Origin: Haliotis rufescens | Lineage: Eukaryota | Reading direction: 5' to 3' | Assembly (NCBI RefSeq): GCF_023055435.1 | Contig: NW_025963779.1 | Span: forward strand, 36,704,331-36,768,000 | DNA length: 63,670 nt | Shown here: positions 1 through 63,670 of the stretch, piece by piece | Layout: every line of letters begins with the position of its first letter | How positions within the stretch are numbered: the first letter of the stretch is position 1 | Position numbers and translations under genes: made by a program | Notes under the pieces: model-generated | Seen by the model: only the letters and a program-made list of their open reading frames with translations | What the model was told of the DNA's origin: nothing | Databases searched by the model: none

Positions 1-413
1 GTTGAACATGAATACCCCACTCAGACACAGTATACTGACTCCGAGCTGACCAGTCCTTGTTTTAGCCCCTTAATGCCGAGCAACTGGGGATCGAAACCTG
101 GACCTTCCATCTACCACTAGACCATGGAGGCGGTAACAACAAGTACCATCTTTTAACGTCTTTTGGTATGACACGGCTGGGGATCGAACCCTGGACCTTC
201 CATCTACCACTAGACCATGGAGGCGGTAACAACAAGTACCATCTTTTAACGTCTTTTGGTATGACGCGGCTGGGGATCGAACCCTGGACCTTCCATCTAC
301 CACTAGACCATGGAGGCGGTACCAACGAGTACCATCTTTTTACGTCTGTTGGTATGACGCGGCTGGGGATCGAACCCCGGACCTTCCATCTACCACTAGA
401 CCATGGAGGCGGT
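1..413 (-). mobile_element. tRNA-derived SINE with a tandemly quadruplicated head (93-bp unit)
   Basis: Units start at 84, 177, 270 and 363. On the minus strand each has A box TGGTCTAGTGG and B box GGTTCGATCCC. Bases 1-80 match the body of the SINE at 16133-16376. Confidence 0.85.
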
Positions 414-791
414 CCTCTCACTTCAGTGGGATAACTATTTGAACAGAAAAGACTTTGCATAGCTGTGGGAAGTGTTGCCATACAATCTAAGCTATCTTTA
501 GACAATCTAGGCTATCTATAAGACTTTCAGTTGTCGTAATCAAGAAAATATTTATCAAAGTGTAGTCGGGAATGAAAGTCGCAAGTTTGAAACTAGTGCC
601 GTATAGATCAACACAGTGGCTTTCTGATGACTTAGGGTTAGTCATTTCTTTCATCGGTCAAAGTCTGTGAAGGTCATTCTGACATGACCGGTAATGGGAG
701 GACTTTGTTCAGCAGTAGTGATAAGTAAGATCTGATTGTAATGAGATTGACACAGGTGGTGCTACAGTTAAAATATACATCTGACACATAC

Positions 792-944
792 CCTGACACC
801 ATAGCAGATTCCTGCATCAGGCTCCAGCTGTTGGTCTGGGTGGATCCAGCCTATCTCGGGTTTGTTCAGGAAGCTTCCTGTCCTGGACCATTCTGACGCA
901 GGAACCTTGTTCTTCTTCCGCAGCTTGTCAATCACACCAGCCAT
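792..944 (-). CDS. SHC: SHC-transforming adaptor protein (Shc family), first coding exon; gene continues past the left edge of the window
   Basis: Exon encodes MAGVIDKLRKKNKVPASEWSRTGSFLNKPEIGWIHPDQQLEPDAGICYGVR, matching the start of the Shc PTB region (EWTRHGSFVNKPTRGWLHP...VSYLVR). Acceptor tcttccAG at 946-947, ATG at 944-942, phase-0 donor GTATGT at 791-786. Candidate 5' UTR exons are 5496-5641 and one ending at 10255 (CAG|GTAAGG). Confidence 0.9.
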
Positions 945-2055
945 GCTGGAAGAGAAGACAGACATTATCACATTATCACATTATCACTGGACCAGACAAG
1001 TAATAGCATGAGCAATGATTCACACTGTTGGGGTACAATGACACGTAATCTGCTAAGTCAAAGCAGATCCATTAAGGTGCATATAATGTACGTATGGTGC
1101 GCATGCGTGCGTGCGTTTCGGGGGGGGGGCATGTAATGTATATGTACGTGTGTGCGTGGGGAGGATATAATGTACGTATGGTGTGTGTGTGTGTGCATGT
1201 GTGTGTGTGTGCTTGTGGGGGGGCATATAATGTACGTATTGTGTGTGTGTGTGAATGCGTGTGATTGTAATATGACACAGTTATCTTATAGCATGTGCTG
1301 CTGGGCAACAACAAAAAGCAGAAAATGTTGTCAAACATTCGTTCAGGGAAAAAACACCTCTCTATTTGATAAGAAACCATAAGGTCGAAACTACTGGCAT
1401 TTATCAATGTCTGGTATGCTGCTGGTCCTACAGCAATGCTAACCTGCTGATACTACCCGTCAGAAACACTAGCTGTTCACACGGTTCTTATAAATATTAC
1501 AGCTTCCGGGTACAAAACAACTTCCTGTTCATAGCTGAGTCCTACAACCCAGTAACACAGTTACATTATTGAACAAAAACAACTGCCTGGATCCAAACTT
1601 CTATCCTTAATGAATCGAGGTTGCAAGATCAGAGTTGGATTTACTTTATTGACACCTTCGAAGAATAAAATTTCTGGTAAAAAATACTGTTGCATATTAA
1701 AGTTACTGAAATTTGAAAATGACACATAGAACTATTTAAGCTAGCTAGCCAGCAATCTAGACATCGGAGGGAACTTGGGTATCTGATCTTGCAAGTTTTA
1801 TTCAACATGTTCAACCAAGCTCAAACTAACATTCCAGCACATCAAGGTTCTTAGTCTACCATACCAACTGCCAAACTGAGAAGCTGGTGTCAGTGGTTAC
1901 AGTTAATTCTAATCACAATAGCCCCCAAAATACTTGTGTTTCAGGCAACAATAATATAAAATAAATATTTTAATTATGTTGAACATTGATGGCTTGTTTA
2001 GAACTTATGTTAATTATAATGTTTCTCAAATTTGTAGGTCCAGGCAGCGACAGTT

Positions 2056-2599
2056 CATCTTCCCGAGGTAGAGAGTTAACTGACTATAAAAGTCCAGTTT
2101 CCACCCTTGCTGAACTAGGCTGGAATTCCTGGGCTCGATCGTAGCACCACCAGTGGTTGTTACGAGATAAGTCCCTTCTATGCTTCTCCTATGGACCAAT
2201 CAGATTCCACCTCTTGTATCACTTGCATTTGCTTCAAACAAAATGGCGGCGCCCAGTCAAGACTATCTGATCGATAATCAAGATCTATATTGTGAGAAAA
2301 CTGGTCTTACATCGCGAAGTGCATCAAATCACATGAGCACCTTGATTAAAAACTTGAAAAGATTTGGAAAAAATCTGTTTACAACGAGTTGGCGGTGCAC
2401 ATGCTGTGCAAATCCTGCAATCGTCCGAATTCTGCTTGACAGTTTACGAACTGGATTTTGATTGCAGTGTGCGATTTTGATTGGACTAAGCATAGACTCG
2501 TTAGTCCAGCCAAAATCTCACTCCATAATACCAGCCTAGTTCGGCAAGGATGGAAACTGGACTTTTAAAGTCAGTTAACTCCCTTGCCTCGGGAAGATG
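2056..2599. mobile_element. MITE with ~70-bp TIRs and 9-bp TSD (Mutator/MULE-like)
   Basis: CATCTTCCCGAGG...CCTCGGGAAGATG termini; TSD gcgacagtt (2047-2055) / gtgacagtt (2600-2608). Confidence 0.9.
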
Positions 2600-2969
2600 G
2601 TGACAGTTTTGATATTCAATGATAATATGTAGTCAGTTGGTTTATCTGAAACACAAATATTTTCTACGGGATTTATAAGATATCCATACATAGTGACTTA
2701 AATCCTATTACCTGATTACCTGATTACCATGATAACTCATTTTTTTAGGATTACCGGGTAATATGAATACCGCTTGGTTGGGAGAGTGACGATGCTATTT
2801 ACGACATATTAGACACCCCATTGGGATATTTGTACAGAAACGATTCACTGCACTCCACTCACAGCGAGGACATGGTGGTAACATCATCTTCTCAAATATT
2901 GTGAAAATGAAACAGAGGAAATAATCCCAGTACTGTTATGTGACAAATCTCTGTATTTGTACCACGCTG

Positions 2970-3720
2970 GCAACACAGCTGCATGACATGTCATGCTGGT
3001 CATGTTCATAGACAACACAGCTGCATGACATGCAATGCTGGTCATGTTAATAGACAACACAGCTGCATGACATGTCATGCTGGTCATGTTTATAGACAAC
3101 ACAGCTGCATGACATGTCATGCTGGTCCTTGTAAATAGACAACACAGCTGCATGACATGTCATGCTGGTCATGTTTATAGACAACACAGCTGCATGACAT
3201 GTCATGCTGGTCATGTAAATAGACAACACAGCTGCATGACATGTCATGCTGGTCATGTTTATAGACAACACAGCTGCATGACATGTCGTGCTGGTCATGT
3301 TTATAGATAACACAGCTGCATGACATGTCGTGCTGGTCATGTTTATAGACAACAGCTGCTTGACATGTCATGCTGGTCATGTTAATAGACAACACAGCTG
3401 CATGGCATGTCATGCTGGTCATGATTATAGACAACACAGCTGCGTGACATGTCATGCTTGTCATGTTTATAGATAACACAGCTGCATGACATGTCATGCT
3501 GGCGATGTTTATAGACAACACAGCTGCATGACATGTCATGCTGGTCATGTTTATAGACAACACAGCTGCATGACTTGTCATGCTGGTCATGTTTATAGAC
3601 AACAAAGCTGCATGACATGTCATGCTGGTCATCTTAATACAGAACAAAGCTACATGACATGTCATGCTAGTCATGTTTATACAGCAGAACACAGCTCCAT
3701 GACATGGCATGTTGAATACA
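2970..3720. repeat. 42-bp minisatellite, about 18 copies
   Basis: Unit ACAGCTGCATGACATGTCATGCTGGTCATGTTTATAGACAAC; explains the repetitive ORFs at 2884-3755. Confidence 0.95.
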
Positions 3721-3776
3721 GCCATGGAACTTTGTTTAATTATTCAATTGTTTGATTGATTATATTCCATCCTTAT

Positions 3777-4187
3777 TAGGCTCGGATGGTTAATCTGATA
3801 CTTGGGTTGGGTGGGTACTGAGTAGGACCCGGGTACCCACAGTTCTACCTGGACCCGTGGTTAGTCACGTGATACATCATTTAATGACAAAAAGTCACTA
3901 TAGCTCAGTGGTTACAGTACAAGTTGGTAATGTTTGCATTTCTTTCTGACGATGTACACATTCCTTTTGACTTGTATATGCTTGAGAAAAGTTAAACCTT
4001 TCGTCACTTCAATGTTCGCATGATCTGATCGTTTGATACATGTATGTAAATAGTTTTTGCCGGGGCTGTGGTAAATCAATTCCCAATCAGACAGTTTGTA
4101 CCCAACTCTTGAGACCTACAATGCGTACCCAGGTAGGAATAAGGGGTCAGGCACCCAGGAAGTAAATTTGGACTAATCCCAGCCCTA
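3777..4187. mobile_element. hAT-like non-autonomous DNA transposon (8-bp TSD)
   Basis: TAGG(G)CT...AGCCCTA termini, perfect TSD atccttat. Inverted relative at 49444-49825 and a partial copy at about 42150-42360. Confidence 0.85.
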
Positions 4188-6326
4188 ATCCTTATAGTAT
4201 TGAGATGACAGGAGCTTGGCTATCCAGTCCCAGACAAATTCTGAATTAAAATTATTAATTTTTGCATCTAAAATTGCTAAATTCTGCAGCAAAAACAATC
4301 ATTTTTTCCCTTAAAACTTAATACAAACTCATTTTTATTCTTTGAAACTTTTAATATGTTGCATTTATGGTTAAATATAAACATAGTATATGTGGTCATA
4401 ATACCACAAGAAAAGGAAAATCAATAGTACAGTATTCATGATATTTAATACTTGTCAACAGATGTCCATATAACCACCACATCATATTTATAACCCAGTC
4501 ACCAAATCCATCTGTATGTTATCAAGCTATGTCTTTATCACTGCTAACATAAGAACACAATATACACATTATGAATGGTGTGGGTGAAAATCGATATAAA
4601 CATATTTTTTTCCATAAAGTGGAGGGATTGGCAAACAAGCAAATTTTGCTTATCTCCCAAACATGATACATATACAAATAGCAATGTATTGATAGTGACA
4701 TGAGAAATAGCATACATTGTATAATTGGCATTAAAGGTAAGTATTGTTCTGTAAGTGTTTAATTACTGGATTATCTTCCATAACTACAGTTACATTATTA
4801 TTTACATTAAGCACAACAACATCGTGAAAATAGGTCAACAATATATCAAAGTTACATCATGATGATTGTATTTCAACTGATTTAACTCAAACAGGACTAC
4901 CATGTTGTCACATTTTTTAAGCATGTTTTAAGTATCATTCAAATAATAAATAATAACCTAATTATTTATCCTTCATTATTTGTTCATCAATAAACTTATC
5001 ACAGAGATAATGTGACACATCACTAAAACTTCAATTAAACACCATGGCATATATTTCTTTGAGACACTCCCCCCAGCGTTTAAACACAAAGATAATAATA
5101 GTGAATTCCATGCAAAAAAAACTACCTGGGATGTAATTGAAGCCTGGCGTCTAATCAAGTCAGTACAAGTTAACAGTAAAGAAGTTTGGGTCTCTTGTTG
5201 AAATATCATATACAGTGTTTGAATTCAAAGGGTCTTGGTCATGCCGTCAAGTTACAAGCTGAAGATTTAAGGGTCCATACATACAAATAGCACATCAGCA
5301 AACTTCAGTACCTCTGTCAATGTCAAACACTGATTTATTCAGAACACGTAAGTTCGAAAAAAGCATTAACAAAATATCCCATGCTACAAGTTCTATTTCA
5401 AAATGAGACAAAGGTTACCCTGGTTACATTTCTGACATTTATTTACTAAATAATGCCAAAATAAAAAAACAAAATCAGCATAATAAACTATTTACCTCAA
5501 TATGTGTTCCTCAGCAAGAGCACTGACTTGGTATGTGACCACAACGTGTGGTGGTCTGTGTCACTGCTGAGAGAGGACTGATTTCCTGGTTACCCTACTT
5601 GTCTGTCCAAGTCAAAAAGATGTGGACTAGTCCAAAGTCAGCTGAAGCAGGAAGTGTATTACATGAACAGTCCTGTGACTCAACAACTGTCCTTCAGTGC
5701 GTGTAGCGGCAAACTGGGTCAGTATGCATACCATGCCTAAACCCACGACTGTGTCACTAGTATTATCAAGTAAAGATATATTTAGACCTACAATGGTAAG
5801 CGTGACCCTGTGAGCCTACAAATAATTTATGTCAGTTCATCATGCTAAAAAAAAGGAGACAAAAGTCATTTGTTCCTTGCTTCCCCTAAATCTTGTGTTG
5901 GGTCCCGGACATAGGTCCCGGACATAGGTATCTCATACAAAGCTGAATCTGTACACACAGAGATAATATACTAAGGTCTATAGTACAACTCACAAAAAAG
6001 TAGGAAAACAGTTTCAAATTTACAATTCTGCTTCAGTGAAATTTAGTAATGTTTTTCTCCTGTTTGTCTTGAACACTCCCCCAGTGTATTGACTATTGAA
6101 CAGAGTAATGCCTTCACATCTAAACATAGTATCTGGCAATCATGATTTGGGGTGCCGCTACAAAGGAATGTGTACATAAGATTTCATGTAAACAGAATTT
6201 CATGTTGAAGTGAGACTTGACATTATATCACGATAAGATATTTTTAACTATTCTCAAGATCAAACATAGTCTGTACGGACACGATGCTTACAACTGACTA
6301 CCTATGATAGGAATTTGATTTAATAC

Positions 6327-6803
6327 TAGGGCTATTACGATTCACTCGCGTATTCGTTGAATCGAACCGTATCCATTCATGAATTGAATTCGTTATTCTT
6401 GGCCACTAGAATTGAATATTTATGAATATGCAAGCATATGCATTTACATAAAAAAAATACCCATAAGAACATATTTTATGCATAGATTTCTTCAAAAGAC
6501 AACACTCTTATACTATTTAATTTGACAGTATTGTGGTCACTGGTCATTGTTGCATTTGAGCAGAAACTAGTACCTGGATAAATGCAGTAAATAAATGGAT
6601 AATATAATTAATAATATATTAAAAAATAAACAAACCATGTCAAATAATTTATGTTGTTGTTGCCTCACTGAACATGCTGAATATGACAAATGATATATCA
6701 ACTGCTGACTTGTTATTGTATTCGTGAATTAATATTCGTATTCGTTACCCTATATTCATGATACAAATCGTTTTCGCCTCATAGTGTATTCGTTGCAGCC
6801 CTA
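6327..6803. mobile_element. hAT-like MITE, second family (8-bp TSD)
   Basis: TAGGGCT...GCAGCCCTA termini, subterminal ATTCG repeats, perfect TSD tttaatac. Confidence 0.9.
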
Positions 6804-7115
6804 TTTAATACCTACCGAATACCAGTGCATGTTACAGTGCCTGTGCACATAATAATACCTACTGACTAACTACACATTGTAATGCCTGCCAACTACCAAG
6901 CATTAAAAGTTGGGCTAGCAGTCAGAAACATTTACTAGCCCTGATGAACAAGCCTTACCTGTCATGTTTATTGCTTATATAATCAAAGAATGAATTTTCT
7001 GCTCTCCCTTGTGTATGGTGAAACACATCAGGGATATGTAGGAATAGGTGGATGAGTGAAGTACATCAGCGCAGGAATTCAAGTCAAATGAAATGCACAA
7101 TCTAGTTTCCTTGGA

Positions 7116-7305
7116 CATTTCACTAACCACCTGGATCACATTTACTAACCACCAGGATCACATTCACTAACCACCAGGATCACATTCACTAACCACCAGC
7201 ATCACATTCACTAACCACCAGGATCACATTCACTCACATTCACTAACCAACAGGATCACATTCACTAACCACCAGCATCACATTCACTAACCAGCAGGAT
7301 CACAA
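7116..7305. repeat. 22-bp minisatellite, about 8 copies
   Basis: Unit CACATTCACTAACCACCAGGAT. Confidence 0.9.
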
Positions 7306-10254
7306 TGATACATTATGTTAACTAATGTGGCCTATTGGACAAACATTTAGTCGATGAAATCTTATATCACACAATACCCTTCTCGACTCTAAAAATTAAA
7401 AATAATTTTCCTATGCTGATTTCATAGACTGTGGAATAGAGCTAGCTAGAGCTGGCTAGACTTGGAATTTGTATAAGTTTCTAATTTATTTATTTTTTAT
7501 AAAATAAATACATTCCAAAGTCATGGTGCAGGACTAGGAGTCTATGGGTATTGAGATTGACTTGTTACTTTCTGCAAATACAATAACTTTTATATATGAG
7601 CATGATGAGAAACAATTAAATTAATCACAATGTTATCAAATAATAAATGAAAAAAAATATATTGACAATGAAGTAATTGTTTTAATTCAACAAATTTCTT
7701 AAACCATTGCTTAGGATTTTCCTGCCAGGGAAATGGTTTTAAATTTCTTTTCTTAATCATTGTGCCAAATTAATTTTTTTTAAATTCAGATGCCTACACG
7801 TTTCACTGCTTGGTATTAAGTTAAAAAATATAAACAAGATAAAAAAACAAATGTGGCCTTTATGTCCATCACTTACTAATATCACCTATCCAAATTATTG
7901 CACTAAACACAATACTATGAAAAACTTGAGCTTGAAAGGGAAAGTAAAGTCAACATTGCAACTTTGCAGATTTTAATTTTTATACTTAATCTGAAACGCT
8001 TGACCAAAATTAAATATGAAATCGGAAATAGTGAATAAAAGACAATAAAATACAACACAATAAATCGTCCCCCAAACAAAAACTATCCTCCAGTAAGGGG
8101 ATTCCCCTTTCTGGCAGTTAATAAGGTACCCTCTGCTTGACGTGTTGTGCAATTTTAATGATGGGGCCTTATCTTTTCCACTGGGTACTGAGAGAACACA
8201 GAACTAACTTTGTAACTACCAGTAAGGCTCTACATTCAACATGGCACCTTCCTGCCGTCAGAAAAAGGTCACTCAGTATCCAATAAACTTTTCAAATCTA
8301 TCACATGGCTGAAATCTATTTATTGAGTCTATATGCCAAATATCTGCCTTGAAGGCACAGCTAAACACCAAATACCATTATCATCATTCAAAGCTATTAC
8401 ATAACATTGGATGCAAGATAAACAGCATCTCCATAATCAATCAACTCTTAATCTGGAGACCAGTGGTGCATGTCTAATTCCCAGGAGTGTCTACAGCTGG
8501 CCTGGGTGTTGCCTGTAGGGGTAAATGACTACTGTAAAATATACGTGATATACTCAGAAGACTGCTTCAAGGAATTAGCAAATGGTGAAAGTCACTGAAG
8601 CATGGTGGTTACTGATGTGTGATAATCTCATAATGGCACAGTGTTTCTAACCAGGGAGCCTCTAAATACATGGATCCTCATACCCAAATATGGAGAATTA
8701 TGATATCTTGCTTGACCTGACTGACCCACAAAATGAGGTCACCATATTTCACCCTTGATCTGTCATTGTTTAAAAGAGGGAGTTGCATGTGATGTCACTA
8801 TGGAAAGTCATTAGAAATCTCTTTGTGGGTGAGGTTCGTTTGGTGACATCATGAATACAGCATGTGTAGTGTTCAGTCACTAAAACATTAAACATTTTAA
8901 AGAAATAACAATGTAATGACTCCACTGAATAAATTCAACCAAAGTAATTAAATTATTGGTGCAGTTTATACTTATTTGCTTTGATTGAACAAAACAACAA
9001 TAAGACTGATTCTGCAGGGAATGAGGCCTACTCATCCGAAACAACCTGCCCTGTGTTAGAGGTGTCCTCTGACATGTGCAATATGTGTTACTTTTTAATA
9101 GCTTGCCGAATATGTTATTGTTATCATAATAATCAGAAAAATACAACAACAAAATATTTCCCCAGACTAACATATCTGAAATGTGCGTCTACTTACTACA
9201 GCTTGTGTAGTCAATACTTTTGTTTGAACATAACAAAGTACAAAAAGAGAATAAAAACATTTCCTCATAAAGACCACATACTAGTGAAATTAGAAGGATC
9301 TTGTTTTATGGATTCTGAGTTAAACATTTTTATTATGTTACATCATATTTACACAATTGTTTCATGAACTATTGAAACTGATCAGAAATTGGAACAGAAA
9401 AAATGGATTTAAATATGTCAAAATGTCCTATTGTAAAGCTAGAACTAGAAATTTCGCTAAGGTTTACTCTTGTTCTAGAGTGCTTTCATAAGTTTGTGAC
9501 ATGCAATGACAAAATATAGTTCAAAATTATAATTCTTTTCTATCTTATTATGTCACTATGAACAAGGAATGAAATGTAAGACTGCTTGGTAGTCAATGTC
9601 ATTCCTAGACATATTAATAGGGGATATGTCAAGACAAATGACATGCTTTGTAAGACATTTACTGAGGTCCTTGAAATTTGCTTCTATAGTACAGGATTGT
9701 TATGACAGGACTCTTTGCCTGTCATGATTAATTAAATTTAACACTGACCATGTTGGTAATAGCGAACATGACAGGAAAATACTCAAACATGTATCTGAAG
9801 AACATGTTTTCACATGTAATCAGTAATGAAATAATAGCTGGAGATCCATGTTTTCATGGTAACATAGAAGGAAAGTTTAGTATGTATTTCATAAATAGTT
9901 GTGGAACTCACCCTGCCTTAGACTTACAGCAATGTTTGGTAAAACCCATTCTAAATTGTCTCTCAAATTCACAAGCACAACCTCTTATACTTATCTTAAA
10001 CTGATTGCATCACATAAATAGAATATGCACGTGTGAGGTTTAAATGAATCATAGTCTAGATCGTGAGTACTGTATACAATCAAACCATTCACTGCATGCA
10101 ATGACAAATAGAACATGTTGTAACCTTCTATTTTTAGTAAAACGTGAGCTAAAAAAGTACTTAAAGTCATTATAGGAAATAGTGGTTAGTTACCGATCGA
10201 TATCATTCTCCAAATAAACGAACGTACCGTCGCTTAAATATCATATCGCCTTAC

Positions 10255-10689
10255 CTGATTGTGTGTTGTTAAAGCAAACAATACCCTGTTCATAAACTCA
10301 TCCCACCAAAACTAGGAAGTGGGATTGGCGAAATAAACAGGAAGTTCTCCATCGAAAGGACAGTGCGCATGCCTGCTATTTCCTAAGTTGTTTGTAAATA
10401 TAATGGTATTGTGATTGATAAAATGTCGTCCATCCTTAAATCTAAGCTATTTATTGTTGATGAATAGTCATATTAAAAAATATGGTGCTTCATAATTTCG
10501 ACAATCTTCGTCAAATATTCCGTAAATATCAATGAACCAATAGGGACAAATGTTTAGATCCTGCCGACCAATCAAATGCAGGGACCGTGTTTGAAAACCT
10601 GTCAGATGCCTTCATTCGGTCACTAAACTTGCTAAGAGAGGCACAGCGAGGCGGTATTTGGAAAGTTTCGAACAACCGCGAAACCGAAA
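10255..10689. promoter_or_regulatory. Bidirectional promoter / 5' UTR region of SHC(-) and CKS1(+)
   Basis: Locally CpG-richer. CCAAT at 10537 and 10568, reverse CCAAT at about 10324, TTTGAA (CHR-like) at 10590, CAGGAAGT (ETS-like) at about 10338, GTGCGCATGC (NRF1-like) at about 10363, and a minus-strand splice donor at 10254. Confidence 0.65.
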
Positions 10690-13600
10690 ATGTCTGCCAA
10701 ACAGATATATTATTCCGACAAATATACGGATGAGGACTTCGAGTACAGGTGAGCATGTAATAATTTACATCAACCTGTTTGAACAATACCGCTCATAACA
10801 AGCACTTGTTGCAACTTGTTTGAAAACTGCGACGGTTTTTAAATACAGGATACTCGATGAACGAATAATCATAATAAACCATAATAAATGAAATAGGTCT
10901 CACCAGGTAAACAATATATTGCCAGTACTAGAGGGGTCAAATCAGTGTAATCTGTATTCATAAAAGCAAAGTTATCTCAAACGGATGCGAGGTGTTGCAT
11001 TCACACGTGACATGTGACATATCATAAACGTTTTAGCTAAATAAGACGTATCACTGATCACTGGATATTTGGGAATTATTTTTTGTTAGAACGTATATCT
11101 TAATCGTATCATTTATTATGGCATGGTCCCATCTATAACTTCTACCACCCTGCCTCGAATTTTATAAAATTCATAACATCTGGTTAGTTTGCAAATTTAG
11201 CCCATGCAAATGGCGAAGATGGGGTTACTGGCACAAATCTTTCCCATTTCTTACCATATAAGCATATGGGACAAGCACTTGGTAAGGCTGCATAGTACAG
11301 ACAAGTGCTGATGCACTGCATACTCTTTCCAGTAACAATTGGCAATGTTGGCATCGTTTCTATGAAAAAGGTGAATTATTACCAGGCTCAGGGATCCAAA
11401 TAACCATTGAGTAAATTACCCATTTGTATGTTTTCATCAGCTGACAGTATTCACTCTAGTCTATTTATATTCCTTTGGATTTCAGATTTGGGGTACTCAT
11501 AAGTTGACATTTTAATAATAATTCTGCTTAAAATGCTGTTTCAGGCAACTTTTAATTTTCTTCTGTTCATAGTCTTTCCCATTTATCACATGATGCATAA
11601 GCTCCCAACAGCAATACACGTCTCAGTTGTAAGCGAGACAGCACTCGGGGAAAGACACATGTACAGCCACAAGACCGTTTGTCCAAGACTAGTCTTGTGG
11701 GACTTTTATAAAATATTGAGTTTTTACTTGAACGAAAGTGGTTTATTTCACTATAACACATTGTTCTATCATGTCATTTCTCGAGATTCGAACATGCATT
11801 GCAACTTAATGACGTGGTAAATTGGACAACGTTATGTTTGAACGAGAAGTGTCTAGTGAGTTGATCCCCAATGCAGAAAAATGCGGCGTTAAACAACAAA
11901 CATTCTTGTGCATAATAATGAAAACTACATTTAATCTAAAAACTTAAAACGTGTATTATTCCCACTTTACTCAGCAGCAATATGAATTTTTGTTACAGAC
12001 ATGTAATGCTTCCCAAAGAAATTGCCAAACTTGTGCCAAAGACTCACTTGATGTCTGAACCAGAGTGGAGAAGTATTGGTGTCCAGCAGAGCCATGGCTG
12101 GATACACTACATGAGACATGAACCTGGTAAGCTATAGTCCTGTAAGATTTGAAGAATTAGCAGTGGGGAATTGCGGGTTGTGTCCCAAGGTAATTAACTT
12201 TGTAAGTTTAGAGTATTGGCATGAAGTATTGATGTGTCAACATGGTCAAGATCCATTGTATATTTGGTTATTGTATATGCTGGTTATTGTCTTGTACAAT
12301 AGTTTGGCAGAAAAGAAAACAATCTCATAAAACTCAGATCTTAGTTTTCATTGCTAAACAAAGATCTGAGGACATCCCATTACTGCGGTCACGTCAGAAC
12401 GACCTTTCATCCGACCAATCAAAGCATCGCTTACCAGATCATGAAAGTGACAGTCAGAATGTGTTTTCTAATCATGCAACCTCGAAAACATTAACACAGT
12501 GTATTCCGAACGACAGTTATGGCCCATACGTCTGATTCCATCAAAATTATCGTCTATCTCTTGCTTCAATGGGATAAACATTTGAACGGAGGAGGTGTTG
12601 CACAGTATATGTGGGAAGCACTGCTATGCAATCTCAACCATATATTAGACATTCCGGTATGTTCGTTTGTTCAGTTATCAAAATCTTAATCGAGAACTGC
12701 GTCAACATATTTTTCAAGTGTAGTCTGAAAGGGAAGTCGCCAGGTTGAAACGAGGTCCATAAAGTTGCATAAAGAGAAAGCTGCTTACCAGTTGGCTGAT
12801 GTCGAGTTCTTGTTATTCATTTCAGTGGTCGGTCAAAGTTCACGAAAGGTCGTTCTGAAGTGACCCATAATGGGATGTCCTCAGATCTTTGTTTAGCAGC
12901 AGCGAAAACTTCAGCATTAGAATTTGGCACTAGTCCTGTAGTCCTTACCAAACTGCCCAATAGTAGAGGTATCCTAAGGACTAGTAGAATTTGGCCCATT
13001 TTAAGGGTTTTGCTATATCTTATCATTGTAAGGACTAGTGGACAAAAACTGTTAGTTTCTAACCCTGATTGGTTGGTTGGTTGGTTGGTTGGTTGGTTTG
13101 TTGTTTAACGCTGCACTTGACCATACTGAAAGATTGAAAGTTAGTAGTGGGGCTCAACAGTCAACACATTCCATTTTTTCAGCGATATTTCTAATTTGGG
13201 CCTTTACACTTTGAAATTATCTTATATTCTCTCAAGATGCATTTCCATGGAACCAATGGAGTTGAAACTTCACATGGTTATTCCCACCACTGATGACATC
13301 TGAAAAAAATTCAAGAGGTTTGAGTCTGATTTCATTATGGCCACCAATCACCAGGTTTTTCTCTGTTAACATCCCTAAAATTTCCAGACTGAGAAAGCTT
13401 GACTTTGTTATGTATGGTTCTTGTGACATTTTGTTCAGATCATAAAGATTTTTCTGTGTTCTTTTGTAAACAATTTGAAAAAATGTATAGCATTAGAAAA
13501 ACGTTATGCTCCATGGAAGATTTATAAGCATAAGACTTGTTTCTAACTTTATATTTGTATATACTTTTGTTTCCAATGGCACAAAATATAACATGTTTTA

Positions 13601-14355
13601 TGTGAATGTCAACGTTTTAGACTGTTTACATATCCATGTGAGCTACTAGGAATTCCATGGCTCGATCATAGCGCCACCACTGGCTTTTTACGAGTTACAT
13701 CCCTTTTATGTCCCCATTCCACCTCCCATCACTTGCATTTGCTTCAAACAAGATGACGGCACCCTGTCAAGACAATCTGATCAATTATCAACATCTTTAT
13801 TGTATTAAAACAGGTCTTACCTGGCTAAGTGCATTAAGTACTTGACCATGTTGATTAAAACATGTAAAGATTGAAAAATGTCTACGCTGATGGTACACAT
13901 GCTTTGCAAATCCTGCAATTACCCCAAATCTGCACAGCAGTTGCTATCTTTATGAACTGGATGTTGGATGCATACTTGTTAGGTCAGCCAAAATATGACT
14001 CACATTACAGCCTAGTAAAAACTATAAAGAACTATAACTGGGTTTTTATGGTCAGTTTACTCTTTTGCATCAGGAAGATTATTTTTGATTCTGCAATGGT
14101 GACTTGTATTTTGCTGATACCAGGAACAATATATATAGAGAGAAAAGGCTTTATATATTCTCACATTATTGAACATTATGCTAAAATCTACTATTGTGTG
14201 TAATCCACTGAGAAATCTCTATCGACTGAGGGCATCATGTGTCATGTATAGAATCTTTACACTGATTTTATCTTTGCTATTTCATCACTCATTGAACCCT
14301 TACTCTTCCAGAGCCACACATACTACTGTTCCGACGGAAACTCACCGCTGCATGA
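10690..14355 (+). CDS. CKS1: Cyclin-dependent kinase regulatory subunit CKS1 (76 aa, 3 exons)
   Basis: Exons 10690-10748, 11999-12126 and 14312-14355, all GT-AG, give [76 protein letters not shown], a canonical CKS sequence including the HEPEPH hinge. AATAAA at about 14826. Confidence 0.97.
12320..12910. mobile_element. MITE with long imperfect TIRs, in CKS1 intron 2
   Basis: GCTAAACAAAGATCTGAGGACATCCCATTA near the left end is inverted near the right end. A solo terminus of the family is at about 39425-39554. Superfamily not determined. Confidence 0.75.
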
Positions 14356-14932
14356 TCACACTTCATCTCCACGTTGAGCACCTACATTTGTACATACTCA
14401 ATTCACCGTCATGCGATCGATCTACCCTCAATCAGATGCCGTCCCCCTTCATCCAGCATCTGTGGATCCTCCGCCACAGGCAGAATTGTTGCATTTGCTC
14501 GAGCAGCAGGGCAGTGCTATATCCCAAGTCCCGAACATTACGTTATACATATAACCTCCACTGTGAAGTGAGCATTGACATTAAGATGCGGTTCAGTTTC
14601 AAGTGTTACCCTATAATGTGTGGACTACAGCAGGTTACAAGGTATCAGTCTCCCCAGTCTTTCATGGCATACATGTTGCAGTGAACATTGTGTTCAGAGT
14701 CATACTAGAGTGTATTATGTGTCATTCCTTCTGAGATCTTTGTTTATTGTGTAGATACCTGTCATGTCTTTTCCTAACTCTTGCGCTCATTCTTACACTT
14801 ACTCTATTTTTCTATAAGAACTCAGAATAAATGACTTGTCTTGACTTGGATTTCTTTTATTATTTACTTAGATGGGTGAATGGTTCTGACCTGAAGGAAT
14901 TGTGATAACGAGACAGAACAGCTGCGTATTTG

Positions 14933-14935
<3 letters not shown>

Positions 14936-14987
<52 letters not shown>

Positions 14988-15010
14988 TCACACTCACACT
15001 CACACACACT
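14936..15010. repeat. (CT)n-(CA)n microsatellite
   Basis: Read directly; (GA)n tracts also occur at about 42759-42810 and 43005-43042. Confidence 0.95.
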
Positions 15011-16132
15011 CAAAACCCAAATGCTTTCAATTAACTTGTGTACAATTTAAACCGTTATATACATCTTAAACATTATTTATTTTTAAATCTCAAAATGTTG
15101 GCTCGTTTGGGGGAAAACCCAGTAGAGTGATATATAGATTATTTTGGTTACCCAATGAAAAATGTAATAACCCAATTAAAATAGAAAAAGGTATCTGGAG
15201 CACTGAGAGAACATTATTTGCTTCGCGTAACTTATCGTTAGTGTGTGCTGACAGTTTCTTGACCAGCAGAGAAAGCTAACATCATCTTCATAAAAAAGTA
15301 GGAAGGATTAAAAGCTAGTGTGTTCTTTCAAAGAGGATGTGCAAATAGGGAAATGTTCCATGTTTTGTTTGCTCTGGCATTTTATTTTTTGTTAAGTTAT
15401 GAAATGCATGTCCCAGGGCAAGTATACCATTCATTTAGACCAACTCAATTACATTTATCAATCACCTAAATATTACATGCCCATGTTATGAGCAAACAGC
15501 TCTAATCTGTTTCGTTGAAGAAAACAATACCAAATCACAAGTAGGTACATATACTGCAGTGCAGAGTAACATACTGTATAAAACTGCATTAGACATTTTG
15601 CTGTTCAAGAATGCATAAACAATTAGTCTTGATGTAAGTAAATATTAAGTTGTTCGTTTCATACAATTTCTTGCATCACCATGGCATAAGACTACATATG
15701 TTAACCTTCCGTGCAGCTTCGCGGGTTTGAATCCTTCTTGCAACACGATTTTCATGAACTTGTATCATCAAGGTAAATTATAAGGGGAAAAGTTCTGTCA
15801 TTGCCAAGTGGTGTTAATGCATGGTCAAAGACAAAGGAGCCATGGTTTAAAAGACAATCCTAACCTGTGTGATTTTGTGTTCAGATCCTAGATTCACTTT
15901 TATTATGTAATCAGTGGTTTGTAAAATTCGCTTTAGGGGTTTATGCTCAGCTGGTACATGAATCCTTAAGATGATTGTCCTGTTCCAGAATGAGTGTCAG
16001 ACATATTCTTCATATTGGTGCAGCCTATAAATAATCAAGTTTTGGACAAGGCAATCCTGTCACTGATAGCATGAGCAACGATCCTCAACATCTGAGCACC
16101 AAGATTACCAACAAGCCAAGTGATCTGGGATT

Positions 16133-16430
16133 GCCTCCATGGTCTAGTGGTAGGATGTCCGCCCGGAGAGCGGAAGGTCTGGGATTTGATTCTCGGCCGT
16201 GTCGTACCAAAAGACGTTTAATGGTGGTACTTGTTACCCTGTCTGGCGATCAGCATTAAGGGGCTTAAACAAGGACTGGACGGCTTGGAGTCAGTATACT
16301 GTGTCTGAGTGGGGTATTCATGTTAAACTGTGGCATGGTATCTCAGTAAGCTAGCACTATATATGGCATCAGTCCGTGCACACCACACGCACACACACAC
16401 ACACACGCACACACACACACACACACACAC
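16133..16430 (+). mobile_element. tRNA-derived SINE (same family as 1-413) followed by (CA)n
   Basis: Head GCCTCCATGGTCTAGTGGTAGGATGTCCGCC...GGAAGGTCTGGGATTTGATTCTCGG, then body CAGCATTAAGGGG...GGAGTCAGTATACTGTGTCTGAGTGGGG. A further head-only copy lies at about 51403-51500. Confidence 0.85.
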
Positions 16431-16869
16431 AAGCTATGATGGAGGCAGGACCAGTCACACCAAGAAGGAATAATAATGCTTTCATCATACTGTTATTTGA
16501 CAAATATACTGAAGATCAAAAGAAACCCAACATTTTAAAAATTGTATATGTATTATTAAAACATTCCATTTTGTCTGAATTGAATGGGAAATGACAGATG
16601 AACTAATGTCATGCAAGATGGTGTCCCTACCACACCTGCACACACAACCACAATAACCCATGACCATAAATTTTGTGTAACAGCATGTGCCTTTTCACTC
16701 TTTTATAAATTAAGGTGGATGTGGAACATTAGTTCAGTATTCACACTAGAGTGTGTGGTAGAAAGGATCGCAGTGCTGAGGTGATCATAACTCCCATTCC
16801 TTAACATACATACAACAGTCGCAGCACTGAACTGTACAATGGCACCCAGGTCTACAGTTGAAGACAACT

Positions 16870-17560
16870 ATGCCTAGACTGCTGCCTGCGCTTGCACAAA
16901 GTCTACAGCTAACTCTGTCCCTTGTTGATCGATGCATCAGGCTGGTCCTCTGAAGATTCCGGGTTAGAATTGGCCTTCAGCAAACTCACTGACTTGGTTG
17001 ATACATGTCATCATAAACCAAATGCGTACATCGATGCTCCTGGTGTCCTGGAATGTTGCTGGGTGTCATGTTCATTAACACAATGTTCTGGTCGACCCAG
17101 AGTATTACCACTCAACTCTAGTAAGGACCACACATTTGACTTAAGATGATTATTTTGGTCCTTAGGAAATGTTAAGTAGTACATAATATCTGCACAATAA
17201 CGCTGTATAAGGTTCACTCTGTCATCTCAGGAACAGAAATCAAGCAACAAGAACAGCAGCTCTAGTTCAGGGGCCAATGGGGCAGTATCGGCTGACAGTA
17301 TTCAATGATGTCTCCATCCTGCCTAACTCCACTGTCGACGATGTCGCCCTGTGGTACCAATTCTGACACAACACCATCAGCAACGTTTACAGTAAAGGCC
17401 CGGCAACATCTGTGTTGGCGACGTGCACAGTGGCTTCAAGTTCTTTTCAGACGAGTCTGGCCTCCCACTAATGAACGTCATCATGATTGCTGTCATTCTG
17501 ACTAACTGATGGGTGGTGGAAGTGTGAAGGTTTGGGGAACCTTCAGCTGCAACCATAGGT
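16870..17560 (+). pseudogene. Degenerate Tc1/mariner transposase relic
   Basis: Tc1 motifs occur in order across frameshifts: MPRL (16870), SGRPRV (about 17085), W-LQVLF-(S)DES (about 17430-17457) and GGGSVKVWG (about 17512-17538). Interrupted by a family-A fragment. Confidence 0.7.
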
Positions 17561-18581
17561 CCCCAGTCATTCTCACAGACACTTGTTAACTCGAAGAGGC
17601 GACATTGTACGGCCTGTGTGCCAGACCAACGGCCGCCATACTTGATACTGAGGATACTTGTCATTTCTACTAGGAAAGGTATCTCTCTTTAACGTTCTGT
17701 GTTCCTTTGTAAACTCCTGTATTGCCAGTGTAACAATCGCCTTCAGTTCACTGACAGTCCTCTCTAAAAATATGTGATTTGACATCATAGCGTTGGTCGT
17801 TTGTTCTCAAACTTGAAAAATAAGGCTAACTTGCGTTTCCTTTGCCTTCAGTATATTTCAAACTTTTTCAATTATATTCCCACATTTCCCAGTGCAACTT
17901 TTATTTCGGGTTCAAATATAAACAAACAATACGTTACGTTTTTCATCCATTTATTTCCTAGCCTCACCTTGCAAAAAATGCAATTTTAATGAAAGGATTA
18001 CATACCTCGTTTTCTTGGCAACATTGTTAATAACTTGTATTCATGCCAGTAACTTCCTGGTGATGACAATTTTAGGTACACAATGCCTGTATGTAACATG
18101 CAGGAAACAGACTTAGGAATGCCAAGTATCTATAACGGCCTGTCCCTTTGGGCGTATGGTGGTATGGAATTCACATACACACTATCGTAAGAAGAATAAA
18201 TATATATGGCGTATGGTAGTGTGATACACATACACACTATTACACACCATAGTAAGAAGTATATACACGTTTACCTCTACCACATATTTCCAATTTAATT
18301 ACCCATTTGAAAAAAAAACCTCTACAGGTCTTACTGAAAAATATAACCAACACACAGATATACATACGTTCTTAATAAATGTATCATGTATAAAAATCTT
18401 GGTTACAGACGTCTGCCAAGGTGTGAAAGAAATTAACATTATAATATCCAAAAACTATTAGCGCGAAATATATGCCAAAAGTTCATTTATAACAATATGA
18501 CAATTAATACAATCAAAATATACAAATATTTTGTTAAAATGTTTAAAATCCCTTCATAAACCAAAACAAGATAAGCAGGAG

Positions 18582-21500
18582 CTATTCTGAAATATCTACA
18601 AACAGGGGACAGATGAACTCGGAATGGCGGATTCCAAGGGAATGGACAGCAGCCTTTGGTCGGTTTATAACAACTCTCTCCGGGCAGTGAGCTCCAGGCC
18701 CTGGCTTCATCGTACTGTCCCCGGGCATGTAGCTGCGTCTCCTCAAGGAGTACAGGGGGGACCTGTCCTTATAGAGGTCGGGGACGGTGGCATTGTAGTT
18801 GCCAGGTCCGGGGGCCTTGGCCAAGTCGTCCGCGTAGCCGCCGATCATCGACCGTGCCGTCATGGAGTAGCCGGGAGATGATTGCTTGTCCGGCTGGAAT
18901 GCCCCCAGAACCTTTGGTAGGGTGTATTTGTTCGGGGCTGGGTTGCCATCACGTTTACGGTAGCGGGTCCGGGCACCGATGGAATGCTTAGGGGCATTTC
19001 TCTCCCCCTGTGGGTGAACCCGTTCCGGCATGTAAGCTCTTGGTGATGGAGTCTTGAACGTGCCTTTAATGTGAGAAAGCATTATTATTTAGTGATGTTT
19101 TATTTATGTTATCTTGCCATCAATACAATATAATTCAGTTTATATCCCACGTCGACATTATTGTTATTATTGTTGTTATACATACCAAGATATGTCTGCC
19201 TTGCAAGCAGGGAATAGGCAGGGGTGCCGTCTCTACCCGACCTTGTTATGCTCGGGTTGATGAAATACGCCGGACCAGGACTGCATTCCTTCTTTGTGGC
19301 TGTAGAAACAGCACGTAAAAAAAATTATGACAAACAGTGGGTTATTATAAAGTCACCCAGATACATAATATGATGTATAGTTCAGTTTAGAAAATTAAAC
19401 AACATAATGACCTTCACGTGCACAGGTTTTCGTTGTATGAAACACCTTATTGCACGCAATTTTCCCTTATTACACCTGCACACATGATCCGCTTAATGAA
19501 GCTCCTATAATGTTCTTTAAAATGTGAAGTATATACTCACTCACTCACTTTTGGTGAAATGTGAGCATAGAAATTATATGCATCCTTCAACACCGCTAGG
19601 ATCCACTGGTCTAAGACACGTGCACAGGTTTTCGTTGTATGAAACACCTTATTGCACGCAATTTTCCCTTATTACACATGCACACATGATCCGCTTAATG
19701 AAGCTCCTATAATGTTCTTTAAAATGTGAAGTATATACTCACTCACTCACTTTTGGTGAAATGTGAGCATAGAAATTATATGCATCCTTCAACACCGCTA
19801 GGATCCACTGGTCTAAGGACCAGGGAGTTCGCAAAAGGTATGGATTGAAATACGTATTATCAGCTACAGATCTTCACCTGAGAGTATAATTTCACTGCAG
19901 GGGTTCATATTGGTAAAATTTGGCTGACTACTGTTTAACAGTCGCTCAGAACCATATGTCCAAATTACATAAAATCCTCGGCATTAAGGGGATAAAAAGG
20001 ACTTGTCGACTCGAGTCTGGTATCTCAGTTGGCTAGCACTAGAAGTCCGGACTAGTACAAGCAGCCACACATTGACACGTGAATGCACGTCGCAAAACAA
20101 ATGAACTAATCTTGAACGCAACGTTAATCCCCATTTCACTTCACTTATTTTGTGGTAAGACCCGCACAAAATATGAATAGAGTGTTCAACGTGTTATTTG
20201 ATGGAATGCGTCATTGTACCCCTGACAGCGTCCATCGAAGCTCATGCTATCAACCAATATACACATACTCAGTTATAGAGGCGCCGAGTTGAACACAAAT
20301 ATATATATCAAGGAACAGCAATCACAGAGACAGTGACATCAAAGTTATGAAAGGTAGGACCTATTGATAAATGCCACACTCGCAGTGGGATAAGAATCAA
20401 CCCTCGTCTTCTGCTATGTTTCCGCTGCTCAAGCTATATATAAGACATAAAATGGCCCAACTCCCCAATAACATAATAGTAGTCGCCTGTTTATATCGAC
20501 ACTCTCAAAAGAAGATGAATGACTACCATCAGAATTAAGTGCAATTGGCCAAATGGATTAGTAACACCCAAAATAACTGCAATGATCTAATGATAATCTA
20601 ATCCTGCAATAATAACAAACTCTAGATTTCCTATCCGCAAAAGCACATCCCCTGTTCGAGTAAACAGCTGTTGTCTTCTGCATCGTCAGTAAATACGTGA
20701 CACAAAAGCACATATTTGATATTTAATGTCAGTTACAATTAAATGCAATCGTTTACGTATTTTGGCATGATCGGTAGCTCCGTGTAGAACATGTTAACAT
20801 GTAAATGTGTTTGATCCTGGACCGAGTAACATTAACTTAGTATTTAAACGGTAACTATGCCAACTAACAGAAGTCCCCGAGACGACGTCCAAACGAGTAG
20901 GCAGGTCTGGTATACTTTGTGAAGTCATGACCATTGAATCCACACGTAGAAGGCAAGGCATAGCGTCCAGGACCGGGACCTGTAGTAAATAGATATAGTA
21001 ATTAACACCTAAGTAACGATATGATATTCACGATTAATATATCCATATTTACGACGTGACTAAAATCATACATAACGAAACCTGAGTGAAATCGACAAGA
21101 CATAAAATATAATATGCAGGATACGTCTTCTTCATGTGATTTGATAAAGCTGAACTCGTATTTCCACTGGTTGCTTAGACCAACATTTATTCCCAGAAAT
21201 GAAATTATCTTATTTAATTTTTTTTTATAAACAAACTACCAAATAAAACCCACATGAGTTCAGAACAAAGCTAAATTTCAGCCTAGAGCTGAGTCAATCT
21301 GGGCTTGCCAAATCAATCTAGACTTTAGTTGGATTATTTTGTTAATTTATTCTCTAATGTCTGGTAGCCGTACATTTATATGTTGTTGTTTTCTACAAAT
21401 TAAGTGGTATGCCGGATGCCTGGAGGTAGCAAGTTGGCACCTCAGTAGAGGTGAGCAATTGATTAAGGGGCAGGCTGTTGCTCCCCGTAGAGACACGATA

Positions 21501-21624
21501 AACTGGACTTACTGATAATGACACCGAGTGCTAAAGTTCTAAGTATATAAAACAGGTATTAAATTCACTCACCCCTCTGTCTAGCAGCAATGGGGATATT
21601 CTTCTTGCTCTTAACAGAATCCAT
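18582..21624 (-). CDS. ODF3: Outer dense fiber protein 3-like / SHIPPO (PGP-repeat) ciliary protein, 252 aa, 4 exons
   Basis: Exons 21624-21573, 20979-20869, 19299-19186 and 19063-18582 join in frame (759 nt): [51 protein letters not shown]...[25 protein letters not shown]...PGPGNY...PGPGAH...[10 protein letters not shown]. It has repeated PGP-x-Y motifs. The exact paralog (ODF3/ODF3L) cannot be resolved. Confidence 0.92.
19415..19817. repeat. 202-bp tandem duplication in ODF3 intron 2
   Basis: Copies start at 19415 and 19617 and are nearly identical. Confidence 0.95.
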
Positions 21625-21785
21625 GTCTGATTAAATATCCCGCCACGAAAGACTTCTCAATGGGGGCGTGCCCTAACAACAATGACGCGTTGCTATTCAA
21701 GCACTTCCGGGTTGTCGTCACGTCCCAATCTCGCGCGGTGAACGTGAATACGGAGCCTTGGTCAAGTGACTTCCTGCTTTATGAG
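21625..21785. promoter_or_regulatory. Bidirectional promoter of ODF3(-) and SPG21(+)
   Basis: CpG-rich stretch of about 160 bp between the ODF3 ATG and a plus-strand donor (GAG|GTACAC at about 21786). It contains CACTTCCGG (ETS-like), TGACGCG/CGTCACG (CRE-like) and CCCTAACAAC/GTTGCTAT (RFX-half-site-like). Confidence 0.55.
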
Positions 21786-22799
21786 GTACACAAACTTTAA
21801 GAACATATTGTGAATTACTGTTTATTCTGTACAGTCATTTGAAGATGCACATCCCAAAAGAGACACGATTTCTTTTAAACGAACGTTATAATCAAGTGAC
21901 TTTTAGAAATATTCACGTTATGTCTGTCATCTTTCGGTGATGTTTTGGGTGGAAATGGTTGAGTGATTCTGCATCTTGCGTGTTGATAAATAAGTCAATC
22001 AGTTCAGTAGGCATATCTGTATGTGCAGCATTGACGCAATGATGTGGGATGGCTGAAATAGTTTAAGTTGTGTATGTCCAAGCGAAGAGAAGTGTTGTCA
22101 GAACATATAGTTTGCCTGTGAATGCACAACTTGTGTGTATTTTGTTTAGGCCTTCTAGCCTATATGTAGGTCGATATCAGTCTCTTATCTCAATCTTCAA
22201 GCAAATGCATTCAGATGGTATTTCATTTAGATAAATACAAATAATGATATTGAACAACAGAGATCTGACATTTCGATTATGAAATAACTTAGTGTGCATT
22301 AACGAGAAGAATATGCGTCTTTATGTAAAATAATTGCTGTAATTATGGAGAATGAGTAATGTCAGTATTGAGTAATGCATATTGCTACTACTAATAATAG
22401 ATATGTATTGCACCTAATATCCATCTGCTAGCTGCTTGTGCTTGAACATGTGATTGTAGTCTACATGAAGTAAATAGTCTCCATGTTGTTCTCATATTGA
22501 GAGCTATCTCCATAATGATCTTATAACCACAAAGACCTTTGGATACGTTCACAGGTTTATTCATCTATCATGATGGTAGTGCATGTGACATCATCAACTA
22601 AGTCATCGCTCATGCTAGCTGATACTATTTACTCTAAAACTACTCACAATAAAAAAACACTGCAATGATAAAATGTATTGAGTTTTGTGGGAATAGCAAT
22701 AAAATATGGAAATGCTTTAATGATATGTGTGTCATGATTGAGGACTGCTGTGATCGCTCTTTGTTTTTGTATTCCTGACTCACTACTGTGGTATGTTAG

Positions 22800-22920
22800 G
22801 TTTGAATAGAAAGGTTTTAAGCTGTCTTTTGAAGGCTGTCTCACAAACGCTTTGTCACATCTGGCATGGTAGGTCATGCCACAGTTTGGTGCTGCAGCTG
22901 CAAATGCTTTGACTCCCGTT
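22800..22920 (-). mobile_element. 3' fragment of an L2/CR1-type LINE ORF2
   Basis: Minus strand reads TGVKAFAAAAP/LWHDLPCQM*QSVCETAFKRQLKTFLFK with one frameshift and one stop, the typical G-xAF-xxAP-xLWN-LP...FK-xLKT-LF C-terminus. Confidence 0.7.
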
Positions 22921-23977
22921 CTACTAACCTATTTTATCATTGAAATGTCACATTCCTGTTTTGCTTTCCTAACCTTCCATTGCTGTTCCGAAATTAGGAA
23001 AATCCTGTAGCTTTTTGACAGAATACACATGATAAATCAATAGAATAAGGATATTGTTGTCAGTAGGTACAGTCCTATCCCAGATAATGTGTCTCCAAGT
23101 ACATGACTCTGTAATTGTAAATGGAGCCATAGGCAGTGTCTGAAATAATATTTACACCCTATGTCTGATTCAAGATCGTCCATGTATTTGATGACAGTTG
23201 GGCAGGCTGGAATAAATTTCACCTGTACTGACGAAAATGTTAGCAGCCACGGTATAGCCACGGTATAGCCACGGTATAGCCTGCAGCTATTTTGGACACT
23301 GGCCATTGACAACCTTCATCATATGTAAATTGTTTCTAGTACAACATTATTAAGAGATGACTAAATTTGAGTTATTAGTAGTTAACAATATTGGAAATTT
23401 CCTGATTATATTTTTTTTATTAAAGATTTGTGATTATCATACGACAGTCAAACCTCATATATCCGGATCTTGCGTTTCTTAATACATGTATGTTGTCTGG
23501 ATAAAAGAGGTTATCTGGTGGGCAATGTTTCAGGGTATATGGTCCAGATAAATAGGATTCCACTGTAGGTGCAGTATTTATTGAAATCTCATTTGACTAG
23601 GTTACACAGTTATTGAGTTCCACACAGAAGTAAGTTAGGTGGTATAAGGATGGTAAACATATTGACCAGGTGGTTCAAACAACATTTTCCTGCTGTCATG
23701 ACTGACATTAATAGTTTGGATGATAGTTCAAAACATGGTGGTTAATTGTTACAGCATTGTGCTGATTTCATGTAAAAAGGCCTATTATCAGTGATTATCT
23801 TGATCAAATTTAGCATATTACAGTATTTCAAAATACCTGATTATAGAAGCAAAGCAAATTTTAAGAATTTTTATTGGAAAATGACACAATGCAACATTGT
23901 CAAATTACAAATCCTCATCACCTTGACAACCAGAGCCTTTGTCCTTTGCCTTTAAAAGGACAAAGCTGTGTGTAGAC

Positions 23978-24431
23978 TAGGGCTGCAATGAATACACTAT
24001 GAGGCGAATACGATTCGTATCACAAATATAGGGTAACGAATACGAATATTAATTCTGGAATACAATAACAAGTCAGCAGCTGATGTATTATTTGTTATAT
24101 GAAGTGTAGTAATAACAACATACATTATTTGACATGGTTTGTTAATTATTAATATATTATACATTTATATGCTGCTCTTATCCAGGTGCTGGTATCTGCT
24201 CAAATGTGACAATGACCAGTGACCACAATACTGTCAAATTAAATATTATAAGATTGTTGTCTTTTGAAGAAATCTATGCATATGATATGTTCTTATGGAT
24301 ATTATAATGTAAAGGCTCATGCTTGCATACATTCATAAATATTCGATTCTAGTGGCCACAAATAACGAATTCAATGTATGAATGGATACGGTTCGATTCA
24401 CTGAATATGCGAGTGAATCGTAACAGCCCTA
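23978..24431. mobile_element. hAT-like MITE, inverted copy of 6327-6803
   Basis: Reverse complement of 6327-6803 over its whole length; perfect TSD gtgtagac. Confidence 0.9.
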
Positions 24432-24803
24432 GTGTAGACTAACATCCAGTCTCGGAAATAAACATATCTTACAGAAAAAAACAGTTGTTAAATTATCTTA
24501 ATAAAAATATAATAAAAAGGAGCCAAGATACTCTCTTCATTTTCAGATACTGCAGTAATCTAAACTTGCCAAACATTATATTGTATTGTATTGGATATAT
24601 TTGTTTCAGGGTCTGTATGACAGGCTAAACTGTGTGTTGATAGTATCAGCAGTAGGTCTTTGTTGATGTGGCCTGTTGAGCGATTGAGTAAAACCTGCCA
24701 TCTGTTTAGCAGGTACACGCTGTCAGAATGAGGGAGATTTAGGCTGTTCACTTCTGCTGTAACTGAATGTACTGTGGTTATCGGCAGCATTGGAATACGC
24801 ACA

Positions 24804-27800
24804 ATGACATCCTCAGTATCTCAGTCTCTGGAATACCAGAGTTTCAGGAGCTCCATTCCACAGAAGAAGGTATATTTATATATGTTGTTTGAATGAATCT
24901 ATTTTGTGTATGATAAATTGTTTGTTCTTGTACAGTATGTTGAGTGTTCATTCTGTTCTACAGACTTTTATACTTACAGTAAAAGACTACATGTCTATCT
25001 TTTCTATCTACCAGATATAATTTTGGACATTTTGCCCTAATTCATTTTTATTTTGTCTTGTTTTCCTCTTAGTCTATGAAGACATTTGCAACATTTGATT
25101 TGAATTATCTAAAAGTTAAAAAACGCACAGCAATCTAAGTGAGTCACGGAGTCCAAACCTCCTGGCCTATTTGGATGGAACATTTTGACTTGGGTGATTA
25201 GTAGCACAAATAATAAATAGGAAAAGATAGTTTTGTTCTGATATGAATATTGAAGTCTTTCAGGGGAATTTAACTAAAATGAGGGCATTTGTCTTGTGAT
25301 TCCAAGCTAAGCTGTATCAGTGAACTTGGTTTGTGCCTATTATGATTTGTGATAGTTTGTCCAAAAGAGCTGTGTCAGCTACCTAGCACTTTCTTGCGGG
25401 TATGGAATACCTATTTCGTTATCCGTTATTGGCTCTCTTAAATTGCCGTTGTTTAATATTTCACGTTATGATTAGCTGTGACACGTTATTTCACAAGTAT
25501 CTTGTTGTAGTGAATTACCAAATATATTACACATTTTCTGTGAATTGTCTTTTTTTTACTCTTGAACCGTCATTATTTGTTTTCCCGTTTGTTTACATCA
25601 TAACCAGGAATACTAGTATATAGTAAACTTTGGAAACAGTTGCCTAAGCAATGCATGAGATGATCTGTCTGACAGGTTGTTACCGAGTTTATATGTTATA
25701 ATAATATGAGATGTGGTCCTAGTTTATACATGCAACAGCATAAACTTGACAATGATATGGTTTAAATCACTATCAGATTGGACCCGTGAAGATCCGGGGT
25801 AGAACAGGTCTTCAGCAACCCATGGTTGCCGTAAAAGGCGACTGCTTGTCGCAAGAGGCGACTAACGGGATTGAGTGGTCAGACTCACTGACTTGGTTGA
25901 TGCATGTCATTGATCCCAATTGCGTGGATCGATGTTCATGATGTCAGTCACTGGATTGTCTGGTCCAGCTTTGATTATTTACAGACCGCTGTCACATAGC
26001 TGGAATATTGCTGAGTGTGGCATTAAACAACAAACAAACAAACACTATCAGATCGATAAGTAAGAATGAATCTCTATGAAATAGTTTACGAGGCAATTAT
26101 TTGTGATTGTGAAGTGGGTGGAATTTTTGTGATCTGTGAAGAGTTGGTCTGAATTACCTGTGAACAGTTACTGGGCAGAAGTATTCCCTACTCTTTCTTG
26201 AGTGTCTGATTAACAATTACATGTACCTCAGGGTATGCATAACTTTCAGTCATAAGCTATTTACTTCTTAATAACTGGGAAAAAGTAGTGTTAAACCCAA
26301 CTCACTTACTAATAACTGAAACATTATATGAAGGCTTGAGGTCTGAGAAATTGTCAGACATTTTTGTGTGACATTGTGAAACAACATTTGCAATGGCCTT
26401 CGTTATTTGATTGTTTTGTGTGGTTACTGGTTTGTGGAGAAAGGGTTGATGGGGGTACATATACAATGCAAGATAAATACAAATAATTCATGAGGCAATT
26501 TGATGATTGTGTTATTTTTCTTTAGAACATGCTACCAAATGCTTCCAAAAGATCACACACCTCTGCACTCTTGTGACACTTGCTGACTGAGTAATAACCT
26601 GACTATTTCAGATAATAGTTGACGATGACAACAGCAAAGAGTGGACGCTGTATGATGCAGGACCAAAGAGCATCAAGTGTCCACTCATTTGTTTCCCCCC
26701 GGCCAGCGGCGGAGCAGACGTCTACTTCCGACAAATACTGGGCCTGTCTGCAGCTGGATTCCGGGTGATAGGGGTAGGCAACATCAGTAGAAAATACACT
26801 CCAACTGTCATTATATCAACCAAGGACAAAAAGTTGATGAAAATTATTCATACACTTTCATTTGAAATATTATCAACTTTTCTATAGAAGTTGCCGTCCA
26901 GACAAATGATAACTTAACCTTCTTCAAAGAAGATAAATGTTTATGAAGTATCTTCATTATTCCCAGGGAAGATTTATGCGAATCATAATTTTCAGTCACA
27001 ATTTATGTATGAACATTTCTTGAAGTACCCGGTACTTGTTGGAGGGGATGGGTAAGGGGTGACATAGTCATCTGAGATGGCACAATTCTCTTTCCCGTAG
27101 GCCAGAAACAGATGCTCATGGGTTCAAATCCCAGTTCATGTTACTAGGTTTGTCAGTGCATACCTTTGCTAATGGGTTTCACCAAACGTGGTAAATGTCT
27201 AAGATCTGTATTCTCTCTCGCTTTCCTCTCACATCAAGATGGCATACCGTGATGTAACTTAAATACTGTTCAAAGCAGCATTAAATCCAACTCCTTCACT
27301 TACTTGTTTAAGTTTTGCCGGATGTATCCAGTACAGCAATGTTTCAGGTGGAGTACCCGGTGTACTGGACCATGAAGGAACTATGTGAAGGCTTCAGAAA
27401 GTTATGTGATCATCTGCAGCTAAATAAAGTAAGTAATTTCGCTGTGGGCCCCTGAGAGTTCCCGAGCAGAAGTTACAATGTCATCATCATACTCTGATGA
27501 CGTTGATGTTCACTCTAGCTGTCAAGCACGGGTTTGTCTCGATTAAAGACTATGATGTTATATAGCTGGAATATCTCCTACTACAGTGGGAAACACCATC
27601 TGTCACTAACTATCTCTTAGTGTGACTCCTTCCACTTCTCCTGAGACATCGCCACATATAGCTGCGAAATTGCTGATGTGGCGTTTAGCAATATTCACCC
27701 ACTCAATCACTCTAATAAAACATTCATTTTGCAGCTGTGTTTGATATATTTCATAGTGTTTGACAGAAATATTTATCTGTTTGTTAAATAGCGTTTTTCC

Positions 27801-30800
27801 CCCAGACCGGGTGGCGATATTCTCCCTCACTGCCAACAGGTTCATGTTTATACTCTGCTTGTAACTGAGACTGTAGTAGAACTTTCTGCATGAAAATATT
27901 GCATCCTATATTAATAAAATTCAGAATGGGTGCAAATAATGTGCACTGCAATTCCAGACGCAAAAATGAATGGCTGGTGGAGTCATTTAAACTAATTTAT
28001 TTGTAGCCATGTGTTAAAGTTAACAGTCCCTCTGTTTCCTATTTTCTTCACTGAATTAGCTTCTGGCATCAGAGCACGTGCAATATTTTGAAGCTTTTAC
28101 ATTTCTGGAACTGTGGAAGTGTGCACTGTTGCCAGTCTGTAGACGTCAAATAGGTTAGAGTGGGCATATCAGGGCTCACATTTACATGCCAAATTTCTGG
28201 TAGTCGCCAGGACTCAGCTGTATGGACCCAGACATTCCTTGCTGATGTAATTCAGACCGTTGGTGACAACGTTACAGGAGGATCTGTCCTGAGATTTGTA
28301 CTGTGACATTCTTGCTTTTCATTGTGCTTGTGTTAACCTTCCATTATGTTCTAGACTGACCTGTTTATGTTCCACACCAGGTTCATATATTTGGGGCTTC
28401 TCTCGGAGGCTTCCTGGCCCAGAAGTTTGCCGAGTTCACTCACCGCTCTCCCAGGGTGGCGTCCATCATTCTATGCAACTCCTTCTACGACACGTCCATC
28501 TTCCAGCAGACAAACTCTGCCCCTACGTATGTACATGATGCCGTTGATGCTCGACCCTCTTCTAGAACTATGTTCCAGTGCATCTGTTGCTGAGGAATAC
28601 TTGCTGGATTCTGAAAAATTCTTTCCATTTCTACATCTCCTAAATTTACTGTCATGTGTTTTTGGTGAAGGGAGGGCAAAGATATGATATGCATCTCTTA
28701 GCAACAACAGGATCATTGGGTTTAAAAATGAAAAGTTCACTCAATCAGCTAGAGATGTTCAAATTTAATTAATCTTACATCAAATGCAGGGGTCATGTTG
28801 TGATTTTGCTGACTACTGTTTAATACTCAATTCAGTCACTCTCATCCACTGAGCTGGTGTATCCATCCTTTCAGATTCTGGATGATGCCAGCGCTGTTTC
28901 TCAAGAAGATGGTGATGGGAAACTTTGAAAAAGGCGTTGTTGATGCCGACATCGCTGACTCTGTTGATTTCCTGGTTGAAAAGGTTGGCCTCTTACACTT
29001 AAAGTTCATGTCCTTATAATTCATTAAATTGTTTGAGTTCACAAAAGTGGTAAAGACCTTCATCACCTTGAGCTTTCCTTCCACAGCTGACCTGCAATTA
29101 TACACCTGAGATACTATTCAGGGCAGTGTTAAACCCAATGATACACCTGAGATACTATTCAGGGCAGTGTTAAACCCAATGATACACCTGAGATACTATT
29201 CAGGGCAGTGTTAAACCCAATTATACATCTGAGATACTATTCCGGGCAGTGTTAAACCCAATGATACAACTGAGATACTATTCCGGGCAGTGTTAAACCC
29301 AATGATACAACTGAGATACTATTCATGGCAGTGTTAAACCCAATGATACACCTGAGATACTATTCAGGGCAGTGTTAAACCAAATGATAAAACTGAGATA
29401 CTATTCAGGGCAGTGTTAAACCCAATGATACACCTGAGATACTATTCAGGGCAGTGTTAAACCCAATGATACAACTGAGATACTATTCAGGGCAGTGTTA
29501 AACCAAATGATCAAACTGAGATACTATTCAGGGCAGTGTTAAACCCAATGATACACCTGAGATACTATTCAGGGCAGTGTTAAACCCAATGATACAACTG
29601 AGATACTATTCAGGGCAGTGTTAAACCCAATGATAAAACTGAGATACTATTCAGGGCAGTGTTAAACCCAATGATAAAACTGAGATACTATTCATGGCAG
29701 TGTTAAACCCAATGATTAAACTGAAATACTATTCAGGACAGTGTTAAACCCAATGATAAAACTGAGATACTATTCATGGCAGTGTTAAACCCAATGATAC
29801 ACCTGAGATACTATTCAGGGCGGGGTTAAACCCATTGATACAACTGACATGCTATTCAGGGCAGTTTTAAACCCATTGATACAACTGACATGCTATTCAG
29901 GGCAGTTTTAAACCCATTGATACAACTGAGATACTATTCAGGGCGGTTTTAACCCAACTCGCCCGCATTTATTTTCTGAGGTGGACACTAGTTTTCTGGC
30001 ATATGAGTATACAGAGTTGCGTCCCTTATCCATTCCTCACCTGTCTTAAGTTTGAATCCCAGACTGTGACTCTTTGTCTGTCAGTCATTTGGATCTGACT
30101 TTAGTGGTACATGTCTACAACCTGTGTCATGAAACTGATGTGCTGTAATATAACTGAAATGCAGTTTTAAGTGGTGAAAAAAGTCAGCTCACTCACTTAT
30201 GTTAGAAGTTAAACACAGCTTCATCCTAGGAACCTGCTGATTTCAAAGTGTTTCTGCATCCTCCAACATCCAACGCATCATACCTCCATTCTGTTACAAT
30301 AGATCCCCAGGACTCGTTTATCTCAGTCAGAGAATTTGTGTGTGTAGTTACTGATAAGAGAGATGTACATAGTAATGGCACCCAAACAAAGCAATTGTGG
30401 CAAATAGATCCCGATTATTTATCATGGTACAACTAACTAAATCTAGGATGATGTTTCAGTTCCTTGTCGTCTTTCTAACTTTACAGTTGGACCAACTTAG
30501 CCAGCCCGAGTTGGCCTCGAGACTTACACTGAACTGCATGAACTGCTACATTGAACCACAGAAACTACGGGGAGTTGAGGTCACCATCATCGATGTAAGT
30601 ACTCTCACTAGACCACTCTCCTGTAGATTCTATATCAGCGTTAATGTCCAGGTCACCATCATCGATGTAAGTACTCTCCCTGGACCTCTCTCCTGTAGAT
30701 TCTATATCAGCGTTAATGTCCAGGTCACCATCATCGATGTAAGTACTCTCCCTGGACCTCTCTCCTGTAGATTCTATATCAGCGTTAATGTCGAGGTCAC

Positions 30801-33800
30801 CATCATCGATGTAAGTACTCTCACTAGACCACACTCCTGTAGATTCTATAACAGCATTAATGTCGAAGTCACCATCATCGATGTAAGTACTCTCACTAGA
30901 CCACTCTCCTGTAGATTCTATATCAGCGTTAATGTCAAGGTCACCATCATTGATGTAAGTACTCTCACTAGACCACTCTCCTGTAGATTCTATATCAGCG
31001 TTAATGTCGAGGTCACCATCATCGATGTAAGTACTCTCACTAGACCACTCTCCTGTAGATTCTATATCAGCGTTAATGTCGAGGTCACCATCATTGATGT
31101 AAGTACTCTCACTAGACCACTCTCCTGTAGATTCTATATCAGCGTTAATGTCAAAGTCACCATCATTGATGTAAGTACTCTCACTAGACCACTCTCCTGT
31201 AGATTCTATATCAGCGTTAATGTCGAGGTCACCATCATCGATGTAAGTACTCTCACTAGACCACACTCCTGTAGATTCTATATCAGCGTTAATGTCGAAG
31301 TCACCATCATCGATGTAAGAACTCTCCCTGGAGTAAGTACGATTCGATAGGGGCGACGAAGGAGCGGTCCACCTGGGCCTGCTCATAGGCTTCGTCGCTA
31401 AGAATCAGAAATTTGGCCAAACGGAGAGAGAATTCAGTGTAAGATCACTCAAAGAAATCTTACACCCTGCTGATACCGAGGACAGATCGCTGTGTCTTGT
31501 TAGGGCCCTCAAGTATTATCTTAAGGCTTCGAATGAACGCAGACAAGGGCGTGACCGTCTGTTCATATCGTGTAACCCTAATTGGACTGCTGACATAACT
31601 CGCAACTCGATTGTGTTATGGCTTCGTTCTGTCATCAATCTGACGTACCGGTCTCGGGGGTTACCGGTTGCGCATGAGATCAGGGCGCTAGCGGCAACAT
31701 TTGCCCTACACTCCAATATATCTGTTCACAGAATATTGCAGGGTTGTTACTGGCGTTCTGACTCGGTTTTTGCCAATCATTACCTCAGAAAGGTCTCTGA
31801 TGAAGACGTGGAGGGTGTGCAACGTCTTGGGCCGCTGATTGTGGCATGTAGAGGGTGCTATGATCAGTTGATGGTGCTAAGGCATGTAGAGGGCGCTATG
31901 ATCTGTTGATGGTGCTAAGGCATAGAAAGGGCGCTTTGATCAGGTGAAGTTGCTAAGGCATGTAGAGGGCGCTATGGTCTGTTGATGGTGCTAAGGCATG
32001 TAGAGGGCGCTATGATCAGGTGAGCGTGCTAAGGCATGTAGAGGGTGCTATGATCAGTTGATGGTGCTAAGGCATGTAGAGGGCGCTATGGTCTGTTGAT
32101 GGTGCTAAGGCATGTAGAGGGCGCTATGATCAGGTGAGGATGCTATGGTCTGTTGATGGTGCTAAGGCATATAGAGGGCGCTATGGTCTGTTGATGGTGC
32201 TAAGGCATATAGTGGGCGCTATGATAATGGTGAGGGTGCTAAGGCATGTAGACGGCGCTATGGTCTGTTGATGGTGCTAAGGCATGTAGAGGGCGCTGTG
32301 ATCAGGTGAGGGTGCTAAGGCATATAGAGGACGCTATGATCTGTTGATGGTGCTAAGGCATATAAAGGGCGCTATGATCAGGTGAGGGTGCTAAGGCATA
32401 TAGAGGGTGCTATAATCAGGTGAGGGCGCTATGGTCTGTTGATGGTGCTAAGGCATGTAGAGGGCACTATGATCAGGTGAGGGCGCTATGGTCTGTTGAT
32501 GGTGCTAAGGCATGTAGAGGGCGCTATGATCAGGTGAGGGTGCTATGATCAGTTGAGGGTGCTAAGGCATGTAGAGGGCGCTATGGTCTGTTGATGGTGC
32601 TAAGGCATGTAGAGGGCTCTATGGTCTGTTGAGGGTGCTACTGTCTGTTGCAGGTGTTTGATGACTGTGCCTTATCTCATACTGTGAGAGAGGAGATGTA
32701 CAAATGTTACCCAGAAGCTAAACGAGCCCACCTGAAGACTGGCGGCAACTTCCCTTACCTGAGTCGCAGTGCAGAGGTCAACGTCTTCATACAGGTACAT
32801 GACATAGATTACAGTGTTACTTGATACAATGGTCTGGTGCTTCATTGACTTCATTTCACCCCGTACCAAAACTACAACTGTAAGGCAAGAAAATATTCCT
32901 GCAACTTCAAGAATTGTGACAAGGATATATATAGAATTCCAAACTAAGTGCCCTTGGGAGGCAAATTGGGTAAAACATATGTTATTGTCTTAAATTCAGT
33001 GGTATTTTAACATTATATTTTAGCATTACCTTCAATATAGTAGACTTCTTTCTTTACTGGTCCTGTTATCAGTGAAACAAAAACCACCCCTATAAAGCCA
33101 TGACTTACGTTAGTTAGACATTCTGCAGTTTTAAGTCCAATTTGGAAATTTATACTGTCTTTTGCAGCAGACTTGTGGCGAGATATGTGCCTCTGAGCAG
33201 AGATGAATCCCTGTCTGAAGCAGTTATTATTTCAAATGACTCAAAGTAATTCTATCTCGGTTTCATTGCCTTTGACAATGGAATAAACGACCTAACATGA
33301 CACGGTTTGATTTTTGTGTATATACAATATGTCATTATATCGCAACAAAGTTTATTGTTGCAGCCCCAACTCGTTGTATGTGTTAAGCTATGATATATTG
33401 AAAGTCAGGCGACATTTCAGTCTCAGCTGTGTAAGGAGGTATTTATGTCCCAGTTGTCTGCCCCTTCTGCAGAGATGCAGCTCGAACTTGCTCGTATCAT
33501 GTTGCTTGTGGATTCAAATCCTGGATTCACCCTGAAAATTTGCTGGTGATCCAGGCACATTTTGTTATATTGATTGCCTGACCAAATCTGCAATAAATTA
33601 AATGAAAGGGACCCAAACTTACCACTTTTTCATATGCACAGACCCGTGAAGATCCGGTGTAGAATGGGTCTTCAGCAACCGATGCTTGCCGTAAAAGGTG
33701 ACTTTGCTTGTCGTAAGAGGCGACTAACGAGATCGGGTGGTCAGACTTGCTGACTTGGTTGATGCAATATGATCGTATCGCAATTGCGTGGATCGATGCT

Positions 33801-34142
33801 CATGATGTCAATCACTGAATTGTCTGGTCCAGACTCGATTATTTACAGACCGCCGTATAGCTGGAATATTGCTGAGTGCGGCCTTAACAACAAATCATAT
33901 GCGAATGGCAAGAAGGTTTTTGATAGATCGAGTGTGACAAAATTTTAGTCCATCAGCTTGGGAAAATTAGTTTTGGGAGGGAGCCTAAAAGTTTATGACT
34001 TTAGTTCTTAGCAAACCGTGATGTGTTGCAGATTCATTTAAAGCAGTTTGACACTACCCAGTACCATGCCAAAGAAATCACAGCAGAGGAGCAGGAGAAC
34101 TATAACACCCGTGATGCCAACGCCAACATCAACGAATCATGA
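24804..34142 (+). CDS. SPG21: Maspardin (alpha/beta-hydrolase fold), 307 aa, 8 coding exons
   Basis: Exons 24804-24869, 26612-26773, 27348-27428, 28381-28526, 28875-28983, 30487-30594, 32654-32794 and 34032-34142 (924 nt, all GT-AG). Motifs [46 protein letters not shown] and [19 protein letters not shown] match maspardin. Confidence 0.97.
25781..26042 (+). mobile_element. Short non-autonomous retroelement (SINE-like family A) with non-tRNA head and (CAAA)n tail
   Basis: Starts GACCCGTGAAGATCC and ends GCTGGAATATTGCTGAGTGTGGCATTAAACAACAAACAAACA. 13-bp TSD cactatcagat(t/c)g at 25768-25780 and 26043-26055. Confidence 0.9.
29100..29960. repeat. 41-bp minisatellite, about 21 copies, in SPG21 coding intron 5
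   Basis: Unit ATACACCTGAGATACTATTCAGGGCAGTGTTAAACCCAATG. Confidence 0.95.
30577..31331 (+). repeat. 72-bp minisatellite spanning the SPG21 exon 6 / intron 6 boundary, about 10.5 copies
   Basis: Unit GAGGTCACCATCATCGAT|GTAAGTACTCTCACTAGACCACTCTCCTGTAGATTCTATATCAGCGTTAATGTC; donors recur every 72 nt from 30595 to 31315. Confidence 0.97.
31337..31847 (+). mobile_element. DIRS-type retrotransposon tyrosine recombinase, C-terminal fragment
   Basis: About 170 stop-free codons: GFVAKNQ...[14 protein letters not shown]...RLFIS...[10 protein letters not shown]...[12 protein letters not shown]...[18 protein letters not shown]...LGPLIVA. It has the H-x-x-R, W and Y catalytic pattern of DIRS1-group YRs. 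Confidence 0.88.
31843..32653. repeat. 38-bp (2 x 19) minisatellite abutting the SPG21 exon 7 acceptor
   Basis: Subunits TGCTAAGGCATGTAGAGGG, CGCTATGGTCTGTTGATGG and CGCTATGATCAGGTGAGGG. Confidence 0.95.
33641..33894 (+). mobile_element. SINE-like family A, full-length copy
   Basis: Same first nucleotide and body as 25781-26042, with a tcatatgc TSD on both sides. Partial copies at about 16945-17025, 42555-42672, 42812-43002 (minus, between (GA)n tracts), 59145-59438 and 61360-61915. Confidence 0.9.
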
Positions 34143-35171
34143 GGCCCTGCCATGCCCCCTCGATGCAGATTGGGAATCTATCATGTCTTTCACATTATAG
34201 GAGAGTAAAGCTTGGCATCGTCTATACATCTACTACAACAAACTGCTGTGATCATCCAACTATTGGCAAAACTCCAGAAGACATTCTTATGATAAGAACA
34301 ATGTTGTGCAACTCCATCTTCCGTCGGCTGCCAGGCAGGAGGAGGGTGATAGCAAGGAGAAGCATGGTTAATTATTTTCAGCCACCATCCTCAGCAAATT
34401 AGGTTTGGATGTGTCAGATTGTTTTAAGTATTCTAACATGATTGTCTCATTGAGTTTCAAAGTTATGAAATAATAAACATTGATTTGTGCTCAGTTTATA
34501 TAGTGTAAGAAATCTAAAGCTCATCACATCCTCTTCTGTCCATGTTTTATCATTCTTGTTAGTATTGTAAGAATTGTTGCTGTTATATTAAGTAATATAA
34601 TATTAAGTATATTACCTTGTTAAATATTGTAGTCCTTGCTCTAACTCTGGAACCTACTCAAGGCTTTTGTTGGGTTCATATGAGTTTCTACATGTCAGTT
34701 GCTGAATGCAGTTATAAACATGATGATAAACACCTAAAGAAATCCTCAGGTTTTCCCATCACCTAGTCTGTCATAATTGTGTAAATATCAAGCTACAAGT
34801 TGGACGTAATGAATAATCAAATGTAGCGATCCATTCAGAATGTCCTTGATTATACATGTTGTAGTGAATGACAGATTTGGTGTCAGTGAAACTAGCAATA
34901 ATGTCACAAAGGCTATTCCCTTGTAATTTGGACCATACATGACAGAATCTGGATACTTAGGCCTCTCAGAGTCCAAGAATCTGTATACTGCAGTTCAGTG
35001 TTTTAGTGCTTGACTTTGTTTCCATTTTTATAAACTTCCAACAATGTCAGGCACCGAGGCATGGATGGTCTAGTTGTCTGAGGCACCTCAATTCGCTGTG
35101 TAGAGTTGCGTCCCTTGGGCATGCCAGATGTCCATAAGTATGAGATTGAATCCCATATTCAACACGATTAT

Positions 35172-35698
35172 CATCTTCCCAAGGCAAGTGAGTTAACTGA
35201 CTTTAATAGTCCAGTTTGCACCCTTGCCGAACGAGGCTGGAATTCCTGGGCTCAATCGCAGCGCCACCAGTGTTTATTACAAGTTATGTCCCTTCTAAGC
35301 CTCTCCTATGGACCAATCAGATTCCATCACTTGCATTTGTTTCAAACAGAACGGTGGCGCCCAGTCAAGATGATCTGATTGATAAACCAGATGCATGTTG
35401 TGATAAAACTGGTCTTACATCGTGAAGTGCATCAAATCACGCAGGCACCTTTATTAAAAACATGAAAAGGTTTGGAAAATATCTGTTGACAGCGAGTTGG
35501 CAGAGCACAAATACTGCAATTGACCGAAATCTGCGGGACAGTTTACGAACCAAATTTCGATTTCGTTGCGCGATTTTGATTGGACTATGCAAAGACTCGT
35601 TAGTCCAGTCAAAATGTAACTCTATAATCTCTGGCTAGTTCGGCAGGGGTAGAAACTTGACTTTTATAGTCAGTTAACTCTCTTGCCTCGGGAAGATG
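35172..35698. mobile_element. Second copy of the 9-bp-TSD MITE, inserted into a SINE-B copy
   Basis: Same TIRs and internal sequence as 2056-2599; TSD cacgattat/tacgattat. A decayed third copy lies at about 13640-14080. Confidence 0.9.
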
Positions 35699-36805
35699 TA
35701 CGATTATTGTCAGCACTGTCCTTGTGCGTTTCACCAAGTCGTAAATGTCTAACATTACTTTAGGCTTTCCTTCAACCACTGGTTTGACTGGTGAAGATGG
35801 AGCATGAACAGGATGCAGTGATACATATTTTATTCTGTTTTTAGGTTGATAACTATCAGTAGTTATCTTAACGTCCATTAAAGTGTTTCAAAATGGCAGA
35901 CAGGTTCATTTCTTTTTGCTTCGAACAACAGGTTATGACTCTTTTTTTTACACATGGAGTTGACTGAATGTCAAACATTGTTAATCAAACACAAAAAATT
36001 TTTGTTTGCATCTTTTTTTACTCTAAGTTGCATTTTTTTTACAGTAATTTAGAGTTTATGATTCTGTTCTACTTGTTTTTCCAGAGCCTTGAGTTTTCTT
36101 GTACAATTAGAATACATTTGTGGTGACGTTTTGTCAGTTACAGCTTACACAGTGCCATGTTACTTCTGTTTTCATACAAGGGCAGAGTGCAATTATGTTA
36201 CAATACATGCTCCCTGTGAGAAACATGCTTGTGTCTTATCTTTACGCTTTGATGCATAGATTTCAGGAGTTTTTCATGACAATTTAATCCCAACAGATCT
36301 CATGACTCACTGTAACGAGAAGAGCATGTATTACTATCGTCATGGTAATTTAGTAATATATAAATATGGGAACATACATGAACGTAATCAAGGTGGACAT
36401 TTTAAGAAAGTAACATGCAGTTTACGGACGAACAAACATTGTTTAGTACTAGATACTGATCTATCACATTTAATTTTTATTAAACTGAATGATAGTCAGG
36501 ATACAAGGATTACCCATCCTCTAAAATAATCCTTCAGTATATGTCCAAGTGGAGATCAAAAGAAGTATTACTAACAAACATCATGTTCATCCAAGAGCAA
36601 GACTAAGAACAGTGCAGGGCTTATTTTTTGGAAAATGGAATATGATTGCCATTAAAATAAATGCTGTGATTTTATCTAATTTCTTGGAGGAGTGAATTGT
36701 GTGATTATGCTGCTAGACTTTCCTTGATTCTTCTCAATAGTAACCAAGTCTCTGTTCCACACAGTGATCCGATTGTTGTGACTACCGTAAGTCTATGTTA
36801 AGGAG

Positions 36806-37051
36806 GGGACACAGATGGCCCAGTCGTCTAAGGTGCTGCTATTCGATGTGCAGAGTTGTGTCCCTCCCGCACGCCAGAAAGCTATGATTGTGGGTTTGAA
36901 TCCCAGTTTGCCCCAATTATGTTTCTAGGTTTGTCAGTACCCGTGGGTTTCACCAGAGTAAACGTCTGAGACCTGCATTACTTTCTCCCATAACAAGCCG
37001 ACATGCCGTGATATAACTGTAATACTGTTCAAAGCGGCACAAAAACTCACT
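36806..37051 (+). mobile_element. tRNA-headed SINE family B (degenerate)
   Basis: A-box-like GATGGCCCAGTCGTCTAAGG, B-box-like GGGTTTGAATCCC, tail CCGTGATATAACTGTAATACTGTTCAAAGCGGC...ACTCACT. Related copies at about 27040-27302, 29985-30197 and 35058-35790 (split by a MITE). Confidence 0.7.
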
Positions 37052-38002
37052 ATGCTAAAGAGTATGGGAGTTCTGATAGTCATCGCGCTGAAAGCCAGTG
37101 AGTGCAATAATACTACAGGCCACGATACCATACATATCCCAGAATAGAAACGCCAAGGCAATGAACTGGAAAGATTTCTAAATATAATGAAAAAAAGCCC
37201 CTAAATCTGGATTCAGAAAAATCCTGTCATTACTGTCCCAAAAAGTACATATTTTGATTCATCATGTATCGCAATACGTCTGTAGCATATCAAAGGGTAC
37301 GTATTGCAGTCCTTCAGAGTTTAGGTGTATTGGTTTACCTATATAATGAAAAGACAAGGTCACTTTGTGGAACAGGGCCCAGTTTGATTAGCACCAGCAT
37401 TACTGCCTGCTTCATAGCTTCTAACTCGTGCAGTAAGTTACTTAAACTGTGTAAGATGTTTGTGATGGCAAAGTGTTTTTGAAGGATTCACATCATCGAT
37501 ATCTCAGTAGGGCTGTAAGGATTTACTGAACATATTGTGAAGTCATGCATGATGCCAAATTGTAACGCCATATATATGCAATGTATTTTGATTCAGTGGA
37601 ATGACAGTGAACATACATGATATAAGGTTGATTTTCTTGTGTTTGAACAACAGCTGTTATGCAGTTACATGTTTAACAGACTCAAGTTCACTCTGCCTGT
37701 CAAACATGACAATATGGAAGTATCATGTTCCTGTGAGTGAGTGAACTTTACATTAATCATGCCAGTTAGCATGTTTTTGTGTGTGCTGGTGTTGAGATAT
37801 CGGACATTGTGCTTCAGTGACACCAAGCTTTACTCTCTCCTGATTAAAGCTGTTGATATGCAAACTGAATGACATAGCCAATTATAAATTGTACATAACA
37901 TTCTCGGTCATATTATACTCAACTATTTTTTACTTCAAAATAATGACTTGTGTCAATCTTTGTGAAATAAATTTACTAATATTGTACATGTGTTGTGTTA
38001 AC

Positions 38003-39380
38003 ATGTTGGTGCAGAAGTCCCACTCCTTGTGCCAGCAAGATGCTGAATAGCATGGTTAGTGCAGAGGTCCCACACCTTGTGCCAGCAAGATGCTGAACAG
38101 CATGGTTAGTGGTGAGGTCCCACTCCTTGTGCAAGCATGGTTAGTGCAGAGGTCCCACTCCTTGTGCCAGCAAGATGCTGAACAGCATGGTTAGTGCAGA
38201 GGTCCCACACCTTGTGCCAGCAAGATGCTGAACAGAATATTTAGTGCAGAGGTCCCACACCTTGTGTCAGCAAGATGCTGAATAGCATTGTTAGTGCAGA
38301 GGTCCCACTCCTTGTGCCAGCATGGTTAGTGCAGAGGTCCCACTCCTTGTGCCAGCAAGATGCTGAACAGAATGGTTAGTGCAGAGGTCCCACACCTTGT
38401 GCCAGCAAGATGCTGAACAGAATGGTTAGTGCAGAGGTCCAAAACCTTGTGCCAGCATGGTTAGTGCAGAGGTCCCACTCCTTGTGCCAGCAAGATGCTG
38501 AACAGAATGGTTAGTGCAGAGGTCCCACACCTTGTGCCAGCAAGATGCTGAACAGAATGGTTAGTGCAGAGGTCCAAAACCTCGTGCCAGCATGGTTAGT
38601 GCAGAGGTCCCACTCCTTGTGCCAGCAAGATGCTGAACAGAATGGTTAGTGCAGAGGTCCCACTCCTCGTGCCAGCAAGATGCTGAACAGAATGGTTAGT
38701 GGTGAGGTCCCACTCCTCGTGCCAGCATGGTTAGTGCAGAGATCCCACTCCTTGTGCCAGCAAGATGCTGAACAGAATGGTTAGTGCAGAGGTCCAACAC
38801 CTCGTGCCAGCATGGTTAGTGCAGAGATCCCACTCCTCGTGCCAGCAAGATGCTGAACAGAATGGTTAGTGGTGAGGTCCCACACCTTGTGCCAGCAAGA
38901 TGCTGAACAGAATGGTTAGTGCAGAGGTCCCACACCTCGTGCCAGCATGGTTAGTGCAGAGGTCCCACTCCTTGTGCCAACAAGATGCTGAACAGAATGG
39001 TTTGTGCAGAGGTCCTACTCCTCGTGCCAGCAAGATGCTGAACAGAATGGTTAGTGCAGAGGTCCCACTCCTTGTGCCAGCAAGATGCTGAACAGCATGG
39101 TTAGTGCAGAGGTCCCACTCCTTGTGCCAGCATGGTTAGTGCAGAGGTCCCACGTCTAGTGCCAGCAAGATGCTGAACAGAATGGTTAGTGCAGAGATCC
39201 CACTCCTCGTGCCAGCAAGATGCTGAACAGAGAGGTTAGTGCAGAGGTCCCACACCTCGTGCCAGCAAGATGCTGAATAGAATGGTTAGTGCAGAGGTCC
39301 CACACCTCGTGCCAGCAAGATGCTGAACAGAATGGTTAGTGCAGAGGTCCCACACCTCGTGCCAGCAAGATGCTGAATAG
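38003..39380. repeat. 50/35-bp minisatellite between SPG21 and MRPL34
   Basis: Unit CATGGTTAGTGCAGAGGTCCCACTCCTTGTGCCAG, with or without CAAGATGCTGAACAG. Confidence 0.95.
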
Positions 39381-39626
39381 ATCCAGAATTGAAATCATGA
39401 CAGAAATGAAGCACAAGAAAGCTCCCTTCTGATTGGTCAATCCATTGGACGGTCAAAGTTTGGCGCAAGGTCATTCTGATGTGACCCGTAATGGGATGTC
39501 CTCAGATCTTTGTTTAGCGGTAGCGAGAACAAAGATCTGATTTTAACGAGATTGGACTTAGATTCCAATTTATTGATCGTTTACTTAATGATTCGATGAA
39601 ATTTTGATGTGTAAAAAAACTGATTA

Positions 39627-39946
39627 CCGTATTCGATGTAATAAGCGCCCCGCTCTAATAAGCGCCCACGGCGATATTTGCTAATATATTGGCTAGTGAA
39701 CAATCCCAATTGGCACCCCTTCCGATTGACCAATGTACACAAGACTTATAAGCACTCGTGTGTTATATGCACCCTTGATTATGGGCAATTAAATTCTGGA
39801 AAAATGTATCTGTCATACATAAACATTTCAGGCTGTCAGCATAAACCACGAAATTTATCTTTCAACTCTGTTTTTTTCACCAAAATAATATTCTAATAAG
39901 AGCCCCCTATTTCTAATTTTGAGAGCGCCTATTGCGTCGAATACAG
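39627..39946. mobile_element. Tc1/mariner(pogo)-like MITE with TA TSD
   Basis: TA|CCGTATTCGATGTAATAAGCGCCC...GCGTCGAATACAG|TA; second copy at 61428-61776. Confidence 0.8.
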
Positions 39947-40262
39947 TACTCAATGTTCTTATAGACTTGAAAGTGCTTAAATTTAACACTGTTCAATGAG
40001 AAGTACCGGTACTTACAAGTAGCACTTACCATTTCTCAAACAAACTGCTTAAAAAGTGCTGGAATTCAATGAACAGTGTGGAGCATTCAGTGACTAGTTT
40101 GCTCAACTAAGAAAATACGGAACTATAAACTGTTGAAATGATTATTCTGAAGTAAAAAGAGTTTCATATGAAATTTCAGGAGACTTGTTAGCCTATTTTG
40201 GAATGAACATTAAGACAGGTTTTTGTCTTTGAAGAGAGCTTGAGTTTGGACCTTAAATATCT

Positions 40263-40510
40263 ATATGAACCCTGTTTCTGCAGGGGGTGTATTCTAGTAG
40301 AGGCAATGGTTCCGAGTGAACCCTGTTTCTGCAGGGGGTATATTCTTGGACCTTAACTATCTATATGAACCCTGTTTCTGCATGACGTATATTCTAGGAG
40401 AGGCTATGGTCCAGAATGAACCCTGTTTCTGCATGGGGTATATTCTAGGAGAGCCTATGGTCCGGAGTGAACCCTGTTCCTGCATGAGGATATTCTACGA
40501 GAGGCTATGA
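40263..40510. repeat. ~51-bp degenerate minisatellite, about 5 copies
   Basis: Recurrent GAACCCTGTTTCTGCA...TATTCTAGGAGAGGCTATGG. Confidence 0.85.
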
Positions 40511-40886
40511 TTCCAAGTAACCAGATACCAAGCAATGATGTGACCTCTGCTTGCTGGGGTATCAGTCATCTTAAACACTGATACCAAGCAACTCCAACAC
40601 TGTCAAATAAGATGTGCACAGTATTGTACATAACATATGTCAATAGTTGCATAAATGTCCAGACATGGCATATGAAATGATGAAAATGTTAGTCTAACAT
40701 TGAACAGACTTTTATTCCATCAGAAGGGTTCAATCTTCCCATGTTAACACATTTTCAATGAACAAATGACACAAACGATGAAGGAAATAACTTTAATGAA
40801 GTCCATCCATATCTTCCATTCACTTCATGCAAAATAGCTATCACAAAATCACTCAATGTTGGCCTTCTAACGACTATATAGTTCCC

Positions 40887-42754
40887 TCAGAGCCATTTGG
40901 CAGCTTTAGGTAATATTCTGCCTTTAATAGATCCCCTTAGCAGTCTCTCATAAGGAGCAAGAGAGTGCCTCCCTTTAAGGAATCGTCTCCAGAGTATGTG
41001 AATACCATTATCCGAATGCAGCCTCTGGTGGATGCCATGTTTGTTGATGCGCTTCCATGCACTTGGGTTATAGAGTGGCTTGACCTTCCTCCCTCTCACA
41101 GACTGGACACACACACTGGCCCACTGACACTGACCAGGGGCTGGACACTCATTGTTCAGGGTTGACACACCAGTGGTTAAGAGAGTCCGAGAAGACAACT
41201 GCTGTGTCTGTGAGAAGCACTTTGTGGTTGGTTGGGCAAAAATTGCAGATGACAAACGTGATAACAATCTGAAACAAACACAGAATACCATCCTCAATTA
41301 TTCAGCGTGACATATCTCTTGACTATATTTTGATATATACTATGAACCCATGTGCCTCCATCATGTCCATAGCTTCGTTTTGGGGCTGGTTTGAATAACA
41401 TGATACTAAAAATAAATGTCCAATCAATTTACAGAGTTCTTCTAATGATAAAAACAAGCAGCAATAACTTATATTTTGTGCCTTCACAAATAAACCAGAA
41501 AGTCTTGCAGCTTAAAAATCCTTCCCCCCCCCACATTTTAGTCCTCAGGAAACATCTGTTACAGCTAAAATATTGTTTATAACAGTCTTGTGATTTGTTT
41601 AAATACATAGAGGATATTTCATGTGTCAAGTAAAATATCTTACTTCTCTCATCATGTGACGGGGATGAAGGGGGATATTTTTACGAGTGACATGGCCACG
41701 AGTGAAAATATCTCCTTTTCCCCCCATCACAGGATCTGAAGATGAGAGAAACATGATATTTCACAAGACATATGGAATAACCTATCTAGTATATACTTTT
41801 TGTGTAGGTGTCCACTGGAAAATTAAATTATTTCATTAAAAATGTAAACGCACAGGGATGGCTCACCACCCCTTGTGTTTATGACTTAAAAAGTAGTTTT
41901 GTGTTTGCAAAATCTTAAACAACATTAACAAAAGTATAAAAAAATATTATAGGTCACAAAAATTCTTTATCATACATTTAAACATGATTATATACAAAAT
42001 CAACTTTAAGTAACAAAAATTATTCTTCAAAACTAGGAGACCGCTGTTGGAAGCGAAAGAATACACGCTGGTCAAGTAACAAAAATGGTGCTTTGCGAAA
42101 CGAACAGTCTCGATTGACGAGTTATGCAGAAATTTACAGTTTATAACAAAAGAGGGGATTGGGGGATGAAAAATTGACAAGTCCAAATTTACTACCATGG
42201 TACCCGACCCACATTACCTGACCCAACCCGGGTGACCTGCTGTAGGTCTCAAGAGTTGGGTACAAAATGTCTGATTGGTAACTGTTTCACTGAAGCCCTA
42301 GCAAAAACAATTAAGATGCACATATAAAACTATCTGATCATGCATACAAATGCATGAAGTTGACAGAAGCTTTCAGACCTGTCAGGGCCTCATCAAGACA
42401 ATGGGGGATATTTGACTTTAAAATGGAGGAAATTTGCCTCCTAATAGTGATGATAAAATAATTTACAACTTTTAATTTTTTAAGAAAACAAAGTATTTAA
42501 AAAACAATACATACTAAATTACTTGTGCATACAAATGGCTTAATTTCTGTGTGAATGTCATCGTATCCAAATTGCATAGATTGATGCTTATGATATCAAT
42601 CACTGGATTATCTGGTCCAGACTCGATTATTTACAGACCACTGTCCTATGGCTGGAATATTGCTGAGTGTGGCGTTAAACAATAAACAAGCAAGCACTTT
42701 AATTCAAAGATCATCTCAGATATTGAAAACGAATGATCAGTAGCTTGACCAGCT

Positions 42755-42809
<55 letters not shown>

Positions 42810-43000
42810 GTTGGTTGGTTGGTTGTTTAACACCGCACTCAGCAATATTCCACATATTATATGATGGCGGTCTGTAAATAATCGAGTCTGGACCAGACAA
42901 TCCTGTGATTAATATCATGAGCATCGACCCACCCAATTGGGATCGATGACATGCATCAACCAAGTCAGTGAGCCTGACCACCCGATCCCATTAGTCGCCT

Positions 43001-43044
<44 letters not shown>

Positions 43045-43356
43045 AGAGCAGTAATCAGCAACCAGCTGGTAATCTAAAATATAAAGTGCATTTGGTAAAG
43101 TGAATGTCAACAATATTATCTCAATAAACATGACTTAATGACAATAATCTTCAAATTTACTTTCCAAAAACTATTGCCCTAAAGGGGGGTAACTCTAAAA
43201 TACATCTAAGGTGTGACATGCTCTGTATCATAAATTGACACAGCCAATTTAATATCAAAAGAGATACGAAATCAACAGTTTATGCGTCATACAAACACGT
43301 TGGAAAGATGATACTGATAAAATTGCATGTTATACCGAATATACATACCTCCACAT
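40887..43356 (-). CDS. MRPL34: Mitochondrial ribosomal protein bL34m, 129 aa, 2 exons
   Basis: Exon 43356-43349 (ATG TGG AG|GTATGT) plus exon 41268-40887. An R/S/L-rich presequence (MWRLLSRLSSAIF...) precedes YNPSAWKRINKHGIHQRLHSDNGIHILWRRFLKGRHSL, the L34 signature (YQPSxxKRxxKHG...RRxLKGRxxL). The 8-nt first exon is inferred from phase and splice signals. Confidence 0.88.
41607..41789. repeat. ~180-bp imperfect palindromic (foldback) element
   Basis: Arms ATAGAGGATATTTCATGTGTC...AAATATC...TCTCTCATC...GGGGA...GATATTTTTAC are mirrored by GTGAAAATATC...TCCCC...GATGAGAGA...GATATTT...GACATATGGAATA...CTAT around the centre at about 41690. Confidence 0.65.
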
Positions 43357-43660
43357 GTTTCCACCCTAGACGTTCCCAATCAGATTACAACTTCCTCTGA
43401 GTGCGCGAACTATTTTCCGCGTACTAATTTTGTCAAATGATTTTTACTATGGAAGATTCTATGACAAATATTGCAACACAAAACTAACTCAAATCATTAC
43501 TAGTTTAGGTACCTATACTACACGAAAGAGTCAATCGTTTGTGTAATAAAATAAGACCTTAGTTAGCGAACTATTTGCAGGAAGTGGAATGACAAAAATT
43601 GGAAGTAGTTATAAGGATAAACATGGAGATGCCGTAAACAACTTTGACAGCGGTGTATGT
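43357..43660. promoter_or_regulatory. Probable bidirectional promoter of MRPL34(-) and ABHD8(+)
   Basis: Directly upstream of the MRPL34 ATG, with several ACTTCC/GGAAGT motifs and CCAAT at about 43376. A plus-strand GTATGT donor near 43655 could splice to the acceptor before the first ABHD8 coding exon (about 50383). Confidence 0.45.
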
Positions 43661-44045
43661 ATGTTTCATTTTAATCAAATTTAGAAACAGTTAGATTATT
43701 TTTATTCAACGTTGCTGTTGGTAATGGTGTGGCAGATGTAGTTCTTGAGAGCAAATATTTACCAAGGAGTCTATGTATCTGCAAGCCAGGAGGCCTAGCC
43801 TATCTAGACTAATTAATCTGGGATATGGGCCTAATTGGATCTATGCAATAATTATATCGTCGGAGCATATTTTTTCGGACGGCCATGGTTATCGCGATGA
43901 CTAGCGCTATAACGGGGGGTGTAGCACCACAAAGACATTGTAAATAATCAGAAGATCGGTTGTTTTTAAGGGAAAGTTGTGTAATAAGTGAATGAATTTT
44001 TTACAGCTGTTCATGTGATTAGAGAGACAAACGAATGTTTCTTAA

Positions 44046-46128
44046 AGGGGCACTGATCTAACGGACTGGTTGTTGCCTTTGTTATTGTTTTTCCCCCGTG
44101 AGTACCCGGATGATACGCAACGCAACTGAGCGTGACCAGAGACTGGGGTACCGTCTACAAGGACAGCTAAATAAACTCGGAGGCTGGAGGCAATATTTGT
44201 TTTACGCATTTTCGAACACTGATTGGTTAACTGTGATCTATAAAGATTTCGACAAAGGGCGCATGTTAATTCATTTCTTCAGCCTAAACAAACAGACAAA
44301 AAGAACAAGGTAGCTCATCGGATGTCGTCATTTGGAAATACCCCAGATGGTTATAGTTTAATACTAAAAACAGTATCCATGCAGTGAAAGCATTTTCGGA
44401 TTTCCGATTGCGTCGATAATACGATTACTACTCCCTTGTTGTCATCCACGTTTTCTCGTATAACCCTACACTTGTGTATTTGTCGTCATTCACTTGATGC
44501 TCAGTTAATGAATTTATTACAGGTACAATTAGTGGTAGCACCACTTATATTACCTGACAAAGGTTCCCATTTGGCATTCATTGTGTCTGGGGTAATTATT
44601 CAATCGAAATCCAGGTTTGAAGTGAGGTGAAATGTGTGTTATGTAATATGCACATGGCAGCCCAGCAAGAGATGAATGATCAGTTGATTTACTTTTTTTG
44701 TAAATCAGCGGATCGTTCGTAGTCATCAAAGGATTAACAGAAAATACATTGATTGATTAATCACTGTTATCTTGCCCGGTGGATATGTCAAAATTGAGTG
44801 TTTACATGTCTAGGTTTACTAAAACTTTTTAACAAAGGGAATACATTCATATCATGGCGTGAAGTGCCGATGTAAAAACAACATACTTTGTTCAAAGGGT
44901 TTACCGATAATACGTTGATTAATTGCTCATTGTTATCTAACTCAATGGATTTTTTTAGGAACCGTGGACGTTATGAAAATAGTTGTCACATGGGCTTTCT
45001 CAGCCGACCTTTGAGACTTGACACCTATGTGAAACACCTGAAACAATCTAAGTGATCAGTTGAGAAACGAACACAGGTTATAATATCCCGAAACGATACA
45101 TATATATTTTAAAATATTTGATTCTTACAGAGACACGTAACATCGAATACATTTCCTTGTACAGCTGCAGACATTTGGGATATTGTTCCTTTGTGTGGAT
45201 ATTCACGATACATTCCTTGAACAAGGAAGCTGCCTAAAATTATACACATAAATTTGGTAGGTTGTAATTATGATATTCGCATTTTGTTTTCCTTCATTTG
45301 AAACGATTCGTTCTTGTTTCTCTACGTCTTGGTTGGGAAATTCTTCGATGAGTGATAAACGTTGTTTTCACAAGTCTTTTCCTTTGTATATTACAGTCAA
45401 TTTGTAAAATGTGATTCTCTCAGGCAATTTATAAAATGTGTAAATATTTCAGTCATTTTGACTGAAAAATCTGTCCATTTCTTTAACAGATTGACCAAAA
45501 TTGATTAAGACGATCAATAGGGCCTAAAAACATCACAATAGATTATCATGTAGGATTAGAAGCCAAACAATATAGAAATGTACTTTTCATCGTAACATTT
45601 TCAGTCTCTTGGTGATGATATTAAACATACAAATGTTTGGAATTCGTTGTCATAATAATACAGATTGACATATTTTTCAGTCAATTTGTAAAATAACTGA
45701 ATATTTAGGCGTTTAATAAATTTCCTAAGTGAAAATTTTGCACATTTTGACTGTAAAAATATAAATAAATAAATAAAATAAGCAATGCTCAGGAGAAATA
45801 TTTACTTTGTATTGCAAGTTAAAATAGTGTAAACGAAAATCGCACAATTACCAAGCAAGTGACTTATCAAAACTTCGTCACCATTACCGATGCTACCCAC
45901 AAAGATACCTACATTTCCTTATTATTTCCAAAACTGTATTTCATTTTGTTGATCAATGTGACCATACGCCCTTATACTATCAATAAAAGTGACAAATGCG
46001 CTTACGAATTGCGCAGCACAGGTTGCGAACTAGTCTAGGTTTCTGTTCTATCATCCGGGTACTCACGGGAAGAAACAATAACAAAGGCAACACCCATTCC
46101 CGGGGAATTGCTTTAGATCAGTGCCCCT
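44046..46128. mobile_element. ~2.1-kb non-autonomous DNA transposon with TTAA TSD (Kolobok-like)
   Basis: TTAA|AGGGGCACTGATCTAA...TTAGATCAGTGCCCCT|TTAA, plus subterminal inverted block GTTGCCTTTGTTATTGTTT...CCCGTGAGTACCCGGATGATA. Purine-purine termini with TTAA fit Kolobok rather than piggyBac. No transposase ORF seen. Confidence 0.85.
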
Positions 46129-49100
46129 TTAAGACAAGCATATAATCAAACTCTATACAGGAAAAACGTCGATCCCAGGACTCCACTCAATCACTGGCAC
46201 AGAATCATAGGGACAGTGAGAGTACATTCTACCCAAATGACCACACAGTTGGCTTAACAAGACATTGTAACTAAAAGCTCCAAAGTAGGCAAATAAGATG
46301 CTATTGTAATTTGTAATGATTAGTAAGAAAGTAATGATAAGTATGAAAGACTTACCAGTTTTGTCAACTATAGCAACCAACACATTCCAATCTGTACAGT
46401 GAGTAAAACTATGTCAGATAGAGTGTAGGTAAATTATTCCTTTGAGCCTATGAAGGAACTATGACAGATGTTGGAACATAAGGGACTAATGCAAAATAAT
46501 TCTCTGAGAAAGAATGATGCTGTTGCTGTAACACAGGATGCATGGTCCTCTTATTCCTGCCTTCCAGTACAACCATCCTCGATTATCCAGTGCTTGATAT
46601 ATCTCTCCATTCTACTATACCCTGGACCCATTGGTTACCACAGCTTCATAGTGAGCTTGACACTTTGTGAGAGATGAGACAGTGAACAGGGTGAAGTCAC
46701 TTCTGAAACAATGCTACAGACACAATGGACATGATGGAGGCAATTTGGTCTAGGGTTTTTATCATAATTATTTACTGATATTGCATCCTCCAGTATACAT
46801 ATTTCCTGAAATGTATATATGAGATTTTGATTTTAATAAATTAAAAAGAATCCTATTATCTAATCATGCTAATGTCAAAGTAAGCCCTATCTCTTTATGA
46901 AGATGATAATAAAATTATGACATTAGTATTATGAAAAGGTACCTTTGGCTTTCATTCTTATTATCCATCACTGAAGTCCCCTGCCCTGAAGTAAGCAAGC
47001 AAACATGGCTCAAGCATATCGGTATAGGCATGATTAGGTGGAATTGTGTACTGTATCAGAATCAGCTTGATTGGCGTGACCGTTGTCTGACACTCAACTG
47101 CTCAAATGAGGCATGATGACTGACCTGGAGGGCAGTGCCAAAGTAGCCCTGGCAGCAGAAAATCTACTTATTGTCCTCACCTTCGTTAGCCTTGTTTAGT
47201 CCTATGGACTTCCTGCAATAGGCAGCTTGTTGACACAGAGAAGCTTACTCTGTGAACCCCGTGAAACAGTTTGGAGGTTGGTCCACAAATGTGATAAGAG
47301 GTTTATGTTCCTCTTTGTTTGCATTATTTCTTGTCATACAACATAATTTAAAAAGAAGTTTTAACTCATGTTTTGGCATTTTTAAAATTATCTTTGTGCC
47401 AAGTATATTTTTGCCACACCAATAGAGGTAGACACCATTGATCCTTGAGCTAGCACGCAGATTGTTGCAGCCAGTGTTTTTTTTGTAAAATGGGGTAGTG
47501 GCCATGTCTGTGTCTGTTGAACTGCATATTACCACCTGTAGACTGTCAGTCCAAGCATTGAGATAATACACATGACAAACATTTAATATCTGTAGCCAGG
47601 AGCTTAATCATTGTCTGTGTAACACTCAATAATCTACAATAATACAGTGTTTAAAAATGAATATGTTTGAAGCAATGGACTTAGCTTATCTATGAGCTGT
47701 GTGGAACTGGAATGCTTTTTTATGTTTCATCATGTTTATATGGGTAACAAACAATAATTAACTTCCACATTCCTGGGGGAAGCTCTTAGAATTCCCTAGC
47801 ACTAATACATACAGAAGCATTGTTTCTGATCATTTAGACCCTTTAATCTTGAACTCAGCCTTTTTGTATACATTGAGAGAGTTTGACTGCATGATGGTTC
47901 ATGAGTATCCTCGCTACAAACCCATCCTGGTGAACAAAATGAAGAAATGCACATACAAACTATTGTAGTATCGACTTGATCTGTGTCTAATTTGATAGTG
48001 GCAGTCTACAGCAACTATGTATTTACCTTAGTATCTATTTGACACATCTAAATAATCACCTTTCAATAATCGGCTAACTGATCAATGATGACCAACACAT
48101 GTTACCACCACAGAGTCATTTACAACTTCGGAAGTCTCTCCTGTCATGTTTATCGTGTCTGCCATTTTGACATCTTGGATGTAAATGTATTACGACACGC
48201 TGTCATTGTGACTGACTTACTGAGGTTGATCTAAACACCCCTTTCTCACCCAATGCTGATATTATTTGAATACTGAAAGAATGACCTGATTCAATGATGC
48301 TACAGTAACTATGAAGAAGTCTATCTTTAACCAGGGGTGCATGTACATGATCATGATGATGTGGGATGGGTGTCACCATGTGGCTGATCATGTTTGCGAT
48401 CTGTTAGCAACGTCAACTGTGGCTCACTTTGTCTTGGCACTCTGGGAATAAGTTTATCAACATGGAAGTCATTGTTGAACCTAATATGGCAGGTATAATA
48501 ATTATAGCAAATATATAAGGATTTACATAACCAGGATTTATTCCAAAATAAGTTCCCTTGGCAGGTCAACTGGGAAGAAATTGATATTTTGGTTGAAATT
48601 GGGATTGGCTTAAAGTTCTTATTTGCTACTTTTCAGAGGTATTTTAACAGCTTTGTAACATTGATTTTGATACAGTAATGTAAAAATAGGCCTCTTCCTC
48701 TTTTTTGATCCTGTTATCTGTGGAAAATAAGTCACCTTGGAGAAGACTATAAATAAGCTATAACTATATTTATATGAAATAGCATCTTTATAATTCCCTA
48801 TTAGGAATTTTTGCCGACAAGAACTGATGACTTTGGGCAAGTCTAGATAAATTCCTTCATAAGTAATCATGGTAATAAAAAAAGTTATTTCTCTTGAATA
48901 ATGTTTATCAAGTACCGGTAATAATAATCCCATACTTAACATGCTAAAGTATATGTTGATCCCATCCTGATCAATGCGTGTGTTTGAGGTTGACTAAGCT
49001 TATAACATGTATAAGATTAAATCCTGTGTGCAGTCATTGGTCATGTTCACCTTGCCCAGCCCAGATATTACTAAGCATGCTAAGAGCAGCGGTCCTCGTG

Positions 49101-49443
49101 AGTTTTGATTTTTAAGCAGGTTGAGATATACCTGTGAAATGATGAATCTGTCCCAATTATATCTATCATATTTGTCATATACTGAACTTTTATCTCGACT
49201 TTACTGAGTCATGAAGAGTGAAGAAGAGCAGTGATAGATCGCCATGATCATAGATTTATCTAGACCTGCTCAGAGACCGATATTCGGCCCGAAGTCTGCA
49301 GCAAATGTCATTTATTATTCCCAATTTGGAACTAAACATTTCCCACTTCTATGTACGATATATATAACTAATAAATATTTTTATGGCTTTGTAGAAGTAA
49401 CCTGTATTCACTTATAACAAAGAAATAGGAATAGGTTTCTTAT

Positions 49444-49825
49444 TAGGGCTGAGATGATTCCAAATTTACTATCTGGGTACCCGACCTCCTATTACCCGAC
49501 CCTACCGGGGTACCCTCTGTAGGTCTCAAGAGTTGGGTACAAAATGTCAGATTTGGGACTTTGTTTTACTGCAGCCCTGGTAAAAACTGTTTAGGTACAC
49601 ATATAACATGTATAAAGTGATCTGATCATGCATGAATGAAGCCTTATCTTTACTCAATGATATACAAGTCAAAAGGAATGTGTGCATCATCAGAAAGAAA
49701 TGGGAACATAAGCGACTTGTATTGTAACCACTGAGCTATGGATACTCTTTGTCATGAAACAATCTATCATGTGACTACTCAGGACCATCCTGACCCTAGC
49801 GCCTGAGTTACCCACTCCAGCCCTA
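49444..49825. mobile_element. hAT-like MITE, relative of 3777-4187
   Basis: TAGGGCTG...CAGCCCTA termini; shared internal GTAGGTCTCAAGAGTTGGGTACAAA; degenerate 8-bp TSD tttcttat/tttgtgat. Confidence 0.75.
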
Positions 49826-50450
49826 TTTGTGATATATTATTACTTTAAATGCAATTTTAAAATACCTCTGAAAGATTAACTTTAAAAAATTCCCAATTTT
49901 GAAGAAAATAATGATTTTTCCCAATTTGCCTGCCAGGAGCACTTAGTTCAGTCTCCCAGATAAGCCCCTGATGAGAGCTGATTTTGAGTCAAGCCAGTTA
50001 CTTTGTACATGTTGTATAGGTTCCTCTAAATCAATATGGCAGTGTGGTTATCCAGTGGTCAGTGTTTCGTTTGTCACACCACTGACCGAGGTGGTGTCTG
50101 ACACATGCTTGGAGATGTCCATGAGTTTACTTCTCTGTGATCATGCTGGACTATTGCTGGACTATTGCTGGACTATTGCTGGACTATTGGTCGAAGCAGA
50201 GTGTAGCCATACCCACACACCTACTTTATCATAATTCATTAACTGGTGTTAATACTTATTATTTAAGACCCAGGAGAATATTATGTAATATCAACTCACT
50301 GACTATTATTTTCATAATCAGGTGTTGCTTGTTATTGCTTAGAACCCTGGAGAATATTATGGAGGACTTGTGTTTTGTTGCAGAGGCTGCTGTCCCGTGT
50401 ACCAGATGGAGAGAGTGGACTGACACAGTGAGACCCGCCTCTCTATCACC

Positions 50451-53400
50451 ATGACAGGAGGGGGTGGTTGCTGCTGCCGGAGGCCCAACAAGATTTCTCC
50501 AGCCCCGGGAACAGAATCTGAATACCAGCTTGTGGAAATCAGACCCAAACGACATTTAAGAATCAGGCACATCAATCATGTTCCCAGAGATGAAAAATTT
50601 CAAAATGAAATGGACACCTATTTAATGTACAGACGTCAGGGGTATCCATCCAGCCTTGTGACCAGTGGTCCTCTAACGGCACCTAAGAGGAGGGTTGTCT
50701 CCGATAGGCCAGGTGGGCCGCATAGCGACATCCTGCCTAATACAATGAATACTACTGAAACAGCTATCACTGCCAGTAGTTTGTCACCAATACAAAATGG
50801 AATTTCAGGGATGCTGTCCAAAGAGTCAACATTCTCGTGCAGTTCCCCTTTAAATCAGAATGCTGTAAGATCTGCTTCAAGTGTCATGGTTGCTGTGGAC
50901 AAGAAGCAACCCTATCAGGGAGTCAATCATCATCCATTATCTGAAGAGGTGACAAAGCCAGACACTCTAGACATACCTGCTGTGGAAAATGAGCAAAAAT
51001 CCAAAGACGTCAAGGACAAAACCACCAGCAATGATTGTGTGCTGTTCTTCATACATGGTGTAGGGGGGTCCAGCGATATATGGATGCCTCAGCTGGAGTA
51101 TTTTGCTAATGAGGGCTACGAGATCATTGCTCCTGACCTCATTGGTCATGGGTTCAGTTCCACTCCAAACAATGCAAGGGCGTATCACTTTGATGAAATC
51201 ATGGCCGACATGGAAGAAATGTTTGATAAATACTGCAAGAGGAAGAATATTGTTATTGGTCATTCATATGGGTGAGAGAAACATGTATGCCTTTTGTTAT
51301 AATGTTTTAAATCTACAAACGGTGGTAATGAATACCCGATATGTTGGTATTTCAGCTGATTTTAAACTTTTTCTGTCACACTGTTATTTAAGATATTGTG
51401 ACTGTGGTCTAGTGGTAGAGCGTAAGGTCCAGGGTTCAATACCCGTCCGCATCATACCAAAAGACGTTAAAAGATTGTACCAATTGTTACCCTGCCTGGT
51501 GCTTGTCTAAGTGAAGATAACCTTATCATGTTTATGCTTCTGCAATAAACATAGGATAAATGCTTGTCTAAGTGAAGATAACCTTATCATGTTTATGCTT
51601 CTGCAATAAACATGATAAATGCTTGTCTAAGTGAAGATAACCTTATCATGTTTATGCTTCTGCAATAAACATAGGATAAATGCTTGTCTAAGTGAAGATA
51701 ACCTTATCATGTTTATGCTTCTGCAATAAACATAGGATAAATGCTTGTCTAAGTGAAGATAACCTTATCATGTTTATGCTTCTGCAATAAACATGATAAA
51801 TGTTTGTCTAAGTGAAGATAACCTTATCATGTTTATGCTTCTGCAATAAACATGATAAATGCTTGTCTAAGTGAAGATAACCTTATCATGTTTATGCTTC
51901 TGCAATAAAGATATGATAAATGCTTGTCTTAGAGAAGATAACCTTATCATGTTTATGCTTCTGCAATAAACATAGGATAAATGCTTATCTTAGTGAAGAT
52001 AACCTTATCATGTTTATGCTTCTGCAATAAACATAGGATAAATGCTTGTCTTAGTGAAGATAACCTTATCATGTTTATGCTTCTGCAATAAACATAGGAT
52101 AAATGCTTGTCTTAGTGAAGATAACCTTATCATGTTTATGCTTCTGCAATAAACATAGGATAAATGCTTGTCTAAGTGAAGATAACCTTATCATGTTTAT
52201 GCTTCTGCAATAAACATAGGATAAATGATTGTCTTAGTGGAGATAACCTTATCATGTTTATGCTTCTGCAAAAAAATATATGATAAATGCTTGTCTAAGT
52301 GAAGATAACCTTATCATGTTTATGCTTCTGCAATAAACATAGGATAAATGCTTATCTTAGTGGAGATAACCTTATCATGTTTATGCTTCTGCAATAAAGA
52401 TATGATAAATGCTTGTCTTAGTGAAGATAACCTTATCACGTTTATGTTTGCAATAAAGATATGATAAATGCTTGTCTTAGTGAAGATAACCTTATCATGT
52501 TTATGCTTCTGCAATAAACATACGATAAATGCTTGTCTTAGTGAAGATAACCTTATCATGTTTATGCTTCTATTTTTGCAACGATATGTTCATGATGTGT
52601 TCCAACTCTGTTTAATATACTTGCCATGTTTACAGACAACACAGTTATTTTTGTTGCAGATGTTCGTTTGCAGCTGTACTTGGTCGGAAACGGTCGCGCC
52701 GTGTGGCCAAGCTTGTGCTGATCAGTGGCGGGGGGCCCACCCCTCTCAACCCCCAGCCCGGCATCTTCTCCCTCCCTGTGTGTATGCTGTGCTGTGTCAG
52801 ACCATGTGTAGAGTGCACCTTTAAAAAGTAAGTCAGGTTACCATGGTTACCATGTGTATGCAAGACATTTTACTTTTGGAACTTCATCTTTCCATTATCA
52901 TTGATGATGTACTCCGACTCTCTAGCCCTGTAGGTGTTGGTAGTAGACCCCTGGTGCTCATCCTTTGCCGTACCCAGACGTACTTACATGCCATCATGAG
53001 ATAGTTTGAATATTGCTGATTGCAGTGTTAAACAACATCCATTCACTTCACTGATAGTGAAAGATCGTAACACAGCTAGTTACAACCCAAGTTGTTGTTT
53101 TTTCAGATCGAGACTGTGCCATTTCTACTATCCCCTCACAACCCAACCAGATGTCCTAGCCACATGTACAAATCATTCGGTCATTTCTCCTTACTTACCA
53201 ATTACTTTGCAACAATAGAATTCCACAACTCATGGACAGTATTTACATACCTTATCACTTCTGATTACTAGAGTTATTCCCCTTTATCTGATCTTGACCT
53301 ACCAGATGTGCGAGGGAGATGTGTGAAAAATTTATCCAAATTAGAGAGCATCAATTACATAATGAATTGATCTTTTGTTCCTTAATTTTAGTCTTAATTA

Positions 53401-55051
53401 AGTTTGGAATAAACAGATTTTAGTTTATGAATAGTAAATTAGGGACTGTGAAGTTTGTTTAGACAGGTTCCATATGCCTGTATGTTTTTTTAAGGTTGAC
53501 AAATATTTACTTTACCTTTCTCACAGTATCCCTGTAACATTTACTGAGTCAACACCTAAGGTAGTATCAATTCCATTATACAATGTTATATCTGGGTGTA
53601 CATTGTAATTTTGTGGACATGACATTTTAGGCTCTACAAAGAAATATAAAGCATTGCAATTATCAGACACTAGATTACATGGTTATATGTGCAGTTTATC
53701 AAAAATTATGAATACCATTAAGGTCTGCTTGCCTTTTCATTAGGGATAATATTACTTCATCAGAGGCTAATTCAATACTGCAGAGTCACATGATCCTACA
53801 GTCCGTCTCCGAGACCCCAGAGAAAAAATTTAAAATGGAGTCCAACTCAAGTCTAGAATAATTCAGAAAGCCTAGATTGCCTCAGCTCTCAGAAATTAAG
53901 GAGTGTTCTGGGCTTCATTTGGATTTTAGTTTTTTCATTTTTTAGAAATATATTTTCAGATAAGATAACATTATTTCTGGGACAAAATATCTGTCTACTG
54001 ATCCTGAAATGGTCTGACACTATATTCTCTCTCCAGGAGTGCATTCGCATCCACCAGGAGGCCAGTCCTGTCACCAGAGGAAGCATTTGCAATCCCCACA
54101 TATGTCTTACGCCACACAATGAATGGCCAGATCTGGCCGGATGGAGATGAGCTGTTCCACAACTGGCTGATGTGCCCCACACTCCTCATCTACGGCCTCA
54201 AGGACCAGCTGGTGTCCCTGCGTGAGGAGAAGGACATGGAGGAGGTGGGTCATCTCACGTTCCATCTCAGCACAGTGGAGGGGCTGTTGGGTAGTCTAGC
54301 GGTTAGAGTGTTCACGTGTCTAGCAGAAGGTTTGGGTTGATTCCCTACATGGGTACACTGTGGGAAGCTCATTTATTATGTACCCCATCATGATATTGCT
54401 GGAATATCGCTAATNNNNNNNNNNNNNNNNNNNNNNNNNNNNNNNNNNNNNNNNNNNNNNNNNNNNNNNNNNNNNNNNNNNNNNNNNNNNNNNNNNNNNN
54501 NNNNNNNNNNNNNNNNNNNNNNNNNNNNNNNNNNNNNNNNNNNATCTATTAATTACATTAATCCTTGCAAATTTAGAAACAGTGGGGAGATGTAGTTACA
54601 TGTTTCATATTTGTTAATACTTTTGTACAGATGTCTTTTGAATAGCAATGCTGAGAATCAATGATCTAGGACCCCAGAACCCATATTAAATTCAAACTCT
54701 ATTTAAGATGTTGTCTTTAATGTTCATGTATTACCTGGAATACACAACATGATGTCACACCTGGCTAGACAGGTGTTGTCCAGACCCTGCCTCCACTCCA
54801 CCAAGTCTTCACTGTTCCAGGCCATCTACCAGTCCAGGCTGGAGGTGATTGAGGACGCCAGCCACATGGTGATGATAGAGGCTCCATCTGAAGTCAATCA
54901 GTTCATTAAGGATTTCCTCCATCAGTCATCCCAGTTTGTGGAGGAAAGCAGCCCAGGTCGAGAGCAACAGGCCATCAGTCGAATGTCTCAGCGGTCCACC
55001 AAGTCTGCAAGGTCATCTCGAGGTGGCCAACAGAGCAAGGTCATGAGATGA
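50451..55051 (+). CDS. ABHD8: Abhydrolase domain-containing protein 8, 475 aa, 4 coding exons
   Basis: Exons 50451-51271, 52660-52827, 54037-54244 and 54821-55051 (1428 nt). Motifs YQLVEIRPKRHLRIRH, VLFFIHGVGGS, APDLIGHG, nucleophile elbow GHSYG, ISGGGPTPL, GQIWPDGDE and SHMVMIE match ABHD8. Confidence 0.95.
51499..52570. repeat. ~61-bp minisatellite, about 17 copies, in ABHD8 coding intron 1
   Basis: Unit TGCTTGTCTAAGTGAAGATAACCTTATCATGTTTATGCTTCTGCAATAAACATAGGATAAA. Confidence 0.95.
54280..54414 (+). mobile_element. Short tRNA-headed SINE running into the assembly gap
   Basis: GGGTAGTCTAGCGGTTAGAGTGTTC...GGGTTGATTCCC head, plus the GATATTGCTGGAATATCGCTAA tail shared with the other SINEs. 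Confidence 0.65.
54415..54543. other. Assembly gap (129 N) in ABHD8 coding intron 3
   Basis: Run of N; the flanking ABHD8 exons join in frame without an extra exon. Confidence 0.99.
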
Positions 55052-55609
55052 TGATGCACAGCTTCTCTGAGTCGAGACTAGTAAATTCAAGAGGTTGCCA
55101 AATGAGTGTTGTTAAGGTATACCATCCATGTTTGTCATATCCCAAAATGTGAGGCTTCTTTTATATTTGTTTCTATGATTTGATAATGCAAGAATCACTG
55201 ACTGTTGTTGTCTCTGAATATTGTTTCTTGTTTCATTACTTCATAGGCTGTTATTTCCAAGTTTTCAGAATATTTGTTTTGTTTGATATTTGCAAACAAA
55301 TATCTAAATATGAAATTTATTATCCTATTCTTTGTGAATTAAGATATGGGTCATTCAAAACATCCTGACTTGACTATAAGATAAAAATGTATTCTTCAGA
55401 ATAGATTGCCACAAGAATCTGTCTCTCAACATTATGAACATAAACATGTTCAAACAACCTGCAGTTTAGGAAGGCTCCATAGCAGTGTGTGACATGTATT
55501 CATTGCATTTTTGGTATGAAGGAAATATAGCTGTATGGAGCTTAGGGTAAAATTTGTGTACACATTAAAGATTGATTTCATGATTATAAGTGTGCTTCAA
55601 GCCTGAGTA

Positions 55610-55862
55610 TATGTGTGTTAAGATTTAACATATTTTGCGGTCGCGCAATGCTATGTGTGTTAAACCCACTCGGTCGCACAATGCTATGTGTTAAACCCAC
55701 TTGGTCGCACAATGCTATGTGTGTTAAACCCACTTCTTGGTCGTGCAATGGTATGTGTGTTAAACCCACTTGGTCACACAATGTTATGTGTGTTAAACCG
55801 ACATGGTCGCATAATGCTATGTGTGTTAAACCCACTTGGTCGCGCAATGCTATGTGTGTTAA
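55610..55862. repeat. ~35-bp minisatellite, about 7 copies
   Basis: Unit TGTGTTAAACCCACTTGGTCGCACAATGCTATGTG. Confidence 0.9.
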
Positions 55863-58800
55863 GGGTACATATTTGTTTAGACGATATGTCTTTATTACTG
55901 TTTGATTCTATGTTATTATCTGTGTGAGTGTTGAGAGTATGTTTCCATGTGACACTTCATCAGTATCTGTAGATGCTATCAGTACCCTCGTTGTGAGACC
56001 AGCCATTGTAGATCATCAACAGCACAGGGTCTGAACTCGATTTGCACTGTCAGATATCACAACAGCCGTAACAAATGTTATCAAATTCTTCAAACGCAAC
56101 ATTGCACATTCATGACATCCACAACAGATGATGCATTCCTTCAAAAGAAAGAGTTGCAACAAACATGTAAAACAGGATAACATTTCCTAAACACATAGAA
56201 AAAACCACATGATTCTAGATCCTTCTCTTGCACAAAACCAACAGTGTACCTGATGAAGACCTGGAGCACGAAAGCTTGAGACTATATACATGAATGTATT
56301 TATTTTAATTCCCCTATGGGAATGGACACAAAAGAAGATTTAAACAATTTGGGCCTTTGTTCTTTTCAAAATATCATAACTGTTAGTCATAGTGTATAAT
56401 TTCAAATTAGTAATCTGACATTTGTTACTTTCATTGCATCTTCTAATTGCGATGATGTTGATCTAGTGTGAACTGTAACCACTGGTTATGACTGCTTTGA
56501 CGTGGTAAACATAGCAGGGGAGTACCTTGACTGGGTCTCCCACTCCTCACATGCTGCTGGGTGGGAGATATATAATAGATTGTGTTTACACAACTAAAAT
56601 AGCCAGGGTAAGGACATTTGTACTTAACTGCTTAAGATAATCTGATTTCTTTTCCTTTATGAATATGTTCGTATGAGCATATGTTACATCCTGGTGTACA
56701 TTATATTACAATTCAAATGTTTATATCTACTGCATAATTTGCTGAAGCGATATTGCCAATTAATCAGGATGTTGCTTTCTAATTTATGCATCATTGCATT
56801 CACCTATATTATAAAATCCGTCAGGTATGTGTGTGTAAATATATAGGTACATATATTTATTAATCCATTAAAATATGTTTTCAAGTTCATCCTTATATAC
56901 CATGGCTACTGATATAAAGTAAAAGTTTGAAACAATCTCATTAAAGTCGCAGTCAAATAGGGTAAACTTTCTAATTAGCCAGTTGGTGTTAAGGCTTCAA
57001 ACTTCTCCGTACGAGTGTCAGTCAGACCTGCATATATGATTTCTGTATAACAAAAACAAACTTAAGTGGCCAGTTCTGAATGTAAATAATAAAAATGGGA
57101 AGTAGTGAAGAAACAAAATATTGTTGAAGATATTTTATTCACCCTGTCGTCTCTGGACACCCAAAACCTGTGATCTGTGTGGGTTTCTTGTATTAATTCC
57201 TGGACTCAAGGTGGTAAAGAAATGAAGCCATCAAAGCAGACAGCTGATTGGCTCTAAAACTCATGCATCCTTCATTGCGATTGGCTGGTCAAAGTATGTC
57301 AGTGTTGACCTGGCACAACCTTCTTCTTAGTTATATATTTTTTCCACCTAAAATATCAGGTCTTTTTACCAAAAAAAAAATCACATCATTGCAGTTAACA
57401 GCAATGGAATGACTTCATGTTTTTCTTAAGACTCTGAAGAATGATGTCTACCAATTTAAGAACTTGTTGGAAAAAGTGTAAAAAAATATTTTACAATTTG
57501 TTTGGTCAGGACATTATATCTGTGATTTTTCTGTTTCTTGACAGACTACTTGCCTAAAGACAGCTGATATGTCATTTGTTCTACCTGGGGGCATCTATGC
57601 CTTCTCCCATACCATACTAAGAATTAGGATTCTTGATGCCCTTCTGAAAACATGTGTACGTGTGTTTCAATACATGTTTGTTTTAATGTATTATTTTGTA
57701 ACATATGTGACACAAAGTGCTATGACATTTTAAGATCTCTAATCATTGTTAATGGTTATATTTGTAACTGTGTGTGACATGTTATTGTTGAATATGTTAC
57801 ATATTATTCACATACCTGTAGTATTGCTTCAGTGGTTTTTGACATTGTCTCACTTATAATTATGAATATCAACCCATTTTTTTCACAATCTTAGTTTTCA
57901 GCATTTTCAAAACCTTTGGTTTTTATGACGTCTTAATGTTTTCTTTTTTTTTTAAAGAGTTGATCAGTACTGTATTTAGATTTTTTCGTTCATCCGATCA
58001 TTGTCAAAGAATGTTTCAAGTCCGTACTGCGACAATTTAAAAAAGAATTGTGCACTTTTGCCTTTTATTTCTCATTCTGCATTCGTGTTGCTGTGATTGC
58101 AAAGAAATAGCCCTTCAGAGGCTAGTACGGGAATATTTATTGTCAATTTTATCCCACATTCCCTGCTGTAGTCTCCTCAGTATGTAACATGCAAGCTTGT
58201 TCCCATGTCAGTCTTTGCTTAGAGCAAGCTTAACTTATTTATCAATGTGTGGAGACACAGAGAGATTATTGGTGATGGTATTCCTTGACAGTGTTCCGAT
58301 GCCTGCATTTCACTTTTACAACTTTCATTATTTTTCCATTTGTTGACTAGAAGCTTGGCTAATCACCCAGACACTGGTATCCTATCTTATAATTCTTGTA
58401 TATCAGTTACAACCTTTGTAACAAGACTTGTATATCAATCTATTGAGGCCAAATATGTGCAGGGATCATACCTTACCTCAACACAAACCAAAATGTAATA
58501 ACTTATTTTTTATTAGTGACAAATGCTGATGCAAAATCTTCAGTAGAAACTGTTTTTCATAATTTTTATGTGCTTTCATTCCATTAACATTGTAAAAGAC
58601 TGCTGTATGACCCAGGGGTAGATGAAGCGACCTGATCATATCAACAGGGTTTTACCATATGTAACGTTTTGTGTCCCTATGATACTTATTGTGAATGGAT
58701 GTAAATAGTTTACATTGCAAGACATTGGGGACACCAAAACATCTGACTTTTGAATGATGAAAACTTATCACATTTATAGATTACACGATATTGCTGAGTG

Positions 58801-59174
58801 TCCCTTGGATTTTGAAAATAGATATATTATGGTACTCTGTTGTGAAACAAACATTATATAAACAAATGCAGGTACTGTCAGTGTATTTCATGTACCATAG
58901 GTGCTATAACAATCATGAAAAATTTGAAAGAAATGATACAGTTGCAGAAACAATATGACAAATGTCCAGATCCCATCCCTCTACCAAAGATGTGACATGA
59001 CACATGAACTGTGTCTTGTATGTATGGAGATAATAGCAGATGCATGGAAAACATATCTCCTCATTATTCACAATTCATGTCTTGTCATCATGGTGTTTCT
59101 ATTTCACCTATCTCCTGTTGTGTCTCTCTACTGTTTACTGTTGAAAGGTGAGAATATAGGTCCCCCACCAACCT

Positions 59175-59226
59175 CATCTTCCTGAGGCAAGGGAATTAAC
59201 TGACCATAAAAGTCCAGTGGAAGATG
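59175..59226. mobile_element. 52-bp minimal derivative of the 9-bp-TSD MITE
   Basis: CATCTTCC...GGAAGATG with a perfect TSD caccaacct (59166-59174 and 59227-59235). Confidence 0.85.
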
Positions 59227-61427
59227 CACCAACCTATGCATGTCGTAACAGGCGAATAAATGGAACGGGTGGCCAGACTCTGAGACTTGGTTGATTGCAT
59301 GTCATTCTATCCCAATTCCGTGAATCGATATACATGATGTTAATTCCTGGATTGACTGGTCCAGACTTGATTATTTACAGAACTCTGTTATATGGCTGGA
59401 GTAGGTATATGTGAGCGTGTCATTAAACAACAAACAAACTGTACTACATGTATTTACAGTACAGTTGAAAGAAAATCAAAATAATTGTTGTCTGACTTTT
59501 TTGTTTGAGGATGAAATCTCCAGTAAAGCGGCCAAGGTTGATAAATTAAATCTTTTTTGCATGTGAATCTTTTATTTTATCACTTGGACGTCTGCTTATT
59601 TTGTTAATGTTTTGTAAGTGTATATTAATTATTGCAACCCATTTAAAAGGGCACATGTACCTTTATTGGCAATGATTCACAGACATTTGTACAGCTGTTG
59701 TCATTACACATAGATTAAACATTCCTTCCGACATGAATCGTGTCAGCAGGCATGATTGAAGTTAAGTTGACGGTTCTAATGTTTCATGGTGTTTATATTT
59801 GGGGCAGGTATGTGAATAGTAGTGTTCATGTGATTCACTTTTACTCATGAATTTGCATATGATTTTGAATATAGAAGTGTATCTTACAATTTTTAGCTCA
59901 CCTGGCCTGAAAGGTATATGGTTAGCAGTGGGGCTGAATATGTGTTTTTCACGATATTTAATATTTTGTCATTTAATTGACTTTTCTACTTTGACCATGC
60001 TGCTTAATTCTCTCAAAATAATTTCCTCGCACTGTAAATGTTATTTTTTCAGACACACATCTTTATAAGTTCTGAAAATTGAACATTGAATTCCAGTCGC
60101 TTGGCACCGGGTCTACCTATTTCTATAAAATTATGCAGAGATGTAAAATACCAAATTTCCTATCTGAGGTTGTAAAAGTAACTACAAATATTAAACTAAT
60201 TTGAAAACAGTCAATGCTAAGCGTTGTCCGAGATTTTGTGATGAGTAAAAATACCATCAAATCTTGCCACTGTTTATCGTACACTGATAAAATTACAATC
60301 ATTTGTATTTGAGAGTTTTATTGAAACAGTGAGGAAACAAAATACTGCCTAGTATCTGAACAACATAAAATATATATCAAATGGATTTGGTTGCCTATGT
60401 ATAACAACAAAAATTCAAAACAAAAAAATAGCTTGCCATAAATGAAGGAAAAAGGTTTTCCTTTGTCAAAAGACAATCGTAAGGTATACACGCTCACAAA
60501 GAAAAGGGGCATAACTTTGCTATGCTTCAGACTAGGCCATTTTAACTACCCCCACTTGGTGGGAATTTGCTGTGGATAACGGCAATGTATTTTCCACTAT
60601 CCCATATGGCGTATAGTTCACATTCATGTTTGCATATTTTCTAAAACTTTCTGAATGATTCTAAGGCTGTTGGAAATGTTTTACAATGATTTTTGATGAT
60701 TTGATAAGAAACAGATACCTGTGATCCCTAATATGATATTTTTGGAAAATTCCCTATGTAAATAAACGATATTTAGATTTCAAAACCTTCAAGAAATAAT
60801 ACACATCTCTACATGAAGATAAGCTAGTTATAACATCATAACATAAGTCATTAAAAGATTTACTTTTTTAAAGGATTAATAGTATTATATTGAAAATAAT
60901 GAACTGATGAATATGCAGAGCTGAGAAACTTAAGTAAAGCTGCAGATCAGGAATGCCAGATTAGGTAATTGGACAAAGAAGCCCGTGACCAAACAACACA
61001 CACACACACACGATACAGTACCGGTAGACTGTTGTTGCCATGTTGTTTGTTAAGCTGATGTGTGGCTCATCCATCCTACCATTCTCTACTCTGTGATACA
61101 AGTTCTAGCAACAGGCTGTGATAAAATCATGTAATTGATCCACTGATTCAAAGTATTGTTGATTAAAAGTATTGTTTTGTCATAACCAAATGTGTTTGTT
61201 GTTATTGGACATGATTATTATTTGAATATATTCATGGTCAGAAGTTGAAGGAGATGGCTTTCTATGATCCTGTTGATGTAGTTCATGTGACAGGTATCTT
61301 GCCACTGATGTGTGAAGACATCAGCTTGACCACTAGCTCTGTATTAGTCCTATTTATCTGACCTCTGTGGGGATCCGGGTTAGAACAGGTCCTCAACACT
61401 CTATAGCTTGTCGTAAAAGGCAACATA

Positions 61428-61776
61428 CTGTATTCGACGTAATAAGCGCCCTGCTCTAATAAGCGCCCACAGCGATATTTGCTAATATATTGGTTAGTGA
61501 AGTATCTCAATCAGCACCCCTTCCGATTTATCAATGTACACAAGATTTATTTATTCGTGTATAATACGCACTCAGGTGTTATATGCACCCTTCATTATAG
61601 GCAATGAAATCCTGGAAAAATATATACATGTATGTCGTTTATCAACATTTCAGGCTGTCAGCATAAACCACTAAATTTACGAACTTTCAACTCTGTTTTT
61701 TTTCACCAAAATAATATTGAGAGCCCCCTATCTGTAATTTTGAGAGCGCCCTGGGCGCTTATTATGTCGAATACGG
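61428..61776. mobile_element. Tc1/mariner(pogo)-like MITE nested in a family-A retroelement
   Basis: TA|CTGTATTCGACGTAATAAGCGCCC...GGGCGCTTATTATGTCGAATACGG|TA. Family-A sequence resumes on both sides (61360-61427 and 61777-61915). Confidence 0.85.
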
Positions 61777-62188
61777 TAATTACATTGTGTGGTCAGGCTT
61801 GGTGACTTGGTTGATTGTCATCATACCCCGATGGTTTGGTTGGGCCAGACTTGATTATTTACAGGTGGCTGTAATACAGCTGGAATTTCACTGACTGGAG
61901 TGTGAAACAAACAAAACTGGATAAGCCCATTAGAACGGATGACAAACCAAGGTTCATGAAAAGGGTAAATCTGTGATGTGGACCCACAACCAGAGTTGCC
62001 TGGCAACTGATGCAGTTCATTACAGCTATTGAAAATATATTCTAGTGTACACAATCACTGTCTGTTAGCAGAGTAATGCAATCCTAAATCTGTTCAGTGA
62101 TGCAAAGCATTGTTATGCAGGGTATGTGAGCATTGTGTTTGATGTAACATATACTAAAGCAACACATGGAGGCTTCAGACATTCAATA

Positions 62189-63545
62189 TCATCGACTTTT
62201 ATTCCTCCTATGTGAATTGCTCTGTACAAGGATGCTGGGTGCGTAACTGAAAACTGGAATGATGATGGCAGAGAGGCATGTGAACAGGACAAACACACTT
62301 GAGTAGCTTGTCATATCCGTGATCCACCCGGTGACCACGGAAAATGTCAGCTTGCCCAGCACCTCCAGGGTGGCCAGGGTCGTGTAGTGGCTCGCCTGCA
62401 CGGATGCTGGTGCCCGCTGGGAACACTCCATCATCAATGTGAAGGTTGCCGTGGTGATGTAGCCACTGATGAGGAGCATGATCAGCATCAGGCCTGAGGA
62501 GCACAAGATGACTTTATCAGCATTCCCAGGTCACACGTGTGAGTTGGCCTCCCCTTGCCACCCATCCAAGTACTAGCTATTCTGAGCAGTCATTGTGGCC
62601 ACTTGAAACCCATTTTATTTTGCTAACATGGTTGTACTAGTTGTACTAGTGGCATAAATTCATAATTCCAGTGATAATAGCGCAACTGCTGCTGTAACTC
62701 GTACACTACAACATAGGCATCTGAAAGCTGTAGCAATGTTGGCTTCATGAGACTGGACGCAGACTCCCAAGTGTGACAGACAAGTTTCTGTTATCAACAT
62801 AAAGCCATATGTCATTACATCCTCCCTGACAGTTATTGACGTCTGAGAGCACACAAAGCAGTTCTATAAATAAGTTCTCATACCTTTCAACAATATGGTC
62901 TTCTCAACATAGGAATTTAATAAATTAAAATGATTTTGAATAGCATATATGAGCAATACCACTAACTTATAATATTCTGCATATTACGTAAATCAGACTT
63001 TGATCTCAGAAGTCTGTTCCTAAGTACCCACCTATAACAGCAGGAGCAAGGAGGATCTGGTATGCTGAGGACCACGCTGAGATAAGAGAACACAAGATGA
63101 CAAGGACGACGGTCCGGATCACACTCAGGGTCTTCAGGAGGCCCAGGGTGGACTGGCTTGAGAACAGGAAAGTGGGTGAGTTAGTTTACACAGCTGTCAA
63201 CTGGATTTCAGTCATGGTGTGACAGCTGATGTGGGAGGAGAGCTTGAAGTGAGGCAGGTTTTAGGTGTTCACAACTTCGGTGCTGACATTCAAAGAATCA
63301 TAATCAGGGTTAACCTTGGATTAGAACCCATGATCATAGGTTCTGGCATATACAACTAGAGACCACATGGTGCTTCACAACGATGGCAGCTACTTACCCA
63401 TACCTGGACATGATGACCCCACCCAGTACCGAGCCAGTGATGGATACGACCTGCCCCATCATGCCTGTCCAGAGTCCCACCACGGAGGTCGACAGCCCCT
63501 GGTCCAGCAGGAAGAGGGGGATCATACTCAGTGACCCCTTCTCAC
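62189..63545 (-). CDS. MFSD3: Major facilitator superfamily domain-containing protein 3 (AmpG-like MFS), last three exons; 5' part lies outside the window
   Basis: Exons 63545-63398, 63156-63032 and 62493-62189 join in frame: GEKGSLSMIPLFLLDQGLSTSVVGLWTG...GSVLGG...ITTATFTLMMECSQRAPASVQASHYTTLATLEVLGKL..., matching the MFSD3 C-terminal half. Confidence 0.9.
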
Positions 63546-63670
63546 CTGCAACAACAACTGTCACTAGTCGCAGACACATGTAGCCATGGGTACAGTATAG
63601 ATTACATGAGATGGATATACTGACATGTCTCAAACAATAATTGCAGCTTCTGTGGTCAGAAAGACCAAGG

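Follow-up and report, generated by a model that had tools for sequence, protein, structure and literature searches.

A minisatellite repeats the exon 6 splice donor within intron 6 of abalone SPG21, and assembled transcripts are joined at the first donor

Results

In the SPG21 (maspardin) gene of Haliotis rufescens, a 72-bp array reiterates the end of exon 6 together with its 5' splice site. Assembled transcripts use the first of these donors, and the others are likely carried along, nearly silent, by a minisatellite under drift (a reading to which we give a probability of about 0.8). The window, i.e. the whole stretch of DNA that was analysed, has a length of 63,670 nucleotides, and the 8-exon product of the gene matches the RefSeq protein P0122 at 100% identity over 306 aa. 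The features of the region are the following:

30487..30594, + strand: SPG21 coding exon 6 (108 nt), ending on a codon boundary, with AG/GT boundaries and 100% identity to P0122
30577..31326, + strand: 72-bp minisatellite, 10.4 copies, the unit being 18 exonic nt, the donor and 48 more intronic nt
30595..30600, + strand: authentic donor 1 (GTAAGT), the sole donor used in the RNA contigs seen
30667..31320, + strand: pseudo-donors 2-11 in 72-nt steps (nine GAT/GTAAGT, one GAT/GTAAGA), all in frame
31330..31338, + strand: 12th in-frame donor-like site, GGA/GTAAGT, where the incomplete final unit meets the DIRS-type fragment
31335..31846, + strand: internal fragment of about 512 bp, probably from the tyrosine-recombinase region of a multi-copy retrotransposon, presumably of DIRS type
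31843..32640, + strand: 38-bp (2 x 19-bp) minisatellite, built of a subunit like the 19 nt immediately before the exon 7 acceptor AG
32654..32794, + strand: SPG21 coding exon 7 (141 nt), also matched by the loose contig letters behind 30596

The array is real and far beyond chance. TRF gave a period of 72, 10.4 copies, 95% matches and zero indels, the mean pairwise difference among units is 3.3 of 72, and the motif AT[CT]GAT/GTAAG was found at 30595+72n for n = 0 to 10. The final 18 nt of exon 6 are the exonic portion of the unit; the first unit straddles the genuine exon 6/intron 6 boundary, and the splice signal is reiterated inside the intron, an anatomy that an earlier note on this DNA had described and that both the TRF analysis and the motif scan confirm. 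The unit is locus-specific and forms no dispersed family, with at least 7 matches in its own genome, all inside the array. The earlier note's count of 11 near-identical donors was right for donors 1-10 (GAT/GTAAGT, the same 9-mer) and for the 11th (GAT/GTAAGA), and missed the 12th site, whose GTAAGT begins at 31333. As had also been claimed, the unit is a multiple of three and stop-free in the SPG21 frame, which is open across all units until a stop at 31348. The proposed insert of 24 aa per unit is compatible with this open frame, and its peptide varies from unit to unit. An acceptor-like CTCTCCTGTAG, ascribed to each unit, is present in 8 of the 10 full units and replaced by CACTCCTGTAG in units 4 and 10; its AG would give a 40-nt frame-shifting exon and not an in-frame one. 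The 15-nt segments flanked by CAG finish at 30666 and 30738, and a CAG microexon acceptor is found at only 2 of the 10 unit joins.

The open, in-frame unit does not exceed what chance would provide. The period was divisible by 3 in 42 of 117 sampled arrays, and when the intronic part was shuffled 20,000 times, 48.5% of the sequences were stop-free; a unit that is both in frame and stop-free is therefore expected at about 16% jointly. Intact donors 1-10 were likewise expected by chance (P=0.46). Unit changes were synonymous in 3 of 10 cases against 2.4 expected (P=0.43, a comparison of low power), and the substitutions look neutral for the SPG21 frame; purifying selection on the inserted peptide is not supported.

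Splicing was followed in assembled contigs from 4 of the 24 runs listed, three raw-read runs being miRNA libraries that were left out. The RNA nature of the RNA-like runs was guessed, none being recorded as RNA, and their contigs do join exons across introns; junctions were viewed from the exon 6 side only. RNA contigs span 30485-30596, i.e. exon 6. In all three RNA-like runs (two studies, two species labels), an unbroken contig joins exons 5-6-7 via 30594/32654:

X18: 1985-nt contig, depth 96, exons 5-6-7 joined at donor 1
X20: 1985-nt contig, depth 32, exons 5-6-7 joined at donor 1
X10 (second species label): 827-nt contig, depth 38, exons 5-6-7 joined at donor 1

No loose end was seen at donor 2 in any of the 4 runs (contig level, among the 18 records listed out of 51), and downstream-donor junctions were absent from the contigs of all three RNA-like runs, a result that leakage of a few percent at later donors would escape since contigs drop rare forms. 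The contig of a donor-n junction would moreover be only about 40 nt long and may fall below the contig threshold. At contig level, splicing at donor 1 is the dominant form. The earlier note had held that exclusive use of the 30594/32654 junction in deep transcript data would make the array splicing-neutral; this is what the assembled contigs show, at their own level and not at that of reads, in agreement with its fallback of a strict proximal-site choice. Its 15-nt microexon was not borne out, exon 6 being joined directly to exon 7 in all three contigs, whose tissue is not stated; neural-specific inclusion may escape them. Contigs of array units in X18 have a depth about 29-34 times that of the unique intron; the DNA run X12, at 37-53 times, comes close to this. 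The similarity fits an unspliced background, though weakly, contig depth giving no copy number.

The proteins are consistent with the use of donor 1. Translation through this donor yields the RefSeq model exactly, and the junction is present in four Haliotis RefSeq proteins. Among 141 maspardins, 99 had both anchors and 98 of these kept a spacing of 56-58 aa across the junction, while a search for proteins bearing the unit peptide returned none among 143 candidates at E<=1, which is weak evidence. A maspardin with 17 additional residues at this position (P0109) resembles a genomic contig that was read through into the intron, and we did not take it for an isoform. The earlier suggestion of a tandem-duplication route to a new exon or intron found no counterpart in the spliced product, where the exon 6/7 junction and the protein length match those of relatives. 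A search for a solved maspardin structure gave only two distant hydrolases. A model of a snail maspardin (pLDDT 88) places the exon 6/7 junction where strand E218-224 ends, beside the invariant V224 and D226; judging from this model, an insert would duplicate the strand motif in full and might therefore both loop out and fold.

The unusual point is the composition of the intron, made up almost entirely of its 5' and 3' ends, both amplified, and of a DIRS-type fragment between them. The fragment has copies in at least 40 other places among the matches listed, at 91-93% identity, with other copies extending beyond both its ends. A Pfam search of 31335-31846 itself gave zero matches, and a longer copy of the element gave weak Phage_integrase matches (E 1.7e-5 and 6.8e-4, below the Pfam cut-offs). 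The joins of the fragment share short words with the neighbouring arrays (AAGTAC on the left, GGCA on the right). The 38-bp minisatellite contains eight CAG/GTGA donor-like decoys, of which seven are closer to the donor consensus than the real donor is.

Minisatellite makes up about 17% of a blind 800-kb sample of the H. rufescens genome, in which 117 arrays were found. One confirmed and one likely further donor-seeded array were present in this sample, including a ceramide-synthase exon donor repeated 25 times. Pfam searches of 30 candidate frames from 16 arrays gave only one credible match (CLCA, E 0.0036, below the cut-off), 14 arrays being unconfirmed, and PDB sequence searches with the two exons from the sample gave 0 matches each; 113 acceptor-side frames in 53 arrays are also listed. 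An excess of arrays at donors is not demonstrated: the sample gave 1-2, where 0.46-0.76 would be expected if the number of donors is assumed to be 150,000-250,000 (P(>=2)=0.08-0.18). If 2 of 117 holds, the genome would contain 400-12,000 donor-seeded arrays.

Discussion

The SPG21 array belongs to a known kind, the exon/intron-boundary minisatellite (F7 type, or 'mirage'), and a narrow open-access literature search turned up no abalone or mollusc report of such an array. In the available text of Borensztajn et al. 2006 (PMC1557585), only the most upstream of the identical donors of the 37-bp VNTR in human F7 IVS7 is normally used, and a 5'-to-3' first-site rule was shown experimentally for this gene in mammalian cells. 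In both arrays the first unit straddles the boundary with identical donors behind it, whereas the abalone unit has 72 bp with 18 exonic nt (37 bp with 4 in F7), about 10 copies (5-9 in F7) and an open, stop-free frame. The same source, as far as it was available, describes boundary minisatellites in human LMNB2 (100 bp) and PDGF (81 bp, intron 4), which share the anatomy, a similar unit size and the use of the authentic donor alone, and in 6-16 (intron 2) and CBS (IVS13), where one or two pseudo-donors just downstream are used too; the abalone contigs gave no sign of this. In amphioxus, 'mirage' minisatellites (Adh3 and the globins BflGb6 and BflGb9) seem not to disturb regular splicing and can copy either boundary, those of Adh3 having units of 10-72 bp, and the intron-gain model that the earlier note raised has already been proposed for them (PMC3087553). 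They resemble our case as invertebrate tandem duplications of an exon/intron boundary with regular splicing retained; the SPG21 array differs in being from a mollusc, with both ends of one intron amplified and a retroelement fragment between. Human spl-TRs share the general idea of repeat length altering splicing in cis; in the accessible portion of PMC10078293 they rest on genotype-splicing associations, and the account there concerns protein binding and branch-site distance rather than reiterated donors.

We propose that the end of exon 6 was, by accident, the starting point of a local duplication in a minisatellite-rich genome, and that slippage or unequal exchange might then have amplified and homogenised the 72-bp units. 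A repair or template-switch event likely brought in the DIRS-type fragment through the short shared words. Because donors 1-10 share the same 9-mer, strength cannot decide between them and position would have to. The donor nearest the exon 6 acceptor retains the 108-nt exon, and later donors would yield exons of 180-846 nt. By analogy, the choice of donor 1 matches the first-site rule of human F7, a rule that comes from mammalian cells and not from molluscs.

That the array might be an assembly artefact, as the earlier note had allowed, is largely refuted and has next to no probability. Tandem arrays carry this risk in general, and nothing else speaks for it; the individual units have distinct sequence variants, and the unit is contained in short-read contigs of other animals. 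One of these is the animal of the DNA run X12, with three flanking sites unlike those of the window and with unit contigs at depths of 46-185 against 29-41 in the flank (multi-copy, short-read contigs giving no copy number), and X18 contigs connect the end of one unit to the start of the next. The idea that the array is a selected device, tuning maspardin isoforms by copy number through in-frame donors or the 15-nt microexon, could appeal to the divisible period, the stop-free frame and the intact donors. It seems to us highly improbable, given how readily chance provides these properties, the neutral unit changes, the use of donor 1 in all three contigs, the fixed spacing in 98 of 99 maspardins, the 0 of 143 proteins with the unit peptide, and the internal acceptors, the main one frame-shifting and the CAG one confined to 2 of 10 unit joins.

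A leakier choice, in which donor 1 dominates and a few percent of splicing goes to donors 2-3, giving stable in-frame transcripts of +24/+48 aa with no selected role, is unlikely but less far-fetched: the donor 9-mers are identical, the frame is open, contigs are blind to rare forms, and human 6-16 and CBS offer a precedent in the text available from PMC1557585. Against it, all three RNA-like runs lack such a junction and, more weakly, no candidate protein matches the unit peptide. If the extra donors are nearly silent, any rare slip to donor 2 or 3 would be in frame and likely escape nonsense-mediated decay. We consider it rather doubtful, at most an outside chance, that donors 2-3 are used measurably in some tissues or alleles to give a decay-resistant maspardin that carries its core strand twice, with a loop of 24 aa; as donor-seeded arrays may number in the thousands, those in frame would then form a standing store of heritable protein insertions. 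Should minor in-frame isoforms indeed track allele length, minisatellite turnover and protein variation would be linked.

The SPG21 array is a further example, in a mollusc, of a spliceosome coping with a ladder of identical donors. Since the frame stays open whichever donor is used, the products of slips would likely be spared nonsense-mediated decay, and read counts would thus measure donor choice itself and not choice plus decay. Intron 6 might therefore serve as a test case of modest value, which also holds the eight decoys and the amplified acceptor-side sequence.

SPG21 gene and donor array

A query with exon 7 returned maspardins, with Haliotis asinina as the top match (94%), and tblastn together with splice signals resolved SPG21 into eight exons, from 24804 to 34142. 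The product of the authentic exon 6 donor (donor 1) has 307 aa and matches the RefSeq protein of H. rufescens at 100% identity over 306 aa; the gene is thus red abalone SPG21. Its intron 6 (2,059 bp) comprises a 740-bp donor array, a 512-bp dispersed element, a 794-bp second array and a final 13 bp up to the acceptor.

Features of intron 6 and other long minisatellites of the window
30577-31326: 72-bp minisatellite, 10.4 copies, 95% matches (Tandem Repeats Finder)
31333: twelfth donor-like site, GGA/GTAAGT, in frame
31335-31846: internal fragment of a dispersed element, between both arrays
31843-32653: second array, whose 19-bp subunit matches the 19 nt that precede the AG of exon 7
2971-3711, 29095-29957, 38005-39381, 51500-52571: other long minisatellites

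The 72-bp array described in the earlier note was recovered by Tandem Repeats Finder, and its eleven donors by the donor context, which recurs at 30595+72n (n=0-10), with GAT/GTAAGT common to donors 1-10 and GAT/GTAAGA at the 11th. The stop-free read-through it had reported also held, the SPG21 frame meeting its first stop after exon 6 at 31348. All seven own-genome matches to exon 6 plus units lay inside the array. The array is real: DNA run X12, variant at three flanking sites, carries unit contigs at a depth of 46-185 vs 29-41 for the flank, while contigs of the RNA-like run X18 join unit end to unit start. An assembly artefact, which the note had kept as a refuting option, is therefore extremely improbable. 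Short-read contigs of other animals give no readout of array copy number.

Splicing of exon 6

Four of the 24 runs listed were compared with 29990-30676, a segment that includes exon 6, the first unit and donor 2. Donor-1 splicing is dominant: in X18, X20 and X10, all RNA-like, one contig each (1985, 1985 and 827 nt) runs from exon 5 through exon 6 to exon 7 via donor 1, giving at contig level the 30594/32654 junction that had been anticipated for a splicing-neutral array. X18 and X20 share one species label and X10 has a second, across two studies. No contig on the array was present in X20 or X10, and those of X18, about 29-34 times as deep as its unique intron vs 37-53 times in DNA (contig depth being a poor gauge of copy number), fit unspliced background.

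Alternative use of the later donors, as first proposed, would lengthen the 108-nt exon to 180-846 nt and finds no support in the three RNA-like runs. Leaky use of donors 2-3 could escape, since assembled contigs lose rare splice forms and any contig over a donor-n junction would have little length. Nevertheless, none of the four runs shows a loose contig end at donor 2 among the records listed (18 of 51 contig records, with junctions read from the exon 6 side), and a unit-peptide protein search retained 0 of 143 candidates at E<=1, in itself weak evidence; we consider such leakage unlikely. Far less probable is a selected device tuning isoforms by copy number. An in-frame period and a stop-free unit are jointly expected in about 16% of cases by chance (the period is a multiple of 3 in 42 of 117 sampled arrays, and 48.5% of shuffles lack a stop). 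Moreover, 3 of 10 distinct unit changes are synonymous vs 2.4 expected (P=0.43), and an intact donor hexamer throughout units 1-10 is likewise expected by chance (P=0.46), both at low power. Judging from the sequence, there is no sign of selection on frame and unit divergence looks neutral. The suggested 15-nt microexon gained no support: exon 6 runs straight into exon 7 in the three RNA contigs, and the segment is preceded by a CAG acceptor at two unit joins only. The internal acceptor-like AG would yield an exon of 40 nt, which shifts the frame, and the AG after it an exon of 28 nt.

Our main reading, to which we give a probability of about 0.8, is that assembled transcripts are spliced at donor 1 and that the extra donors, carried along by a drifting minisatellite on the exon 6 boundary, are likely near-neutral for splicing. 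Being in frame, the array offers a clean test of read-level leakage.

In the AlphaFold model of a snail maspardin (pLDDT 88; 57 sequences), strand E218-224 ends at the exon 6/7 junction, and the invariant residues V224 and D226 are next to it. Where both anchors made spacing measurable (99 of 141 maspardin proteins), 57 aa span the junction in 95, 56 or 58 in three and 74 in one, which looks like intron read-through. SPG21 has an alpha/beta-hydrolase fold without the catalytic triad, according to PMC12483374.

Make-up and proposed origin of the intron 6 repeats

The 19 nt ahead of the exon 7 AG are matched at >=14/19 bases at 13 positions in the second array, and at no other place in the window on either strand. 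With the donor array at one end and an array resembling the exon 7 acceptor side at the other, intron 6 seems to have been amplified at its two ends. Eight CAG/GTGA decoys lie within the second array, seven of which fit the donor consensus at 8/9 positions, the real donor at 7/9; splicing nonetheless still joins donor 1 with the usual acceptor.

The middle piece, a putative DIRS-type element, occurs in at least 40 places elsewhere in the genome at 91-93% among the matches listed. Other copies extend beyond it on both sides, and a longer copy gave weak integrase-family matches, which would fit such an element. Its joins with both arrays coincide with short words common to them. Because the fragment is internal and both joins share such words, the data suggest uptake during repair, not transposition. 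A chance duplication seeded at the exon 6 end may have been amplified and homogenised via slippage or unequal exchange; the retroelement piece would have been captured through the short shared words, and the first donor would be picked by position.

PMC1557585 describes a 37-bp repeat in intron 7 of human F7 whose first unit spans the exon/intron boundary and whose most upstream donor, among identical ones, is the one normally used. According to that paper, two pseudo-sites are also used in the 6-16 and CBS minisatellites, and the authentic site alone in LMNB2 and PDGF. The amphioxus 'mirages' (PMC3087553) are an invertebrate counterpart, and the intron-gain model put forward there is the one raised for the SPG21 array. 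A narrow literature search found no mollusc report of such an array. This kind of array is already known and SPG21 adds a new case, in all likelihood near-neutral for splicing.

Arrays elsewhere in the genome

Eighty 10-kb stretches, sampled blind from 13 contigs at round coordinates, held 117 arrays (period >=20, >=5 copies), or 17.1% of the DNA. The donor filter was passed by 16 of these: one confirmed, one likely and 14 unconfirmed. In the confirmed case, the exon belongs to a ceramide synthase (84% to H. asinina) and its donor is repeated 25 times. The second case is likely a CLCA-like exon with six donors (Pfam E 0.0036, below cut-off).

Confirmed, likely and candidate exon-end arrays in the sampled stretches
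L038 5607-7753 (G000:C2:15000001-15010000): ceramide-synthase-like donor array, 85-bp minisatellite, period not divisible by 3
L016 6138-6511 (G000:C1:2000001-2010000): probable CLCA first coding exon end and donor, 64-bp minisatellite, 6x
L082 6787-7468: donor-like end unit, adjoining open frame, putative exon
L034 312-1721: donor-like end unit, adjoining open frame, putative exon
L089 3904-4768: acceptor-like end unit, adjoining open frame, putative exon

The sample does not establish an enrichment of arrays at donors, chance predicting 0.46-0.76 at assumed donor numbers vs 1-2 found. Extrapolation gives roughly 1,700-3,300 donor-seeded arrays genome-wide, with wide limits.

Downstream gene

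Four Haliotis RefSeq models (788-794 aa) fuse SPG21 with a downstream ABHD8-like gene (window 34032-34142 and 50427-55048); similar-looking entries of 805-864 aa occur in oyster and mussel. The fusion joints are unlike one another in the four abalones, SPG21 exon 8 ends in a stop in the window, and RNA contigs of 1985 nt have too little length to carry the fusion. It is probably an annotation artefact that spans two genes conserved as a pair. The window holds nine arrays (9.7% of its sequence); by mapped coordinates, the two long minisatellites in SPG21 intron 5 and ABHD8 intron 1 lie clear of exon ends.
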